From: a virus
DNA: 64,000 nucleotides
IMG/VR virus record: IMGVR_UViG_3300042868_012479
Coordinates: 18,524-82,523 of that record
Direction: 5' to 3' (one strand)
The first letter of the stretch is position 1. Every line of letters begins with the position of its first letter. Below, one piece after another: positions 1-64,000 of this stretch. The notes under the pieces are model-generated. The model had not been told where the DNA came from. It made no database searches and worked only from the letters and a program-made list of their open reading frames with translations. Position numbers and translations under genes: made by a program.

Positions 1-1
1 C

Positions 2-493
2 TCAAAGAAGTTTGCCAAGTGGGATCGCGTTGCTAAGACCCTTCGGGACAACCCAGACTTTCCGGCAGACGGAATCCCCGCCATTCTTGGAGATGCAAAC
101 TTTCACCTTGGGGTTAGCGATTACCTTCGCCCAAATGATTATGGCCTGGCAAAGGTCAAGTGGATCGGCACCGGTGTGATGCTTGTAGCAAGGAGCACAC
201 TGCAAAAGATTATGGCAGACAACCCGGATGACAAGACCATGGTGAACGGAAAAATCATTCACGAGTTCTTCCGGTACGACATGGAGTGGGCCGAAAAAGA
301 TGGAGTAAAATACAAAGACTACGCCGGAGAAGATGTATCTTTTTGCAACCTTGCAAGGAAGTCCGGATTCAAGGTGTACGCAAAGCTTGACGCGCTAACA
401 ACGCATGTTGGGTTTAGCTTGTACCGCTTTGATGCTACGGCAGTAGCTCGTCTAAAGAACGTTCCAAGCCAGCTGGAATCGCAGAAGAAGTAA
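2..493 (+). CDS. Glycosyltransferase (GT-A fold), 5'-truncated by window edge
   Basis: Frame open from base 2 (SKKFAKWDRV...). Motifs WIGTGVMLVAR, GEDVSFC and THVG match the C-terminal half of phage GT2-like enzymes. Confidence 0.75.
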   Translation, partial: SKKFAKWDRVAKTLRDNPDFPADGIPAILGDANFHLGVSDYLRPNDYGLAKVKWIGTGVMLVARSTLQKIMADNPDDKTMVNGKIIHEFFRYDMEWAEKDGVKYKDYAGEDVSFCNLARKSGFKVYAKLDALTTHVGFSLYRFDATAVARLKNVPSQLESQKK

Positions 494-929
494 CCCGGGC
501 CTCTTTTAGGGGATAGGCGTATACAAGCCAGTCTGACCTAATCTCTCGACCAGGAAGGTCCTCCCCTTCAATAATAGGTATGTAAGCGCAAACATTTGGG
601 AGCTTTGATAGTTCCCGCAGTGCCTCATGCGCCTTCTCCCTGGTTGTCTCAAGGATTTGATCAGGCTTGGGTATAAGGCCGATCTTTGACCAGCCAATCA
701 TGTGCTCAGAAACGGCATCGCCAAAATCAAGGGCAACAATCATTGGCTGGGGGAGTATTACCGTTGTGAACTCTTCCTCTGCGCGGATTCCCAAATTATG
801 CAAAATAAAAGAAACGCGCTGCTTGCTAATGCCCATCATCCTGCCAATCTCGTTGGCGGTATAGCCGTCTAAGAAAAGCTCGCCGATTTCTAGGTTCCGC
901 TCGACCTTAATGCCCTTACGAACAGTCAC
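435..929 (-). CDS. HTH DNA-binding protein (sigma region-4-like N-terminus)
   Basis: GYTANEIGRMMGISKQRVSFIL HTH; GTG at 929 preceded by GGAGG. Confidence 0.7.
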   Translation of the reverse strand: MTVRKGIKVERNLEIGELFLDGYTANEIGRMMGISKQRVSFILHNLGIRAEEEFTTVILPQPMIVALDFGDAVSEHMIGWSKIGLIPKPDQILETTREKAHEALRELSKLPNVCAYIPIIEGEDLPGREIRSDWLVYAYPLKEARVTSSAIPAGLERSLDELLP

Positions 930-1086
930 CGCACGCCTCCACAGACCCTTCATGCTCCGGGCACACAAAGAAAGCAATCAAGCAGACTTCACATAGGCGG
1001 GAGACAAGGTGCTCGGCGCACGGGTCGCCACAGCCCTCATCTTTCCACTCAAGGTCGTCCAGGGTCACTTCTGTTCCTGTGGTCAT
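916..1086 (-). CDS. Small Cys-rich protein (56 aa)
   Basis: Read manually: MTTGTEVTLDDLEWKDEGCGDPCAEHLVSRLCEVCLIAFFVCPEHEGSVEACGDCS; ATGA overlap with the upstream gene. Confidence 0.6.
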   Translation of the reverse strand: MTTGTEVTLDDLEWKDEGCGDPCAEHLVSRLCEVCLIAFFVCPEHEGSVEACGDCS

Positions 1087-1268
1087 GAGCACTTCTTGTG
1101 TCTGTGGATGTAACGCTTAGTGGCCGAGCCGGCCGCGCTAATAACAATTGACAAAATAGTAGTAATTTCATTAGAAAACATAGGCTTGTCGCAAGACGCG
1201 CAGCGTTGGCCGGTCAGGGCCGGAGCCTTTTTCTCTTTGCTTACCGAAGTTTTACCTTTTGGTGCCAT
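1083..1268 (-). CDS. Small basic Zn-binding protein
   Basis: MAPKGK...CASC...HKKC; SD GGAGGAG upstream. Confidence 0.7.
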   Translation of the reverse strand: MAPKGKTSVSKEKKAPALTGQRCASCDKPMFSNEITTILSIVISAAGSATKRYIHRHKKCS

Positions 1269-1282
1269 AGCTCCTCCAGTAT

Positions 1283-1425
1283 TGGCGGAGGGCAGCAATT
1301 ACGGCCCGGCAGTTCGTCCGTCGACGTACCTTGGCCAATTACTCACCCAACCGACTGGGTTGAACCCCCCGCCTCACCTTGGATCAACGTCCAAGGGCGC
1401 CGTATCGCGGTCGGAAGGCGATACC
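1283..1425 (-). ncRNA. Candidate structured RNA / 5' leader
   Basis: Three consecutive paired domains downstream of TTGACC-N17-TACTTT; loop complementarities (see findings). Confidence 0.55.
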
Positions 1426-1430
1426 AAACC

Positions 1431-1459
1431 AAAGTACCGATACCAATAGTCTGGGTCAA
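1431..1459 (-). promoter_or_regulatory. Sigma70-type promoter
   Basis: TTGACC (1459-1454), 17 nt, TACTTT (1436-1431). Confidence 0.55.
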
Positions 1460-1498
1460 CAAACGCAAAATCTACGCTAGCTGTGGTATAGTCCAGCC

Positions 1499-1726
1499 AT
1501 GAATCAGCACACACCGCCCACGCCTAAGGCAGCGGCAATCTGGTACCTGTGGTCTTCGGCATTTCACATGTCGATGAAGCTTGAGCCGCGATGGCCAGAT
1601 GACCTAGAGCCGTACTCTGTGCAATTTCCCGGAAACTATGATTCGGGAGATTTTGTTCGGCTTTCTGAAGCTGAGGCCCAATGGCTTATTGAAATCAAAA
1701 CTAGGAGGGACCATGGACAGGCGTAA
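1499..1726 (+). CDS. Hypothetical protein (likely leaderless)
   Basis: TGgTATAGT 6 nt before ATG; overlaps the next gene. Confidence 0.65.
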   Translation: MNQHTPPTPKAAAIWYLWSSAFHMSMKLEPRWPDDLEPYSVQFPGNYDSGDFVRLSEAEAQWLIEIKTRRDHGQA

Positions 1727-2369
1727 CCTACTTATTGTGCCCACAAGGAATCGTCCGGAAAGCGCACTAGAGCTTCTTCATGAATTCAATAAAACAGCAG
1801 TGATGTCTGACATTGTTTTTGGGCTTGATGACGACGACGTCAGCGACTACTCTGCAGAAGTCCTTGAGCGCTCCGAGCGCAACCCGAGGCTTCGGATGGG
1901 TGGGACGCTCAACCTTCTTGCAGTTAAGTATGCGGAAAAGTACGACTATTTATCGTTCATGGGCGACGATCACCGGCCTCGAACCAAGAGCTGGGATCTT
2001 CGCCTTGCAAATATGATCGACGAAGGTCCTGGGCTTGCATATGGCAACGACTTGCTTCAGGGGGCAAATCTACCAACAGCTGTGATGATGTCGGCTAGCA
2101 TTGTTGAGGCCATCGGGTACATGGTGCCGCCAGTTTTGGTCCACATGTACATGGATAACTTCTGGAAAGATCTCGGCACGGCGCTTGGCTCGCTCTGCTA
2201 CCGTCATGACGTAGTCATTGAGCATATGCATTACCTGGCCGGAAAATCAACGATTGATGCCGGATACAAAGAGGTCAATCACCAAAGTGTTTATGAAAAA
2301 GACGAAGAGTCTTATCGTAAATATACGGAAAGCCAATTCCAGAAAGATGTAAGGAAAATCCAAAAATGA
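1713..2369 (+). CDS. Glycosyltransferase family 2-like
   Basis: LIVPTRNRP N-terminal strand, MGDDH acidic motif, YMDNFW and IEHMHY; SD GGAGGG before ATG 1713. Confidence 0.8.
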   Translation: MDRRNLLIVPTRNRPESALELLHEFNKTAVMSDIVFGLDDDDVSDYSAEVLERSERNPRLRMGGTLNLLAVKYAEKYDYLSFMGDDHRPRTKSWDLRLANMIDEGPGLAYGNDLLQGANLPTAVMMSASIVEAIGYMVPPVLVHMYMDNFWKDLGTALGSLCYRHDVVIEHMHYLAGKSTIDAGYKEVNHQSVYEKDEESYRKYTESQFQKDVRKIQK

Positions 2370-3241
2370 ATATCCTCATTACCGGACACCGTGGATTTGT
2401 TGGCAGGCATTTTCAGAAGTTTTACGAAGAGCAGGGGCACACCATTCTTGGGGTAGACATCGTTGACTCAATGGACGTGCGAAAATTCTTTAGCCTGGCA
2501 AACCACACAAAGTTTGATCTGGTAATTCATCTTGCTGCAGTCGTTGGCGGCCGGGCGAAGATTGAGGGGCATCCGCTATCGGTTGCCGTTGATCTTTCTA
2601 TTGATGCAGAGATGTGGCAGTGGGCCATTAGGACGAAGCAGCCACGAGTTGTGTACTTCTCCTCATCGGCAGCCTACCCAATAAAGCTTCAAACAAAGCA
2701 GTCGCATAAGAAGCTTAGCGAGTCAGACATTAACCTTAACGACATCAGCAACCCAGACCTGACCTACGGCTGGTCAAAGCTTACAGGGGAATACCTGGCG
2801 CAATTCGCGGAGGCAGAGGGCGTGCGCACGCACGTATTCCGACCGTTCTCCGGCTACGGCGAGGATCAGGCGCTTGATTACCCATTCCCATCATTTATCC
2901 AGCGAGGGAAGAATCGAGATAACCCGTTTGTGATTTGGGGCGACGGAACGCAAACGCGGGATTTTGTGCATATTAGCGACATAGTTCGGTGCGTTGACGC
3001 AGCCGTAAAGCAAGATTATGTCGGGCCCTTAAACATCGGCACTGGTCACCCGACAAGCTTCCAGCAGCTTGGAGAAATGGTGGCTAAGGCAGAGGGCTAT
3101 TTCCCCAAGTTCCAATTCCTCACCGACAAGCCCGAAGGGGTGAATTGGCGGGTGGCCGACATATCCTCTATGCTGAAGCTATACACGCCAAAGATTGACC
3201 TTGAAACAGGGATCAAGCGCGCACTTAGCGCAAGGGAGTAG
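2366..3241 (+). CDS. NAD-dependent nucleotide-sugar epimerase/dehydratase (extended SDR)
   Basis: ITGHRGFVG, HLAA, SSSAAY, YGWSK, WGDGTQTRDFVHISD. Confidence 0.93.
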   Translation: MNILITGHRGFVGRHFQKFYEEQGHTILGVDIVDSMDVRKFFSLANHTKFDLVIHLAAVVGGRAKIEGHPLSVAVDLSIDAEMWQWAIRTKQPRVVYFSSSAAYPIKLQTKQSHKKLSESDINLNDISNPDLTYGWSKLTGEYLAQFAEAEGVRTHVFRPFSGYGEDQALDYPFPSFIQRGKNRDNPFVIWGDGTQTRDFVHISDIVRCVDAAVKQDYVGPLNIGTGHPTSFQQLGEMVAKAEGYFPKFQFLTDKPEGVNWRVADISSMLKLYTPKIDLETGIKRALSARE

Positions 3242-3242
3242 C

Positions 3243-3662
3243 ATGAAGACTGTTGATTACCCAGAACTTGTAGTTGGTGGAATCTCCGCGCCAAGGGGTA
3301 GCTTTGAGGAAGAGTTTCAAGCGATATTCTCCGAGGCCCTCAATCTTCTCATTCGCAAGCAAGCGCGCTACGGAAATACAAACATTGACCAGCTGGGAAT
3401 TCATGGTGTTGTCAGCAGGATCGCGTTTGACAAGGTCTCACGAGCGCAAAAGTTTCTTCAGGGCCGGGTCATTGATGGCAAAGTGGTCCTTGACGAAATT
3501 GATGGCGAGACAGAAGAATCCCTTGAGGACACCTTGATGGACATGGCAAACTATTCTCTAATTGCAATCTCTCTTCTGCGAGGCACCTGGGGAAAGCCAC
3601 TTGCGCTCGGGGAGACTGACGATCTATTCCTAGAGGGAGAATCTGAGGGCGATAGCAAGTGA
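3243..3662 (+). CDS. DUF1599 / nucleotide-modification-associated domain protein
   Basis: RKQARYG..NI, DKVSR and ESLEDTLMDMANYSLIA pattern. Confidence 0.75.
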   Translation: MKTVDYPELVVGGISAPRGSFEEEFQAIFSEALNLLIRKQARYGNTNIDQLGIHGVVSRIAFDKVSRAQKFLQGRVIDGKVVLDEIDGETEESLEDTLMDMANYSLIAISLLRGTWGKPLALGETDDLFLEGESEGDSK

Positions 3663-4093
3663 GCTCTTTGATGACCTTTGACGACCTTGAGCAAGAGCTT
3701 GAACTCATGTTCCCGGGGACTAGCCGAAAAGTTTCGGCTGACAAACTTGCGGAAATTATGCCTAACTTTACGGCCCGAACCATCCAGGCATATATTTATG
3801 GGCACAGGAATATCGTCGACAGGTTCAAAGACGAGTTTATCCAGGTTCTGCAGGCAAAAAGCCCTGAGCGCGCAAGCGTCCTGCGTGAAAGGTTTGCATC
3901 AAGGCCAAAGGACGTGCAGGAAATTGCTTCCAGCGCTCGGCACACAAAGCTGCAAATGGCGATAGATAAGATGTGTATATCTTGCTCTGGCAATACCCCC
4001 GACGACGGCGGCTACTGCTGGGACAAAACCTGTCCGCTTGCAATGTTTACAAAAATGCCGCTACGGCACGAGGTCCCAGATGAAGATTTTTGA
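3659..4093 (+). CDS. Hypothetical protein with C-terminal Cys cluster
   Basis: MCISC...CWDKTCPL; coupled to both neighbours. Confidence 0.7.
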   Translation: MSSLMTFDDLEQELELMFPGTSRKVSADKLAEIMPNFTARTIQAYIYGHRNIVDRFKDEFIQVLQAKSPERASVLRERFASRPKDVQEIASSARHTKLQMAIDKMCISCSGNTPDDGGYCWDKTCPLAMFTKMPLRHEVPDEDF

Positions 4094-4280
4094 AAGCGAC
4101 AAAGAGGACTATTACCTAATTTTTGAGAAAGAACCCAAGACAGGGTTGACTCTTTGGGCCGTATTTGATACAAGTACTCGAACATTTAAGGCAACGGGTT
4201 TTTCTGAGAAGTGGGACGACGCGGCTGTTCATGCTCGTGAAGTCATGAGGGGGAATGCAAATGAAGCCAAAAACCCTTAA
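4080..4280 (+). CDS. Hypothetical protein
   Basis: GAGG before ATG 4080; fits operon packing. Confidence 0.6.
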   Translation: MKIFESDKEDYYLIFEKEPKTGLTLWAVFDTSTRTFKATGFSEKWDDAAVHAREVMRGNANEAKNP

Positions 4281-4608
4281 AACAATGCGTGACGCATTTA
4301 GCATGTCCGGATATTCACGTCGCCCAGATACAACCAAGGAAATCCATAACACGAGCGACGACATCTTGGAATTTGTTGACATGATGGCGCACGTAATTTC
4401 TTTGAAGAGCGCTATTGGCGGCCCATCGCAGGGCATGTGCACCATTCAGAAAAACAAGAAAACCTCAAAGCTGCACATGTATGTCGGCGTTACGATTGGC
4501 TCAGACCATCGAGGCTATGCGGCAAAGCACTCGACCCTGGAGGATTGCGAGCTGGCCGCCTACATGTGGATTAACCAAGTTGCTGCTTCATACCAGGCCC
4601 CGGCATGA
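4255..4608 (+). CDS. Hypothetical protein
   Basis: SD GAGGGG; ATGA overlap with the next gene. Confidence 0.65.
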   Translation: MQMKPKTLKTMRDAFSMSGYSRRPDTTKEIHNTSDDILEFVDMMAHVISLKSAIGGPSQGMCTIQKNKKTSKLHMYVGVTIGSDHRGYAAKHSTLEDCELAAYMWINQVAASYQAPA

Positions 4609-4961
4609 GCGACGTTGTAAAAAGCGCAGTCCTAAAAATGCTTAAAGATCGAGAAAATACCTGGGTGCCCCAAAGCCTTATCCAAAAAACACTAGGTAAA
4701 GATGAGCGTTTTGCCCCGGCAATTGCCCAGCTGCGAAAAGAAGGTCACGAGATTGCCAATAAACATAGCAGCGTAAATGGCAAGCAGATGTGGGAATACA
4801 TGCTTGTAGCACGAAAGACCGCCATAGCTCCAGGGTGGTACTGTAGCTCCTGCAACGGGCGAGTTGCGCCAGCAGATATGCAAGCAAATACGTTGTCAGA
4901 TCGGCACTCAAACAATTACTGTGTGTCGTGTGCGAAGAAGCGCTTATTTACTCTGAGGTAG
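4605..4961 (+). CDS. Winged-HTH plus Zn-ribbon protein
   Basis: IAQLRKEGHEI wHTH-like segment; CSSC and CVSC. Confidence 0.65.
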   Translation: MSDVVKSAVLKMLKDRENTWVPQSLIQKTLGKDERFAPAIAQLRKEGHEIANKHSSVNGKQMWEYMLVARKTAIAPGWYCSSCNGRVAPADMQANTLSDRHSNNYCVSCAKKRLFTLR

Positions 4962-4963
4962 AA

Positions 4964-5299
4964 ATGATAGAAAAAATTGAAGACGTCTTGTACGCTGACG
5001 GGTGGGAAGAGTGCCTTGTTGGGCACGGCACAATCTTTCATGGAAGCGACGGGCCGAAAACCGTAGCCATCTATGACCGAGACAAGATGGTCAGGAAGAT
5101 GGCCCAAGAGATTATTGAGCAGGAGCAGAGCCGCGACCAAGATCAGGCAGAAGACTTTGACCCGTACCTTGAGGCTGACGAATACATCTCGTTCAATGTA
5201 GAGGGGGCATTCATTCAGCCCGGAATGCCGGTATTTGCCACATTTGACGAGCAGGTAGATTTTACTAAGGTAGCTACATGCGAATGCGGGAAATGCTAA
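4964..5299 (+). CDS. Conserved phage hypothetical protein
   Basis: ADGWEECLVG..VAIYDRDKM..EADEYISFNVEGA resembles a common uncharacterised phage family; SD GAGG. Confidence 0.7.
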   Translation: MIEKIEDVLYADGWEECLVGHGTIFHGSDGPKTVAIYDRDKMVRKMAQEIIEQEQSRDQDQAEDFDPYLEADEYISFNVEGAFIQPGMPVFATFDEQVDFTKVATCECGKC

Positions 5300-6279
5300 C
5301 AAAGATTATTGCGGCCATCGCAGTGATGGCAATGGCAACGCCCCCAGTCACGCAGCAGGATGTTGTTTTTTCCGGAGAGGACAACTGGGGTCTTGATCGA
5401 ATCTATCAACCGCAAGGTGACGCCTGGATTGGCGGCAGGCTTTTCCGCAGCGATGGTTTTGATTGGGCCGGAGAGGGCTATGGTGGCGGCATTGTTGTAT
5501 ATGTTGTTGATAGTGGCATAAACAATGACCAGCTGTTCAATGACGTGGGCGCCGGTTTTGCCGCAGTAGGCAAATCTACGGCAGACTGCGGAAATCTACA
5601 TGGCACAAAGGTCGCCTCTCTCATTGCTGGAATTGGCTACGGGATTGCCGAGCAGGCAACAATTATTCCGGTGCGTGTGCTGAAGTGCAACGGGGCAGGA
5701 ACGCAAAGCGCCATAGTTGCCGGACTAAAGTGGATATTAGCGAATGCAGACCCCACAGTATCCGTGGTTAACATCAGCGCTGGCGGATCAAAAAATAAGG
5801 CCATCGACGCCGCTGTAAAGAAGTTAACTAATGCCGGAATACCCGTAGTGATTGCCGCCGGGAACAACGGGTCCAACGTAAACCGCTACAGCCCAGCCCG
5901 GGTAAGCTGCACGGAAGACCTTGCAATCTCTGTTGGCGCATCAACACTTTTTGACCTGCCCTGGACAGGTTCAAATTATGGCGACTGCCTAACCCTTTAT
6001 GCCCCAGGGGTCAGCCTGGTTGCATCCTATGGTGCAGGGGACACAAATGTAAACGGAACTTCGTTCTCTGCCCCATATGTCTCTGGGGCAATTGCTGCCT
6101 ACGCATCCTTTTACGGGATTTCAACGGAAGACGCTTTCTATGAAATGGCAAGCTACTTTGATCCGTCAATCACCATCGCGGCCCGAAGGGACACCACCAG
6201 CTCGGTCCTGCAAATGTTCCCCATTGAAGATGATTGGTCTGGCGATTATTGCTGGGAGTATTACGGTTGCTGGCCTTAA
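5293..6279 (+). CDS. Secreted subtilisin-like serine protease (S8, proteinase K/aqualysin type)
   Basis: Signal-like N-terminus; WGLDRI; catalytic VVDSG, HGT, AAGN and GTSFSAP motifs. Confidence 0.92.
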   Translation: MLTKIIAAIAVMAMATPPVTQQDVVFSGEDNWGLDRIYQPQGDAWIGGRLFRSDGFDWAGEGYGGGIVVYVVDSGINNDQLFNDVGAGFAAVGKSTADCGNLHGTKVASLIAGIGYGIAEQATIIPVRVLKCNGAGTQSAIVAGLKWILANADPTVSVVNISAGGSKNKAIDAAVKKLTNAGIPVVIAAGNNGSNVNRYSPARVSCTEDLAISVGASTLFDLPWTGSNYGDCLTLYAPGVSLVASYGAGDTNVNGTSFSAPYVSGAIAAYASFYGISTEDAFYEMASYFDPSITIAARRDTTSSVLQMFPIEDDWSGDYCWEYYGCWP

Positions 6280-7706
6280 TACCTTCGGGCAGAAGTAAAG
6301 TAAAAGCCAGATCCGCCAAGATCAGAAGCGTAAACAAGCGCATCAACCAAGTCGTCATGAGAGCCGTTTGGGAATGCCATCATTTCGGCCTCAAGCTCAT
6401 CAATGCCCGGAGCATTGCTTACGTGGAAAACCTTCCCCCCCTCATACCGTGCCGCAAGCGCCCGTGAGCGCGTCACCTTATCGCGGTCCGGTCGAACGGG
6501 TCGGGCAGGCAGGGTAGTTGCTGAGAGCATTTCTCGCACAAAAGTGCTTTGGTGCTGCACAGCTTCAATGTTTAACGACTCAAAAAATCGAGGATCTTCA
6601 GACTCCGGGTCAAGCCCCTTGATGGCCAAGAGGCGCTGTGGCCAGCCCATGCGTGGGCCACGTGCGTCATTGATGCTTCCGTCGTTGTTGAAGCCGGTAA
6701 GCCAAGCACGATGGCCCTCAGTCAGCCGGGCCTTCCAGGCCCCAACGATGTAAAGGTTATGCTCAGAATCCTCAACTACCTCTACTGCGGAGGTGTAGTC
6801 GCTTCGTTCGCTAGCTGAGGATGCAAGGTCAACGCCAATGCGCCTAGCGCCTTCTGGGACGCGGTCAACCCGCTTAAACCACTCGTATCGGAAGATGTTC
6901 CCGCCCATCGATGTAACGTCATTCTGAAACTGCAACATAAAGATTGGCGTGCCAAGCTCCATGCGTTTCTGCTCCATGTCGGCGACCGTGTACATTTCAG
7001 GCCAAAGGACTTTGTCCTCCTCAAGGGCTCGGCGCTGATAGTGGGCTACATGCTTGGCGATTAGTTCGGCGTAGAAATCATCCTCGTGCCAACGGGTTCC
7101 GATGTACCAGCGTTTTGATTTTGGCACAAGCATTGGGTCAACAACTTGCCAATACGTGTCGCTAGCTTTCTGCCGCTGCATGGCGGTGGCATTTTCCTTC
7201 ATGCCAACCATGTCGTCCGCAAACAAGATGTCAAGACGCGCGCCAGGCTTGATTGATCCAAGGCCGTCGGCGAAACATGTTGAGTCTTTGCCAAGGTTTG
7301 CTCCCTTTACCGTCCAAACTTCATCAGTCCACTTTGAACCAATAACGCCATCTTGTGCCCACGGAAAGATTTCAGCAAAATGCGGGGACTCAATGAGAGA
7401 TTTAATTGCCCTGGATCGAGCAAGCGCGTCAGACATGACGGCAGTAAGAACCCCAATGCGCACTTTTCCTTTGGTTACCCCAATCATCCGAGCAGCCCGG
7501 TGGATAAGCTGAGTAGTCTTTGCGTGGCCGCGAGGCATCAAAACAAGACCACGGTCGTTCTGGTCAAGGAACTGTTCCATTTCTCGCAAGTGGCGAGGAA
7601 AGACCAGGCCGCTCATATACTCGGCAAACGCAGCATCCGATGTTTGCGCCTTGACGCGCAACCATTCCCGATAGCTATTGTTAACGCTCTTCGGCTGTTC
7701 CATCAA
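6276..7706 (-). CDS. terL: Terminase large subunit
   Basis: MPRGHAKTT (Walker A), LFADD (Walker B), GTRWHEDD, GVDLA and FPNGSHDDLVDAL nuclease motifs. Confidence 0.95.
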   Translation of the reverse strand: MMEQPKSVNNSYREWLRVKAQTSDAAFAEYMSGLVFPRHLREMEQFLDQNDRGLVLMPRGHAKTTQLIHRAARMIGVTKGKVRIGVLTAVMSDALARSRAIKSLIESPHFAEIFPWAQDGVIGSKWTDEVWTVKGANLGKDSTCFADGLGSIKPGARLDILFADDMVGMKENATAMQRQKASDTYWQVVDPMLVPKSKRWYIGTRWHEDDFYAELIAKHVAHYQRRALEEDKVLWPEMYTVADMEQKRMELGTPIFMLQFQNDVTSMGGNIFRYEWFKRVDRVPEGARRIGVDLASSASERSDYTSAVEVVEDSEHNLYIVGAWKARLTEGHRAWLTGFNNDGSINDARGPRMGWPQRLLAIKGLDPESEDPRFFESLNIEAVQHQSTFVREMLSATTLPARPVRPDRDKVTRSRALAARYEGGKVFHVSNAPGIDELEAEMMAFPNGSHDDLVDALVYASDLGGSGFYFTSARRY

Positions 7707-8196
7707 TCACCTGAATTTGATCCGTAAGCTCGCTGGCCCACATAGTAAGACGCTTTGCTAGGTCCTCAGGAGCAAGCGTATCAATTTCATGAATGTTTTG
7801 ATTAATCTGAATAGCAACATTTGTACTCCCTGTCTTGATTTGGGCAAACTCATTGGTATATGCGCCCGTGAGCTTTGCCAGTCGATCAATGACTTCAAGC
7901 TGCAACTTCAGAAACATGGCCTCTTCCTTGGTGCCCCGAGCCCGAGCGGCTCCCCCAGCTGCCATTTTCCCAACCAGGTTTGCCCGCTGTATAAGCTCCA
8001 TGCGGCTAGAGGCGGCATCAGGGCCCTCTTCTGACCATTGCTTTCTAATCACATAAATATGCTTTCGCACAGTTTCTGTAGATAATTGCATCGCCGTGGC
8101 GATTTCCGGCAAAGGCACACCTTGGAGGTGCAGGCCCTTAATCTTCTCCCTTAGAGCAGTTAGCTGCTCAGCGCCTACGCGCCCACGCTTTGCCAT
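7681..8196 (-). CDS. Putative terminase small subunit (HTH)
   Basis: N-terminal HTH (LPEIATAMQLSTETVRKHI), helical core, immediately upstream of terL. Confidence 0.7.
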   Translation of the reverse strand: MAKRGRVGAEQLTALREKIKGLHLQGVPLPEIATAMQLSTETVRKHIYVIRKQWSEEGPDAASSRMELIQRANLVGKMAAGGAARARGTKEEAMFLKLQLEVIDRLAKLTGAYTNEFAQIKTGSTNVAIQINQNIHEIDTLAPEDLAKRLTMWASELTDQIQVIDGTAEER

Positions 8197-8216
8197 AGTC
8201 GTAGTATACTTGCATC
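8197..8216. promoter_or_regulatory. Bidirectional -10 element for two divergent leaderless genes
   Basis: Palindrome AGTATACT (8203-8210) gives TATACT on both strands, each 6 nt from an ATG (8196, 8217). Confidence 0.65.
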
Positions 8217-8465
8217 ATGACTGAAAGCAGGTCCTGTAATTTCTGCGGTGGATCTTCCCCTGATGTTGCCTTTAAGTGTATAAAGTGCAAAAAATACAGT
8301 GACTCGTGCTCATTTCACGGCAAGGAGAACGCAATATGCTACGATTGCCGCCATACGGATGCCCTGGTGCGGACTTGCCTGAACTGTGGGCAACAGATGC
8401 GAGACGAGAAGTGCAAGCTGGTTTGCCAATGTGGCTACTTTGCTTCGTGCTCGGATTATTATTGA
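8217..8465 (+). CDS. Cys-rich Zn-finger protein
   Basis: Multiple CxxC pairs; C-terminal CLNCG..CKLVCQCGYFASCSDYY. Confidence 0.7.
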   Translation: MTESRSCNFCGGSSPDVAFKCIKCKKYSDSCSFHGKENAICYDCRHTDALVRTCLNCGQQMRDEKCKLVCQCGYFASCSDYY

Positions 8466-8472
8466 GGTGTCT

Positions 8473-8814
8473 ATGATTCGAGTGGCAATCACCGGGGGCG
8501 ACCTCCAGCGCATACTTGCAAGGGACTTTGCCCAATACCCAAGCATAAAAGAGGCTTGCGAGCATGCCTGCGCTGAATACGGGCTAACAGCCGAGACCAT
8601 GCGCTGCTATGCGTCCGGGGGCGTGCCTATGAGGAGCCGAGCCTACCCAAAGATCCGAAAACGACTGACGGAAATTGAGCAAGAAGAGGTCACGGCCATG
8701 GTCAGCGTGACCGTGGCAAGCAAAAAGCTAGTTGAGTCTCTTACGGCCCAGATTCAAGCATACGAGACAGCAGCCGATTCCCTGCGTAAGATTAGGGACA
8801 ACATCGCCCAGTAG
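8473..8814 (+). CDS. Hypothetical protein (HTH-like plus coiled coil)
   Basis: SD GAGG; helical C-terminus. Confidence 0.65.
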   Translation: MIRVAITGGDLQRILARDFAQYPSIKEACEHACAEYGLTAETMRCYASGGVPMRSRAYPKIRKRLTEIEQEEVTAMVSVTVASKKLVESLTAQIQAYETAADSLRKIRDNIAQ

Positions 8815-8832
8815 TGCATAGAGGAGTCCCCC

Positions 8833-9180
8833 ATGGCTGCATCAACATATAATATTTCTGCCGAACAAGGCACGGACTACACCGCTGCCCTTACGTATGC
8901 CAACTCTGCCGGAACCGCCATTAACATTACTGGCTATACCGCCAGGATGCAGGTTCGGCGAACTGCTGGTTCTCCAAACGCCGTCTTGACGCTAACAAAT
9001 ACGAGCGGGATTACTTTGGGCGGAGCAGCAGGAACGGTTGCCATTGCGATCCCTGCCGCTGCGTTGGCTATTATTGACTCAGGAAACTATCGATATGATC
9101 TTGAGCTTGTCTCTGGCGCTGGGGTTGTTACCAAGCTAATCTCCGGAGACTTTGTAGTCACCGGAGAAGTAACGAGATGA
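8833..9180 (+). CDS. Virion structural protein (baseplate/fibre-associated beta-sandwich)
   Basis: YNISAEQGTDY..ITGYTARMQVR..YRYDLEL pattern typical of phage fibre-adjacent genes; SD GAGGAG. Confidence 0.7.
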   Translation: MAASTYNISAEQGTDYTAALTYANSAGTAINITGYTARMQVRRTAGSPNAVLTLTNTSGITLGGAAGTVAIAIPAAALAIIDSGNYRYDLELVSGAGVVTKLISGDFVVTGEVTR

Positions 9181-9629
9181 GCCCGGATGTAAACATTGTC
9201 GACATCAATCTAACCGTCACCGAAGAGGCAGACAATACGGTTAGCGTCGCTCAGACAAGCAATGCCATCACTGCGGTCGAAACAACCAATAGCGTTACTG
9301 TGGCATCTGTTGGGCTTCAAGGCCCTAAAGGCGACACCGGATCAACCGGATCAACCGGAGCAGCCGGATCACAGGGGCCACAAGGGCCACAGGGTGAGAC
9401 TGGATCCCAGGGCCCGCAGGGAACTGGAGCTTCTCACACCACCTATACGCACAATCAAAACACTGCCTCGTCTACCTGGAGCGTTACGCACAATTTGAAT
9501 TGTTTTCCGTCTGTCATGGTTGTAGATTCAGCCGGTAGTGTCGTTTACGGCAACATTGAGTATCTTGACAACAACAGCCTGCGGCTTACGTTCGTTGCCG
9601 CCTTTGGCGGTAAGGCATACCTAAACTAA
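9177..9629 (+). CDS. Collagen-repeat fibre-associated protein
   Basis: About 13 Gly-X-Y triplets; C-terminal WSVTHNLNCFPSV domain. Confidence 0.85.
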   Translation: MSPDVNIVDINLTVTEEADNTVSVAQTSNAITAVETTNSVTVASVGLQGPKGDTGSTGSTGAAGSQGPQGPQGETGSQGPQGTGASHTTYTHNQNTASSTWSVTHNLNCFPSVMVVDSAGSVVYGNIEYLDNNSLRLTFVAAFGGKAYLN

Positions 9630-9638
9630 GGGGGAAGC

Positions 9639-11414
9639 ATGAAGTTCTTAACCAATCTTGACCTTCAGAAAAATGAGCTGCAGAACGCCACGCTACAGAA
9701 CCTTGCCACCGACCCGGCATCGCCAGTTCAGGGCCAGATTTATTACAACACCGCCTCTGACGCCATCAAGGTCTACGACGGTGCCGCATGGATTACATTG
9801 GCCACCGGCGGCGGAACAGTTACTTCGGTAACCGCCTCCAGCCCGCTCGCCTCTTCCGGCGGCAATACGCCAAACATTACTATCCAGGACGGCACGACCA
9901 GCCAAAAGGGTGCCGTACAGCTTGAAAACTCCACCTCCAGCACCTCAACGACCACGGCTGCTGTTCCGGCCTCCGTCAAGTCTGCTTACGACCTGGCCGC
10001 AAGCAAGGCAAGCACCTCAAACAAGTTAAGTGATTTTGCAGCAACCTCTTCTACCGAGCTTGCTGGCGTTATCTCTGACGAGACCGGCACAGGCGCTCTG
10101 GTGTTTGCCAACAGCCCAACGCTCGTTACGCCTGCACTTGGCACGCCATCAAGCGCTACCCTTACAAATGCAAGCGGTCTTCCAATTAGTACTGGTGTTT
10201 CTGGCCTTGGAACCGGTGTTGCCACGTTCCTTGCAACACCATCTTCTGCAAATCTGATTTCTGCTATTACCGATGAGACCGGGACTGGCGCGCTAGTTTT
10301 TGCCAATACCCCAACGCTTAACGGCGCGACTATTACTGCAACAGGGCAGACGCCAACAATTCACGGTATCTACCTGCCAGAAACGCACGGTATTTACTTT
10401 GAGGGCGCAACTGCTGACGCTCACGAGACATTCCTATACGTTGTAGACCCAACCGCAGACCGAACAATTACCCTTCCAGATGCGACGGGTACGGTTGCGT
10501 TGACCGCAAACAAGCTGAGCTCCTTTGCAGCAACTTCTTCAAGCGAACTCGCTGGTGTCATCTCCGACGAGACGGGCACTGGTGCGTTGGTATTTGCCAA
10601 TACGCCAACACTCGTTACGCCAAACATTGGAGCAGCAACCGGAACAAGCCTTGTTCTTTCTGGAGATCTAACGGTAAACGGAACCACGACAACCATCAAC
10701 TCAACCACCCTTACGGTGGACGACAAGAATATTGAGCTTGGATCAACGGTAACCCCAAGCGATGCCGGTGCGGACGGCGGCGGTATTACCCTCAAGGGAA
10801 CAACGGATAAGACCCTCAACTGGGTTGACGCTACGGACGCATGGACTTCTTCGGAGCACTTCAACCTGCTCACCGGGAAGAAGTTTTATATTGCGGGGAC
10901 TGAAGTTCTTAGCGGAACGACCCTTGGCAGCGGAGTCACCGGCTCAAGCCTGACCTCTGTCGGCACAATCGCCACCGGCGTGTGGAACGGCACGGCGATT
11001 GCCATTGCAAACGGTGGTACTGGCGCAACTGACGCTGGCGCTGCCCGCACGGCCCTCGGCCTTGCAATCGGCACGGACGTCCAGGCATATAACAGCACAC
11101 TTGCTGCCGTTGCTGGTGGAACCTATACCGGAGATGACAGCATTACAACCGTTGGCACGATCTCTGCTGGTACGTGGAACGGCACGGCAATTGGTGCCAA
11201 CTACGGCGGAGCGCTTCGCTACAACACCAGCGCCACCTGGACTGCTGGAGAAGCTAAGACGGTTACCCACAGCCTTGGAACCAAGGCAGTAGTCGTTTCC
11301 GTGTACGATTCTGGCGATGCGGCAGTGATTTGTGACGTAGTAACGGCCACGACCGACACCCTGACCGTCACGATCAGCCTGGCCGGGACGTATCGAGTCG
11401 TCGTTCTAGGGTAA
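9639..11414 (+). CDS. Tail fibre / spike protein with internal repeats
   Basis: Thr/Gly/Ala-rich; DETGTGALVFANxPTL occurs three times (~10020-10133, ~10248-10319, ~10509-10622). Confidence 0.8.
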   Translation: MKFLTNLDLQKNELQNATLQNLATDPASPVQGQIYYNTASDAIKVYDGAAWITLATGGGTVTSVTASSPLASSGGNTPNITIQDGTTSQKGAVQLENSTSSTSTTTAAVPASVKSAYDLAASKASTSNKLSDFAATSSTELAGVISDETGTGALVFANSPTLVTPALGTPSSATLTNASGLPISTGVSGLGTGVATFLATPSSANLISAITDETGTGALVFANTPTLNGATITATGQTPTIHGIYLPETHGIYFEGATADAHETFLYVVDPTADRTITLPDATGTVALTANKLSSFAATSSSELAGVISDETGTGALVFANTPTLVTPNIGAATGTSLVLSGDLTVNGTTTTINSTTLTVDDKNIELGSTVTPSDAGADGGGITLKGTTDKTLNWVDATDAWTSSEHFNLLTGKKFYIAGTEVLSGTTLGSGVTGSSLTSVGTIATGVWNGTAIAIANGGTGATDAGAARTALGLAIGTDVQAYNSTLAAVAGGTYTGDDSITTVGTISAGTWNGTAIGANYGGALRYNTSATWTAGEAKTVTHSLGTKAVVVSVYDSGDAAVICDVVTATTDTLTVTISLAGTYRVVVLG

Positions 11415-11423
11415 GATACCCCT

Positions 11424-12146
11424 ATGGTAAAAATTCTTAGCGACGTTCAGCTTGACGCAACGACGGACGATCTGACCGTTGATGGAACAATTGTGGCCAC
11501 GGGCGGGAACGCCACCACAGAGACTGATACCGCAAGCATTAACGCCGTTGGGTATAACCAACGCGGTGGTGTTGGCTATCACGGATTCCTTGACATCAAG
11601 AATACATATGGGTCTGCAACAAACCCCAAGAAGTTCTTCAGGCTCAACTCCTCTGGGGCAATTGAGATTATCAACAACGCCTACACGACAAACCTTTTTA
11701 CTCTTGATAACGACGGAGACCTTACCGTCCCGGGTTATATTAAAAGCGGCATGACTGCCCAGCGATATAACAACGGCGGTAGTGTAACAAACACAACTGG
11801 GGTTGGCACTAGTTACGTTGATATTGCTGGTCACACGGTAACGTTTACGCCAAACTATGTTGGTCAGCGGTGGCTGATTACCTTCACGGGGGCATCTTAC
11901 ACAAATACAAACACCGACCAATATATTATTTATCAAATTTTTGTTAACGGCTCTAACCTTTTCTATACGAGAACAGTCAACATTGAAAGCGGAATTAACT
12001 ACTCAACCAACGTCAGCGGAATGGATGTCTACACATCTGTTGGCACAACCGCAGTAGAAGTTACGGTTGGTGTTCGTATGCAGACAACAACTAACGTTAC
12101 CGTAAGCACAACATATGCTCGTCTTAACGCCGTACCGCTAACATAA
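11424..12146 (+). CDS. Putative fibre/receptor-binding protein
   Basis: Thr/Asn-rich beta-type sequence in the fibre cluster; TAAGAT 6 nt before ATG. Confidence 0.65.
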   Translation: MVKILSDVQLDATTDDLTVDGTIVATGGNATTETDTASINAVGYNQRGGVGYHGFLDIKNTYGSATNPKKFFRLNSSGAIEIINNAYTTNLFTLDNDGDLTVPGYIKSGMTAQRYNNGGSVTNTTGVGTSYVDIAGHTVTFTPNYVGQRWLITFTGASYTNTNTDQYIIYQIFVNGSNLFYTRTVNIESGINYSTNVSGMDVYTSVGTTAVEVTVGVRMQTTTNVTVSTTYARLNAVPLT

Positions 12147-12155
12147 GGAGGGGCC

Positions 12156-12320
12156 ATGAGCGAGATTGCTTTGATTATTACAGCTACGTGCAAAACCCCT
12201 GGGTGCAGCCAGCTTGGTATTGCTAACGTATTTGAGCAGGAGTCCGGCATTGATTTTGTGGTACACTGCGGACAGTGTCAACATGCAATTGAAGACATCA
12301 CAGCGACACCAAAGGAGTAA
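12156..12320 (+). CDS. Small Cys-containing protein (54 aa)
   Basis: Read manually: MSEIALIITATCKTPGC...HCGQC...PKE; SD AAGGAGG. Confidence 0.65.
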   Translation: MSEIALIITATCKTPGCSQLGIANVFEQESGIDFVVHCGQCQHAIEDITATPKE

Positions 12321-12322
12321 TC

Positions 12323-12499
12323 ATGGAGCAACGAGTAACAACTGAGCAGCTGATTTACAAAATCGGCGCACTTACGCTAGAAAACGATATCTTGCGCGCG
12401 CAGATCGAGCAGCTGCAGAAGCAAATCGCAGCTCTTCCAAAGCCAGAAGAACATGTTCATCCAACAACAACGGTGAGCTTCAACAGCATCAGCGATTAA
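12323..12499 (+). CDS. Small coiled-coil protein (58 aa)
   Basis: Read manually: MEQRVTTEQLIYKIGALTLENDILRAQIEQLQKQ...; SD AAGGAG. Confidence 0.65.
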   Translation: MEQRVTTEQLIYKIGALTLENDILRAQIEQLQKQIAALPKPEEHVHPTTTVSFNSISD

Positions 12500-12519
12500 T
12501 TAGTTAATCGTTTTGTATT

Positions 12520-12557
12520 AAAGAGTCTGTCGGTTTTTGCCGGCAGACTTTTTATTT
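12520..12557 (+). terminator. Intrinsic terminator
   Basis: AAAGAGTCTGTCGG / CCGGCAGACTTTTT stem followed by a T tract. Confidence 0.8.
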
Positions 12558-12631
12558 GTTGTTCGTTACGTTTTCATTATGTATATTGTGTACGTCAACC
12601 CCTGCTTGCGCTAAATGTTTGAGGTACAGAT

Positions 12632-12817
12632 GTGACTGCCAACCAATCCCAACAAATTCTTCAGCGTCTTGAAAAAATTGAAGAGGAGATCACTGCTATG
12701 CGCGTTGAAATGGCAGAGACTCGTGGCGCATATCGACTTGCCAAGTTTGTCCTTGGCATTCTTGGGCTAACCGGCATTAGCGGCTTTATGGCCTGGATGT
12801 CAGGGCAGTCAAAATGA
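12632..12817 (+). CDS. Small coiled-coil plus TM protein (XhlA/holin-like)
   Basis: N-terminal coiled coil and one C-terminal hydrophobic helix. Confidence 0.65.
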
Positions 12818-14265
12818 ACACTAAGATAATGACTACCCTTGCCACTTTGTGGCTTATCTTGGCGACGCTTGCATATGGCCTGGTTGCCAGCCCGGCATCT
12901 GGAAGCCAAAACAACTATGTCGACCGAACGCAAGATTTCTGGATTAATCTTCCAGAGCAGGGCGAGCTTCACCTGTGGACCGACTTGTGCGACGACACCA
13001 CTGCACCCTGGTGCCCCGGAACAGTTGACTCAATGCTCTGGCTTTATGACGGCACTGGAACGCTCCTTACTGCCAACGATGACTCGTTTACCGAGCACAC
13101 TGGCGGCTACTCTCTTGCTTCAACAATTCGCATCTCCCTGCCCGCTGGCGAGTATCGAGTCCGTGCTGGCGTCTGCTGCGGCGACCCAGCGGCCGACCGT
13201 TTTGGTGGCAACCACTACTACCTAATCAGCAACTTTGCGGCCGAGCTTGCCCCAGGAACGCCATCAGCTACGTGGACACCAACGCCACCGCCTACTCCGA
13301 CGCCTACTCCCACACCAACACCTGAGCCGACGCCTACGCCAACTCCTGAGCCAACCCCAACGCCCGTGCCGGACCCATACCTGAACGCGCCAACCGGTCT
13401 TATGGTGACCGTTTACACCGATGGGAATGTTTATCTAACGTGGAATGCCCCAGAAGCAAGCGGCACCGACATTGAGCGGTACGGAGTGTTCTGGACCACC
13501 GGGGACTTTGCGGGCTGGGCTGCCGCTTCCAGCGAAACCAATATGGGCATTAGCAGCAACGTCTTTGCCATTACCGGCGGCACTGATCAAACCTACACAT
13601 TTTGGATCAGGGCTGACAACGACACGCTAGGCATTTTTTCACTTATCTCGGCGACGGTTTCTGTGTTTGTTCCGGCCCCGCCACCGCCAACCCCAAGCCC
13701 TACACCTGAGCCAACCCCAACGCCGACCCCAGAGCCAACGCCTACGCCAACCCCTACGCAGACACCAGAACCGCCAACACCTAGCCCTAGCGTGGCTCCT
13801 ACGCCCACGCCAGAGCCTTCTGTGACGCCGTCCCCGACCCCGCGTCCCAGCCCTAGCCCGGAGGTAACAAATGAGCCAACCCCCGAGCCGACGCCTACCC
13901 CCGAGCCATCTGTGGCCCCTTCTCCTGATCCCAGCCCTGTACCTACTGACACACCTGGACCAATTGATCCAGGCGCTGCAGTAGAGGCAGTGAGCGAGGC
14001 AATCGGAGAAGCTGCGGCAGCTATTGCTAATACTATTGGTGATAGTGTAGAAAACGTCGGTAAAGCCGTCACTGCGGTTACCAATCTCGGCAAGGATCTC
14101 AGCCCAGAGGAGAGGGAGAAGGCTGCGCCAGTCGTGGTTGCAGCTGTCGTGGTGACACAAGTAGCCCAAGCTGCAGCCGCAGCTGCGGCGGCCGCAAGCG
14201 CGGGTAGTTCAGGTGGAGGCGGCGCAAGTGGCTCGTCTTCTAGCGGAAGAAAAGGGAGGAGATAA
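12814..14265 (+). CDS. Secreted/membrane-anchored Pro/Thr-rich protein with PPC-like and FN3-like domains
   Basis: Signal peptide; [19 protein letters not shown] (PPC-like); APTGL..LTWNAP..YTFWIRA (FN3-like); two PT linkers; C-terminal hydrophobic segment. Confidence 0.8.
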
Positions 14266-14267
14266 AC

Positions 14268-14444
14268 ATGCTTAAAAACGCAATCAACGATGTTATCGCT
14301 GGAGGCTGGACGATCTTCGGATTGGCTATCGCCTGGGCGGTGCTTCCAGAAGGCGAGACCCGCGACGTAGTGGGCTCGATCCTGCTTGCCCTTTCCGGTG
14401 CATGGCTGATTACCGGGCCACTTCGCTGGCGCGAAGACGACTAA
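14268..14444 (+). CDS. Small two-TM membrane protein (58 aa)
   Basis: Read manually: MLKNAINDVIAGGWTIFGLAIAWAVLPEGETRDVVGSILLALSGAWLITGPLRWREDD; SD GGAGGAG. Confidence 0.7.
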   Translation: MLKNAINDVIAGGWTIFGLAIAWAVLPEGETRDVVGSILLALSGAWLITGPLRWREDD

Positions 14445-14460
14445 CTAGTTCCTAGCAAAC

Positions 14461-14500
14461 AAAAAGAGGAGGGGCCTCACGGGGCCCCTCCTCTTTTATT
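14461..14500. terminator. Bidirectional intrinsic terminator
   Basis: AAAAGAGGAGGGGCC / GGCCCCTCCTCTTTT between convergent genes. Confidence 0.88.
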
Positions 14501-14514
14501 TTACCCTATTACAA

Positions 14515-14910
14515 TTATCCCTGGTGGTTTTCGTCTCCAGGATTCTCACCGGCAAGGCTGCCAGCAAGCTCGTCTGCGATTCCATCTCCGTCAGTGTCAA
14601 TTGCACTACCGGTAATGTGGGCCGTGCTCTCGGTGGCTGCCTTCTCGTCCGCTCGTGCAGCCTTAGCCTTGCCGACGCCGAACTTGGAGTCTTCAGGGTT
14701 CAGGGCTCGAACAATGACCTGCAGGCAGGCCGCCAATCCCGCAGAGACGACAACTCGGAAGTCGCTACCAGAGATGTCAAGCAACGGGATACCAAGGCCA
14801 AGCGCAACGGCGATTGACGTTGCGATAAAAGCCCGCATGGCCTCCAGAAGCATCTCGTCGATGCCCGTGTTTGCCATGATCCATAGAACTGCGTTCTTAA
14901 TGGCGCTCAT
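14515..14910 (-). CDS. Holin
   Basis: Two TM helices, RALNPED..FG motif, charged tail; directly downstream of the endolysin. Confidence 0.75.
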   Translation of the reverse strand: MSAIKNAVLWIMANTGIDEMLLEAMRAFIATSIAVALGLGIPLLDISGSDFRVVVSAGLAACLQVIVRALNPEDSKFGVGKAKAARADEKAATESTAHITGSAIDTDGDGIADELAGSLAGENPGDENHQG

Positions 14911-14924
14911 GTTTACTCCTTCTA

Positions 14925-15641
14925 TTACTTACCGCAGGCCGGGCACTTTGCCGGCACGGCTGGTGCTACTGGTGCCACTGGGGCCACAGGAGCTGCCGCA
15001 GGCTTGGGCGCAACCCAACCCTTTGGTGCTGAAATGATAATAACATGCTTATGCGGTGGCGCAACGTGCTTCTTGCTTACGCGCTTAGAGTCGGCGAGGA
15101 TCTTGAGGGTTGCCTCATCAATCTTGACGCCAAACTGCTCGGCACCCTTGCCGGAACGCGTTGGGCACGCCCACTGCCAGCCATCAATTGGGTCGTAGAC
15201 AGCCGCAGTCATGTGGCCGTACGTTCGAGTAGGCTGCTTCTGCTTGACCCACCACCACCTCTGCCACTTGGCATGCCACGCGGAAACTTCTAGGCCCTTA
15301 GGATAGCCGGCAGGCTGCTCAACCCACACGCCTAGAGCCGCACCGGCCTTGGCGGAGTTGATGACGTCGTTCCAGTCCGTTGCCCAGCGGGCTTCGGCAC
15401 CAAGAACCCGTGCGGTCTTAATAAGGTCCGCAAGCGTTGAGCCGTTGTCGCTAACGCCTTGCTTTTCAACAAAGCCGGTAGCCTTTGCCTTGGCGGCAAT
15501 GCCGTCTGCGGCGGAAAAATCTTTGCCCGGAGCGTACTTAAACGCCCAAGACACTGCTGCAGCCATAGAAGACGGGCCGCAATCGTCGAGAATCCCACCC
15601 TTTTCCTCGTGGTCGAGCTGGGACTTAACCTTAAATTTCAT
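14925..15641 (-). CDS. Endolysin, putative C39-like cysteine peptidase
   Basis: SQLD..DDCGPSSMAAA and YGHMTAAVYD (Cys/His dyad); between tail genes and holin. Confidence 0.7.
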   Translation of the reverse strand: MKFKVKSQLDHEEKGGILDDCGPSSMAAAVSWAFKYAPGKDFSAADGIAAKAKATGFVEKQGVSDNGSTLADLIKTARVLGAEARWATDWNDVINSAKAGAALGVWVEQPAGYPKGLEVSAWHAKWQRWWWVKQKQPTRTYGHMTAAVYDPIDGWQWACPTRSGKGAEQFGVKIDEATLKILADSKRVSKKHVAPPHKHVIIISAPKGWVAPKPAAAPVAPVAPVAPAVPAKCPACGK

Positions 15642-15700
15642 GGGGTACCCCTTTCATATATGTGCCCCTCGGCTAGCACATCATACGGAAGATGGCAAGG

Positions 15701-18592
15701 TTAGGCACCGGTCTCGAGTTCTGCGAGCCTGGATTCAAGCTCATCAATGCGGGAACGCAGCTTACGCATGGCAGAGTGCAGGGGAACAACCAGGCGGCTG
15801 TACTGAATGGCTTCGGGGGTGCCATCTTCGTTGTAAACCACGTAAGATTGACCGTCAACGTTTTCGGCCATTTCCTCAGCAAGGAACCCGTACTGACGTG
15901 GAGACTCTTCGCCCATCTCTTCAAATTGCACTTTGTCATGATAGGTAATAGGCACAACGTCAAGAATGTTGTCGGAGTCAGTAATGTTAACGACGTTTGT
16001 TTTGTAACGAAGTGAAGAGGAGTCTCGGAAGATCCTCCATTGAATGTTATTCCCAGAAGTTGTGCCAAAGAAAATTCTTACGTCCTGAGAGTTAGTAATT
16101 GTAGAGGTATTGTAAAGGCTGGTCGCCTTAATTACATCACCTGACTCATTTCCAAGGGTAACGTCATCTGTAAATGTTGCAGCACCGCTCACGCTCAGGG
16201 TCGTTGTTGTAACGCTCGTAAATGTTGGAGTTGTGTCCGCAGTTAGCGTAACTGTTGTGCCCTCACCAGCACCCCCGCTAACTGAAATAAGTGAGTTTGC
16301 AGATGTGACGCCGGCAACATAGTTACCATTTGTATCAGTTCCTAGGGTAAGGACACCGACTGTCGACGCACTGTGATTGTGGCTATCATCGGCAACCGCA
16401 ACGGAATAGCTATTGGCCCCTCCAACAGTAAGCGCAGCGGCGGTCATACTGACGTCTCCGGTCAGGTCAAATGTGGTTCCGGTCAAATTAGATTTTAGCG
16501 CAACCTCTGATCCATTGGCCATAACTACTCCAGTACCAGTAGAATCTAGGTTAATGTTTCCGCTACTTGCGCTAAGTGTAATCGTAGGATTAGTTCCGCT
16601 CGCGCCCAACTCGTTGGCCCTGATCCACATGGTGCCGCTATTGAGGTAGATGACGCCGTAGCCGTAGGCGCTCGGGTCTACTTGATCGGCGAGGAGAAGC
16701 TGAATAAGCCCTCGGTCGTAGCGAATCTCTGTAAGGTCTACGGTAAGCTCGCTTGTTGGGGCAACATTTACTACGACCCCCGCAGCAATGCGAAGGTACG
16801 CTGCGTCCTCCGGAATTGCCCCAGTTACATTAGGATTAGCCTGAGTTTCATACGCATAAGTTGCGCCGGCAATAGTAGAAAAGGTCTGTTCGTTGTTTCC
16901 GGCGGTGCCAGTGGCGGTGGTGGAGTCGTTCCTGTAGTACTGCGTTCGAATCGCTACTGATGCCTGTGTCTTTGTGGTGCCGGTGGCATTCCTCCACGCT
17001 GCTCGTGGCTGATTAGTCCAGGTCCTTGCGGCAGAGCCGGGAACTGCAACATACCGATACACGCGACATACGTCGCCAACGTTGGCACTCGTTGGGATAG
17101 TAAAACGCAAGACATAGCCAGACGCAGCCGTCGCGTCAGCAACAGCTTTAACAGTAATAGTTGTTCCAGCCGTGCTCTCTACGGAGAAATACGGCAAACG
17201 ATTCGTGGAGTTATTTATGGCTGAGCCAACAGTTGGGGGAGTTGAGCCAAAGTCCCCGTTAATAATGCCCGTCTCAATCGCCCGGTTTAATGATGGCCCA
17301 AGAGCGTATGAGTTGCCCCCATCGCTTTGGGTGTCTAGGAGCTCAACCCCAACATCGTTGGTAATTCGTGTTTGCTGCAGCACCAAGTCATCAGTGAGTT
17401 GACCACCTGTGCTAAGGCTAAAATCACCAATGGTAATGCTGCCACCAGTGACCGTGAGGTTGCTTGCTGTTACGGCTCCGGATGTATTGGCTGAGAACTC
17501 AGCCGTAGACGGGTTGGCACTTCCTGCCCAAATGCCTTGGAATGTAGGGGAGATAGCATCTGGGTAGCTGCCAACGCGCACAACGCCTTCCCCGGAGCCA
17601 ATTGTAATTTCTGTGGCTGCAATCTCGCCGACGATGAGCGTGGAGTCGACCGTACCGGAGGTAATGTGAATCGATCCGTCGGCATTCTGGGTGTAGGACT
17701 TGAGTACCTTGATGGCCACGGGGGCCCCAAGGGTTGGGAGGGAAATACCGGTAGAGGTTCCGTCAAATGTAACGTCATCGCCAAATCGCTGCTTGAAGGT
17801 AAACGTTGTGCTAGTCGGTACGGTGGTGACGTAGGCAACGCCATCCATAGTCTGGATTGTTCCCGTAAGCTCAATGTAGTCTCCGACAGAAAACCCGTGG
17901 GCAGCGCCGGTGGTAACGGTGACCGTGCTTAGCTCTGCAGGATTATCTGGGTCATCCAAAACGCGAGAAATAGTAGAGATGGCAAGAGCTTTGCCCACAT
18001 AAACAATCGAAGCCGTAGAGGCAGTTAAGCCGCTGGTGATGTCGGCCTTGCTGTAGGTCAGCGTGTTTGTAGCAACAGTGGCTGAGGCATAGTCGAGTGG
18101 GCCATTGGTGGGAAGGTTGAGCCCAACCCCGCCAAGAAGGGTGCCAGTAGTGAAGTACAGCCCAGAAACGCGGACATAGTCGCCAGTCGTTAGGCCGTGG
18201 CCACCGGGGAGTGTAAGGCTGACAGTGCCGCTGCCCGTTGAGACGGCTGTCGCCGCAATAGAGCCGCCGGTAAAGCCCATCTGCACTGCCGCGTGGTCTT
18301 CTGGGGCGCCGTACCACTTGGTGTTCCAGGAAGGGACGGTCTGAATAAGTCCTGCGCGCATGAGGTTGGCATCAATGACGCCCGTTTTGATGTAGCTTGC
18401 GTTAATCGTGCTGCCTGTGTCGCTCCGAACGCTAATAATGGACTGGCTGCCAGCCTGATATGTCTGGCCAGTCGAATCGCGCTCCTCGGCCGCATTGACA
18501 ACCTCAAAGCCGTCTCCATTGATCTCCACGGCAGAGAAGGACTGCCCCTGCCCGGTAATGATGACTGGAGAAGAGATTCGCTCGACAGACAT
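15701..18592 (-). CDS. Tail fibre/spike with C-terminal intramolecular chaperone (peptidase S74-like)
   Basis: SSLRYKTNV..YGFLAEEM..IQYSRLVVPL followed by a coiled coil; HGLTTGDYV and HGFSVGDYI repeats. Confidence 0.85.
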   Translation of the reverse strand: MSVERISSPVIITGQGQSFSAVEINGDGFEVVNAAEERDSTGQTYQAGSQSIISVRSDTGSTINASYIKTGVIDANLMRAGLIQTVPSWNTKWYGAPEDHAAVQMGFTGGSIAATAVSTGSGTVSLTLPGGHGLTTGDYVRVSGLYFTTGTLLGGVGLNLPTNGPLDYASATVATNTLTYSKADITSGLTASTASIVYVGKALAISTISRVLDDPDNPAELSTVTVTTGAAHGFSVGDYIELTGTIQTMDGVAYVTTVPTSTTFTFKQRFGDDVTFDGTSTGISLPTLGAPVAIKVLKSYTQNADGSIHITSGTVDSTLIVGEIAATEITIGSGEGVVRVGSYPDAISPTFQGIWAGSANPSTAEFSANTSGAVTASNLTVTGGSITIGDFSLSTGGQLTDDLVLQQTRITNDVGVELLDTQSDGGNSYALGPSLNRAIETGIINGDFGSTPPTVGSAINNSTNRLPYFSVESTAGTTITVKAVADATAASGYVLRFTIPTSANVGDVCRVYRYVAVPGSAARTWTNQPRAAWRNATGTTKTQASVAIRTQYYRNDSTTATGTAGNNEQTFSTIAGATYAYETQANPNVTGAIPEDAAYLRIAAGVVVNVAPTSELTVDLTEIRYDRGLIQLLLADQVDPSAYGYGVIYLNSGTMWIRANELGASGTNPTITLSASSGNINLDSTGTGVVMANGSEVALKSNLTGTTFDLTGDVSMTAAALTVGGANSYSVAVADDSHNHSASTVGVLTLGTDTNGNYVAGVTSANSLISVSGGAGEGTTVTLTADTTPTFTSVTTTTLSVSGAATFTDDVTLGNESGDVIKATSLYNTSTITNSQDVRIFFGTTSGNNIQWRIFRDSSSLRYKTNVVNITDSDNILDVVPITYHDKVQFEEMGEESPRQYGFLAEEMAENVDGQSYVVYNEDGTPEAIQYSRLVVPLHSAMRKLRSRIDELESRLAELETGA

Positions 18593-21500
18593 TTAAGGGG
18601 TATCCTCCGCGCTAATAGCCGGCGATCCGGAGACGTTTAGGTCTCGAGTGACATATAGCCAAGCGCTATTGTCAGTTGTGTTGGCGTAGTTATTTGGAAG
18701 GTATGTGTAGTCGCCACGACGGATTCCGCCAGCAGCGTCTTTAGTAATGGCCCGAACTCGATACTGGTAACGATACTTGTAAGAGGCGCTGCTGTCAGTA
18801 TAGGTGTTATTTACAACTGCCTGGTTATCCGATGTGAGCAAGTCGCCCCACCCGGTCTTGGCGGTCTTGACAACCTCATACCAAGAGAATACAAGGTTGG
18901 TCGGGGCATTGGCCTTTGTCTTGCTAATAGCTGTAATTGGAAGGCTAGATCCGGCGTATATTTGGAATGTAACAGTAGTCAAATTAGACGCCTTGCTAAC
19001 AGACTGAATTTCCCACGTGCCGTTTAGTGAGCCATTCTTTTCACCAGTAATTTTCCAGCCCGTAACGGTAATAAATGTATTTTCGCTAATCGCAAGGTTC
19101 CCAGCGAAGACAACCGACACAGTAGAGATCCCCCCAACTGCTGCTGCGGTCCGGCTAACGGCTGTGCCGGTTTTCCTGAGATATGCTCGAGACTTTACTG
19201 ACTGCTGCAGCTCCTCGCGGCGGCGTTGAACTTCAAAGTTAGTAAAAAGCTTGTTCCGTGGGTCATTTCGATCAAAAACCCAACGAAGCACAATGCTGAG
19301 ATCAGCGGTTGTTGGCTTGCCATCAACGTCAATAGTGTTAGCAACAAGGTTGTTAATTGGGCTTGGCTTTGTAAACTGAAGCTGTCCTGGCCCAAGGCTT
19401 TGCGTAATCTCATCGCGCTGCACGAGAATGATTGCATCTTTTGTAAAAGCAGGCTCACTTCCAAGCGTTACCTGATAGTAAATTTCCCCGCCAAGAATTT
19501 CTGTTTGCTGGGATTTTACAACAATGGGTTCCGCGATCCCGGCCTGAGACCAAAGGTACGGGATAACGCTACCGGTTGTCAGACGCCCATCCGAGGCATG
19601 GGTAGGGTGAGAAAACTCAAAAGATTGCAGTTTTTTTCCAGATGAGGAAAATTGAGTTGCGGCAGCAAGGACTGCATCTTCTTGAGTTTCAACTGCGGTG
19701 TTCACGGTGCTCGACTCAATGATTTTTCCGTGCGTTTGCCAAACTCCCTGAACGTAGTCAAACGTGTACCGAATGACTTGGCCGGTAACCACGTCTGCAG
19801 TTAGAAGGTCGCCGCTTGCATCTTTCGTGATTGCTTTTGCGTATACATGCACACGGTTAGTGACGCTGCCAGCTTGTGAAATGTTTCCCGGGGACTCGAA
19901 TGGCTTCAGCGGAATGACGCTAGTGAGGGCCGTGTCAAACATGTATTCAGCAGTTGAACCGGGTGCAACACCGTAGTCTGCAAATCCAAACTCGCCAGTA
20001 ATTTTAGTGACAAATGGGTTTGCCCAGAAGTCTGTGTAAGACTGTGCTGCGTGTTCAAATATAAGCGCAGCTTGAGTGATTCCGGCCGTGCTAGGAACTG
20101 TGCACATCCCCCACATTTTCTCCCAAACATTAGCAGAAGACAGGGCGCCACCAATGGTGACATCAGAGCCAACCTGAGTTCCGCCAGCATCGTAGAATCG
20201 AATTTTTAGCCGAGGGTGAGCAGCATTTGTTGACTTTATCGTTGCGGATGCCCATAGTATTTCGCTAGCAGAAACGTCAAATTTTTTAGATTGAGCACGT
20301 TTTACCGTGGCGCCAGTTGCAGTCAAAGAGTATCCATAGCCGTAAGGCCCGCCCGTTCGTGAAGTTAGCGTAAAGCTATTCAATGTCCAGCCGGTTGTGC
20401 CGGCGTTACCAAACGAGTCCTCAAAAACTGAGTTAGATACGTAATTTTTTACTTCTCGCAATTTATAATGCAAATTCTTCTCTGCATCAACCCAATACTG
20501 GCATCCTGTTTTCTTTGCAAGGTAGTCCAGCGCTTGCCGCAGGGTCATTCCGTTAAACGGCTCCTTTAGCTTGCTGGCCGCAGACTTCCCAGGAAGGTTT
20601 GCAAGGTATCGGTAGTCGTTATCCTCGTTGAGAAGGTCGCCACGGGTGTACCAGTGGGCCATCCACGCAACGAGCTGCTCTCGCTCGGTGTCGCCAAGGG
20701 CCCGGTCAAAGATAAAGATATCTCCAATCAAGCCGTCAAAGAAGTGCCTAGGGGTACTTGAGCCGTAGCCATATCCAATGGTGAAATTTTCATGCCCAGT
20801 ATCGGCTGGAGTTACCGCAGCCAGTTGCTTTACCACTGTCTCGTCATTCTTTTGAAACGTTAAATCGCCAGTGGCATGGTCGTAAGAAAAGTATATAATG
20901 GCGGTCTCTCCGGCGGCTACAGAAATACCAGAGTTGATACCTGCACTGCTATTTGTGGTCTGTGTGTCAAAGTAAACAATATTTCCACTTGCGTTAAGCT
21001 TGAGCTCTTTTCGCCCCGGGGATGAGCCGCTAAGGCTTCCATGATGCCAAATTGTTTTGAAGTCTCCAGAGAGCGTAGCTGGCCGGATTAGGCATGCAAT
21101 CGTTGTGCTCTTTGCCATAGACCTAAACCCAATGCCGTGCCCGACTGCAGTCCCGGTGGCGGCCCCGGATGCAGTGGGCAAGCCAGCACCAGTAAAGTCC
21201 AGAGAAAATGTCAATGCAGTGGCTGCGGTAATCGTTCGGGCCGTGTCGTTGTAGGTCCCAACTGATGTGAGCTTTAGGACTACGCTTTCTCCGATAGCAA
21301 AACCATGGGCGTGGCTTGTTGTAAGAGTCAAGATCCCAGAAGTGCCATTCATAGAAAGGGCCGTAACGTCAGCAAGCCTACTTGAGGAAAGTCCTTGATA
21401 CTTAGATGCGGTGAATGACACGGCTTGCCGTCCGCCAATATAGGTAAGCGTGTCGTCAGGCATGGTGACAAATGTTGCGCTCGGGGTTGCGGCGGCTCGG

Positions 21501-23665
21501 CCGGCGCCTGCGCTTGCGGGCCAGGCGTAGTTAAACGTTGTGATGATCGCAGACTGCCCAATTGTTTGTGGCCCATCGCTATCATCAGTTCGGCTGTCGG
21601 CAAACTGTACATACGAGTACCCAGCGCTGCTAAGCGCCATTGTCGAAGCCCCGCGTTGCGCCTTGGTAAGCGGAGACCAGTTGTTCAGGTTGGTATTTGT
21701 TCCATTTTTGGCGTATACAGGGTATATTCCGCCCCTAAGCTCAGTGATAGTTAGTCCCGTTCCGCCCAATCCGCTATAGGGGCCTGAGATTGATACGTTA
21801 ACGATGTCGCCAACCTTAAATGGGTGAGTTGCCTTTTTAGTGCGGGAGTTATATGCAAGGCTCCACGGGGTAGTCTGCGCCCCAACGCCAATCTCTACCA
21901 GGTTGCTCTTTCGGTACGCGGAGTAGACGTGAAATGGGTTGGAGGCGCTAGCCGCCCCGTCACCAACCTGGGTGACCACAAATTTGCCGTTATAAGAGCC
22001 CGAACCAGAAACATGTATGACGTCATTGATGTCAAACCAGCCAGCCGGGCCATTGTGCCAGAGCGTAGTGACGCCGTTCACTCGCTTTCCGGCAATGATT
22101 TTGTACTTCTGGGCATGAGCCTGAACAAATTGAGTTTGCGCCACTTCGACGTACGAAACGTACGCATACCCACCGGATGTCCATGTGTTTGTCGATGAGT
22201 TTTTGATTTTAAAAGTAGTTGGCGTCGCTTCTTCTATGATTGAGTATGCAATGTTTAGTGTTCCGGAAGAGCCAGATTGGGTAATACCATAAATGCCAAC
22301 TGGGTCTCCCGCAAAGAACGTATTCGCTGCGGTGTATGTTGCGTACGTGCCGTCTGTAGACACACCTGTAATTGCCCCACTTGACCTGATGGCAAATCCA
22401 GGGTCAACCGGCGTGTATGCTCGCACGTTTGTTGCGCCGGTTGTAGCAACCCGGAAACCAGAGCTGTATGTGCCAGGGTTGTTGTACTCAATATTTCCCA
22501 AAGAGACAACCTGCCCGTCAGAGAGGCTGTGGTCTCCAATGGTTGTAAAGTCGATGTAGTCAGACGTTGAGTTGTAGGCCCCAACCGAGCGAACGATGTA
22601 TCGCTCAACAATCTCGCTATCAACTCGGGCAACACGAAGATCTTTCCGTGCGTCCATCGCCCTTGGGTCAAACGAGCTTCGCCCCGACTCGGTCTTTGGG
22701 TTTGACAGGGGAATCCAAGACTTTGCGCCCAGCTGTAGCGGGTAGCCGGCGTCAGGCAAATAAGTAATCGGGCTAAACCGTTTCTCATTAGTGTTTTCCT
22801 CAACATACGTAGTGTAGTTAATGCCAAGGCTGTAGCTTGCATTTGAGTACGGATCGGTTGTCCGGATGTCAGTGAAAAGAGAGGCGGTGTACGGAGTGCT
22901 GCGGCCAGATGACTCATCGGCAACGTTGGTATACGTCAAGGCGGTGTTGTCTGCCGTGTAGCTCACCACCGAGTCAACCGAATATACGGTCCAGGTTGAG
23001 TTGTAATTGGTGGTTCGATCAATGATTACCTGCTGCCCAACGATTAAATCGTGGGAGTCGTTAAGGGCAACAGTAATGCGTCGCTTGCCGGAACCGTTAT
23101 TCCCATCAGAGATCTTGGTGATTTTAAGGCCGTTCTTCTCCTTGTCGGTTGCATAGCCGCCACGGATGAGCTCATGGTCCAGGGTGTCGTATGGGGCTTT
23201 GTACTGAGTTATTACAACCTCGTCAAGAAGTGCAGTGTAGTCGGAGCACTTTACCTTTGTGATGATTGCGCTACCGGTACCGCGCCCACCGCCGGTACTT
23301 TCTCGGGACACCTGGGTAACAACGCCACCAAAGATCAGTACACCGGCCTCATATACCTCCACCTCTGTCCGGGAGGGGATGTCCAGCGCATACGTGTGGT
23401 CGTCTAGGGCAGCCTGCGCCTTTGCGTCAACATCTGCCCCAGGGTAGGCGGACCAGTCCAATGTTGAGTTTGGGAACATAGTAAAGATAGAAAAATCAAG
23501 AGAGGAGAGGGAGCCGTCGGTGCTCTCAGTAAAAGTAAACGACGACGAGCTTCCGTCCATAAACGCCACACGCTTCGTGATGTCAAGGAACCCATCACCA
23601 ATAGGGGTATGGCCCAGTAGGCGTGCCTTGATTTTTACTGTGATGGTTCCAGTATAGCTAGCCAT
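18593..23665 (-). CDS. Large tail tip/hub protein with LamG-like and CBM-like domains
   Basis: Follows the tape measure; hub-like FGGVVTQV..CSDYTALLD and LRQALDYLAKKTG..YWVD; FDGLIGDIFIFDRAL (LamG-like); repeated HxxxxGDxV units. Confidence 0.8.
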   Translation of the reverse strand: MASYTGTITVKIKARLLGHTPIGDGFLDITKRVAFMDGSSSSFTFTESTDGSLSSLDFSIFTMFPNSTLDWSAYPGADVDAKAQAALDDHTYALDIPSRTEVEVYEAGVLIFGGVVTQVSRESTGGGRGTGSAIITKVKCSDYTALLDEVVITQYKAPYDTLDHELIRGGYATDKEKNGLKITKISDGNNGSGKRRITVALNDSHDLIVGQQVIIDRTTNYNSTWTVYSVDSVVSYTADNTALTYTNVADESSGRSTPYTASLFTDIRTTDPYSNASYSLGINYTTYVEENTNEKRFSPITYLPDAGYPLQLGAKSWIPLSNPKTESGRSSFDPRAMDARKDLRVARVDSEIVERYIVRSVGAYNSTSDYIDFTTIGDHSLSDGQVVSLGNIEYNNPGTYSSGFRVATTGATNVRAYTPVDPGFAIRSSGAITGVSTDGTYATYTAANTFFAGDPVGIYGITQSGSSGTLNIAYSIIEEATPTTFKIKNSSTNTWTSGGYAYVSYVEVAQTQFVQAHAQKYKIIAGKRVNGVTTLWHNGPAGWFDINDVIHVSGSGSYNGKFVVTQVGDGAASASNPFHVYSAYRKSNLVEIGVGAQTTPWSLAYNSRTKKATHPFKVGDIVNVSISGPYSGLGGTGLTITELRGGIYPVYAKNGTNTNLNNWSPLTKAQRGASTMALSSAGYSYVQFADSRTDDSDGPQTIGQSAIITTFNYAWPASAGAGRAAATPSATFVTMPDDTLTYIGGRQAVSFTASKYQGLSSSRLADVTALSMNGTSGILTLTTSHAHGFAIGESVVLKLTSVGTYNDTARTITAATALTFSLDFTGAGLPTASGAATGTAVGHGIGFRSMAKSTTIACLIRPATLSGDFKTIWHHGSLSGSSPGRKELKLNASGNIVYFDTQTTNSSAGINSGISVAAGETAIIYFSYDHATGDLTFQKNDETVVKQLAAVTPADTGHENFTIGYGYGSSTPRHFFDGLIGDIFIFDRALGDTEREQLVAWMAHWYTRGDLLNEDNDYRYLANLPGKSAASKLKEPFNGMTLRQALDYLAKKTGCQYWVDAEKNLHYKLREVKNYVSNSVFEDSFGNAGTTGWTLNSFTLTSRTGGPYGYGYSLTATGATVKRAQSKKFDVSASEILWASATIKSTNAAHPRLKIRFYDAGGTQVGSDVTIGGALSSANVWEKMWGMCTVPSTAGITQAALIFEHAAQSYTDFWANPFVTKITGEFGFADYGVAPGSTAEYMFDTALTSVIPLKPFESPGNISQAGSVTNRVHVYAKAITKDASGDLLTADVVTGQVIRYTFDYVQGVWQTHGKIIESSTVNTAVETQEDAVLAAATQFSSSGKKLQSFEFSHPTHASDGRLTTGSVIPYLWSQAGIAEPIVVKSQQTEILGGEIYYQVTLGSEPAFTKDAIILVQRDEITQSLGPGQLQFTKPSPINNLVANTIDVDGKPTTADLSIVLRWVFDRNDPRNKLFTNFEVQRRREELQQSVKSRAYLRKTGTAVSRTAAAVGGISTVSVVFAGNLAISENTFITVTGWKITGEKNGSLNGTWEIQSVSKASNLTTVTFQIYAGSSLPITAISKTKANAPTNLVFSWYEVVKTAKTGWGDLLTSDNQAVVNNTYTDSSASYKYRYQYRVRAITKDAAGGIRRGDYTYLPNNYANTTDNSAWLYVTRDLNVSGSPAISAEDTP

Positions 23666-23668
23666 GTA

Positions 23669-26600
23669 TTACCTCGGCCGTGCGTAGCCCATGGCCCGAA
23701 GTGATCGGGTCTGAGCTGCTGCAACTTTTTCAGCCAGCCGGTCGATGTCGGCTGCAGAGTTTAGCTGCGGATTATTGATAACAACGGAGGCGCTGATTGT
23801 ACCACTGCCACCACCGATTGACATGCTCCCAGGGCCACGTAGTTTGTGGTTTGGAACGATGCTGCCAAGGTTGGATGGAACCATAATCTCTGGCCCACGC
23901 TCGCCCACAAGGTAGGCGTTGCCAGGGAAGACAGAGCCGCCAAGGGCTCGGGCACCAGTAACATTTTGATACAGCTTCTTGTCAACGTTAAAGATTCCCT
24001 TGCCGCCGGCCATGACAAAGCCTTGGGTTTGCTTCTGGAACTTGTTTTGCATCATGTTTGTGTAGATCCAATCACCAATAAACCCGCCAATCAAGCTGCC
24101 AACCCAACCGCCAACAAACGGAATAGGCAACAAGCCGCCAAGGAATTCGCCAACTCCTGATCCAAGCATGCCAACCATCGTTCGATCAACGCTTCCCCCG
24201 CCAAGAAGGGTTGCGGCAATGCCAGCAAATTTTGCAAGGCTGCCGCCAATTCCAGGAAGCATCGTCAGAAGATTCATGAATACGGACGATCCAAGGGTTG
24301 CAATATTGAGGTTTCCGGTAGCCCACATCGTTGCTATGTCGGCGACAATGCCCGCAATTCCTTGAGCCTTCTTGGACGCGCCAAACTTCAGGTCCATGCT
24401 CTTAAGCTTAGAGTTTGCTTTTGGCAGGGATGCAGGAGCGCCTGGAACTCGCCATCCTTCTGCGGCGGCAAGGTTGTCAACAAGTTTTTGAGCTTTCTTT
24501 GGATTTACTGCCTCTTGGTCTAAATTATCGAGGCGAGTATTTGGAAGAACTCCATTCTGCCTTGCAAATCGAACGAATGCCTCCGCATATGTTTCATGAG
24601 GGAAGGTATTGTATGAGCTTGTGGCCGATTTCAGGAAATTAAACGAGCCAGCAGCTCTAATAACTTTCCCGGCTGATCCAAGCATATTTCCAAGCATATT
24701 TCCCTTAGTTCCGGGGCGATTTCGTGGATTCCTCATGTCGACAATATGGCCGATTTCGTGAACCAGCGTTTCCATCATTCCAGACTTTGCATCATTAAGC
24801 TTTTCACTTCGGAAAAGAGGGTCCAAACTTTGCAGCCTTGCCTCGGAGCCTTTCCTTACTGGCCTTGTGGCCATAGCAATTTGATCAGGGCCAAACTGTC
24901 GAGTATAGGCATTTCCGGCAACACCCCATCCCAGCGTGTATTTTTCATCGTTAAGGAAATCGATAACAAAATTTGGCTTAAAGTCTTCCGGTGCAATCTT
25001 CAATACATTTCGAACAAGTTCGTCAATTTCTGGAACAGAGAAAGGCAAGCGTACTCCGTCATCAACTTTAATTTTTCCCCATGGAAATTCATACATTGTT
25101 GAAGCAACTGGAGTTTTTCGAAGAGGAAGCTCAAGATTTAGGAAATCAAGAAGCTTGCCTTGCTGCGTCATCTTTGCTGGCTGACGAGTGCCGCCATCTT
25201 CCAGCCAGCTATAATCAGTGCCAGTGCCATCAGCAAATCCGCCCATGATTGGGCCGGAGCCAGGTCGGGCCTTCTTGTTGTTTCCCTTGCCGGTTCCAGG
25301 ATTAGTGTAAGAACGAATCATTTCTTTGATTTCTTGCATGCGGTTGAGCCGGTCAGTGTAGCTATTTACCGCCACTTCATCCCAAATTCTGCTATACCCC
25401 CCGATGGAATGTCCCCCATATGAACCATCTTTAGCCCAGTACTTGTCAAAATTTTTCGGGTGGGGTGGGTATGCTAACCAATTTTGATGACTCGCTCTGC
25501 GAGATCGAGTAAACCGCATAGCCTTGTCGACAACATCTGTGTCAAAAACCAAGCCTCGAAGGATGTCAATAACTGTAAGCCCGTGATCCATAATTGCTGA
25601 TTCACTTGCGCGGTCTCTAGCGGATGTTGTGCCCATTCGCAGGTTTGCTGCGTGCAATGCATTGCTGCGCTCTACGTCAGCAACCATATCCATGTTCTGA
25701 AATTGTTTAGCCCACTCTAAATACTGCTCGTTTTCTGAGCGATCTTTCTGGTCAGGAAGTAAAGCTGTTTTTCGAGCATATTCTGCAAGATATGATTGAG
25801 GAAGTTTTATTCTATCGTCCAGCCGCAGGCTGGCGATTTTTTCTTTAAGCGGATGGCCGGCATTAACAAACCAAGATTTTGCAAGCCCAATAGCATCAGA
25901 AACCAAAGGAATTTCAAAATAATCTCTGTTGTATGGAGCTAGCGCTATGTTAAACTCTGGGAAATACGTTGGCCAAGTTGCGGCCCAGCGGCGATCTCTC
26001 TCCGCCCACGGGTTTACCCTATCGGAGTCATCCATGCGGACCCGCGAGGCCCCCGGTGTGCCTGCGGCAAATCCGCGCATGCGGCCCGTCTTTCCGGCCA
26101 TAAGGGCGCCGGCTGAGGACTTGAGGTAGGTAGGAAGCATGTGGTTAGGGACAATGTCGAGTTGGCCGCTTCCGCCAACGCTGAGCATCTCTGGGCCACG
26201 CTCGCCGACCATGTACTTGCCACCGGGAACAATTGATCCACCGGCTGCCTTATTTGCGTTTGGCAGGGTGATATTAGTAAGGAGCGCGGCGATCTGGTAA
26301 AGGATAGCGTCAACGTTTGTATCAAGGCCAGAGAGAAGCAAAGAATTTTGTTCTGGGCCAACAAGACCCTTCAGCTGTGCTTCTAGCCTTTGGATTTCCA
26401 TTCGTGCCAGTACGCCGGCTGCGGAAACGGCTGGGCCGTATTTCTTTTTTGCAGCCGGGTCGGTTTCAAGCTCGACGAGCTTGGCCTGAATTTGCTGCTG
26501 CTTAACTCGCAAGGAAGCAAGCTTGCCTGTAATTGCATCCTCGACCCTTTGGGTCGGAACGTACGTTTGCTTTGGCTCTGTGGCAGCTGCAAGAAGGGCC

Positions 26601-29600
26601 TGTGCGGCCTTGAGGTCGCTATCCGCCTTGAGCTTTGCAGCAGCAGCGCGAACATATGGGCCAAGCGCCTTAAACGCGGCGTCTATGTTGGAGGTAAGGC
26701 CTGACCAGAATCCGTCGCCAAAGTTTGCGCCGACGCCGGTTCCCTGAACTTTAAGCGCCGCAACATCGATCCCCGCGTCTGAGAAGGCGTCGTTAAGCTC
26801 TGCCTTTGCGCCAGCAAGAGTAATCTTTCCTTCTTCAATCTTCTTTTGCAGGTCTTGGATTCGCTCATCAAGTTTGCGCTGTCGCTCTGACTGATCGGTC
26901 TCAAGCTGCTTGAGCTTCTGTTCGTAGAAATCAACAGTGTCCGTAAACGGCACGCTGGCTTCTCCGGCCGTAATGGCGGCCTGCATATCGTCAGCCTGCC
27001 TCTGGCTCTCACCGTCATAAAGAGTACGAGCCGCGTCGCGTGCGGCAACAGCTCGCTGCAACGGGTCAACAGTGGCATCGAACATGGCTGCCGCAGCCTC
27101 AGCAGCAGCTTGGCGGTCCTTCTCAAGTGCCTTAAGCTTCTCAACCTCTTCGCGCTGGGCAACGAGCGCCGCATGCTGCTCTTTAAGGGTTCCAAGGCGA
27201 ATACTCTCGCCGTTGTAAAGGACGGCAACGTTATCAAGCGCCTTGTTCTTCTCGGTTTCAAGGGCCTTCTTCTCGTCCTCAAAGACAGCGCGCAGTACGT
27301 CTGTGGCGCGAGTCAGGAGGCGGTTGAGTGGCTTCTGGAACCCTTCAGATGCCTTGCTGAGCGCCTCAGCTGCGTTCTCAGCGATCTCTCCGCTTGAGTC
27401 CACGGCGCCCTGGAGCAGCTTCAGCGTGGCTTCGGCCTCGGAAGTGCCAGCCGCACCAGCAATCGCGTCTGTAACCCGCTTTTTGGTTGCAGCAGTGACT
27501 GAACCAAAGATGGTTTGGGCAACGGATTCGATGCTTGATCCCATCGCAGTGAGGCGCAAGATTTCGTTGTCTTCCGCGCGGGCTATTGCCTTCTGCCCAC
27601 CGGCGGTACGTCGTGCTGGTGCTGGTCCGTAGACAAGGTCCAGTTCTTTTGCGGTGCGATTTGCGTCGTACTGGCGCATTTCCGCCAGGGCCGCAGGCGA
27701 AACTGTTCGCATCTTATCAATGCGCATCTTGAGGTACTCAAATCCTTCTCCACCAAAACCACCTTGCGACTGGTTGTACTTGAACAAAAGGTCGTCCTGC
27801 GACATTGCGGCGACTTCTTCTGGCTTGTACCCGTGGTTGGCAATAAGCACCTGTCGGGCATAATCAAGCATGCCCTTCTGGACAAGCGGATTGTTAAAAT
27901 CTTCAGCTGTTGTTGGGTTTGCAGCCATGATACGGTCCGAAACTGACTGGCCGTATTTTTCCGCAAACGTCTTTGCATATGCCTCATCCGCAATGACACT
28001 TTTCCCGTACGTAGTTTCTGCGGCAAGTTTCTTAAGCTTCTTATCTGCCTCTGAGGCCGCAACCCCAAGACCCACAACGGCAATAGTGCCTGCGGCCATA
28101 GCGGCGGCAAGGGCCAGATTTACTCCAGGGATGAACATGAACAATGCGATCAACGCCTGCAAGCCCATGGCAAACAGTCCGAGGTTTGTCATGACCCCGC
28201 CAAGCGACTGCAGGAACTCGTTATTCAACATAGTCCCTAGCGCGGTAAATCCAATACCGACACCAAGCAATGACTGACCTACAGTGCCAAGGTTTGAGGC
28301 AATTGCCTTTGCGGCACTGGAAAGTGCGGTCCTAAAATTTGCAAAGCTGCTGAATGTTGACCTAAGTGCCTGCCCAAATCCTCGGACTCCTTCTTTTACC
28401 GCAGCCAGCTCTCCGGCCAGTCGCTTTGCCTCTTCGGCGCCAACCTTCTTTTCAAACTCTATTTTCTCTGGGCTATTCCCCCTAAGAAATGCCAACGTGT
28501 CCTTTGCGTCCTTAGTGCTGACCGCTCCGGCACGCTCTTCTGGCGAGATGGCGGTTGGCACGATTACTGGCTTCCCTGTCTTTGCCGCCTCTTCTCGAGC
28601 CAGCATTTGCATGCGCGCAAAATTTGCTTCAGCAAGAGCTGGGCCACCCTGGAATCCAGAGCCTGGGCCGATTGGGGTCATGCTGTACACTGCCGGACCA
28701 CGAACTGGGCGCCCGTCTTCGCCATAGATCGGCCTACCATCTGGGCCCCTGAGCTTTTCGCCTTCCATTCGGGTCGCCTGGTAGCGGGTTTCAAATCGGC
28801 GCTCGGTTGCGCCAAACATTGACGCCATTGCCCCGGAGAACCGGAAGTTGCTCATTGCCGCCTTGACCTTATCTGCGGCGGTGGCGACCTTGAGCATTGA
28901 TGCTGCGATACCGTCGATCAGTAGGCGCTTTCCGATCCACGCCCCAAAGAATGCGCCAATGAGAGGCGCAAGAGACTGGAAGGTTCCGCCAAAGGCCGCA
29001 AACATCCCAATTAATGTCTCGATAATTGGAAGGATTGACTTGACTGCGGCGAGGAGCATTGCACCAACAACTTCGAGACTTGAGGAAATTGCAGTGGTAA
29101 TTGTTGGAACAATAGAGTCCGCAGTTTGCGACAGGGCTCCCTGGACAGATTCAACGAAGCCAGAAATCGTGTCCTTCATGCCAAACAGGTTTTGCTCTGC
29201 GGCATTGCCTAGGAACCCTACAAGTGCCGTTCCGCCGATGATCGCCGCAAGCAGCGGGTTGGACGCCATGGCGCCAGTGAGCACCTTCATCGCTACTCCG
29301 GTAGCAACAAGCTTACCAATTACCTGGTTTGATAGAATCTCCCCAACAATTCCCAGCCCCTTGGCGAAGGAGTCAAAGAATCCAAGTACGGTGCTGCCCG
29401 GCCCAGAGAGGTTTTGGGTAAAGCCAGAGATGACGTTTGCGAACGCGTCAACAAATGTCTCGAGTACCTTTGTGGCTCCTGGCAAGCCGCTTGCAATGCC
29501 GTCGGTAATTCCCTTAATCACCTCGCCCATTTGTTCCGCTTGCGCCGTAGCGGCCGGCGTCTGAAGGAACAGAGAGAGCTGGTAGGTTTGGTCTCGCACC

Positions 29601-32600
29601 ATTTCGAAGAATGGCTTGAATGCTGTGGCAATAAGGAACTGCGACGTGTCGGCGATGGTCGTCATAGCCCCACGGAATGTGCGGGCAAACGCCTTCATTC
29701 CCCCGCCGTAACGCTCCTCAAGTCCCTGCAAGATGGCCTGCACTGCAGCTGGTCCACCAATTTTTCCAACCTTAGACAGCTGCCGAACTGCGTCAACGGC
29801 AGTGCTTGGGTCCAGAAGCTTGTTGTACAGAACCGCATTGGCCTTCTTTAGCGCAGGGTCAGATTCCAGCTGCCGCAAAAGAGCCTTAGAAAGAATCTCA
29901 TAGCCCGCGATTCCTGCGTTAGACAGCTGCATCATGTCGTTTTGGTAGACGCGCCCAGCTGAGTTCATCTGGCCAAGGGCGTACGTTACTCGGCGAAGCT
30001 TGTCATCTTCAGCGCCAAGGGCCGCAACTGCGTCTCCGATATTAACAAGTGCGCCACGGAACTCCAGGGGAGCGTCAGGATTAAACTTGTTTGAGAGCAT
30101 CTCAAGAATTGGCATTTGGCCCTTGGCTTTTGCCGTAGCCGTATCAATTTCAAAGCCGAACGCCTTCATGCGCAAGGCAGCTGTTTGCAGATCACCGAAT
30201 CGGAAGTTTGTTACGTTTGCAAACTTGACAAGGGTCTCGATAGTTTCATTTGTTTTCATCCTTGCCTGGTCCATGGTCATTCCGGAGTTCTTAAACAGTG
30301 TTGTAAACCCTACGGCTGCAGCTTCAAGATCTGCGTTAAACTTGATAATGCCGCCACGGAAATGATCAAATACCTGGATGATGGTCATAGTAATTTGTCG
30401 ACCAAATGCAAGGGCCGTTGCGAACTTCAATGTGTTGATAGTCGAGAACATCATGCCGGTTCCGGTCGCCGTGACAGCTTTTGCAAGCTGGCCGAACTGA
30501 ACGTGCCCGTCTCGAACAATCATGTTTAGCCGGCTGTTTGCGGATGCTGCAGCCTGAGCCTGGAGCTGCTGCTCAACAAACGCCTGCTTTGCGAAATGCT
30601 TCCTTCCATCCTGGGAGAACTGGCCTTCCTGGTAGTTTGCGTACGCGCTCTGATATTGCGGAATGATGCTGCCGACCGTAGCCTGGTATGCAGCATTGAG
30701 ACGATTGCCAAACTGGGTGCGGCGCTGCTGGCTTAGCTGTTCAGGAGTGTATTTCTCGCTAAGGGTTTCCCCGCTTGCCGATGTGACTCGCTCAGATGGG
30801 GCGCCAAGGCCGCCATACCGTGGGATACCGTGTCCGGCGGTAAACTTGATGAACTGCGAAACCTGCGCGCCATTAGTCGCCCACCAGTTACGGAAGTCAT
30901 CAAATGGTCCACCGCCAATGGTGTATCCGCCGCCAGATCCGCCACCAGATCCGCCGCCACCGCTACCTGGCCTCCGGGCATTGCCACCGCCGCCGCTTCC
31001 GCCGCCGCCTGTTGGTACAAGCGCACCGCCACCAACAGAACCACCAGCCCCATCGCCCGGCCCCAGTTGTAGTGGGGCTCCTGAAGCGATTGTGACTGGT
31101 GGCAATTGCGGCGCTCGTGAGGATGGCGGCAATACATTTGAAACGCTTGGTGGCGCATTAGCCTGGGTCTGGCCGCCAGCGACTTGTGCTCGGGCTACCT
31201 CTGAGGATGTTCCGAAAGCGCTTACAGCCTTAGATGCTTTCTCAAAATCGCTTACCAATCCAAGCAGCGAAGCGCGCAAGTCATCACCTGGCTTTCCGCT
31301 AAGCGCCTCCATTACCTTAATCTTTCCCGTGGCCGCACTGGTAATGTCGTGAATTGACTGCAGCATCTCAAGGGGTGCGATTGCGATAAACGTGCGCATT
31401 TGTTCTGCAAGTTGAGGGCTCTGTGCGTTGGCATACGGGAGCATTCGCCCGGTTCCGACCATGCGGCTAAGAGCGTCCTCGAGCAGCCCGATAGTCTGCC
31501 CTCCAAGACCAGGTGCAGTTCGATTAGCGGTAGGAAGGTTGGCGTAACCAGTGTATAGCTTAGATGCGGCCTCAAGCGCATACGTTGCGCGACCAGCCAT
31601 CGGGGCGGTAAGCCCGGCAAATTGTATAACTGCATCTTTGAATAGCGAGAATGCGGCTGGCTGCCCGCCAGTGGCAAAAGCCCTAGCAATTTGAGCGCCA
31701 GTATCCATGATGAATTTTGCAACTTCTTCTGCGCGCGCAAACGCAGCTGGGCCAAGAGCTGCCTGTGCCCCTTCCACATACATTTTTTGCTGAGCGTGCA
31801 TTTTCATGGCGCCAGCATCTTGGGCTTGGGCCATAATGTAGTCTTCTGGAGCCGCTGCGGCCTTGCCGGTTATAAATTTCTTCGAGGCAACAAAAGGCAT
31901 CATCCCTAGAAGTTTTTCAATTGCCATCGGCATTAACATCTTTTCTCGTTCTGCCATCTGAAATTGCAGTTGTATAAATCGAGGGTCGGCTTCTACCCCT
32001 TTTGGAACACCGCTTGCCCCGTAGTATCCAGCCCTATCACCAAACTTAGCTCGCATAGAAGTATGCGAGATCTCGTGAATCAACGTGGTCATTAAAGAGG
32101 TAGCTGTTGCACCCTTTAGGTTGTTCAGTGACAGCGTTGTGAGGCCCTGATCCCCCATCGGACCGCTGCCGGCAGCCACGATTGCTCCCGCTTCTCCGCT
32201 TTGTTGCCTAGCTCCTCGAAGCTCTACGCCAATAAGGCCAGCTTGCCTCCGGCGGAAGCGCATTTTTTCAAATGTTTGCTGAATGTCGCTGATGGTAAAG
32301 CGGCCATTCTTTGCAGGGACGTTTGCTTCTTGGAACGGATTAAATGTCTGAGACGGGCTGTAAAGGTATTCCTCAAGCATTGGCCTCATTGCCGCAAATA
32401 GGGCATCGCCACGTTGCTGCGTCATCCCGGTGACGCCGACGGCGGTGTGCTTGAACTTGTCGGGAACGTTATACGCAAGCGTCTTTGGGTCAAACTTCCC
32501 CTCAAAAGGCAACGAACCAAATGGGCCCAATTCGGCAGGTCCTCCAGGAGCAATCTGTGCAGATGCCGCTCGGCGTGTTTTAGCCGCAAATTCTTCTAGA

Positions 32601-35143
32601 ACTCCGCGAGATCCAAGCAGTTCATAATTTGCCTTAAGGATTTTGCCAATTTTTCGCATTGACTCTCTCATCTCAGCCATAACTTTGTCTATTGGCATCC
32701 CTGTGCGCAAAGAATTCAAGTAGTACTCTGGAAGTCCCGCATCCCCGACGCTGGCCCCAGCCTTAAGGGCGCGCGAAGCATTCGCTAGGGCCCGCACATA
32801 GTCTCGGTATCTTTCCATCCCGGCCATAAGCGCCTTGTTGAACTCCGCCTGGGCCTCTGCGGTAGCCTGGAGGTAGTCGTAGTTTGGGGCTGTTCCAATA
32901 AGCCGTGGGTTGATGCCAAACGTGCGAAGATCTTCCCCTCGCGCGCGCAATAGTGCGTCCTCTTTTGTAAATGGCGAACCGTTAGTTGGGGTTGGTGGTG
33001 GCGGGGCCGCCGGCGGAGCTGCCGGTCGCGCCGCTGGAACTGCAGCTGCCAATTGCGCTGCCTGCTGCTCTGCAATCTTGGTAAGCGTGCTAGAAACTGC
33101 ATCGTTAAGCATCTGGGCCAACTGCGCAGCAGGAACAGCCCTTGCGCCTGGGTTTGTTTTTTTAATTTCTGCAAGGGCAGCTGCAATGTTCTGTTGGTAC
33201 TTTGTAGCGGCATCCATTCCGGCCGCAATCATCTGATTAAAGTTTCCAGAAATCTGCGTTGGGTCTGGGAACATTGTTGGGCGCATCTCATCGCGGACTC
33301 GAGCAGCATACTGAGACACGGCGGTCATGAATGCCCCAAAGTTCTTTTCGCCGCTAACAAGCATTCCTTGGGCCAAGGCAATAGAGCGGTTATCCGGCCT
33401 CAGCTCCTGGAATGCTTGTGATCCAAGCGCTCCCTCAATCTGCTGAAGCGCCATTGCTGGATTTCCGCGCGAAGCCTCCATCCCTCTTGAATCATAGATC
33501 TTGCGCACATCTCCAAGAATGGCCATTGCTTTCCCAAGCGTGCCGTGCAGCGGGTCAAGTTCAGGGCTAATAGCGCCGGACTCAATTCTAGCCCGGACCC
33601 CAAGCTGGGCCCCTACGGAGTCTCGCAAAGCTGCGGACATGCCTGCGCTAAGCGAACCTTTGGCGCCCTTGCTTTCAAACACCGAAGAGATAAGGCGCTG
33701 AGTATCGGCATCTCCACCATAGGCTCGGGCAAAAAGGGTGCGCTCAAGAAGCTTTGCAAATTCTGGAGATTCTGCCCCGGCGGGGGTCATATAAGACTTT
33801 TCAAATCTGTTCTTGCCGATAATGCTTGCCACTTCAGCTTTAAACGCCGCAATGGGGTCACTTTGCCCTGAAATCAGCTTAGCGGCGCTCCCGGTCCCGA
33901 GGTTGGGCGAACGCCCAAGAAGTCGAGCAACTGCGCTAGCCTCTTCCGACGCGGTTAGTCCGGTGCGGTTATTCAGCTGCAGGGCCATTCGGCCTACGCC
34001 AAGATCCCCACCAAGCCCCTCATAGTTACCAGCAATCTGGCGGAGCAGCACAGGCGTCTTGCCGGAGCCAAGCAATGCGGCCATCTGCTTCATTATTTCT
34101 GAGGTGTCGCCGCCAAATAGCTGCGGGTTTGATTTAATAAAGTCTGCTTGCTCCTTAAAGAACCGAGCACGTACCTCTTTAATTTGCGCAACCTGCGCTG
34201 ATGAGGAGCCTGCTGCTGGCATTGTTGCTCCGCGCATAGCCATGACGCGACCGTTTCCAGAGATTACGGCCATCCGGCCGTCAGGCAATGCAACAGTTAC
34301 CGGCGTACCCTCCTCAAGGTGCGGGAAGTCTCGCAGGATTTTAGACGGGTCAAAGTTCTTGATCATGCCCTGGACTTGACGGTCTGACATTGCGCTGGCG
34401 CGATTTCGCGGCTGGAGCGCAGCTGGGTAGCTTGGCTGGTTGGAAGAAAGGATTTCTTCTAGGGTTCCGGCAATATACCGAGCCATAATTTGACCGGAGC
34501 CACTCGGATGCTCAAAGGGGCGCAGGCTTGGCTCAGCCCCAAAGAACCCTTGGTTCTGCTCTCTAACGCGCACACTCTGCGGGTAGGGAGACCCAGATGG
34601 CATGTGGTAGCTACGGCTACCGGCAGTATCGCGCAGCTGTGTGAGGTACGCGCGCTCTTGTCGAAGTCGCTCAGCGCTGTCTCGGGCCATTGCGACTGCG
34701 GACCGTGAGTCCTCTAGGCGTGCTTGCCTGGCTGCCTTGCGGGCTTCTTCTTGCACCTTGAGCTGGGCAACCTGTGCCTGCGTCTCTGCGCGAACGGCAG
34801 ACATACGCTGCTGGCTTGCTGCGGTAAATGCAGCTACGGAACTTGCCTGTAATTCATTTTGCTTTACAAGAGAGGTGTTAATAAGGCGAACTTGTCGATC
34901 CATGGCGCGAAGCGCAGGGATAGTAGTTCGTTGGATATCACGGGCAATCTGAAGCGGGGCCGATTGGCCACCTGGGCCAAGAAGGCTTGAACCAATGCTT
35001 GACCCCGTTGAGCCGAGTTTACGGAGTCCGGAAAGGAGGCTCTCAATGTCGGCAAGGGTTCGCTGGACGCCAGAACGGAAAGCCGTAGAGTCAAGCGATA
35101 GCCCAACCCTTGCGACATTTCCGCCCTGCTGTTCCTCTGCCAC
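23669..35143 (-). CDS. Tape measure protein fused to ddrB-ParB-like and zincin-like domains
   Basis: TMP core (KFANVTNF..GDAVAALG..YALGQMNSAG), VGERGPE twice, position after the chaperones; LQPRNR/SGNGR, HEISH and HEIGH motifs. Confidence 0.9.
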   Translation of the reverse strand: MAEEQQGGNVARVGLSLDSTAFRSGVQRTLADIESLLSGLRKLGSTGSSIGSSLLGPGGQSAPLQIARDIQRTTIPALRAMDRQVRLINTSLVKQNELQASSVAAFTAASQQRMSAVRAETQAQVAQLKVQEEARKAARQARLEDSRSAVAMARDSAERLRQERAYLTQLRDTAGSRSYHMPSGSPYPQSVRVREQNQGFFGAEPSLRPFEHPSGSGQIMARYIAGTLEEILSSNQPSYPAALQPRNRASAMSDRQVQGMIKNFDPSKILRDFPHLEEGTPVTVALPDGRMAVISGNGRVMAMRGATMPAAGSSSAQVAQIKEVRARFFKEQADFIKSNPQLFGGDTSEIMKQMAALLGSGKTPVLLRQIAGNYEGLGGDLGVGRMALQLNNRTGLTASEEASAVARLLGRSPNLGTGSAAKLISGQSDPIAAFKAEVASIIGKNRFEKSYMTPAGAESPEFAKLLERTLFARAYGGDADTQRLISSVFESKGAKGSLSAGMSAALRDSVGAQLGVRARIESGAISPELDPLHGTLGKAMAILGDVRKIYDSRGMEASRGNPAMALQQIEGALGSQAFQELRPDNRSIALAQGMLVSGEKNFGAFMTAVSQYAARVRDEMRPTMFPDPTQISGNFNQMIAAGMDAATKYQQNIAAALAEIKKTNPGARAVPAAQLAQMLNDAVSSTLTKIAEQQAAQLAAAVPAARPAAPPAAPPPPTPTNGSPFTKEDALLRARGEDLRTFGINPRLIGTAPNYDYLQATAEAQAEFNKALMAGMERYRDYVRALANASRALKAGASVGDAGLPEYYLNSLRTGMPIDKVMAEMRESMRKIGKILKANYELLGSRGVLEEFAAKTRRAASAQIAPGGPAELGPFGSLPFEGKFDPKTLAYNVPDKFKHTAVGVTGMTQQRGDALFAAMRPMLEEYLYSPSQTFNPFQEANVPAKNGRFTISDIQQTFEKMRFRRRQAGLIGVELRGARQQSGEAGAIVAAGSGPMGDQGLTTLSLNNLKGATATSLMTTLIHEISHTSMRAKFGDRAGYYGASGVPKGVEADPRFIQLQFQMAEREKMLMPMAIEKLLGMMPFVASKKFITGKAAAAPEDYIMAQAQDAGAMKMHAQQKMYVEGAQAALGPAAFARAEEVAKFIMDTGAQIARAFATGGQPAAFSLFKDAVIQFAGLTAPMAGRATYALEAASKLYTGYANLPTANRTAPGLGGQTIGLLEDALSRMVGTGRMLPYANAQSPQLAEQMRTFIAIAPLEMLQSIHDITSAATGKIKVMEALSGKPGDDLRASLLGLVSDFEKASKAVSAFGTSSEVARAQVAGGQTQANAPPSVSNVLPPSSRAPQLPPVTIASGAPLQLGPGDGAGGSVGGGALVPTGGGGSGGGGNARRPGSGGGGSGGGSGGGYTIGGGPFDDFRNWWATNGAQVSQFIKFTAGHGIPRYGGLGAPSERVTSASGETLSEKYTPEQLSQQRRTQFGNRLNAAYQATVGSIIPQYQSAYANYQEGQFSQDGRKHFAKQAFVEQQLQAQAAASANSRLNMIVRDGHVQFGQLAKAVTATGTGMMFSTINTLKFATALAFGRQITMTIIQVFDHFRGGIIKFNADLEAAAVGFTTLFKNSGMTMDQARMKTNETIETLVKFANVTNFRFGDLQTAALRMKAFGFEIDTATAKAKGQMPILEMLSNKFNPDAPLEFRGALVNIGDAVAALGAEDDKLRRVTYALGQMNSAGRVYQNDMMQLSNAGIAGYEILSKALLRQLESDPALKKANAVLYNKLLDPSTAVDAVRQLSKVGKIGGPAAVQAILQGLEERYGGGMKAFARTFRGAMTTIADTSQFLIATAFKPFFEMVRDQTYQLSLFLQTPAATAQAEQMGEVIKGITDGIASGLPGATKVLETFVDAFANVISGFTQNLSGPGSTVLGFFDSFAKGLGIVGEILSNQVIGKLVATGVAMKVLTGAMASNPLLAAIIGGTALVGFLGNAAEQNLFGMKDTISGFVESVQGALSQTADSIVPTITTAISSSLEVVGAMLLAAVKSILPIIETLIGMFAAFGGTFQSLAPLIGAFFGAWIGKRLLIDGIAASMLKVATAADKVKAAMSNFRFSGAMASMFGATERRFETRYQATRMEGEKLRGPDGRPIYGEDGRPVRGPAVYSMTPIGPGSGFQGGPALAEANFARMQMLAREEAAKTGKPVIVPTAISPEERAGAVSTKDAKDTLAFLRGNSPEKIEFEKKVGAEEAKRLAGELAAVKEGVRGFGQALRSTFSSFANFRTALSSAAKAIASNLGTVGQSLLGVGIGFTALGTMLNNEFLQSLGGVMTNLGLFAMGLQALIALFMFIPGVNLALAAAMAAGTIAVVGLGVAASEADKKLKKLAAETTYGKSVIADEAYAKTFAEKYGQSVSDRIMAANPTTAEDFNNPLVQKGMLDYARQVLIANHGYKPEEVAAMSQDDLLFKYNQSQGGFGGEGFEYLKMRIDKMRTVSPAALAEMRQYDANRTAKELDLVYGPAPARRTAGGQKAIARAEDNEILRLTAMGSSIESVAQTIFGSVTAATKKRVTDAIAGAAGTSEAEATLKLLQGAVDSSGEIAENAAEALSKASEGFQKPLNRLLTRATDVLRAVFEDEKKALETEKNKALDNVAVLYNGESIRLGTLKEQHAALVAQREEVEKLKALEKDRQAAAEAAAAMFDATVDPLQRAVAARDAARTLYDGESQRQADDMQAAITAGEASVPFTDTVDFYEQKLKQLETDQSERQRKLDERIQDLQKKIEEGKITLAGAKAELNDAFSDAGIDVAALKVQGTGVGANFGDGFWSGLTSNIDAAFKALGPYVRAAAAKLKADSDLKAAQALLAAATEPKQTYVPTQRVEDAITGKLASLRVKQQQIQAKLVELETDPAAKKKYGPAVSAAGVLARMEIQRLEAQLKGLVGPEQNSLLLSGLDTNVDAILYQIAALLTNITLPNANKAAGGSIVPGGKYMVGERGPEMLSVGGSGQLDIVPNHMLPTYLKSSAGALMAGKTGRMRGFAAGTPGASRVRMDDSDRVNPWAERDRRWAATWPTYFPEFNIALAPYNRDYFEIPLVSDAIGLAKSWFVNAGHPLKEKIASLRLDDRIKLPQSYLAEYARKTALLPDQKDRSENEQYLEWAKQFQNMDMVADVERSNALHAANLRMGTTSARDRASESAIMDHGLTVIDILRGLVFDTDVVDKAMRFTRSRRASHQNWLAYPPHPKNFDKYWAKDGSYGGHSIGGYSRIWDEVAVNSYTDRLNRMQEIKEMIRSYTNPGTGKGNNKKARPGSGPIMGGFADGTGTDYSWLEDGGTRQPAKMTQQGKLLDFLNLELPLRKTPVASTMYEFPWGKIKVDDGVRLPFSVPEIDELVRNVLKIAPEDFKPNFVIDFLNDEKYTLGWGVAGNAYTRQFGPDQIAMATRPVRKGSEARLQSLDPLFRSEKLNDAKSGMMETLVHEIGHIVDMRNPRNRPGTKGNMLGNMLGSAGKVIRAAGSFNFLKSATSSYNTFPHETYAEAFVRFARQNGVLPNTRLDNLDQEAVNPKKAQKLVDNLAAAEGWRVPGAPASLPKANSKLKSMDLKFGASKKAQGIAGIVADIATMWATGNLNIATLGSSVFMNLLTMLPGIGGSLAKFAGIAATLLGGGSVDRTMVGMLGSGVGEFLGGLLPIPFVGGWVGSLIGGFIGDWIYTNMMQNKFQKQTQGFVMAGGKGIFNVDKKLYQNVTGARALGGSVFPGNAYLVGERGPEIMVPSNLGSIVPNHKLRGPGSMSIGGGSGTISASVVINNPQLNSAADIDRLAEKVAAAQTRSLRAMGYARPR

Positions 35144-35156
35144 GTTTTACCCCCAC

Positions 35157-35447
35157 TCAATTCGCTCCGGGCCGTCCAAATATTTGGATCATTTGCTCGA
35201 GAGACCCGACATTTTTGTTGCCGTCTTTTGCTTCGGCAAACTTCGCACGGTTCTTTGATGGGGATGAGCCTGAAGATTCGCCCTTCATTTCTGCGTCACG
35301 TTGTTCAGCATACTTGGCGAATGCGTTCAGTTGAGGAAGAGTAAGCTCCATGAATTGGGCTGGGGTATACCCGAATGCATCGGCATACGATGCCATGATG
35401 CTTCCCCAGTCAATGTCAGACCAGCTTACGCCTCCGGAGCTTTTCCC
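35157..35447 (-). CDS. Tail assembly chaperone C-terminal extension (gpGT-like, -1 frame)
   Basis: The -1 frame from the slippery site reads GKSSGGVSWSDIDWGSIMASYADAF..., continuous with ORF 35157-35396. Confidence 0.8.
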   Translation of the reverse strand, partial: GKSSGGVSWSDIDWGSIMASYADAFGYTPAQFMELTLPQLNAFAKYAEQRDAEMKGESSGSSPSKNRAKFAEAKDGNKNVGSLEQMIQIFGRPGAN

Positions 35448-35719
35448 TCGCTGATACCTTCCTCATCGTTGCCGATCAGGCCGCTGGAGCGAAGAACCTT
35501 GTCGATTTCGTCGCGCATGGTGTCAAGAGAAAACTTGTCGCCAACCGCGCGCTCATCGTAAGTCTTGTCATCCTTGCGGAGTACAAGCCACAAGATGTAG
35601 CGAAGTACAGTAAACTTGGTAAGGTCGACCTTGTCAAGGCCACCAAACTTCTCCTCGATGTCGGCGAGGTCATTAAGGGTAAGCACGCGCTTAGCACGCA
35701 CCTGGTTAAGGTCTGCCAT
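35426..35719 (-). CDS. Tail assembly chaperone (gpG-like)
   Basis: Between tail tube and TMP; ends with the slippery site; SD AAGGAG. Confidence 0.85.
   Translation of the reverse strand: MADLNQVRAKRVLTLNDLADIEEKFGGLDKVDLTKFTVLRYILWLVLRKDDKTYDERAVGDKFSLDTMRDEIDKVLRSSGLIGNDEEGISEGKAPEA
35441..35447 (-). promoter_or_regulatory. Programmed -1 frameshift slippery site G GGA AAA
   Basis: X XXY YYZ heptamer in the correct frame, three codons before the chaperone stop. Confidence 0.85.
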
Positions 35720-35766
35720 GTGAACTCCTTATTCCCCGCGATGGGGAGTTTGCCAGCTAGCAGCGA

Positions 35767-36630
35767 TTAGGCTGCAATCGACACAATCTGCGCCGTGCTG
35801 GAATCATACTGCAGGTTGAACTCAAGATCAACCTTGATGATGTCCTCTCGTGTGAACGGAATGTTGTGCTGGTAAATGCACGCCTTATAGGCCGTAATGG
35901 CCACCGTCTGCGAGGGGTCGTCCGAGCGGGTGTGCGTGAATTCAGCGCGAACCGGCCGGTTGCGAAGCATTGACAAGTCCAGTGGGTTGACAGCCGCCGT
36001 ACCAAAGTTAAGGCTTTCGCGGAAGTTCAACGTGCCTGGGTAAATAGAGGTGCTTGCGTTGTTTGACGCAGTAACGCTAAACAAACGCTGGAATCGCATC
36101 GGGTCCATCTCAAGGCCGCGAACACGGATGGTTGACTTACCACCAAAGTGGGCTTTGGCAATTGGGAAGTTGTACTGGCCAGAGAACTCACGCTCCTGGA
36201 AGGTAATCTCGAACTCGACGTCGCCGCCGATTTCTCCGATGTCCTGCATACCCTTGTACTGCGCAAGATCAGCGCCTGCCGGGTCGGCAAGGGATGTAAC
36301 GCTAAGAGTTGTAGTACCGGCGCCTACAGATCCCTGAAGCCAGTCGTAGTTATTTACAGTTCCAACATAGACGTCATAGCCCGAAGTTGCGCCCGTGAGG
36401 GCCGTCCAGGAGACATCAAGCTTTCCGGTAGCGCTTAGGACGACGATGTACGTCGCCGAAGGGCTGGCGACGCCAGCGGCGTTCTTTCCGGCGACACGTA
36501 CATAGTACGTGCCGGCCGGAACTGAACCGCTAGCAGTAGAGGGGGTCACAGACACGCCGGACACCTGTGTATACAGGCCGCCGCTGAGCCATGTTCCGAG
36601 CTTAAGACGACCGCTTCCGAGAGTAAACAT
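35767..36630 (-). CDS. Tail tube protein paralog 2 (Ig/FN3-like insertion)
   Basis: GEIGGDVEFEITFQEREF, RSDDPS and PFTREDI shared with the upstream paralog; inserted GTYYVRVAG..LDVSWTAL..YDVYVG domain. Confidence 0.75.
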   Translation of the reverse strand: MFTLGSGRLKLGTWLSGGLYTQVSGVSVTPSTASGSVPAGTYYVRVAGKNAAGVASPSATYIVVLSATGKLDVSWTALTGATSGYDVYVGTVNNYDWLQGSVGAGTTTLSVTSLADPAGADLAQYKGMQDIGEIGGDVEFEITFQEREFSGQYNFPIAKAHFGGKSTIRVRGLEMDPMRFQRLFSVTASNNASTSIYPGTLNFRESLNFGTAAVNPLDLSMLRNRPVRAEFTHTRSDDPSQTVAITAYKACIYQHNIPFTREDIIKVDLEFNLQYDSSTAQIVSIAA

Positions 36631-36653
36631 ATCCGTGACCCCCTAATCTACTA

Positions 36654-37337
36654 TTACGCTTCGATGACGACGACCGATGGGGTCGCTGTCGAAGAGCCAG
36701 ATGTAACCTTGCAATCGCGGTCCACAATGGCCGAGAAGTTAATGTCCTGACGGGCAATATCTTCACGGGTGAACGGCATTGTCAGCTGCATGCTGTATGC
36801 CTTCGGAAGGTGAATGATCACCGACTTCGAAGGGTCATCCGAGCGAATGTGCTCAAACTTTACATACAGAGGGCGTGGCAGACCCATGAGGGCCGTCACG
36901 TTGCTGATGGTATTGTTTGGACGGCCGCCATCTGGGTCAAAGTTGACCGAGTACTGCCCGCCGCTGAAGTTGTCATGTGCATAGCCATACGCCGTATCGC
37001 TAAGGGTAAGGTCCGTGCTGTTCGTGGTCTTCGACTCACCGAGCGAAACGTGGAAGAGGTTCTTCACGTTGTCCCAGTTGATCTCGACGCCACGTGCGCG
37101 GATTTCGGCCTTGCCGCCGAAGAACGCCTTAGCGATTGGGAAGTTTGACTGACCAAAGAACTCACGCTCCTGGAAGTTGATGTCGAACTCGACGTCGCCG
37201 CCGACTTCGCCAACTGTTACCAGCTCGTTAGTATTGCCATAGCCATTCGTGCTACTAAAATACTGTGATGTCTGACCGATGACCGCTCCGGACTTCCAGA
37301 ACGCCACCTTGACCACACCAGATCCAAGTGTAAGCAT
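36654..37337 (-). CDS. Major tail tube protein paralog 1
   Basis: GEVGGDVEFDINFQEREF, RSDDPS, PFTREDI; follows the tail terminator. Confidence 0.78.
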   Translation of the reverse strand: MLTLGSGVVKVAFWKSGAVIGQTSQYFSSTNGYGNTNELVTVGEVGGDVEFDINFQEREFFGQSNFPIAKAFFGGKAEIRARGVEINWDNVKNLFHVSLGESKTTNSTDLTLSDTAYGYAHDNFSGGQYSVNFDPDGGRPNNTISNVTALMGLPRPLYVKFEHIRSDDPSKSVIIHLPKAYSMQLTMPFTREDIARQDINFSAIVDRDCKVTSGSSTATPSVVVIEA

Positions 37338-37347
37338 TTTATTTCTC

Positions 37348-37746
37348 CTATGTTTTGATGACGCTGTATCGGATCACTCGCCGATACTCCAGACTCGGGT
37401 CGTCGTAATAGTCCCGTTCTGCCACTTTATGCGAAAGATGCAGCACTATTCCATTCGGCCCGGAGAGGCGTTTCCTATTAAGCACCACATCTACTCGGTT
37501 GCCAATAGTGTTCATCTCTGCGGCACTGGCTCTGCTGGTTACCAACACATCCACGACCGGGCGGTCAACGTTCAGGGCAACATCGCTGCCCCCTGAGTAG
37601 ATAGCCACACGGATGGAGGGCGGGTTGCTCTTTCCCTGGTGGTATACTGGATACACCTTTTTGTCCGTGCTGGTGCCGCCAAGCAGCGTTTGAAGCTGCG
37701 TGTCGGTGCTTAGCGCGGAGAAAAATGCTTCATATATTCCTACCAT
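37348..37746 (-). CDS. Tail terminator-like protein
   Basis: Size and synteny; LQTLLG..KVYP pattern; likely leaderless start at 37746 (TAAAAT 7 nt upstream). Confidence 0.65.
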   Translation of the reverse strand: MVGIYEAFFSALSTDTQLQTLLGGTSTDKKVYPVYHQGKSNPPSIRVAIYSGGSDVALNVDRPVVDVLVTSRASAAEMNTIGNRVDVVLNRKRLSGPNGIVLHLSHKVAERDYYDDPSLEYRRVIRYSVIKT

Positions 37747-37875
37747 GCTGGCTATTTTAGTGGTTGACATAGACTGGGTCTATGTTCAAAACATCTACAT
37801 TTTCCACACTTACCACACATTCGGTGTTTGATTGTGATATGCTGTCATCGGCCAGTAGGCCAGAAGGAGCAAAAC

Positions 37876-38025
37876 ATGGGTTTCAAAGAAGTGTTCGCAA
37901 AGCTTTTCCGCAAGGGCGGCAAGGCAAAGGTGGCAAAGGCCGCCAAGGCAAAGAAGGGCCCTACGAAGGCCCCAGTCAAGGCCGCAACTCGGGTTGCGAA
38001 GAAGCCTGCTTCTAGCAAGAAGTAG
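37876..38025 (+). CDS. Small Lys/Ala-rich histone H1-like protein
   Basis: MGFKEVFAKLFRKGGKAKVAKAAKAKKGPTKAPVKAATRVAKKPASSKK; SD AAGGAG; TGaTATGCT promoter at 37835-37843. Confidence 0.7.
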   Translation: MGFKEVFAKLFRKGGKAKVAKAAKAKKGPTKAPVKAATRVAKKPASSKK

Positions 38026-38036
38026 TTGGAGGCCTG

Positions 38037-39317
38037 ATGACTCAACCGTACAAGGCAATTCGACCCTGGACGGCCTCTGAGAAGCAGGACGCTGTTCGCC
38101 TTGAAATTAAAGAGTTCCTCAGTGCTCACCCGGACCGTACTGCTACGGCATACCGGCTGATGAGGGGCCGACTTCTTCGGGGCGAAAAGTCGTTTATTGA
38201 TCGGCGTAAGTTTAATGGCCGTTCGCGGGACATTATCCCGAACACGCTCGGCTCAGTGATTGCCTCAATTGGCAAACAGGAGGTTGACGTGGTTCACGAG
38301 GTTGCTGAGAAAGAGATTGCTTCCTATGAGGCAATTAGCGAAATTGAACGTCTAAAGTCCGCTCATCGCAAGGCATTGAAGAAGTTAGACGACAAGGAGC
38401 GGGACCGCAGCGAGTTGATCGAAGCGGTGTATCAGGCGGCCCGAGAGGCAGCCACGGCAATGCACCTTGCTCCAGTAAAGCCGCCAAAGTCAGACAATCG
38501 AAAGACTGATGACGAGACCGCAATTTTAATTCTTTCTGACTGGCAGCTTGGAAAAATTACCCCTACGTATAGCTCTGAGGTTTGTGCAGAGCGCATTGAA
38601 AAGCTTGCCGGAAAGGTGCAGCGCCTGGTCGATATCCAGCGCAAGGCACACCCGGTAAAGGAGCTACGCGTGTATCTCCTTGGCGACTTGATTGAGGGAG
38701 AAGATATTTTCCCAGGTCAGGCGCATCTTGTAGATGCATCCTTGTACAACCAGGTGTTCCACGGGGGCGAAATTCTTGCGGGGCTTATTCGTAAGCTTAG
38801 CGGGGACTTTGAAAAGGTTCGAGTTGTTGGTGTTATCGGTAATCATGGCCGGCTTGGTAGGAAGGGCACATTCCACCCTGAGTCCAATGCCGATGCAATG
38901 ATGTACCGGATCGCCTCAATGCTTGTAAAAGAGCAGGCAAACGTGGAGTGGGTTGAAACGCTTGCCAAGGGCGAGCGAGCATGGTTTGCCACTGACGAGG
39001 TCAAGGGTAAGACGTGGTTCCTATTCCATGGTGATCAGGTCTCCGGCGGCTTTGCCGGATTCCCTTGGTATGGCTTCGGCAAGAAGCTGCAGGGGTGGAA
39101 CATGACTGTAGCGCGGTTTGATTACAGCGTTGCAGGGCATTTCCATACACCAACCCGAATGTACCTAAACGGAATTACGCACTGGAGCGGTGGTTCAACC
39201 GAAAGCTCCAATACGTATGCGCAGGAGCAGCTTGCTTCTGCTGGTGAGCCGTGCCAATGGCTGCTGTTCCAGCACGAATCTGGGGTTACGGCAGAGTATT
39301 TGGTACGCCTCGACTAA
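38037..39317 (+). CDS. Calcineurin-like metallophosphoesterase/nuclease
   Basis: SDWQLG, GDLIEG, GNHG, HGD and GHFH motifs; N-terminal coiled coil. Confidence 0.85.
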   Translation: MTQPYKAIRPWTASEKQDAVRLEIKEFLSAHPDRTATAYRLMRGRLLRGEKSFIDRRKFNGRSRDIIPNTLGSVIASIGKQEVDVVHEVAEKEIASYEAISEIERLKSAHRKALKKLDDKERDRSELIEAVYQAAREAATAMHLAPVKPPKSDNRKTDDETAILILSDWQLGKITPTYSSEVCAERIEKLAGKVQRLVDIQRKAHPVKELRVYLLGDLIEGEDIFPGQAHLVDASLYNQVFHGGEILAGLIRKLSGDFEKVRVVGVIGNHGRLGRKGTFHPESNADAMMYRIASMLVKEQANVEWVETLAKGERAWFATDEVKGKTWFLFHGDQVSGGFAGFPWYGFGKKLQGWNMTVARFDYSVAGHFHTPTRMYLNGITHWSGGSTESSNTYAQEQLASAGEPCQWLLFQHESGVTAEYLVRLD

Positions 39318-40006
39318 GCGAGGCCGGCCTTACGAAGTTTGTAGCGGCGCTGACGCATGATCTTGAGATATTGAGATCTGCTCAGCCCGCTCAGCTTCTT
39401 ATAGCCAAACCCGCGCCCAGACTGAGTCCCAACGGCCCCAGCGCCAAACTTCTTTGCAAGACGCTGGATGGATCGCGGAGAAAGCTTTTGCTTTACTGCA
39501 CCGTATGGAGAAGCCCCCTCGGCAGCCGCCTGAACCGCCTGTGCAATATTTACTGCCATCGATGCGGCAAGGGCGGCGGCAATTCCCTGAAGTGTCGGCA
39601 TAAACTTTGCGGACGGCTCGCTCAAGAAATCAATTCCGGTGCTATCCCCATACGGGTTGCCCTTTTGGGTCGGATCTGTGCCGTACTCAACGCCAATGAC
39701 CGCCACGGCGCCGGCGCCACTTGCCTGCACGGAAAAGATAGACTGGGACTGCCTTTTCTTTGCAAACCCTTCGTTTGAGTCTGGGGAGACAAGGCCGGCC
39801 ACAAGGGCCCCGGTATCAACGGGCGCAAGCTCTGCCGCCATTGCGGCCAACCCATCCCCATCGGAGTACACAGCGGCCTCTACAAGGGGCAATGCAGCCT
39901 GCGTAAAGGCCTGCGCGGAAGTATCTGAGGAGTATTGCAGGGCCTGCCCAACCGCCCTGAGTTTCTTTGTTGCTGAGGACACATTGATATTAACCCTTGC
40001 GGCCAT
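39314..40006 (-). CDS. Tail completion/neck protein (HK97 gp10-like)
   Basis: LAPVDTGAL and VEYGT motifs; synteny. Confidence 0.7.
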   Translation of the reverse strand: MAARVNINVSSATKKLRAVGQALQYSSDTSAQAFTQAALPLVEAAVYSDGDGLAAMAAELAPVDTGALVAGLVSPDSNEGFAKKRQSQSIFSVQASGAGAVAVIGVEYGTDPTQKGNPYGDSTGIDFLSEPSAKFMPTLQGIAAALAASMAVNIAQAVQAAAEGASPYGAVKQKLSPRSIQRLAKKFGAGAVGTQSGRGFGYKKLSGLSRSQYLKIMRQRRYKLRKAGLA

Positions 40007-40008
40007 AA

Positions 40009-40338
40009 TTACCTTTCAACAATCCAGGCCTCAACCAACAGATGATGCTTCAAAGATTCCTCGTTAACAGAAGCAACAGTAAACTCGCTGCCGTTGGACA
40101 AGAGCGTGTCGTTGACCTGTGGCCGGTCTGAGCCGGAAACATACGGTATCCAAAATTTAAACACCGATTTGGCTGTTCGCCCAGCTGGGCTTGGCTGATC
40201 GTTGCCATAAGCCTGCTGATAATGGCCCTTCTTTGTCCAGACCAGAGTGTTAACAATGACTGGTGAGCCCATAGAATCTTGCGACACTTGGCCTTTTCTC
40301 TGAAGAGAGATTTGACTAATGAAACCAGGGAGGCTCAT
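40009..40338 (-). CDS. Head-tail stopper/closure protein
   Basis: DSMGSPV..W, PQVNDTL..FTV pattern; synteny. Confidence 0.7.
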   Translation of the reverse strand: MSLPGFISQISLQRKGQVSQDSMGSPVIVNTLVWTKKGHYQQAYGNDQPSPAGRTAKSVFKFWIPYVSGSDRPQVNDTLLSNGSEFTVASVNEESLKHHLLVEAWIVER

Positions 40339-41267
40339 CGAATTGCCGTCCGGATGTAGGCATCAAGCATCAACGTAGCTGCAAGCGGGATAGATGCAAG
40401 TGGGTCTCGTTTGCTTCGGGTTCCTCCCGCACCGGACTGGTCTGCGTAAATTTCCATCTCGCCCACGCGGAGGCGGCTAATCCCCTGAAGTCCTTGCTTT
40501 GCCACATTGTCCTTGGCAAGAAGGTCTATTGTAATCAGCGCAGCAGCGTCCTTAATGTCCTGGGGAATTAGGACGTTTCCATGCCTGTAGGTAATTTCCG
40601 CAACGGGCTCAATCATTCCCAGAGCAACAATTGCAGGGAATAGTGAGTACGTTACATTGGCAAGACTGGTGATTTCAACGTAGCCACGGTCGTCATTAAT
40701 AAAAATGTCATTAACGGTAAACGCAGCGGACTGGAGCGCGCTAACGTAAATCCTAACCGACTCAACGCTCACAATCCCTTTATGCCGAGGGTAAATGCGC
40801 CGAGTTGCCTGGTCCCACTTGTGCCGCTCAACGGACCTGCGGTGGTCAAATGAATACCCAACATACGAGTCAATCATCGAGCTGGCCATTTTTACAACTG
40901 CCCGAATCTTCTGATCGCTAACTTCGGTTCCATCTGGAAGGGAAAGGTCTCCAAGCTCGTACTCTCTAAACTCTGAAACCGTTAGATACCCCTCAACTCT
41001 GCCAATAATGTTAGAGCTCCAGGCACCGTTTGCCCCAGAGCCAGAGTTATTTAGCCTATATGCGTAATAGTGAGTTAAGTCTCCCTCTGCGTCGCTATAG
41101 GTATAGGACGACACATTGGCCACAAGGGAAACATACCCGAGAAGCTCCCAGGTACCAGACTTTGCCGTAGCATCGGTCTCATTATCTGCCCGGCCAACCT
41201 GAATGCGGTTGTACGTGCTGATATCCGAGATAATGCCTGGAACCGAGAGCGTTACAAGACTGGCCAT
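40335..41267 (-). CDS. Head-tail adaptor with N-terminal FN3-like domain
   Basis: YLTVSEF..ASSMIDSYVG..IPQDIKDAA adaptor pattern. Confidence 0.75.
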   Translation of the reverse strand: MASLVTLSVPGIISDISTYNRIQVGRADNETDATAKSGTWELLGYVSLVANVSSYTYSDAEGDLTHYYAYRLNNSGSGANGAWSSNIIGRVEGYLTVSEFREYELGDLSLPDGTEVSDQKIRAVVKMASSMIDSYVGYSFDHRRSVERHKWDQATRRIYPRHKGIVSVESVRIYVSALQSAAFTVNDIFINDDRGYVEITSLANVTYSLFPAIVALGMIEPVAEITYRHGNVLIPQDIKDAAALITIDLLAKDNVAKQGLQGISRLRVGEMEIYADQSGAGGTRSKRDPLASIPLAATLMLDAYIRTAIR

Positions 41268-41291
41268 TGTCTACCGCCTTTGTTTTGCTAA

Positions 41292-41606
41292 TTACAACGA
41301 ACGAACGTGCTCAACCCACTTTGCAGGTACTGCTGCGCGGGTCTCGCCGCCGGACTGAACTGGGCGAACCCAGGTGCCATCTGGAAGCGTGAACGAGTGC
41401 GTAATGTTAAGGGCGATATTCCAGATCCCTGGAAGTGCCTCAAAGTCTTCGCCACGAGCTTGTACCTGGGTCGCAGCAGCCACTGGAGCGGCTACAGGAG
41501 CAACCACAGGCGCTGCTGCTGGGGTTTCGGCAACAACTACCGGCTCAGCCTCTGGCTCGGCGTCTGGTGCCTGATTAATGCCAAATAGATTGTTAATGTC
41601 TACCAT
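41292..41606 (-). CDS. Hypothetical protein (Ala/Pro/Val-rich linker)
   Basis: SD GGGAG; head operon. Confidence 0.65.
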   Translation of the reverse strand: MVDINNLFGINQAPDAEPEAEPVVVAETPAAAPVVAPVAAPVAAATQVQARGEDFEALPGIWNIALNITHSFTLPDGTWVRPVQSGGETRAAVPAKWVEHVRSL

Positions 41607-41620
41607 TTTTTATCTCCCTG

Positions 41621-41851
41621 CTAGATGCGCTTGCATCCGTGATGCTGCGCCTCCTGAAGAAGGCGTAGCGGAATCTTGGACCGATTGCCACGGAACTGTG
41701 CGGATGAACCATCCGAAAACATGATCCGTGTGCCGCCGGCCCATTCGATTTCTACCAAGTATGACGGGTCTTGCGCAACAGCGAAAGCAATTGCTTTTCT
41801 GGCCATAAGCTCGTCAAAGGTAATTTTCCTGTTCTTACGTCGTTTTGCCAT
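41621..41851 (-). CDS. Hypothetical basic protein
   Basis: SD AGAGG; head operon. Confidence 0.6.
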   Translation of the reverse strand: MAKRRKNRKITFDELMARKAIAFAVAQDPSYLVEIEWAGGTRIMFSDGSSAQFRGNRSKIPLRLLQEAQHHGCKRI

Positions 41852-41867
41852 GGATAACCTCTAATGC

Positions 41868-41898
41868 AAAGGGGGCGGGGTCACTCACCCCGCCCCCC
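41868..41898 (-). terminator. Terminator after major capsid gene
   Basis: GGGGGCGGGG / CCCCGCCCCC stem followed by TTT. Confidence 0.7.
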
Positions 41899-41922
41899 AG
41901 GCATTTCAGAGACCTGCGTCGA

Positions 41923-43152
41923 TTAGATCGAAACGCGGATCTTCCCGTTGAACTGCGGAGCCTTGTTCGCAAGACCAAACATGCAGTACATGATGTACAG
42001 GCGTGAAAGCGAGCCGTTCACACCAACTGGAATCTCGAGCGTGGTGATCGAGTCCGAACCAAGGTACGGCATCGACCAGACCGACTCGTCCACGACATAC
42101 ATGTCGCGGTAAGCTACCGAGCTATAGGTATACGTCCCGATTGCGGTGCCAGGGATAGCCAGGAGCGGAAGCTCGCCAGCAGCCGTGACAACGGAACCAA
42201 GAGCAAGACCCGCTACTTCGCTTGAGCGGCTCGCGCCGTTGTAGCGAACAAGGTTCGTGACTTCGTTGACCAAACCAGCGTAGTCGGTTGGGTTCAAAGC
42301 GATTGCCGAAGGATTGCCACCGGCGCTAAGGATATCAGCAACGTTGTTGTTGATAACGCTTAGGTAGGAAGCAGTTCCCTTGTTGGCAATCTGAGCCTGA
42401 GCAGCAGTTGCGCCAAGGAGCTTGCGGAGACCATCGAATCCGTTCGCATCGTATGCGCCGAATTCAGTGGCCGCGCCAGCGCCCGAGGTGACTGTTGAGT
42501 TACCCTGGAAGAGAGTCTTCTGGAGCTTGTTTGCGATGGCAGTGACGCCACCCTCAAGCTCGGTCGAAAGGCCCTGCTGCCCCGGAGCGCCGCCCTGGGT
42601 AATCGCAAACTGCGACTTCAGGGTGATACCACGGCGGGTTGCCAAGACGGACACGTTGGTCGTCTGGCGCGCATAGGTGTTTACATCGTCTGTAACGGTG
42701 CCGGTCTCCGTCTGGAAGACTGCATCGCCATAGGCCGACTGCTGGTTGAACGCATGCACGAGGCCGTTTGCTGGCTCCTTGCGAAGGCGGTCAAACATTG
42801 GGAACTTCTTTACGAAAAGAGCGTAAAGAATTGGCTCAAGATCCTGGCGGATAAGCGCTGCGCCACCGCTGGCATCAAGAAGCTTGGCAATGTTCGGGTT
42901 CGCAACCGCAAGGCGGTTAAGAACGTCGGACGAAGCCTGCTTGCCCGTCTCGCGGGTAGCCTGGATGTCAAGCATTTCGCCAAGTTCCGAGCGATTCATC
43001 TTCGTGAACTTCTTGCGAAGCTCGCGCTGAGTCGCATAGGCCTCGGCGACGTCGATATTTTCGTCAGCAACACGGCCGACGAGGTGAGGGGCGGTGCCAA
43101 GGGCATCAAGGCCCTTCTGCACTTCCTGCAGTTTCTCGTTAATTTCACTCAT
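41923..43152 (-). CDS. Major capsid protein (HK97 fold)
   Basis: 409 aa directly after the protease/scaffold; LIRQDLEP, LFQGN..FDGLRK pattern; downstream terminator. Confidence 0.85.
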   Translation of the reverse strand: MSEINEKLQEVQKGLDALGTAPHLVGRVADENIDVAEAYATQRELRKKFTKMNRSELGEMLDIQATRETGKQASSDVLNRLAVANPNIAKLLDASGGAALIRQDLEPILYALFVKKFPMFDRLRKEPANGLVHAFNQQSAYGDAVFQTETGTVTDDVNTYARQTTNVSVLATRRGITLKSQFAITQGGAPGQQGLSTELEGGVTAIANKLQKTLFQGNSTVTSGAGAATEFGAYDANGFDGLRKLLGATAAQAQIANKGTASYLSVINNNVADILSAGGNPSAIALNPTDYAGLVNEVTNLVRYNGASRSSEVAGLALGSVVTAAGELPLLAIPGTAIGTYTYSSVAYRDMYVVDESVWSMPYLGSDSITTLEIPVGVNGSLSRLYIMYCMFGLANKAPQFNGKIRVSI

Positions 43153-43157
43153 GATTT

Positions 43158-44951
43158 TTACTCCTGGTTGTCCAGCATGCGCTGGATGACGGGCGAAAGC
43201 CAAGGGGCATTCGTCCCGGAATTGTTTGCAGCAACAGAATACGACTTGCGGCCCGATGGAAGATCCATCAGTCGCCCGACGACATCAAGTGCCTTAGCGA
43301 GGTCAGCCTCGACCGTGGCCTTCTGGCTAAGTAGTTCGGTCAGCTGAGCCTTAACGGCCGCGACCTCCTGCTGAGCCGCAAAGGCTGCATCCAGTGCAGA
43401 CTTAGCGATAGCGGTCACCTCATCGATAGCCGAAGCTTCGACAGCAACCTCGGCCTCAGGCTCCACAGGGGCCACAACGGGCTCCTCTGCAACCTCAGGC
43501 GCAACTTCGGGCTGCGGCTCTTCAGCCACAACCTCAGCTACAGGCTCGCCATCAGAGACGAGCTCAGCAACCTTAGAAATGATTCGCGCGCGCTCATCAG
43601 CGCTGGCGCGAACAAGGACGGCCCCAAGGTCCTGCAGAGCCTGAACGGCCGGATCAACGACCTCTTCAGCGGCAGGCTCCTCAGCGGCAGGCTCGTCAGC
43701 AACTGGCTCAGCGGCCGGCTCCTCGACGACTGGTTCCGCTACGGGCTCAACATCAGACTTGGCTACAGCGGCAGGTGCCTCTGCGCCTTCGGCCACCATG
43801 GCCTCGTTCTCTTCAGCAGGCTTAACCTTTTCCTTGTCATCGCTCTGCGTGACAGTGACGGTAACCCGCGTGGCTTTTTCAGCTTCCACGATAGTTTCTC
43901 CTTCAGCGAGCAAGGAATTAGCGGAACTATCCACATCGACCTTTTGCTCATATCCATCAACAACCCCCGCAGCGTCAATTGAAGCTGCTGGCGTAGACTC
44001 AATTCCCGAAGGAGTTTCCTCCAAGGAATTATTAGTTTCGGCGGCACCTAGGCTGTCGCCATTGGAATCTTCGAAAACAGTAACAACCTGGCCCTCAAAA
44101 TCTAGAACGCTTTTAAGCGCTTCAATTTTGCGCAAGGTAGAGAATTTGTGCCCAACAAGCCTGTCGCTCGGCGCCCACCCTTCGGACCCCTTTCGATAAA
44201 CCCTAATTAGCGCAGCTGGGTCTTCTGGTGTCCCCGTAATCGTAAAATCAGAGTCAGGCACGTTAATATTGCCGTCTCGAACAACGCGGGTAATTTTGCC
44301 CCGGGCCGTTCCGCCGCTTGAGCCCCAGGCAACAAAATCACCGGTAGATAGACCTTCGGCCTTCTCGTCAACGACAATTTCGCCGGAATTCTCTGCAGCC
44401 TTTAGGCTCTTGATGGCGTTCTGAAGATACGAACGCTGATTGGCGGGGATCCCGACGACCGACGCCTCCATCAGCTTGACAGAGTCAATAACGTAGCTAT
44501 CCTCGCCGGTCTTTGCGTCCTTTCGCTTGGAGACGCGGTCGACGCGAGCGCCAATAGAAAGACCAAGCTTAACGCCACGCTTAATTGCCTTAAAGGCACG
44601 CATTGCCTCAGGGTTCTCGTCTTCTTTACAGACAAGAACATCGATGTCCAGGTCATATACTTCTTGGCTAGTTTCCGCATCAAAACGCTTTACAATTCGA
44701 GCTTCGGTGACTGAGCCAAAAAGGTCCTCGGGAACGTTGTAATTGTGGTTAAGGAAGATTGTCATATTCTGCCGGGCTGTCTCTGCCATAGAAGAAATGG
44801 CGTTAAGAGTCATCTCGTCGCCGTGAAGGTCACGGATCGTCGAGGAGGTTGTCCCGGTAACGATGAGGTCGCCGTTTGGGGCCTCGTACGCCTTAAGCGC
44901 ATTTGTATAAACCTTGAAATCCACAGATACCTCCATGTGATCAGCTGCCAT
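43158..44951 (-). CDS. Prohead protease-scaffold fusion
   Basis: RDLHGD, FLNH, GLSIGA and EASVVGIPAN (HK97-type protease); Tudor/SH3-like insert; long acidic E/A/P scaffold. Confidence 0.88.
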   Translation of the reverse strand: MAADHMEVSVDFKVYTNALKAYEAPNGDLIVTGTTSSTIRDLHGDEMTLNAISSMAETARQNMTIFLNHNYNVPEDLFGSVTEARIVKRFDAETSQEVYDLDIDVLVCKEDENPEAMRAFKAIKRGVKLGLSIGARVDRVSKRKDAKTGEDSYVIDSVKLMEASVVGIPANQRSYLQNAIKSLKAAENSGEIVVDEKAEGLSTGDFVAWGSSGGTARGKITRVVRDGNINVPDSDFTITGTPEDPAALIRVYRKGSEGWAPSDRLVGHKFSTLRKIEALKSVLDFEGQVVTVFEDSNGDSLGAAETNNSLEETPSGIESTPAASIDAAGVVDGYEQKVDVDSSANSLLAEGETIVEAEKATRVTVTVTQSDDKEKVKPAEENEAMVAEGAEAPAAVAKSDVEPVAEPVVEEPAAEPVADEPAAEEPAAEEVVDPAVQALQDLGAVLVRASADERARIISKVAELVSDGEPVAEVVAEEPQPEVAPEVAEEPVVAPVEPEAEVAVEASAIDEVTAIAKSALDAAFAAQQEVAAVKAQLTELLSQKATVEADLAKALDVVGRLMDLPSGRKSYSVAANNSGTNAPWLSPVIQRMLDNQE

Positions 44952-45141
44952 CTTGTGGCCGCCCTGGCTATCAGTCAACCATATACTAATCTTTACGAGC
45001 ACTATATGGTGCCGATAAATTGACCCCGTTGTGGTAGATGATTAACAGATATTAACCACAAAAACAAAGCTGCGGACAATACGTGGATATTCTACGTCAA
45101 TGTTGCCTCTTGGCAGCTTGACGGTTTGCTATGATGCCAGC

Positions 45142-45567
45142 ATGGACATTGAACACGATAAGCATTACTGGGAAAATAGCAACCCGAATCCGGAGGCGTG
45201 CGTCCTGTGCGCAGAAATCCGTGAGCGCGGCCGAGAGGTCCGCGAGTTGGCGTCTGCTTTGATTCGCCTCCAAAAGACAATTGCTCCAGTCCTTGAGGAG
45301 TATCAAAAAAATAAGCGGTCGCATCCAAAGTGTGCGTCTTGCGGCATTATGTCTGGCCCACACCATTGGGTCATAGGCCTTACGCCAGAGCCGATGGTCC
45401 CCCGCGCTAAGGGGCAAAAACGTTATTCGGTCTGCAAGTGGTGCTATACTGATCTAAAGACATCGCGGCGAAGCGTTCCCCAGCAACGCAAGCACGACAT
45501 TGACAATAATGAAGCATTTAAGCGCCTAGACGAAACGGATGGCCTTGGTGAGGACCATGAGCTGTGA
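45142..45567 (+). CDS. Zn-finger hypothetical protein (likely leaderless)
   Basis: CVLC, CASC, CKWC; TGcTATGAT 6 nt before ATG 45142. Confidence 0.65.
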   Translation: MDIEHDKHYWENSNPNPEACVLCAEIRERGREVRELASALIRLQKTIAPVLEEYQKNKRSHPKCASCGIMSGPHHWVIGLTPEPMVPRAKGQKRYSVCKWCYTDLKTSRRSVPQQRKHDIDNNEAFKRLDETDGLGEDHEL

Positions 45568-45785
45568 TTCCCGGGATCGAAGGGACAATTGAGGTTGATT
45601 TCACAGACGCACGCCATGTAGTTCCAGCATATTGGGCCAAGTATCTGCTAGCATACACAGAGGGCTACCGTGGGGGTAGACGGGTCGTCTCTTGCACAAG
45701 AGCAGAGATGCAGGACATTATAAACCGACGCATGACCGACGACATCTTCTGGTCGGCAATTCGGCAAAGCAAAAACGGAAGGTAG
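45564..45785 (+). CDS. Hypothetical protein
   Basis: GTGA overlap with the upstream gene. Confidence 0.6.
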   Translation: MIPGIEGTIEVDFTDARHVVPAYWAKYLLAYTEGYRGGRRVVSCTRAEMQDIINRRMTDDIFWSAIRQSKNGR

Positions 45786-45786
45786 T

Positions 45787-47961
45787 ATGGCCGAAAATCG
45801 CTCCCTTTTGAATCGAATCCTTAACAACGTAGGCATTAGCTTTGGTTCATCCGAAAAGGCCATGACTACGGTTCCGGATAGCAGCTCTTCGCCATACGCC
45901 CGTGGCGTTGCCGGCGTTGCCCACGTGCAAAAGCGCAGCAGCGGCCAGTTGCGCCGCTGGTCCCGAAACAACCCTTGGATTCGTGCCGCAATCAACCTTC
46001 GCCGAACTCAGGTTAGTCGCTCAAAGTGGGACATTGTCGCCCTAGATTCTGACAGCCCGGTGAACCCGGCAAAGGTCGCGCAAATTAAGCAGCTGCTGCG
46101 CCAGCCAAACTCAAAGATGGAATCCTGGCGCTCACTCATTGAGCCGGTCATTGAGGACATCCTCGTCCTCGACCAGGGCTGCCTTGAGGTTGAAATCACA
46201 CGTGGCGGCAAGCTTGGCCTAAAGAGCAATCCGGTTGCTGGCCTACACTCCAAGGATGCTGCCCGCATTGTTTTTGACGCAAGCTGGGACGGTAGCGACT
46301 CAAAGGCCCCTCGATACTACGAGATAGACGAAGCCGGCCGGCAAGTCAACACTTTCCTCAACCATGAACTTATTGTAATTATCTCCAACCCGGTAACCTA
46401 TACCCCCCTTGGCCTGTCCCCGCTTGAAGTGCTTGCAGACACAATTGAGTCTGACCTTGCAGCAGCCGCATACAACGCAAAGGCAGTTATGGCAGCGGCC
46501 CCACCTGGCGTGCTCCACCTTGGCGAGGGCGTTCGCCCAGATCAAGTTGATGCATTCCGGGCATATTGGGATGCCGAGATTGCCGGGCGCAGCCAAATTG
46601 CCATTACGGGCGGCGGCAAGGGAATGCAGTGGATGCCACTTGCCTCCTCTAATCGGGACATGCAGTTCATGGAGTGGCAGGTATATCTTGCCCGCAAGAT
46701 TTGTGCCGTCTTTGGCGTTCAGCCACAGGACATCGGCATTGGAATGGACGTCAACCGAAGCAGCTCCGAGACTGGTGCGGCCTTTACGCAAGACGTTGGC
46801 ATTGCGCCGCTCCTTGACCTGGTTGCCGAATACGTAACCCGGGAAATTGTTTGGCGCTTTGATGAAAACTTGCGATTTGCCTACACGGATATGGGTCGCC
46901 AGAGCCAGGGCGAAATGTCTGCCTATTACAAGCAGGCACTTGCGGGGCTTCCATGGCTTCGCCTCAACGACGCCCTTCGAGAGCGCGGACAAGACGGCGT
47001 TGGAGAGCAGGGCGAACAAATCTGGGTTCCAACTCCTCAGGGTTACATGCCAATGGATGTCTACATGAAGTATTTGGACAACCTTGTTGCTGGCGGTGCC
47101 CAGCCGTCCCCGGATGGAAATACGCCACCAACAGCAAATAATCCTCAGGGTGTCCCTACCCCGCCGCAGGGCTCTGACGTGACCCCAGACAACACTCCGC
47201 CTAACTCGCCACAGTCTCAGACCTCCAAGGCCGCTAGCGACCCGATCATTGTTTGTGATATCGATGGCACGCTGACAACGCAAGACGGGAGCACCGACCC
47301 CAACCCTGCAGTTATCGCCCATCTTCAGCGACAATCAGAAAACCACCGGATCTTTATTGTCAGTGCGCGATCAATCAAGCGCCGTGATGAAACCCTTGCC
47401 TGGCTTGAGGAGAACGAGGTGCCCAACGACGAGCTTTACCTGTCTGATTTCCCAGCCGGAGCAGGTCTGCAGTTCAAGCGAAATAAGATTTCCCATATTC
47501 TTAAGGACCACGGTGTTGTCGTTGAGGCAATTGAGAATGATGCGGAGGTCCGTGATGCCTATAAGGCAGCTGGAGCGCAGAATGTTCACGGCCCAGAGGA
47601 TATTGCAAAGAATTACGCTGCGGCAGACTATTCTGGCATTAGCCTAAATGTTCCTGCTGCAGTAAAGGCCGAGGCGGCACGTGGCCTCAAGTGGCGAGAA
47701 GAGTTTGGCCGTGGCGGCATTGGGCCTGGCCAGGCAACGGCTCGCATGCTCATTGGCAACAAGATGACTATTGCTCGAGTCCGAAAAATGCGCGCGTTCC
47801 TTGCTCGGCACGAAGTTGACAAGCAGGGCGAAGGGTTCAACCCGGGGCAGGCTGGTTATCCATCTGCTGGCCGGATCGCGTGGGCCCTCTGGGGCGGCAA
47901 CGCCGGGCAGTCTTGGTCTAACAAGGTAATGCGCCAGGTCGAAGCGGCCGAGAAGGCGTAA
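45787..47961 (+). CDS. Portal protein fused to HAD phosphatase-like and C-terminal domains
   Basis: LRQPN, GLSPLE, DMQFMEW and ICAVFGVQP (HK97-type portal); then CDIDGTL..SAR HAD domain; then RGLKWR..RIAWALWGG. Confidence 0.9.
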   Translation: MAENRSLLNRILNNVGISFGSSEKAMTTVPDSSSSPYARGVAGVAHVQKRSSGQLRRWSRNNPWIRAAINLRRTQVSRSKWDIVALDSDSPVNPAKVAQIKQLLRQPNSKMESWRSLIEPVIEDILVLDQGCLEVEITRGGKLGLKSNPVAGLHSKDAARIVFDASWDGSDSKAPRYYEIDEAGRQVNTFLNHELIVIISNPVTYTPLGLSPLEVLADTIESDLAAAAYNAKAVMAAAPPGVLHLGEGVRPDQVDAFRAYWDAEIAGRSQIAITGGGKGMQWMPLASSNRDMQFMEWQVYLARKICAVFGVQPQDIGIGMDVNRSSSETGAAFTQDVGIAPLLDLVAEYVTREIVWRFDENLRFAYTDMGRQSQGEMSAYYKQALAGLPWLRLNDALRERGQDGVGEQGEQIWVPTPQGYMPMDVYMKYLDNLVAGGAQPSPDGNTPPTANNPQGVPTPPQGSDVTPDNTPPNSPQSQTSKAASDPIIVCDIDGTLTTQDGSTDPNPAVIAHLQRQSENHRIFIVSARSIKRRDETLAWLEENEVPNDELYLSDFPAGAGLQFKRNKISHILKDHGVVVEAIENDAEVRDAYKAAGAQNVHGPEDIAKNYAAADYSGISLNVPAAVKAEAARGLKWREEFGRGGIGPGQATARMLIGNKMTIARVRKMRAFLARHEVDKQGEGFNPGQAGYPSAGRIAWALWGGNAGQSWSNKVMRQVEAAEKA

Positions 47962-48107
47962 TGGCGGACAAGCTCTATCATATCCAGCCATGCTTCTGCA
48001 TTCCTTGCCGCGTCTTGCGTGCAACGCCACCGCAAAAGCCGTCTGCGTCTGATACCATGACCAGCGATGAAGCGAAAAAGCCCAAAGCCAAGCGCAAGCG
48101 CCCTTAG
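47961..48107 (+). CDS. Small basic Cys/His protein (48 aa)
   Basis: Read manually: MADKLYHIQPCFCIPCRVL...KPKAKRKRP; TAATG coupling to the portal stop. Confidence 0.45.
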   Translation: MADKLYHIQPCFCIPCRVLRATPPQKPSASDTMTSDEAKKPKAKRKRP

Positions 48108-49197
48108 CCACTTTTCCACATTCAGTGGAGTCGGCGGTATTGATTTAGGTCTAGAGGCAGCCGGCTGGCACACTGTTGCATTTTGTGAAAATGCGGCGTA
48201 CCAGTCAGCAATACTTGGGCGGCAATGGCCAGGAATCCCCAATCTTGGGGATATCACCTCAATCAGCACAGAGAAGACAGGTGATGCATGGCAATCTGCT
48301 AGGCTCTGGTCGGCTGGGTTTCCCTGCCAGGATTTGAGCAGCGCAGGAAAGCGAAAGGGGTTTGGCGGTGAGCGTTCGGTCCTCGCGTTCTCGTTCCTCA
48401 ACCTCGTCGAAACCTTTGGGCCAGAATGGGTCCTCCTTGAAAACGTCCCCGGACTCTTTACCTCCAGCTCCGGACGCGACATGGGGCGACTCCTCCAGGA
48501 AATGGATGAACTCGGGTATGGCGTGGCGTGGCGAACTATTGATGCGTCGGGCGCCGGAAGCTGTGAACTGCATGGGCGAAGGCGCCCAGTGCCGCAACCG
48601 CGCCGTCGAGTCTTCCTTCTTGGACATCGTGGAACCGCTCGTGCCGGCGAGGTTCTTCTTGACACGGGAGGAAGCAATGAATTACCTTGGGCGTTCGGTC
48701 GTGAAGACCGGACCTGGGATCAAGAACGGCTTTACGCCGGACCTACACCAAGCAATCCAGGAAACTATCGACCAGCAGCGTTTGATTTTGCGAAGGTTGA
48801 CTACACTGGAGATGGAGCGCCTGATGGGCTGGCCGGACGGCCACACGCTCGTCCCAGGATTCCGACGTCTGCACGCCAAGCACACCAGCTCGTAGAGCTT
48901 CCAAACTCAGAGGGTGGGGACATCCGCCTGTACCGAAAATCCGAGCGAAACCAGCGAGATGGGTTTTTTGAGCGGTGGGCTGAGGACGGAAGGTTCTCCA
49001 CCCTAACTGCCTTTTCATCTTCTGGCGTATTTGGCCAACACCTCCTGCGAAGCGGCGCGTGCATTGAGCACCCATTGCTAGACCGCAATAATGAATCTAC
49101 CAGGGCTGATGCTTGCGGTAATGGGGTAGCCAGCCTAGTTGCAGAGTGGATTGGCCTGCGAATCGTAGAAAACATGCGGTTGCACGGCGAAATTTGA
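48067..49197 (+). CDS. DNA cytosine-5 methyltransferase, large (alpha) subunit
   Basis: FSGVGG (motif I), GFPCQD (IV), ENVPG (VI), QPRRRVF (VIII), GNGV (X); motif IX absent in this frame. Confidence 0.9.
   Translation: MKRKSPKPSASALSHFSTFSGVGGIDLGLEAAGWHTVAFCENAAYQSAILGRQWPGIPNLGDITSISTEKTGDAWQSARLWSAGFPCQDLSSAGKRKGFGGERSVLAFSFLNLVETFGPEWVLLENVPGLFTSSSGRDMGRLLQEMDELGYGVAWRTIDASGAGSCELHGRRRPVPQPRRRVFLLGHRGTARAGEVLLDTGGSNELPWAFGREDRTWDQERLYAGPTPSNPGNYRPAAFDFAKVDYTGDGAPDGLAGRPHARPRIPTSARQAHQLVELPNSEGGDIRLYRKSERNQRDGFFERWAEDGRFSTLTAFSSSGVFGQHLLRSGACIEHPLLDRNNESTRADACGNGVASLVAEWIGLRIVENMRLHGEI
48368..48895 (+). CDS. DNA cytosine-5 methyltransferase small (beta) subunit, nested in an alternative frame
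   Basis: WMNSGMAWRGE, RFFLT and RRLTTLEMERLMGWPDGHT (motif IX); GTG preceded by AAAGGGG. Confidence 0.8.
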   Translation: MSVRSSRSRSSTSSKPLGQNGSSLKTSPDSLPPAPDATWGDSSRKWMNSGMAWRGELLMRRAPEAVNCMGEGAQCRNRAVESSFLDIVEPLVPARFFLTREEAMNYLGRSVVKTGPGIKNGFTPDLHQAIQETIDQQRLILRRLTTLEMERLMGWPDGHTLVPGFRRLHAKHTSS

Positions 49198-49214
49198 TGT
49201 GATACACTCCTGGT

Positions 49215-49529
49215 ATGCCTCATAAAGACCCGGTAACCCCGGAACTCCGCTACGCAGTCATGAAGCGCGACCACATTTGTGTGGGGGCGAAAATTGGCAT
49301 GGGCGAAGCATGCGGCAGCCAGTTTGGTTCAGGTAGCAATATTGTTTGGGAGCTTGATCACGTAGACAATGCCGGGCTTGGGCGTCGCGGCCCCAGCACA
49401 ATGGACAATCTTGTCTTGATCTGTGGGTATCACCATAGGGTAAAGACCGAGTCGTCAAAGACATGGCGACCAAAGCTAAGGGAGTACCTTGATGCGAAAT
49501 CCAGCACTTCAGTATCCGGGGGATCGTAG
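49215..49529 (+). CDS. HNH endonuclease
   Basis: RDHIC..ELDHV..DNLVLICGYHHRVKT; TACACT 6 nt before ATG. Confidence 0.85.
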   Translation: MPHKDPVTPELRYAVMKRDHICVGAKIGMGEACGSQFGSGSNIVWELDHVDNAGLGRRGPSTMDNLVLICGYHHRVKTESSKTWRPKLREYLDAKSSTSVSGGS

Positions 49530-49736
49530 TTGTTCGTACCATCTTTGCCCCAATAGGAAGCTTGCAAAAGTGAAGCGCGGATATTTTATTCCGCTGGGAG
49601 AGATTAAAAGTTTCTCAGCCGGAATGGCAATCCATGTCCAGTGCATGAGGCAAATCACACGCGGCAGCGGCGGAACGCTTGACGATTTGGCCGGGCCAGA
49701 CGATACTACGGAAGTATCATCCAACAAGGAGGGTGT

Positions 49737-50015
49737 ATGAGTAGCGAAGTGGCAAGCATCGAGAACCTAAAGGTTGGCGTAGGCGCTGTTGAGGAAACCC
49801 TCAAAGAGTTTGACTCAACATTTGGCGACCAGACCCACCGCGCGCAAATTGCATCATGGGTTTTCCATAGCACATCTGCTCGCCTTCGGGAGGGCCAGTT
49901 TGCTGGGGTTGAGCCAGAGCGCTGGTGGCAGATTGCTGAGGGGATACAGCTTGGTGTTGATCATTGGGTCGATACCGGTGCACCATATAACTGGGCGGTA
50001 GAAGTAGATGAGTAA
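49737..50015 (+). CDS. Hypothetical protein
   Basis: SD AGGAGGG. Confidence 0.65.
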   Translation: MSSEVASIENLKVGVGAVEETLKEFDSTFGDQTHRAQIASWVFHSTSARLREGQFAGVEPERWWQIAEGIQLGVDHWVDTGAPYNWAVEVDE

Positions 50016-50256
50016 GCAAAGCGGCGAAGCCCATGTTGAGTTGCGCAAGAAGCAACGCCAGCAGCATGAGCGGGTATGGAAGCTTATCCGCGACTCCGGG
50101 GTGAAGCGACGATTCGTCGCAAGGCATCTTGGTGTATCCTACGGTTATCTAAACCAGGTCCAGTATGGACACGCGCCGATGACGGCAGAGATGCAACGAC
50201 GATTGTCGGAGTATCTTGGTCTTAGTGAAGTCGAGCTGTTTAGCTCGGAGAAGTGA
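50008..50256 (+). CDS. Cro/XRE-like HTH protein
   Basis: RRFVARHLGVSYGYLNQVQYG..LSEYLG..ELF. Confidence 0.8.
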   Translation: MSKQSGEAHVELRKKQRQQHERVWKLIRDSGVKRRFVARHLGVSYGYLNQVQYGHAPMTAEMQRRLSEYLGLSEVELFSSEK

Positions 50257-50264
50257 GGTTAGAA

Positions 50265-50870
50265 ATGGCATACGATACGGCCCCTAAGAAGAAGTTTGCA
50301 GAGGATTATATTGATGTAGCGGAGCGTCTCCGCGCTTGGTACGAAGCATATCCAAACGCTCGAATTGAAACGAGCATTGTTTCGCACACTGATAGCCGCG
50401 TGACGGTAAAGGCCCTAGCATTTCGTGGAGAAACGGAGGAGCGCCCCGCAGGTGTTGGCCACTCGTCCATGGCAATTCCAGGGAGCACGCCATATACGCG
50501 AGGATCAGAGCTAGAGAACTGCGAGACCTCAGCTGTTGGACGAGCGCTTGTTATGGCCGGTCTTCCTTCTAAGAAGGTTGCATCGAGCGATGAGATTCGC
50601 TCAAAGGGTGGCACGACAATCAAGCCCTCTCCAGCAATGCAGGAGCGCGATAAGTCAAAGGCTGATGACGAGGCTATTTTGCGCGCTGCGCAAGAAAGCT
50701 TTGGCGACAACCCAGCACTTATCGAATGGCGCGATGCAATCAATTCATGCGCAAGCTCTGGAGACCTGACAAAGGTTGCCCAAGAGATTGCTGCGTCTGC
50801 GCTTGATGCCGAGCAGAAGCGCTGGCTGGGTCAGTACTACACAACGCGCAAGACCGAGCTCAGCGCCTAA
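50265..50870 (+). CDS. Single-strand annealing protein-like (Rad52/Sak-type, tentative)
   Basis: YIDVAERL..YPNARIET..ENCETSAVGRAL; adjacent to exonuclease. Confidence 0.65.
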   Translation: MAYDTAPKKKFAEDYIDVAERLRAWYEAYPNARIETSIVSHTDSRVTVKALAFRGETEERPAGVGHSSMAIPGSTPYTRGSELENCETSAVGRALVMAGLPSKKVASSDEIRSKGGTTIKPSPAMQERDKSKADDEAILRAAQESFGDNPALIEWRDAINSCASSGDLTKVAQEIAASALDAEQKRWLGQYYTTRKTELSA

Positions 50871-51730
50871 TGCGCGAGCACGTTAGCGTTAGCGAGATCC
50901 GCGAGTTTCAGGCCTGCCCTCTTAGGTGGTGGTACCGCTACGAGAATGGCCTGTGGACTGAAAAGACAAGCTCGTTCTTCGCGCTTGGAACTGCGGTTCA
51001 CGCCGGCCTTGCAAATTGGTATGAGCCACTAAACGGCGGAAAGAAAGACGGCGACCTGACTATGCCGCTAAGGCTCTACAAGGCAGCATTTGCCGATGAG
51101 TCCGCCAAGGTCAACTGGGCTAATGAGTCCGACAAAGACCCTATTAGCCAGAGCGCCCTTGGAGAAGAAATGCTGAAGGCTGCAATCTTTGAGGGCGACG
51201 ACTGGACGGCGAAGGCTGTCGAGCGCTCCTTCATGGCTGACATTAAGCATAGCCGCCTTGGAACTCTTCCGATTAAGCTGAAGTCTGTTCTTGACATGGT
51301 GACGACTACGAACGATGTGGTCGAGCACAAGACTGCAGCTCGTAAGTGGGAAGAGGGACGCGAGCACGGAGACGTGCAGGCAACTGCCTATGTCTCTGTT
51401 GTTCGGCAGAACTACGACCATGATCCTAAAGTGACGTTCAATATTGTCAGCAAGCACTCAAAAGGTCCAAATGTAGAGCGCCGGACCACAACTCGCACGA
51501 CAGACGATATTGACCGGCTGTACATTACGGTCCGTGCGATGCTGGATGCCAAGGAGAAGGGCGCAATCTACCCAAACCCAACCGCGTTCGCACATGCGAC
51601 GTGTGAATTCAGGAAGTTGTGTGACAAATGGGAATCTCATCCACAGCCCCTGCCGGAGACGGCACGTGGCATGCTTACGGTGCTGCCGTCCATCCGCCAG
51701 TCGTCGCTGACGAAGATTTACGGCGAGTGA
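50870..51730 (+). CDS. PD-(D/E)xK RecB/Cas4-like exonuclease
   Basis: SVSEI..CPLRW, GTAVH, LDM..VEHKT, QATAY, terminal Cys residues. Confidence 0.85.
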   Translation: MREHVSVSEIREFQACPLRWWYRYENGLWTEKTSSFFALGTAVHAGLANWYEPLNGGKKDGDLTMPLRLYKAAFADESAKVNWANESDKDPISQSALGEEMLKAAIFEGDDWTAKAVERSFMADIKHSRLGTLPIKLKSVLDMVTTTNDVVEHKTAARKWEEGREHGDVQATAYVSVVRQNYDHDPKVTFNIVSKHSKGPNVERRTTTRTTDDIDRLYITVRAMLDAKEKGAIYPNPTAFAHATCEFRKLCDKWESHPQPLPETARGMLTVLPSIRQSSLTKIYGE

Positions 51731-52035
51731 GCGACCTCGCCTGGTGGCGCAAGGAGATCGAATCAGCGCCAAACAAGCAGGGTCGCATGGGCGACTTCTA
51801 TGAGGCGATGACCGGCAAGAAGCTTAAGCGCTCTGAATACGGTAGGATCTTCAAGTTGATGCAATCGTTCCCGGGCAGCATCCCGGGGCTAATGTCAGCA
51901 ATATGTGAGGCGGCAATCCGTGATCTTGACGGTGATCCGCTGGCATATGTGCAAAAACTCGCGGATAGTCCGCGATGGAAGGCCCCAGTGGCCGGTAGGA
52001 AGAAGGAGAATTACGATGGGATTATCCAAGATTGA
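51727..52035 (+). CDS. DnaD-like replication protein (tentative)
   Basis: AICEAA..LAYVQKL..W pattern; directly upstream of the helicase loader. Confidence 0.5.
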   Translation: MSDLAWWRKEIESAPNKQGRMGDFYEAMTGKKLKRSEYGRIFKLMQSFPGSIPGLMSAICEAAIRDLDGDPLAYVQKLADSPRWKAPVAGRKKENYDGIIQD

Positions 52036-52687
52036 TCCAAACCTCGACTTTGCGTACATCATGACGCCAGAAGGCGCCGTAAAGCGTCGTCAGGACGAGC
52101 CGCCAGCCCCAAACGTCGCTAATGACCGACTGGAAAAGGCTGGAGTGTCAAAAAGGTACATGCATGCGTCGTTCAACTCGCTCAAAGAGCTGCCAGAGGC
52201 AAAAACGGCCGTAAAAGTAGCAAAAGAGTGGGCCGATGCACCGCTTACGGACCGGGGATTCTTCTTTGTCGGCACTCCGGGTGTCGGAAAGACCCATTTG
52301 GCCGTTGCTGCACTCCGGCACAAGGTTGAAAACGGGCTATTGAACGCGCGGTTCATCAATGTGCCGCTATTTTTGGATGCAGTGCGGTCCAGCTTCAAGT
52401 TTTCGGACGATTCCGTGCAGGCGGACTTCCAATTTATCTGCAACCGAGCCTCTGTTGTCGTTTTGGACGACTTTGGCAAGGAGCGCGCGACGGATTGGGC
52501 GACCGAACGGCTCTATGTGATCGTTGAGAGCCGGTATTCGGCGATGCTACCCACCGTAGTGACGTCAAACCGCACGCTCGATGAGCTAAACGACCTTGGG
52601 TACGGCGCAACGGTCTCTCGTTTGACCGAAATGTGCACCGTTGTCAAGTTTGGCGGCTCTGATTTGCGCCCAAAGATCAATCGGTAA
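52016..52687 (+). CDS. DnaC/IstB-like AAA+ helicase loader
   Basis: GTPGVGKTHLA, VLDDFGKE, RY..PTVVTSN, SRL. Confidence 0.9.
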   Translation: MGLSKIDPNLDFAYIMTPEGAVKRRQDEPPAPNVANDRLEKAGVSKRYMHASFNSLKELPEAKTAVKVAKEWADAPLTDRGFFFVGTPGVGKTHLAVAALRHKVENGLLNARFINVPLFLDAVRSSFKFSDDSVQADFQFICNRASVVVLDDFGKERATDWATERLYVIVESRYSAMLPTVVTSNRTLDELNDLGYGATVSRLTEMCTVVKFGGSDLRPKINR

Positions 52688-53061
52688 TGCACAAACCGCT
52701 GGTGATTACGCTGTTAGGGCGTCCACCCAGCTGGAATTCCGCCTATCGCGCGCGAAAATCGTACATCTACATGACACGAGAAGCAAAAGCGTGGAAAAAG
52801 CTCACGACGATCATCACCGGCGAAGTTGCAAAGCAGCAAAACTGGTCATGTGGGCGTGATACAATGCTCATCGTTGACGTTTGGATCTACGTAAAGCGTA
52901 CGATTGATGCGGACAACATTTTGAAGCTCACACTCGATGCCGTAGCGGCCGGGTTGGGCGTTAATGATGCTCGGTTCCTGCCAAGGGTGTGGGAGCTGAA
53001 TAAGAAGTGTGACGGCGAGAAGGTCGTCCTTAGTATTACGGAGGTAGCAAACGATGATTAA
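52687..53061 (+). CDS. rusA: RusA-like Holliday junction resolvase
   Basis: PPSWN..Y, DADNILKLTLDA, GVNDAR. Confidence 0.85.
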   Translation: MHKPLVITLLGRPPSWNSAYRARKSYIYMTREAKAWKKLTTIITGEVAKQQNWSCGRDTMLIVDVWIYVKRTIDADNILKLTLDAVAAGLGVNDARFLPRVWELNKKCDGEKVVLSITEVANDD

Positions 53062-53437
53062 GGTTCAGTTGATTGGTTATGTCGGTGCAAAGCCGCAGAT
53101 TCGCGCAACGCAGAAGGGCCGCCAGGTAGCAAACTTCAACGTTGCAGTCCACGGCTCAAAGGATGCTAACGGCGAAGAGAAGTCGACGTGGTATCCAATC
53201 GCCTGTTGGGATGGCCGAGCAGAACTCGCCGACAAGATTGTCCAGAAGGGCGATTTGATTTGGGTTGAGGGAACGCCGGAGATTTCATCGTGGACCGACA
53301 AGAACGATGTCGAGCACACGGAAATCGCCATTACCGCAAAGTTCATCCAGGTCCTCAAGCGTTCCGCAAAGGGCAAGGAGGAGGGAGAGTCCTCACGTGC
53401 AACCATGCAGGAGTCACTTGAGGAGCTTCCGTTCTAA
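53054..53437 (+). CDS. ssb: Single-stranded DNA-binding protein
   Basis: LIGYVG..VANFNVAV..KGDLIWVEG; acidic C-terminus EELPF. Confidence 0.92.
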   Translation: MIKVQLIGYVGAKPQIRATQKGRQVANFNVAVHGSKDANGEEKSTWYPIACWDGRAELADKIVQKGDLIWVEGTPEISSWTDKNDVEHTEIAITAKFIQVLKRSAKGKEEGESSRATMQESLEELPF

Positions 53438-53658
53438 TGCCAAAAGAGTTTGATTTACAGAAGATCTCGGCCGATGTTAAACGTGCGTTATCCATGCCAG
53501 AGGGTGAAGCAAAAAACACACTTACTAACTCGGTCATGGTTGAACTATCCGGGTTGCTAGACGTTATGGCCAAAATAGCTAATCGAATGAGTGAGCCGAT
53601 GGAAAACTCCTCACATAAGATTGGTACATCAGGGTCTGGACGAAGCAAGGCTAACTAG
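53437..53658 (+). CDS. Hypothetical protein
   Basis: TAATG coupling to ssb. Confidence 0.55.
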   Translation: MPKEFDLQKISADVKRALSMPEGEAKNTLTNSVMVELSGLLDVMAKIANRMSEPMENSSHKIGTSGSGRSKAN

Positions 53659-53795
53659 CGTACTATTCGGGGTCCTCGCGCAGCGCAGCTAAAATTTTTT
53701 AAATTTTGGTAGGGGCTGTACTAGGTACTATCCACCACACAGAGGGGTTGGAGAAATCCAGCCCCTTTGCTGTCCCATCTGTAAGGAGCACCAAC

Positions 53796-54101
53796 ATGCC
53801 AAAGGCAGCCCATACCCTAAACATCGCCGCTGAACTCAAGAAAGGGCCGACGGTCCTGGACTTTTACGCAGATTGGTGCCAGCCCTGCAAGGCCATCAGC
53901 AAAGAGCTTGAGCGACTTAAGGTGCTGCGTCCGGCACTCAACATCGTCAAGATCAACGTTGACAAGCACCAAGAGCTTGTTCAATCCTACGACATCAAGA
54001 GCATCCCCTTTGTCCTGTACTATGAGGGTGCTGATGCGGCTCCAAAGCAGCTCAACGGATTGGTCGCGGCAGAGGAGCTTATTCGACGATTTGGGCTCTG
54101 A
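53796..54101 (+). CDS. trxA: Thioredoxin
   Basis: LDFYADWCQPCK, KINVD, IKSIP; SD AAGGAG. Confidence 0.92.
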   Translation: MPKAAHTLNIAAELKKGPTVLDFYADWCQPCKAISKELERLKVLRPALNIVKINVDKHQELVQSYDIKSIPFVLYYEGADAAPKQLNGLVAAEELIRRFGL

Positions 54102-54151
54102 TACCAGAAGGGGGAGAAAGGGCCCTCTGCGTGGCTCCTAGGGGCATCTAC

Positions 54152-54227
54152 GGGGGTGTAGCTCAACGGTTAGAGCACTGAGCTTATATCTCAGCGGCTC
54201 CTGGTTCGAGTCCAGGCTCCCCTACCA
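54152..54227 (+). tRNA. tRNA-Ile(UAU)
   Basis: Cloverleaf; anticodon arm CTGAG-CTTATAT-CTCAG; GGTTCGAGTCC; encoded CCA. Confidence 0.88.
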
Positions 54228-54247
54228 TCTATCTGCTATGCTTTTCC

Positions 54248-54351
54248 TAGCACGCTGGACCTGAAAGTTTAGCCCCTACTTTCCTTGGAGGGGCGACCAT
54301 ATCGGACCTTTAAGCGTCAGCGCTGCCCCCTGCGGGTTGGTCCAGGTGCTA
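54248..54351 (+). ncRNA. Candidate ~104-nt structured RNA with H-type pseudoknot
   Basis: 13-bp terminal stem; GAAAGT/ACTTTC and GCCCCT/AGGGGC interleaved; extended -10 just upstream. Confidence 0.55.
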
Positions 54352-54361
54352 TGCTCCCCCT

Positions 54362-54757
54362 ATGAAGTCTATCTCACGCTTTATGCACTACGTCGAAATC
54401 AACCAGGCCAACGGCTGCTGGGAGTGGACCGGCGCCTTTGACCGGAGTGGGTATGGTGCATTCAAGGATCAGGGCAAAAAAATAAATTCGCACCGGTGGA
54501 GCTACCGTCATTTTAAGGGCGAGCCACCGAAGGGGTTGGACATCGATCACCTCTGTCGCATCAGGAAGTGTGTCAGCCCAGAACATTTAGAGGCAGTCAC
54601 GCGAAAAGTCAACGTCCAGCGTGGTCTTGCTGCACAGGAGCGAAAAACCCACTGCATTCATGGACACGAATATACGCCAGAGAATACGTACCGATATCCG
54701 AGTGGCGGACGTGAGTGTCGGACGTGCAAGTACGATAATGGACGCATTCCGGAGTAG
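54362..54757 (+). CDS. HNH homing endonuclease
   Basis: CWEWTG..GYG..HRWSY..IDHLC..CVSPEHL plus KTHCIHGHEY..CRTC; inside the tRNA cluster. Confidence 0.9.
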   Translation: MKSISRFMHYVEINQANGCWEWTGAFDRSGYGAFKDQGKKINSHRWSYRHFKGEPPKGLDIDHLCRIRKCVSPEHLEAVTRKVNVQRGLAAQERKTHCIHGHEYTPENTYRYPSGGRECRTCKYDNGRIPE

Positions 54758-54822
54758 CTCAGTGGTAGAGCGGGCGACTGTTAATCGCCTGGTCGTAGGT
54801 TCGAGCCCTACCTCCGGAGCCA
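54748..54822 (+). tRNA. tRNA-Asn(GUU)
   Basis: TCCGGAG acceptor; GGCGA-CTGTTAA-TCGCC; CCA. Confidence 0.95.
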
Positions 54823-54826
54823 TCAC

Positions 54827-54901
54827 GGGCCGGTAGCTCAGCGGTAGAGTAGGGGTCTTTTAAGCCCTAGGTCGTGGGTTCGATCCCCACCCGGCTCTCC
54901 A
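54827..54901 (+). tRNA. tRNA-Lys(UUU)
   Basis: GGGCCGG acceptor; GGGGT-CTTTTAA-GCCCT; CCA. Confidence 0.92.
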
Positions 54902-55240
54902 GGTATTTTAAAAAAATCCAGGCGCTCTTGTTGCCCCCAGCTGTTGTGTGTGGGGAGAGGGGTTGAGGGGATCTGGTGAAATCTTGATTATTGCGCAGTG
55001 AGCTCGTGTGGGCGGGGCTGTTCTGGTCTGGGCGAGGGGTTGGGGCGGGCTATGTCGATGTTCGGGCAACGGCGGGCAGCCAGCACATACACCCCCCATA
55101 GCCACCGATGAAACTTTCTCCGAGCTTCTCGCTGCCACCCCCACCCCCCGTAGCGGCCGACACGATTTCCGGCACGCGGGCAACAAGAAACCCCCCGCTC
55201 GACCGATGCCGAGCGAGGGGCGAAGATTTCCGGGGAGCGG

Positions 55241-55456
55241 TCAGCCGATTAGACCGAACTCCTCTGCCACGATCCAGACCGCGACGAACGCGCCGAACCC
55301 CGCGAACCCGCCGATGATGGCGAACGCTGGCGAGAACCAGAACGCGAACGAGCCGACCACCAAGCCGATGCCGCCTTCATACCCGAAGGCTGCGCCGAGT
55401 CCGATAGCCGACACCGCGACTACCACGGTCATCATTGTTGCTGCTACCTTGCTCAT
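55241..55456 (-). CDS. Small membrane protein (cassette gene)
   Basis: Mostly hydrophobic; SD AGAGGTG; own promoter and terminator. Confidence 0.7.
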   Translation of the reverse strand: MSKVAATMMTVVVAVSAIGLGAAFGYEGGIGLVVGSFAFWFSPAFAIIGGFAGFGAFVAVWIVAEEFGLIG

Positions 55457-55753
55457 CTGTTCACCTCTTTGTCGGTTCGGGTCTGTGCCTACCCCCGACT
55501 ACTGAATACTACGCCACCCACTCAACCAAGTCAAACCACTCGACCTAGTCCGACCGAGCCGACCCAACGCCCGACCGACCGCATGACCGAACCGCGCGGG
55601 GGTATGGGGGGGAATACAAACGCCCTAATAGGTCTGCGAAAAAATGACCCGACCCACAAAATCCGGCGAGCGGTCAGCAGAAAAAAAAGAAGCTCCGAAA
55701 GCAAGAAGCCCCACCCCCGAAGGGGTGAGGCTTCGTTGCGCCCGACCGACCGA

Positions 55754-56233
55754 CTAGCAGCCGAGCGGGGAGTCCTCGCCAAGAGGCTGCGACTCGCCGC
55801 CGATGACCCACGCCGTCAAGCGGGTGAGGTTCACCGTTCGGTGAGAGTGGAAGGGTCGTCGCTTCTCGCACGCCGACCCCGCCTTCCCTGCGTTCGGACA
55901 AGCGACCGTGTAGCCGTACTCGGTCGGAGCCATCACGACGAGGTCAACCACAGGCTCGCCCTTCTTGGTGAGATAGACCCCCGTGGCGTGAACATCACGA
56001 TTCACCTGACCCGCTACGGAGAAGTGGAACACCTCGCCTTTCGGCGTGGTGAACGCTTCGCCTGTGGTCTTGACTCGACCAAGCGCACGATGCTCGGCGA
56101 AGTTGGCGGCGGCGTTCGCCTCTCGGCGCGCCTTCTCCTTATCGCTAGTTGGCGCGCTCCACGCCTCGACCTTGATGATTTTTCCGCCACTCTTGGCGGC
56201 TGCGGCTAGCCCCGCTGCGTAGGTCATTGCCAT
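55754..56233 (-). CDS. SH3/WYL-like Cys/His protein, paralog 1
   Basis: APTEYGYTVACPNAGKAGSACEKRRPFHSHRTVNLTRL; SD GGGAG. Confidence 0.85.
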   Translation of the reverse strand: MAMTYAAGLAAAAKSGGKIIKVEAWSAPTSDKEKARREANAAANFAEHRALGRVKTTGEAFTTPKGEVFHFSVAGQVNRDVHATGVYLTKKGEPVVDLVVMAPTEYGYTVACPNAGKAGSACEKRRPFHSHRTVNLTRLTAWVIGGESQPLGEDSPLGC

Positions 56234-56661
56234 CTGGCTTCTCCCTGTCGGAGCGGAACCGAGCGGCTCCGTCTGTGTTCCCCGACCTGTTGATTGTCGC
56301 AGGTCGCACGCCCGAACGCAAGCCCGACGCATCAGGCGCAACGCTATCCATCAGCCGCCGTTGCCCAGCCGCCGGCATAGCCTATGAAGCTCCAAACAGA
56401 ATGAATAATGAATGAATGAATAGCGAATGAATACAAAGGGGTATGGGGGGGAGTGAGTCGCCCTAATAGATGCCCGAAAAAAATGATGCCCGTTCGCCGG
56501 GTAAACGCTAGGCCGAGCATTGCCCGAACATCGACACGGCTGGAGCTATTCGCAGTCAGCGGGGGTATGGGGGGGGAACCGAGGCCGAGCAGTAGAGGCC
56601 TCAACAAAAAGACCCCACCCCCGAAGGGGTGAGGCCTTGTTGCCCGTTCGCCGGCGAGCGG

Positions 56662-57045
56662 TCAGAACGGAGCGGGTTCCTCGTTCTGGTAGGTGTACGC
56701 CTTGCGCGCCATCGTCCGCATCTTGCGGATGGTGCGCTCATAGCGCGTGCTGCTCTGCTGGTAGCAAGAGGCCACCCACTCGGTCAGTTCGGCGTCGGTC
56801 GTCCACTCCCAGAAGTCGAGAGGAAGGACGCCGAGGAGCGGGGCGGCGTCGCCACCCTGCCAGAGGTGAACCTCGTTCACAGGCGCAGCCATCCCGTAGA
56901 GGATGGCCTCATAGCGGATGACCTCGCCGTTGCCCGAATCCCGGCGAACGACCACCGACCGCTGCCAGAGCGAACCGCTGCGCTCGCCTTCCTGCTCATC
57001 TCCGAGAACTACCGAAAGGGTAGCCTTCTCATTACTCTTGGCCAT
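56662..57045 (-). CDS. Hypothetical cassette protein
   Basis: SD GAGGAGG before ATG 57045; own promoter and terminator. Confidence 0.75.
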   Translation of the reverse strand: MAKSNEKATLSVVLGDEQEGERSGSLWQRSVVVRRDSGNGEVIRYEAILYGMAAPVNEVHLWQGGDAAPLLGVLPLDFWEWTTDAELTEWVASCYQQSSTRYERTIRKMRTMARKAYTYQNEEPAPF

Positions 57046-57491
57046 TGTTGGCCTCCTCTGTGCTTGGCGACGGAACACGGCCGCCGCTAGGTGAAGATTA
57101 CCGGAGCGCAGGCAACAACGCAAATACGACGCACCAGGCACAACAGCGAAGGCGAAGCGCAGACCATACCTATCGAATCGAGTGGATGTATGTATATATA
57201 GATGAACAAAGAATAGAAGGGGTATGGGGGGGAATATGTTTGGAGTAATAGCCCATGGAAAAAACCTGCGAGCTGGAATCGTGGGGGTATGGGGGATTGC
57301 CCGAGTCTCGACATAGCTGGGTGAACGAACATCGGTGCGGCCGGTGGCGGTCATCGGCGTTGCAGCTGTGAAAGGGGGTATGGGGGGGAGCGGTCAGCGT
57401 CTAATAGGGGCATGAAAAATCGAGACGGGGGCAACAAGAAGCCCCCACCCCGAAAGGTGAGGGCTTCGTTGCGGCCGGTAGCGGTCAGCGG

Positions 57492-57821
57492 CTAGTCGTC
57501 TAGGCTCTCCCCGAACTCGTAGCCGCAGGGCTCGCAGTAGTCGCCCGACCAGCCAGCCATCGCGTCGCACTTGGGGCAAACGCCCGAGGTGCTCATCTCG
57601 GTACAATCGACCCACGCCGAACGCTCGTCATCGAGCAGGAACTCTCGGGCATCGTCGGCGGTGTCGGCGTTGTACGCCGCCAACTCCGAAGCCAACTCGA
57701 TGAGGGCTGCCGTTGCCTCTGACCGGCCAGCGTGCCACGAGCGGTGCGTCTCGTTCTCCCAGACCACCTCGACCAGCCAGAGCACCTTCTCTTGTGCCGG
57801 AGTTTCTACCTTGTCTGCCAT
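57492..57821 (-). CDS. Acidic protein with C-terminal Zn ribbon
   Basis: CPKC..CEPC; D/E-rich; SD GAGGAG. Confidence 0.8.
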   Translation of the reverse strand: MADKVETPAQEKVLWLVEVVWENETHRSWHAGRSEATAALIELASELAAYNADTADDAREFLLDDERSAWVDCTEMSTSGVCPKCDAMAGWSGDYCEPCGYEFGESLDD

Positions 57822-58186
57822 CTTGGTTCTCCTCTCTGTGCCACCAGCAACTGCTGGCTATGCCATCTTACACGGCCGGACAGGGGCAACGCAAGTCCAG
57901 CGAACGAAGCCCCAGCGAGTTGCCCAAGTCTCGACATCGCTGCCCGCGCCCAGGAATCGTGTGTGTAGAGCTGCGCGTAATAGGTATCCCTAATAGATAA
58001 CCGAATGAATAGGAGACGGGGGTATGGGGGGGAATGTTAGTCCAGTAATAGCCCACGGAAAAAACGCTGACCACTACCGGTGTGGGGGTATGGGGGAAAC
58101 TCGAGCCACGGACAATGAGCGCGCATAAAGAAACCACCCCCACCCCGAAGGGTGAGGGTGGCCTCGTTGCCTCTTACCGGTGTAGG

Positions 58187-58543
58187 CTACCCCTCGAAGT
58201 GTGTTGGCCAGACCTTTCGTGGCTCCTCTACGGCTACGACGAAGGCCAACGGCTTTCCGTCCGCCTCAACCCACGAGCCGTTCAGCCCATCAACGCTGGC
58301 CTCGGTCATCACCTCAACAGCCCAAGCAGGAGCGGCTTCCTCGGAGTCGGACTCGGGGCCGAACTCACGAACCGAGTCAATCTCAAGCACCGCGCCGATG
58401 GCCTGAATCATACCTCGAACCGTGGGCATCACATCACCGAAGGCCTCGGCCTCGGTTTCGTCATACGACCACCCACTCGCCAGATTGACCCGCTGACCGC
58501 TACCGGTGTCGGGCTTTGGTACGAAAACCAAGAAACGCCACAT
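58187..58543 (-). CDS. Acidic hypothetical cassette protein
   Basis: SD GAGGGG; own promoter and terminator. Confidence 0.75.
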   Translation of the reverse strand: MWRFLVFVPKPDTGSGQRVNLASGWSYDETEAEAFGDVMPTVRGMIQAIGAVLEIDSVREFGPESDSEEAAPAWAVEVMTEASVDGLNGSWVEADGKPLAFVVAVEEPRKVWPTHFEG

Positions 58544-58933
58544 AGCGTTCCCCCTCTCTGTGCTACTCGGCGAAGCAGGGCCGCCGAGGAGTCAAGTATC
58601 CCACCACGCAGGGGGCAAGTCAAATCCGCTGCCCGTGCCGCAAGGTGAGGCCAATCACGGGTGCTGACCGCTCATCAACATAAGCCATTCACTCGTGTAG
58701 CTGCGTATGTAGAGAGGAATGAAAAATGAACTAATGAATGAAAGGGGGTATGGGGGAATGAATGCCGGCCTAATAGCAGCCGGAAAAAATCGTGGGGGGT
58801 ATGGGGGGAATCCGGCAGGCCTAATAAGAGCACGAGAAAATCGAACGCCGGTCAACAGCTTTACACGGGCAATGAGAAGCCCCGCCGCCGGCACAGCACC
58901 GACGACGGGGCGACCGGCCGAGGCCGGCGACGA

Positions 58934-59401
58934 CTAGCAGCCCTGCTGCCGGTTGGCCTGCTCCTCTCCGGCAATCAGCCACGACACGAGCCGGGTGAGG
59001 TTGATGGTGCGGTGGCAATGGAACGGCCGTCGCTTGACGCACGCGCTCCCCAACTTGCCGGCGTTAGGGCAGGCCGTCGTATAGCCGTACTCCGTCGGAG
59101 CGGATACCACGATGTCCACGCAAGGCTCGCCCTTCTTGGTCAGGTACACACCGGCAGGGTGAATGTCGCGGTTCACTTGGCCGGCCACCCGGAACTCAAA
59201 GGTAATGCGGCCGGCTTCATCGGTGAACGCCGCGCCGGTCGTCTTGACTCGGCCAAGGGCGCGATGGTCGGCGTGGCGGCCGGCTGCGGCCGTTGCCCTA
59301 TCCTCGAACTCCTTCGGCTTGGTCGGTGCGCTCCACGCCGTCAGGACGACGACTTTGCCGGCACTCTTGGCCGCTGCTGCTAGGGCTTCCGTGTAGTCCA
59401 T
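58934..59401 (-). CDS. SH3/WYL-like Cys/His protein, paralog 2
   Basis: APTEYGYTTACPNAGKLGSACVKRRPFHCHRTINLTRL. Confidence 0.85.
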   Translation of the reverse strand: MDYTEALAAAAKSAGKVVVLTAWSAPTKPKEFEDRATAAAGRHADHRALGRVKTTGAAFTDEAGRITFEFRVAGQVNRDIHPAGVYLTKKGEPCVDIVVSAPTEYGYTTACPNAGKLGSACVKRRPFHCHRTINLTRLVSWLIAGEEQANRQQGC

Positions 59402-59662
59402 ACCGGTTCTCCTCTCTGTGCTGCCGGCTCATCAGACCGGCTGCTGCCATCTTACACCCGCCGGTGGCCACGAGTCAAGCCGGCGCGCTGGCCATTGACC
59501 GGCTCTTGATTGGCCGGCTCCGAACCGAACCGCGCGGGGGTATGGGGGGCTGGCCGGCTCGTGTATAGGGGCGCGAAAAAAACTGGCCGCCGGTATCAAC
59601 GGACAACAGAAAGGCCGCCCCCGAAGGAGCGGCCTCTCGTTGCCCGAGTGTCGATCAGCGGC

Positions 59663-60157
59663 CTAGCCGGTGATGATCGCACCCTTCCGGCGGTTCTCAA
59701 TGCCCAACGCCCAAGCCAGATCTCCGTACGAAGTCCGAGCGTCGGCGAGCATCTGGAGATCCTCTGGACGCTGCTCCCAGAGCGCGACGATGGTACGGCG
59801 TGCCGACTCGGTGAGATCTCCGAAGTCCTCTTCGTCGTAGCCCGTTGAGTAGTGGGCAGCGTCATCTACCAACTCGCGGAACTCTGCCGGATTCATCGCC
59901 AAGACCACCCAACCCTCGTTGGTGCCGTTCGTTGACCGAATCTCGACAGAGACGAAGTCAAGGTCGCGGCTCGTGTGGTCATCCCAGAAGCGACCGGGAA
60001 CCAAGATCGCCTTCGCGGCCTTGCCGAGCGAGCGGCGAGCCGCATTCGCAGCGGCGTGCTCCTCATCAGTGATGGAGAGCAGGACGGCGCGGATGATTGA
60101 CCGCACCTCGATCAGACGCTTCTGGTTGCTCTCGTTGCTGAACGGATTTCCTTCCAT
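59663..60157 (-). CDS. Hypothetical cassette protein
   Basis: VPGRFWDDHTSRDL..ELVDDAAHY; SD AAGGGG. Confidence 0.75.
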   Translation of the reverse strand: MEGNPFSNESNQKRLIEVRSIIRAVLLSITDEEHAAANAARRSLGKAAKAILVPGRFWDDHTSRDLDFVSVEIRSTNGTNEGWVVLAMNPAEFRELVDDAAHYSTGYDEEDFGDLTESARRTIVALWEQRPEDLQMLADARTSYGDLAWALGIENRRKGAIITG

Positions 60158-60493
60158 TGCGAACCCCTTTCGTCAGGGCGGGTCTGTGCCGACAACCCCA
60201 ACACCAAGAGAGTACATCGACACACGGGCAAGGTCAAGTCCGACGCAGAGCCGGTACACCCCCCCCTAGGGGTGGCCTCTGGTCAAGGGGGTATGGGGGA
60301 AATAGCCGGCGGTAATAGGTGGCCTGAAAAAAACAGGGGCAGGGGGTATGGGGGAAATGATCGCGCGAGCAATAGCACCCGGAAAAAACGTTGCCCGTGT
60401 GAAGCTCGGCATTGCCCGTGTGAAGCTCTACAAAGAGAAAGAGGCCGCCCCCCGCACAGATGGGGAGCGGCCTCGTAGAAAACCCGGAGAGGC

Positions 60494-60952
60494 CTAGCGG
60501 TAGTCGCTCGGCATCACAGGCTCGGTGAGCGAGTCAATCCACACCGCACCAATCAGCGGCGTATCCAAGAGCGAAGACTCAACGGCCTCAAAGACCTCGG
60601 CACCGATAGCCGAAGTTTCTCCGCCCATAGCGTCTACGAAGTTGGCGAACTCGACCGGACTATCGGCAAAGGTAGCCGCCTGTGCCGGAGTCATAGTCTT
60701 CCAGTCGCTACCCTCGTAGTACGCCCAGAAGGAGCCGCCGCGCTCGTCGTCAGCCCAACCAATCAGAACCGCAAGAGCGGTGCCGTAGGTAGGTACATAG
60801 GCGATAAGGTCGTCGCCGTCGCCGTAGCGGACATAGACGCGATAGGCCGCGTCAGCCGGGAGCGTCTGGCGGCAAGCCGGGCAGGTTCCCTGCGACTGGT
60901 TGCCGAGGTACTTGCGAACCCACTTCTGCGCCGTAGTTGTGAGGTCTTCCAT
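60494..60952 (-). CDS. Acidic protein with CPAC motif
   Basis: SD GGAAGGAAGGA before ATG 60952. Confidence 0.75.
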   Translation of the reverse strand: MEDLTTTAQKWVRKYLGNQSQGTCPACRQTLPADAAYRVYVRYGDGDDLIAYVPTYGTALAVLIGWADDERGGSFWAYYEGSDWKTMTPAQAATFADSPVEFANFVDAMGGETSAIGAEVFEAVESSLLDTPLIGAVWIDSLTEPVMPSDYR

Positions 60953-61262
60953 CTGTTCCTTCCTTCCTGTGCCTGTGCCGTTGGCAAGTGCCAACACCAG
61001 AAAGGTAGCAGGTCTACGGCGGAAGTCAAGTCGAGGTGCGCCGGTCGCAACCGGTAGGGAAGGCCGCCGGTAGGAAGGGGGGTATGGGGGAACGCGCGCC
61101 CCTGTATAGAGGCGTGAAAAAAACAGGGGGTATGGGGGAATAAATGAACTCCTAATAAGAGCCGGAAAAAACCAAGCTGGACAGGCGAACTAGTCCGGCA
61201 ACAAAGAGAGGCCGCCACTCCCGCACAGATGAGAGCGACGGCCTCGGAGATAACGCGAGCGG

Positions 61263-61718
61263 CTAGCCCTCGACTTGTTCCTCACCCGCGATGACCCACG
61301 ACACGAGGCGCGTGAGGTTCACGCTCCGGTGCGCGTGGAACGGCTTCCGCTTCTCGCAAGCAGTACCGAGCTTCCCCGCGTTCGGACAGGCCGTAGTGTA
61401 TCCGTACTCCGTAGGTGCTCCAATGATGAGCGAGAGCGTAGGCTCGCCCTTCTTGTTCAGCACGATTCCGGTGGCCTCTTGCGTGCGGTCAAGCATACCG
61501 GAAGCCGTGAACAGGAACGATACGCGCCCCCTCTCATCGTAGCGAGCTTCACCGGACACCTTCACGCGACCAATCGCGCGGTGTTCGGCCTGCCGGCCTG
61601 CTGCGCCTTCCTCGCGACGCTCCAATGTTCGCGGCGTTGTCCAATCGCTCCACGCCGTCAGGGTGGTAATCTTACCTGCGGCCTTCGCCGCTGCTGCTAG
61701 TGCTTGCTGTGTGTTCAT
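61263..61718 (-). CDS. SH3/WYL-like Cys/His protein, paralog 3
   Basis: APTEYGYTTACPNAGKLGTACEKRKPFHAHRSVNLTRL. Confidence 0.85.
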   Translation of the reverse strand: MNTQQALAAAAKAAGKITTLTAWSDWTTPRTLERREEGAAGRQAEHRAIGRVKVSGEARYDERGRVSFLFTASGMLDRTQEATGIVLNKKGEPTLSLIIGAPTEYGYTTACPNAGKLGTACEKRKPFHAHRSVNLTRLVSWVIAGEEQVEG

Positions 61719-61792
61719 AGGTTCCTTCCTTCCTACTACGCCGGAAAGCTCCGGTGATTAGATACTACACCCAACCACCGGAGCGCGTCAAA

Positions 61793-62191
61793 TCAGGCCA
61801 CCGACTCGCGGAGTGTGTACCCGCCGGCAACGAGAACGCCGGAAATCTTGTCGGCCTCATCAGCCGTGAAGCTTCGGTGGTCGCTCCCTTGATTCACTAG
61901 TAGAACAGCATGACCAACAAGGCCGCCGCCGAATAGATACGCCGGAGCCGAGTTCGTCGCTTCTGCGAGCAAATCACACGCCGCCAAGTTCATCAGTACC
62001 GGCTGATGGTAGAGGCCTTCCTCATCAACCCAGAGAATCACCGGAACACCCGCAAGCTCGCCGGTGCCGGCAATCTCCACAAGGTCGCACCCAATCGTGC
62101 GGTACATCTCGCCGAGGCCTTCCTCATTATTCCAAGAAATCCGCTCAATCCACGAGCCGGACTCGTCTACCTTTACGACAAATGCGAACAT
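61793..62191 (-). CDS. DUF3846-like protein
   Basis: IGCDLVE..LWVDEEGL..NLAA..LVGHAVL pattern. Confidence 0.75.
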   Translation of the reverse strand: MFAFVVKVDESGSWIERISWNNEEGLGEMYRTIGCDLVEIAGTGELAGVPVILWVDEEGLYHQPVLMNLAACDLLAEATNSAPAYLFGGGLVGHAVLLVNQGSDHRSFTADEADKISGVLVAGGYTLRESVA

Positions 62192-62412
62192 CTGCGCTCT
62201 CCTTCCTTACTCATCGGGAAGCCCCGACACAGAGAGAATACACCCAACCGATAGGCCGCGTCAAATCCGGCAAGTCGAGCTACGGCTACCGGTACGCGAC
62301 CGGCGAGCTGGGGGGTATGGGGGGAGTCGCGCCCGTGATAGAGCGCATGAAAAAACCCCCAGCTGGGATGAGCAGCTGGGGGCGTAGTCCGGTGGAAAGG
62401 ATCACCGGCGTA

Positions 62413-62697
62413 TTATTCGGGGCTGATGAAACGGCCTTCCTCTCCGTTCTCCATCAAGATAAAGTCGGCCAAGCGGCGCGCGATAGTGTCGGCGTTCTCG
62501 TGGCGGCCTAGCACCGGATACCCTGCCGTACAACCGGCGGAGTAGTCGTAGCCGTCATTAGCGCGCTGCCAAAGCGTACCGCCAAAGTTCACGCCATCCG
62601 TACTCATCAAGGCCACCCACGAATCATCCGCTAGGTCAATGCGAAGGTATCCGGCCTCGCTCATCTCGTATAGTTCAGTTCCTTCTAATCCCATCAT
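62413..62697 (-). CDS. Hypothetical acidic protein
   Basis: SD AGGAG; last gene of a three-gene unit. Confidence 0.7.
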   Translation of the reverse strand: MMGLEGTELYEMSEAGYLRIDLADDSWVALMSTDGVNFGGTLWQRANDGYDYSAGCTAGYPVLGRHENADTIARRLADFILMENGEEGRFISPE

Positions 62698-62709
62698 CTC
62701 TCTCCTATC

Positions 62710-62883
62710 TCATCCTGCCGGAGCACAAACGGCATCCGCGCAAGGCCATCCTAGCACTACTGCTACCAATGACGCAAGTACGAGCAGCGCGAACACAAGC
62801 TTCACTCGTTCCATACGACGCTGATGTGCGAACCACGCTTCGGACTCGCGTAGGTACTCGGCCTTCGTAATAAGGCTACGCAT
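62710..62883 (-). CDS. Small membrane protein (57 aa)
   Basis: Read manually: MRSLITKAEYLRESEAWFAHQRRMERVKLVFALLVLASLVAVVLGWPCADAVCAPAG; TAATG coupling. Confidence 0.6.
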   Translation of the reverse strand: MRSLITKAEYLRESEAWFAHQRRMERVKLVFALLVLASLVAVVLGWPCADAVCAPAG

Positions 62884-63122
62884 TATTCGTACTCCTCATC
62901 GCTCAACGGATAGCCGGCCTCATCAAGAACCGCTAGCGCGCACTCGGCAATCGCATTGCGGTAGTCGCCGATGGTCGCCTTATCTCCGGGGTAGAACCCA
63001 CGGAAGTCCACATCAGGCAAGTCGTCAGGGGTCAGGCCACACGCGCCCTCAACCTTGCGAGCTACCGCGACATAGAACTTGCTGAACGGAACCGACAAGA
63101 CCTCGTTTACATCTCTGCTCAT
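62883..63122 (-). CDS. Small acidic protein
   Basis: CGLTPDDLPDVDF; SD AAGGAG. Confidence 0.75.
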   Translation of the reverse strand: MSRDVNEVLSVPFSKFYVAVARKVEGACGLTPDDLPDVDFRGFYPGDKATIGDYRNAIAECALAVLDEAGYPLSDEEYE

Positions 63123-63198
63123 CGTTTACTCCTTCCTTCCTACACCGGCAACTGCCGGCTATGCCAGATTACACCCAACGCTATACAGAAGTCAAATC

Positions 63199-63435
63199 TC
63201 AGGTCGTCTCAATAAACTTAAACTCGGCTTCCTCGGTCGGGTCAAACGCAATAGGCCGACCGGCTGCCACCCAAGCGTCAAGCTCTACGCGCCACTTCCA
63301 CGGACTCTCAATGAGGTCAAGCAACAAGTCGCACCGGTCAGTAGTATTCGCATACTCGGCATAGCCGCCGTGAACCATTGCGCGAGCAAACGCCAACACA
63401 TCAGATTCGTCGTAAGGCCAATCAAATGTTCCCAT
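63199..63435 (-). CDS. Small acidic protein
   Basis: SD GGAAGGA before ATG 63435. Confidence 0.7.
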   Translation of the reverse strand: MGTFDWPYDESDVLAFARAMVHGGYAEYANTTDRCDLLLDLIESPWKWRVELDAWVAAGRPIAFDPTEEAEFKFIETT

Positions 63436-63574
63436 TATCCCTTCCTTCCTGTACGCCAATCTCCTCTAACGATGATACCTGCGCGTCAGCAAAGCACTCG
63501 GCACAGATACGCGATTCGTACTGCCGGTCGTCCTCTACTTCACTCCCGCACCAAGAACAAGCGTTCCTACTCAC
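63422..63574 (-). CDS. Small Zn-finger protein
   Basis: CSWC..CAEC; GTG with SD AAGGAG. Confidence 0.6.
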   Translation of the reverse strand: MSRNACSWCGSEVEDDRQYESRICAECFADAQVSSLEEIGVQEGRDNGNI

Positions 63575-63935
63575 CTGATACTCCTTCCTTATGAGCCGCA
63601 TACTCATCGGCTACCCTACGAGCATACTGCTTGGCTTCCTCAAAGTCAATAAAGACCTCGCCCTCGTCGTTGTCGTGATAGACGACCTCGAACCACGCAT
63701 TATTGTGGAACTCAAGCGTGCCGGCCTTCTCGGCATCAGCGAGCTTCTCGTCGGTATCAAGCCCCTTCGCGTCAAGGTCGTTAGTATACCGGAGAACGCT
63801 CGTGCTGCCGTCTGGCTCGGTAAGGTGAACCCTCATCTCGCCGTTCCGGTAGATGACGATTTCCTTATCATCAGAGAACCACACCGGTTCGCAATCGTGA
63901 TACGGCGTAAAGAAGGCCGCGTCGTTCCTGCTCAT
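63567..63935 (-). CDS. Acidic hypothetical protein
   Basis: NGEMRV..NNAWFEV; TAATG coupling to an upstream ORF truncated by the window. Confidence 0.7.
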   Translation of the reverse strand: MSRNDAAFFTPYHDCEPVWFSDDKEIVIYRNGEMRVHLTEPDGSTSVLRYTNDLDAKGLDTDEKLADAEKAGTLEFHNNAWFEVVYHDNDEGEVFIDFEEAKQYARRVADEYAAHKEGVSGE

Positions 63936-64000
63936 TAGTTCCACCCAACTTCCTGCCACGCGACAAAGCACTCGTCGCACAAATCCACCGACTCCTCATA

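What the first reader, a model, noticed from the sequence alone, without database searches (positions are those of the whole stretch)
23669..35143. 3824-aa tape measure protein that doubles as a polyvalent cargo protein
Seen: the recognisable TMP core starts only at about aa 1600. Upstream lie YPAALQPRNRAS..GTPV..VISGNGRVMAM (~34430-34235) and LIHEISH (~32061-32084). Downstream lies LVHEIGH..HETYAEAF (~24770-24575). Established: LQPRxR/SGNGR marks the ddrB-like ParB domain, and HExxH zincins occur in phage/plasmid polyvalent proteins proposed to be co-delivered with DNA. Inference: the tail ruler delivers a ParB-like NTPase/DNA-binding domain and two metallopeptidases at infection. If the whole chain were ruler (~0.15 nm/aa) the tail would exceed 500 nm, so processing or folded cargo is likely.
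Basis: partly seen in the sequence, partly recalled or inferred. Interest (0 to 1): 0.78.

Follow-up and report, generated by a model that had tools for sequence, protein, structure and literature searches.

The report
Giant tape measure protein carrying enzymes
The tail "ruler" gene of an uncultured lake phage is about twice the length of its plain relatives because enzyme-like modules (a P1 DdrB-type ParB domain and a zinc-protease fold) are inserted into it, probably so that they are ejected into the host with the DNA.

Summary
The 3824-aa ORF is real and is the tape measure protein (TMP) of an 82.5-kb freshwater siphophage. It lies directly behind a chaperone pair with a G-GGA-AAA -1 slippery site. 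Its core matches annotated TMPs in 88 phage records.

**Modules**
- **ParB domain (aa 232-309):** shown. Pfam PF18763 scores 40.9 bits against a cut-off of 27.6, and hhalign to P1 DdrB gives 95% probability.
- **C-terminal HExxH (aa 3462):** a zincin fold. A profile hit to the lethal-factor catalytic domain has E 2e-4, and 37 of 50 structural neighbours are zinc peptidases.
- **First HExxH (aa 1023):** invariant in relatives, but no zincin fold could be shown.

**Architecture**
- Both blocks are inserted into a conserved TMP frame.
- Among 46 complete relatives, the stretch from the core to the first terminal motif varies only about 1.6-fold.
- Total length ranges from 1537 to 5597 aa.
- One relative carries a PI3/PI4-kinase-like domain instead of ParB.

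**Assembly:** a chimeric assembly is very unlikely.

**Untested:** delivery of cargo into the host, and tail length.

**Precedents:** Thermus phage P23-45 gp96, a TMP fused to a virion RNA polymerase, and the polyvalent proteins. This scan already reported a similar giant cargo TMP on other DNA (e1-6035405).

**Verdict:** a new variant of a known kind.

The parts
23669..35143 (-). Whole gene: 3824-aa tape measure protein (GTG start at 35143, stop at 23669-23671), no cysteine
34634..35143 (-). aa 1-170: conserved TMP-type N-terminus (aa 1-84 strongest) plus a helical stretch
   Evidence: 62% identity to distant relatives over aa 1-40. tblastn of aa 1-170 finds 14 of 76 loci, including relatives with other cargo. 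N-termini listed
30914..34546 (-). Block A, aa ~200-1410: inserted DdrB-like module
   Evidence: Full length only in the closest clade. Absent from short relatives, whose pre-core is 80-516 aa
34217..34450 (-). aa 232-309: DdrB-like ParB domain (LQPRNR 243-248, SGNGR 295-299)
   Evidence: Pfam PF18763 40.9 bits (46.1 as a segment) against GA 27.6. Consensus of 77 domains. hhalign to P1 DdrB 95.3%, E 2e-8. BLAST E 4e-6
32774..34216 (-). aa 310-790: conserved region of unknown function behind ParB, with a Pro-rich linker at aa 704-720
   Evidence: BLAST to P0006-P0009, conservation profile, no family hit
31964..32146 (-). aa 1000-1060: first HExxH site (LIHEISH 1021-1027) with invariant D-P-x-F at aa 1053-1056; fold unproven
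   Evidence: Alignment A2: H, E, H, D, P and F invariant in 10 of 10. Model pLDDT 53. No zincin match
30914..31066 (-). aa 1360-1410: Gly-rich linker between block A and the TMP core
   Evidence: Sequence; G+P fraction 0.33 over aa 1331-1500
28844..30646 (-). aa 1500-2100: TMP core shared by all relatives
   Evidence: BLAST to 22 of 22 homologues. 88 phage records match, and all 25 listed rows lie under annotated TMPs. TIGR02675 and phrog_9959 are weak hits
28976..29266 (-). aa 1960-2056: hydrophobic, transmembrane-like segments
   Evidence: Kyte-Doolittle scan
28049..28198 (-). aa 2316-2365: hydrophobic, transmembrane-like segments
26264..27436 (-). aa 2570-2960: conserved helix-former-rich region; coiled coil is my reading
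   Evidence: BLAST. Weak coiled-coil-type Pfam hits only. A+L+E+K+Q+R+M fraction 0.58
26129..26248 (-). aa 2966-3005: first copy of the TMP terminal motif (AAGGSIVPG..YMVGERGPE..IVPNH)
23984..26086 (-). Block B, aa ~3020-3720: insertion between the two terminal motifs. GFAAGT (aa 3024) and GFADGT (aa 3302) head its two halves
   Evidence: Absent in P0003/L001. Post-motif tails are 72-91 aa in single-motif relatives and 571-1602 aa in double-motif ones. GFAxGT
25154..26023 (-). aa 3041-3330: aromatic-rich domain of unknown function
   Evidence: No family hit; composition
24554..25126 (-). aa 3340-3530: zincin domain (FPWG strand 3353, HEIGH 3462-3466, Y3511, E in HETYAEAF 3516-3523)
   Evidence: A1 invariants. 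PDB profile hit to the lethal-factor catalytic domain, E 2.2e-4, with both motifs aligned. Model pLDDT 69, pTM 0.74. VIA top Z 8.9, 37 of 50 rows named zinc peptidases
24044..24376 (-). aa 3590-3700: Gly-rich hydrophobic stretch
   Evidence: conserved in relatives
23828..23947 (-). aa 3733-3772: second copy of the terminal motif, alignable with T5 pb2 residues 1114-1172
   Evidence: BLAST E 2e-5
35426..35719 (-). 97-aa tail assembly chaperone (G-like) with the slippery heptamer G GGA AAA at 35442-35448
   Evidence: phrog_2115 'tail protein', E 5e-5; sequence
35157..35462 (-). -1 frame extension (T-like), open from the slippery site and ending 14 nt before the TMP start

Best explanation
SHOWN. 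The gene is the tail tape measure protein of an uncultured ~82.5-kb freshwater siphophage. It keeps a complete TMP frame:
- a TMP-type N-terminus;
- a core at aa ~1500-2100;
- hydrophobic segments and a long helix-rich region;
- a T5-pb2-like terminal motif.

Two accessory blocks are inserted into that frame.
- Block A (aa ~200-1410) begins with a P1-DdrB-type ParB domain. It carries a family-invariant HExxH...DPxF site about 780 residues further on, the same spacing as in P1 DdrB. It ends in a Gly-rich linker.
- Block B (aa ~3020-3720) lies between two copies of the terminal motif. It holds an unknown domain, a zincin with a lethal-factor-like active-site arrangement, and a hydrophobic Gly-rich stretch.

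Relatives use the same frame with other or no inserts; one carries a PI3/PI4-kinase-like domain.

INFERRED. As in other siphophages, the TMP is expelled from the tail ahead of the DNA, C-terminus first.
- Block B therefore meets the envelope first. Its hydrophobic stretch would insert into a membrane. Its zincin would act in the periplasm or envelope, or trim the TMP itself.
- Block A lies at the head-proximal end, next to the leading DNA end, and leaves last. It could reach the cytoplasm with the DNA.
- There its ParB-like domain would act on DNA or nucleotides in an early, anti-restriction-type role, as the P1 Dar proteins do.
- The first HExxH site, if it is a peptidase, would cut the module free.
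- The frame alone (about 1,900 residues) probably sets the tail length.
For: TMP identity:
- A G/T-type chaperone pair with the -1 slippery site G GGA AAA ends 14 nt upstream of the start.
- tblastn of aa 1501-2100 matches 88 phage records, and all 25 listed rows lie under annotated TMPs.
- The terminal motif aligns with T5 pb2 residues 1114-1172, E 2e-5.

ParB:
- PF18763 scores above its gathering cut-off.
- All columns conserved above 90% in 77 ParB domains are kept.
- hhalign to P1 DdrB gives 95.3%, E 2e-8.

Zincin 2.

Site 1:
- It is invariant in 10 of 10 aligned sequences (the window and 9 ParB-bearing loci). The tenth such locus also has HExxH at that spacing.
- The QPRxR-to-HExxH spacing is 779 aa here and 801 aa in P1 DdrB.

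Insertion architecture:
- The N-terminus is shared with relatives carrying other cargo.
- Among 46 complete ORFs the pre-core region is 80-3002 aa.
- The stretch from core to first terminal motif is 1184-1932 aa (median 1409) in the 39 ORFs that have the motif.
- The tail after the motif is 72-91 aa in single-motif ORFs, about 260 aa, or 571-1602 aa in double-motif ORFs.
- A PI3_PI4_kinase hit (34.3 bits, cut-off 27.1) lies in L017's pre-core region.

Real gene:
- One contig of the likely source run spans it with 0 differences.
- Contigs of another study's run lie on 29 of 30 bins, near-identical.
- A ~97% variant in two further studies differs by substitutions and one in-frame 3-nt insertion.

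Precedents:
- TMP ejection and a C-terminal enzymatic piece in T5 (PMC10038345 passages).
- An enzyme fused to a TMP in P23-45 (PMC10770324).
- DdrB-ParB and MPTase in proteins proposed to be injected (PMC5512222 passages).
Against: - No experiment: presence in the virion, cleavage, ejection and every enzymatic activity are untested.
- Site 1 has no demonstrated zincin fold.
- The ParB fold was not modelled, and a PDB profile search found no ParB structure.
- Neither HExxH region hits Pfam MPTase-PolyVal or ATLF. Neither matches the MPTase of P1 DdrB beyond the motif.
- No tail tube family was recognised; the two tube-like paralogues are assigned by position only.
- The MCP hits the SU10 (podophage) capsid family.
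- The language-model search placed aa 310-1330 weakly near TMP families (scores 0.77-0.81). Much of block A may therefore be ruler-like helix rather than folded cargo.
- P23-45 shows that a 5,002-aa TMP can go with an extremely long tail.
Confidence: 0.6

Rival explanations
1. The whole 3824-aa chain is ruler. The phage has a tail of about 570 nm. The ParB and HExxH regions lie extended inside the tube and fold, if at all, only after ejection. This concerns length only and does not exclude cargo.
For: P23-45's 5,002-residue TMP, which includes an N-terminal RNA polymerase, is said to define an extraordinarily long tail (PMC10770324 abstract). Block A outside ParB is rich in helix formers, as the frame is. 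Its model is all-helical with low confidence. The Atlas search placed it weakly near TMP families.
Against: Total length varies 3.6-fold in the family while the stretch from core to first terminal motif varies about 1.6-fold. The ParB domain and zincin 2 are alpha/beta globular folds. Block B lies beyond a complete terminal motif, the point where single-motif relatives end after 72-91 residues.
Confidence: 0.3
2. The C-terminal zincin is a penetration or maturation enzyme of the tail tip, not an anti-host effector. It would cut peptidoglycan peptides, envelope proteins or the TMP itself, in the manner of T5 pb2C or the lambda gpH-to-H* cleavage.
For: It sits in the part of the TMP that leaves first. 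It is flanked by a hydrophobic stretch and by a terminal motif that aligns with the T5 pb2 region around the R1127 cleavage site. In T5 the piece beyond that site is muralytic and is released into the periplasm (PMC10038345 passages). Block B is absent from close relatives (P0003/L001), so it is accessory.
Against: Its nearest sequence match is a protein endopeptidase family (lethal factor, Pro-Pro endopeptidases), not a known peptidoglycan hydrolase. The T5 'metallopeptidase motif' corresponds to the GExGxE terminal motif, not to a separate HExxH domain. Here that motif has R in place of T5's H. hhalign of the zincin profile against the pb2 C-terminus found nothing.
Confidence: 0.4
3. It is not a tape measure. 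It is an internal or ejection protein of a short-tailed phage, a polyvalent protein in the strict sense that happens to contain TMP-like segments.
For: The MCP hits Pfam SU10_MCP, E 1e-7; that SU10 is a podophage is recalled. No tube or sheath family was recognised.
Against: A chaperone pair with a canonical -1 slippery site lies directly upstream. 88 records match, and the 25 listed rows are annotated TMPs of phages of Arthrobacter, Bacillus, Geobacillus and others. Two paralogous tube-like genes lie upstream. Pfam TMP_3 was precomputed on 15 of 23 homologues.
Confidence: 0.05
4. It is an artefact: a chimeric assembly or a missed stop joins separate genes.
For: None was found. One weak skip joint (24469 to 30983, side 21, depth 2.8) appears in run X4.
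Against: The same continuous architecture is present in independent contigs: ParB and TMP in one ORF in 10 of 76 loci. Contigs from four studies agree, and the only indel seen is in frame. Contigs of other studies bridge the ParB region, site 1 and the linker-to-core junction (table 8).
Confidence: 0.02

Closest known systems
Thermus phage P23-45 gp96 (5,002-aa TMP with an N-terminal virion RNA polymerase; Chaban et al. 2024, PMC10770324)
   Same: Both are giant TMPs of ~80-kb siphophages with an enzyme module near the N-terminus. In P23-45 some relatives lack the fusion (G18, phiFa), and here short relatives lack the insert. In both, the enzyme is proposed to work at or behind the TMP pore as the DNA enters.
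   Different: The cargo differs: a DdrB-type ParB, an HExxH site and a second, C-terminal block with a zincin, instead of a two-barrel RNA polymerase. No Thermus phage record was among the 88 matches to the core, so this is an analogue and not a detected homologue. Nothing has been measured here.
Phage-type polyvalent proteins and P1 DdrB (Iyer et al. 2017, PMC5512222)
   Same: It has the DdrB-like ParB domain (homology to P1 DdrB shown). An HExxH follows about 780-800 residues downstream, as in DdrB. It is a giant cysteine-free virion-gene product combining unrelated domains.
   Different: The carrier is the tape measure, which lies in the tail; P1 DdrB is a head-packaged protein. 'Tape measure' occurs 0 times in the main text of that paper (its supplements were not seen). 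Pfam MPTase-PolyVal does not hit. The MPTase of DdrB matches only at the motif.
T5 pb2 (TMP with a hydrophobic stretch, a cleavage site and a muralytic C-terminal piece; PMC10038345)
   Same: The terminal motif is homologous (E 2e-5) and a hydrophobic stretch lies just upstream of it. T5 shows that the TMP C-terminus can carry an activity used at the envelope.
   Different: The motif is present twice here, with R where T5 has H. A separate ~190-aa HExxH zincin domain is inserted, which T5 lacks.
Lethal-factor / ATLF-like and Pro-Pro endopeptidase zincins (MEROPS M34; family number recalled)
   Same: The HExGH helix and a downstream Y...E..AE helix align. The folds are similar: Z 7.3 to 1yqy and 7.1 to PPEP-3.
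   Different: There is no Pfam ATLF hit. M1 and M30 peptidases score as well or better structurally. Identity is 12-15%. Only the fold and the active-site layout are shared; nothing suggests toxin function.

Membership tests
Tail tape measure protein | Gene directly downstream of a tail assembly chaperone pair made by a programmed -1 frameshift | tested here: met
   The 97-aa ORF (phrog_2115 tail protein) contains G GGA AAA at 35442-35448. The -1 frame is open from there to 35157, and the TMP starts at 35143. The frameshift itself was not shown.
Tail tape measure protein | Sequence homology to known TMPs | tested here: met
   tblastn of aa 1501-2100 finds 88 records, E down to 1e-11, and all 25 listed rows lie under TMP annotations. 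The curated models are below cut-off on this protein: TIGR02675 scores 18.1 against 21.35 and Pfam TMP_3 gives no hit. TMP_3 is precomputed on 15 of 23 homologues.
Tail tape measure protein | C-terminal GExGxE-type terminal motif and hydrophobic segments | tested here: met
Tail tape measure protein | Length of the protein sets tail length | not testable with these tools
   Needs electron microscopy or genetics. One search gives only a comparative hint.
DdrB-like ParB (Pfam PF18763) | Score above the curated gathering threshold | tested here: met
   40.9 bits for the whole protein and 46.1 bits for the segment, against 27.6
DdrB-like ParB (Pfam PF18763) | Homology to the prototype, P1 DdrB | tested here: met
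   hhalign 95.3%, E 2e-8, over DdrB residues 63-152; BLASTP E 4e-6
DdrB-like ParB (Pfam PF18763) | Conserved active-site arginine and family motifs (LQPRxR, SGNGR) | tested here: met
   These columns are conserved above 90% in 77 domains and are all kept here. They are invariant in alignment A3.
DdrB-like ParB (Pfam PF18763) | ParB/Srx alpha+beta fold | tested here: inconclusive
A PDB profile search found no ParB chain.
DdrB-like ParB (Pfam PF18763) | DNase or NTP-binding activity | not testable with these tools
   Needs a biochemical assay.
Polyvalent proteins (Iyer et al. 2017) | Several unrelated effector-type domains in one very large phage or conjugative-element protein | tested here: met
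   A ParB domain and a zincin lie in one 3824-aa virion-gene product. A relative carries a PI3/PI4-kinase-like domain.
Polyvalent proteins (Iyer et al. 2017) | MPTase of the polyvalent type (Pfam MPTase-PolyVal; accession recalled as PF18818) | tested here: inconclusive
   No Pfam hit on either HExxH segment at E up to 10. Only motif-level hhalign matches to the P1 DdrB MPTase. The paper describes 12 divergent clades, so absence of a hit does not exclude membership.
Polyvalent proteins (Iyer et al. 2017) | Delivered into the recipient cell with the DNA | not testable with these tools
   Inferred from what is known of TMP ejection (PMC10038345, PMC10770324).
Zincin metallopeptidase, site 2 (aa 3340-3530) | HExxH on a helix plus a downstream helix bearing the third ligand (Glu) | tested here: met
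   H3462, E3463 and H3466 are invariant in 8 of 8 and lie in model helix 113-142. HETYAEAF lies in helix 186-200. Both align to the lethal-factor active-site segments.
Zincin metallopeptidase, site 2 (aa 3340-3530) | Zincin fold (beta-sheet packed on the active-site helices) | tested here: met
   Model pLDDT 69, pTM 0.74, with five strands before the helices. VIA wide search: top Z 8.9 (rmsd 4.4, 156 aligned), and 37 of 50 rows are named zinc peptidases. Foldseek's best E is only 0.017, so support is moderate.
Zincin metallopeptidase, site 1 (aa ~1000-1060) | Conserved HExxH with a candidate third ligand | tested here: met
   H, E and H, plus D-P-x-F 30 residues on, are invariant in 10 of 10. 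The sequences were chosen for having the motif. All 10 ParB-bearing loci have HExxH 728-923 aa after QPRxR.
Zincin metallopeptidase, site 1 (aa ~1000-1060) | Zincin fold | tested here: inconclusive
   Model pLDDT 53, all-helical. VIA matches only generic helical bundles, on residues 171-275. No PDB or Pfam profile hit. hhalign to zincin 2 aligns only 21 columns.
T5 pb2-type muralytic motif | H-x-x-E in the terminal motif (GEHGTE in T5) | tested here: not met
   Both copies read GERGPE, with R at T5's H. That the T5 motif is an M14-type zinc signature is recalled; the record notes IPR000834.

The most novel reading that the evidence does not exclude
The TMP frame of this lake-phage clade is a general, modular protein-injection vehicle. 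It has two defined docking points: behind the N-terminal anchor, and between duplicated terminal motifs that act as recognition or cleavage signals. Phages swap enzyme cassettes at these points (DdrB-ParB with HExxH, a PI3K-like kinase, an LF-like zincin, and many unknown ones). The cassettes are not counted by the length ruler and are released into different host compartments: the C-terminal block into the envelope, the N-terminal block into the cytoplasm behind the DNA end.
Probability: 0.3. Interest if true: 0.75.

Novelty: new variant of a known kind. Interest (0 to 1): 0.55.

Why it matters
How siphophages bring proteins into the cell with their DNA is poorly known. The one published case of an enzyme fused to a TMP is the P23-45 virion RNA polymerase. 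This locus and its relatives (76 loci; 46 complete ORFs of 1.5-5.6 kaa) suggest the tape measure is used more widely as a carrier for swappable enzyme modules, including a domain of the P1 anti-restriction (Dar) system.

If the inserts do not count toward tail length, the family offers a natural test of what the 'ruler' reads. If they are delivered, it widens the repertoire of early, pre-transcriptional counter-defence and gives a scaffold for protein delivery by phage tails.

Tried and rejected
**Searches and comparisons that gave nothing**
- Megablast of the gene against GenBank phages: no match.
- tblastn of the cargo region aa 201-1300 against phages: no match at 1e-3.
- tblastn of zincin 2 (aa 3330-3570) against phages: no match at E 1.
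- tblastn of aa 2570-3824: only the hydrophobic-plus-terminal-motif stretch matched, in 59 records.
- phmmer of the whole protein against PDB: only low-complexity noise.
- NCBIfam: only the sub-threshold tape_meas_nterm.
- Pfam on nine segments at E up to 10: nothing for either HExxH region, for aa 351-800 or for aa 3051-3400.
- PDB profile search with the ParB alignment: no ParB.
- Zincin-1: the PDB profile search, the AF2 model and the VIA wide search gave no usable fold.
- hhalign of zincin 1 against zincin 2: motif only.
- hhalign of the zincin-2 profile against the T5 pb2 C-terminus: nothing.
- ESM Atlas gave leads only. For aa 310-1330, scores were 0.81 or lower, with viral hypotheticals and TMP families. 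For aa 3030-3600, scores were 0.89-0.90, with viral hypotheticals; Peptidase_M90 was on 20% and ATLF on 12% of members of two clusters.
- PHROGs at E up to 1 on the two tube-like paralogues, the T-frame and neighbours: nothing informative.
- Repeated junction peptides of the LSSG kind reported elsewhere in this scan: LSSG is absent and no recurrent 5-mer lies at the module borders.
- A basic residue before A-x-G-G, like T5's R1127, precedes the terminal motif in only 21 of 57 distinct fragments. Six of those 57 are chance GE.G.E matches. A conserved cleavage site is therefore not established.

**Reads**
- Runs X5 and X14 gave no cover over 24603-25805.
- Their contigs run on into unlike sequence at 24425 and at 26049/26081.
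- I read this only as a hint that a ~97% variant carries another block B.
- The single skip joint in X4 (side 21) was disregarded.

**Literature**
- 'tape measure protein' plus 'polyvalent protein': 6 papers. I read passages of two of them and saw only the listing of the other four. None that I saw describes a TMP fusion.
- 'tape measure protein' plus 'ddrB': 4 papers, all about P1 by their listing.
- 'tape measure protein', 'ParB', 'metallopeptidase' and 'ejected', at least 3 of 4 terms: 1 unrelated paper.
- Supplements were closed; those of PMC5512222 and PMC10770324 may list TMP fusions that I could not see.

**Caveats on counts**
- Loci were not de-duplicated; for example L008 and L011 are identical.
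- ORF lengths there are stop-to-stop.
- L017's first motif in the table is a chance GE.G.E match. I counted its true motif, which gives 1661 aa.

Full report
**Observation.** Window 23669-35143 (-) is one uninterrupted frame of 3824 codons under the standard bacterial code. The genome held is a single 82,523-bp contig with phage genes throughout:
- terminase, portal, S78-type prohead protease;
- HK97-type capsid protein, head-tail adaptor;
- tail fibre with an S74 chaperone domain.

The protein has no cysteine and only 26 histidines. Two HExxH are far more than chance: 0.009 are expected, and 0 of 5000 shuffles had two or more.

**It is the tape measure protein.**
- Directly upstream lies a 97-aa ORF that matches a PHROG 'tail protein'.
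- That ORF contains the heptamer G GGA AAA 15 nt before its stop. The -1 frame is open from there and ends 14 nt before the GTG start of the giant gene. This is the layout of the G/GT tail assembly chaperones that precede tape measure genes (established knowledge, recalled). The frameshift itself is not shown.
- Upstream of it are two paralogous genes that I take, by position only, for tube proteins.
- tblastn of residues 1501-2100 against GenBank phages found 88 records. All 25 listed rows lie under annotated tape measure proteins of phages of Arthrobacter, Bacillus, Geobacillus, Meiothermus and others.
- The curated TMP models only graze this protein.
- Pfam TMP_3 is on record for 15 of its 23 large homologues.
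- The last 90 residues align with T5 pb2 residues 1114-1172 (E 2e-5).

**It is not an assembly artefact.**
- A search of 5.8 billion proteins found 23 relatives of 2162-5523 aa. Six of them, including the window's own protein, carry the ParB family on record.
- A scan of IMG/VR gave 76 loci.
- Ten loci encode the ParB region inside the same giant ORF as the TMP core.
- Public runs agree:
  - One contig of the probable source run spans the whole stretch without a difference.
  - Contigs of another study's run lie on 29 of 30 bins and are nearly identical.
  - A ~97% variant in two further studies, one of them an RNA library, differs by substitutions and one in-frame 3-nt insertion.
  - Contigs of these other studies bridge the ParB region, the first HExxH and the linker-to-core junction.

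**The ParB domain is real.**
- Pfam's ddrB-ParB model scores 40.9 bits on the whole protein and 46.1 bits on the segment, against a cut-off of 27.6.
- A length-blind search of 1.84 billion representatives with aa 201-1330 found 74 proteins. Sixty-seven of them match only the ParB stretch, in proteins of 168-4034 aa.
- In 77 such domains the columns LQPRxR, G.P and SGNGR are conserved above 90%, and the window keeps them all.
- A profile of the clade's ParB region aligns to P1 DdrB residues 63-152 with 95.3% probability (E 2e-8). Plain BLAST gives E 4e-6.
- I could not model the fold, and a PDB profile search found no ParB chain. The fold is therefore inferred from family membership.

**The two HExxH sites differ in standing.**

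*Site 2 (aa 3462).*
- The motif, an upstream F.WG strand and a downstream Y...P.E.YAE helix are conserved in eight divergent relatives.
- A profile of these hits the catalytic domain of anthrax lethal factor in the PDB (E 2.2e-4). Both the HExGH and the Tyr/Glu helix that carries the third zinc ligand align. Pro-Pro endopeptidases and ATLF-like chains hit more weakly.
- The AF2 model (pLDDT 69, pTM 0.74) has five strands followed by the active-site helices.
- Foldseek gave only weak rows (best E 0.017).
- An exhaustive structural alignment gave Z up to 8.9. Thirty-seven of the 50 rows shown are named zinc metallopeptidases, and most of the rest have zincin-like titles.
- I conclude it is a zincin fold with a gluzincin-type site. 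This says nothing about toxin function.

*Site 1 (aa 1023).*
- H, E and H, plus a D-P-x-F 30 residues on, are invariant in 10 of 10 aligned sequences.
- All ten ParB-bearing loci have an HExxH 728-923 residues after QPRxR. The spacing is 779 here and 801 in P1 DdrB, whose C-terminal HExxH is the predicted MPTase.
- The model was poor and all-helical.
- Fold and profile searches found no zincin.
- The match to zincin 2 or to the DdrB MPTase is only the motif.
- 'Two metallopeptidases' is therefore half shown.

**Architecture.**
- The first ~85 residues are the best conserved part of the N-terminal half.
- They are shared with relatives that carry quite different pre-core regions.
- They have the look of TMP N-termini. 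The comparison with lambda gpH is recalled.
- The cargo is thus inserted into a TMP, not put in front of it.

I dissected the 46 complete ORFs, stop-to-stop and not de-duplicated.

| Segment | Length |
|---|---|
| Total | 1537-5597 aa |
| Before the core | 80-3002 aa |
| Core to first terminal motif (39 ORFs with the motif) | 1184-1932 aa, median 1409 |
| After the first motif, single-motif ORFs | 72-91 aa |
| After the first motif, intermediate group | about 260 aa |
| After the first motif, double-motif ORFs | 571-1602 aa |

The window's values are 1571, 1408 and 844 aa. The nearest relative, P0003/L001, lacks block B altogether. One relative's pre-core region carries a PI3/PI4-kinase-like domain scoring above Pfam's cut-off; two others have no known domain. 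Size variation in this family is therefore variation of two insert positions around a fairly constant frame of roughly 1,900 residues in the window protein.

**Mechanism.**

What is established elsewhere:
- The TMP lies in the tail tube and is expelled ahead of the DNA.
- In T5 a hydrophobic stretch is proposed to form the membrane channel.
- T5 pb2 is cleaved after R1127, and the C-terminal piece, which carries the muralytic motif, would go to the periplasm (PMC10038345, passages).
- In P23-45 an RNA polymerase near the N-terminus of the TMP transcribes pre-early genes, and the authors propose that it works at the TMP pore (PMC10770324, abstract, passages and Discussion).
- P1 DdrB is a processed, head-packaged member of the anti-restriction Dar set. 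The DdrB-ParB domain is predicted to be a DNase or nucleotide-binding module (PMC5512222, passages).

What I infer:
- Block B leaves first. It acts at the envelope or trims the TMP.
- Block A leaves last, beside the DNA end. Its ParB-like domain acts on DNA or nucleotides early in infection.
- The first HExxH may free block A, perhaps near the Gly-rich linker.

What remains open:
- Whether the blocks count for tail length. The family comparison argues against it. The P23-45 precedent, and the helical, TMP-like character of much of block A, argue that it cannot be excluded.

**Comparison and novelty.**
- The parts are known: the TMP, the DdrB-ParB domain, zincins in giant phage proteins, and one published enzyme-TMP fusion.
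- The combination was not described in the papers I could search. I saw only listings for most of them. 'Tape measure' is absent from the main text of the polyvalent-protein paper.
- Public precomputed annotations already show PF18763 and PF20155 on the same proteins.
- This scan has already reported a similar giant cargo-bearing TMP on other DNA (e1-6035405). That note led me to the P23-45 paper.
- I class the finding as a new variant of a known kind. It is of moderate interest: it makes 'what does the ruler measure' and 'what do siphophage tails inject' testable in a natural series.

Noticed in passing
window 35442-35448 (-), within 35426-35719: Canonical -1 slippery heptamer G GGA AAA in the tail chaperone gene. 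The -1 frame (35157-35462) ends 14 nt before the TMP start, as in a lambda-like G/GT arrangement.
   Followed up: partly
window 36654-37337 (-) and 35767-36630 (-): Two paralogous genes share LGSG..K and GE(V/I)GGDVEF(D/E)I(N/T)FQEREF..NFPIAKA.FGGK motifs. The second has an extra Ig/FN3-like stretch. They are probably two tail tube proteins, but no family hit supports this.
   Followed up: partly
L017:9992-18691 (aa 689-734 of the ORF); also P0011, P0012 and P0019: Relatives of the TMP carry a PI3/PI4-kinase-like catalytic motif (34.3 bits, cut-off 27.1) in the pre-core region where this phage has ParB.
   Followed up: partly
window 24425 and 26049-26081: Contigs of a ~97% identical variant (runs X5 and X14) run on into unlike sequence at these places. 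They coincide with the end of the zincin domain (aa ~3573) and with the GFAAGT head of block B (aa 3024-3029).
   Followed up: no
window 45787-47961 (+): The 724-aa portal protein has a C-terminal extension matching polynucleotide-kinase / HAD-like PHROGs (aa 477-601) and a further conserved unknown family (aa 621-722). It is encoded on the strand opposite to the head genes.
   Followed up: no
window 38037-39317 (+): An exonuclease gene (phrog_284, E 2e-47) sits on the opposite strand in the middle of the head-tail connector and tail gene block.
   Followed up: no
window 43158-45002 (-): The 614-aa prohead protease (Peptidase_S78) has a weak Hva1_TUDOR-like stretch (22.9 bits, below its cut-off of 24.1) and a long C-terminal part, possibly a fused scaffold.
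   Followed up: no
window 18593-23665 (-): The 1690-aa gene directly after the TMP has no PHROG hit, and its only Pfam hit (E1_FCCH, 18.2 bits) is far below that family's cut-off of 29.5. By position it is presumably a distal tail or hub protein.
   Followed up: no
window 54152-54901 (+): Three tRNA genes: Ile-TAT, Asn-GTT and Lys-TTT.
   Followed up: no
P0001-P0012 and P0020-P0024: 17 of the 24 giant TMPs examined (including P0001 and P0002, which are the window's own protein counted twice) contain no cysteine in 2162-5523 residues.
   Followed up: no
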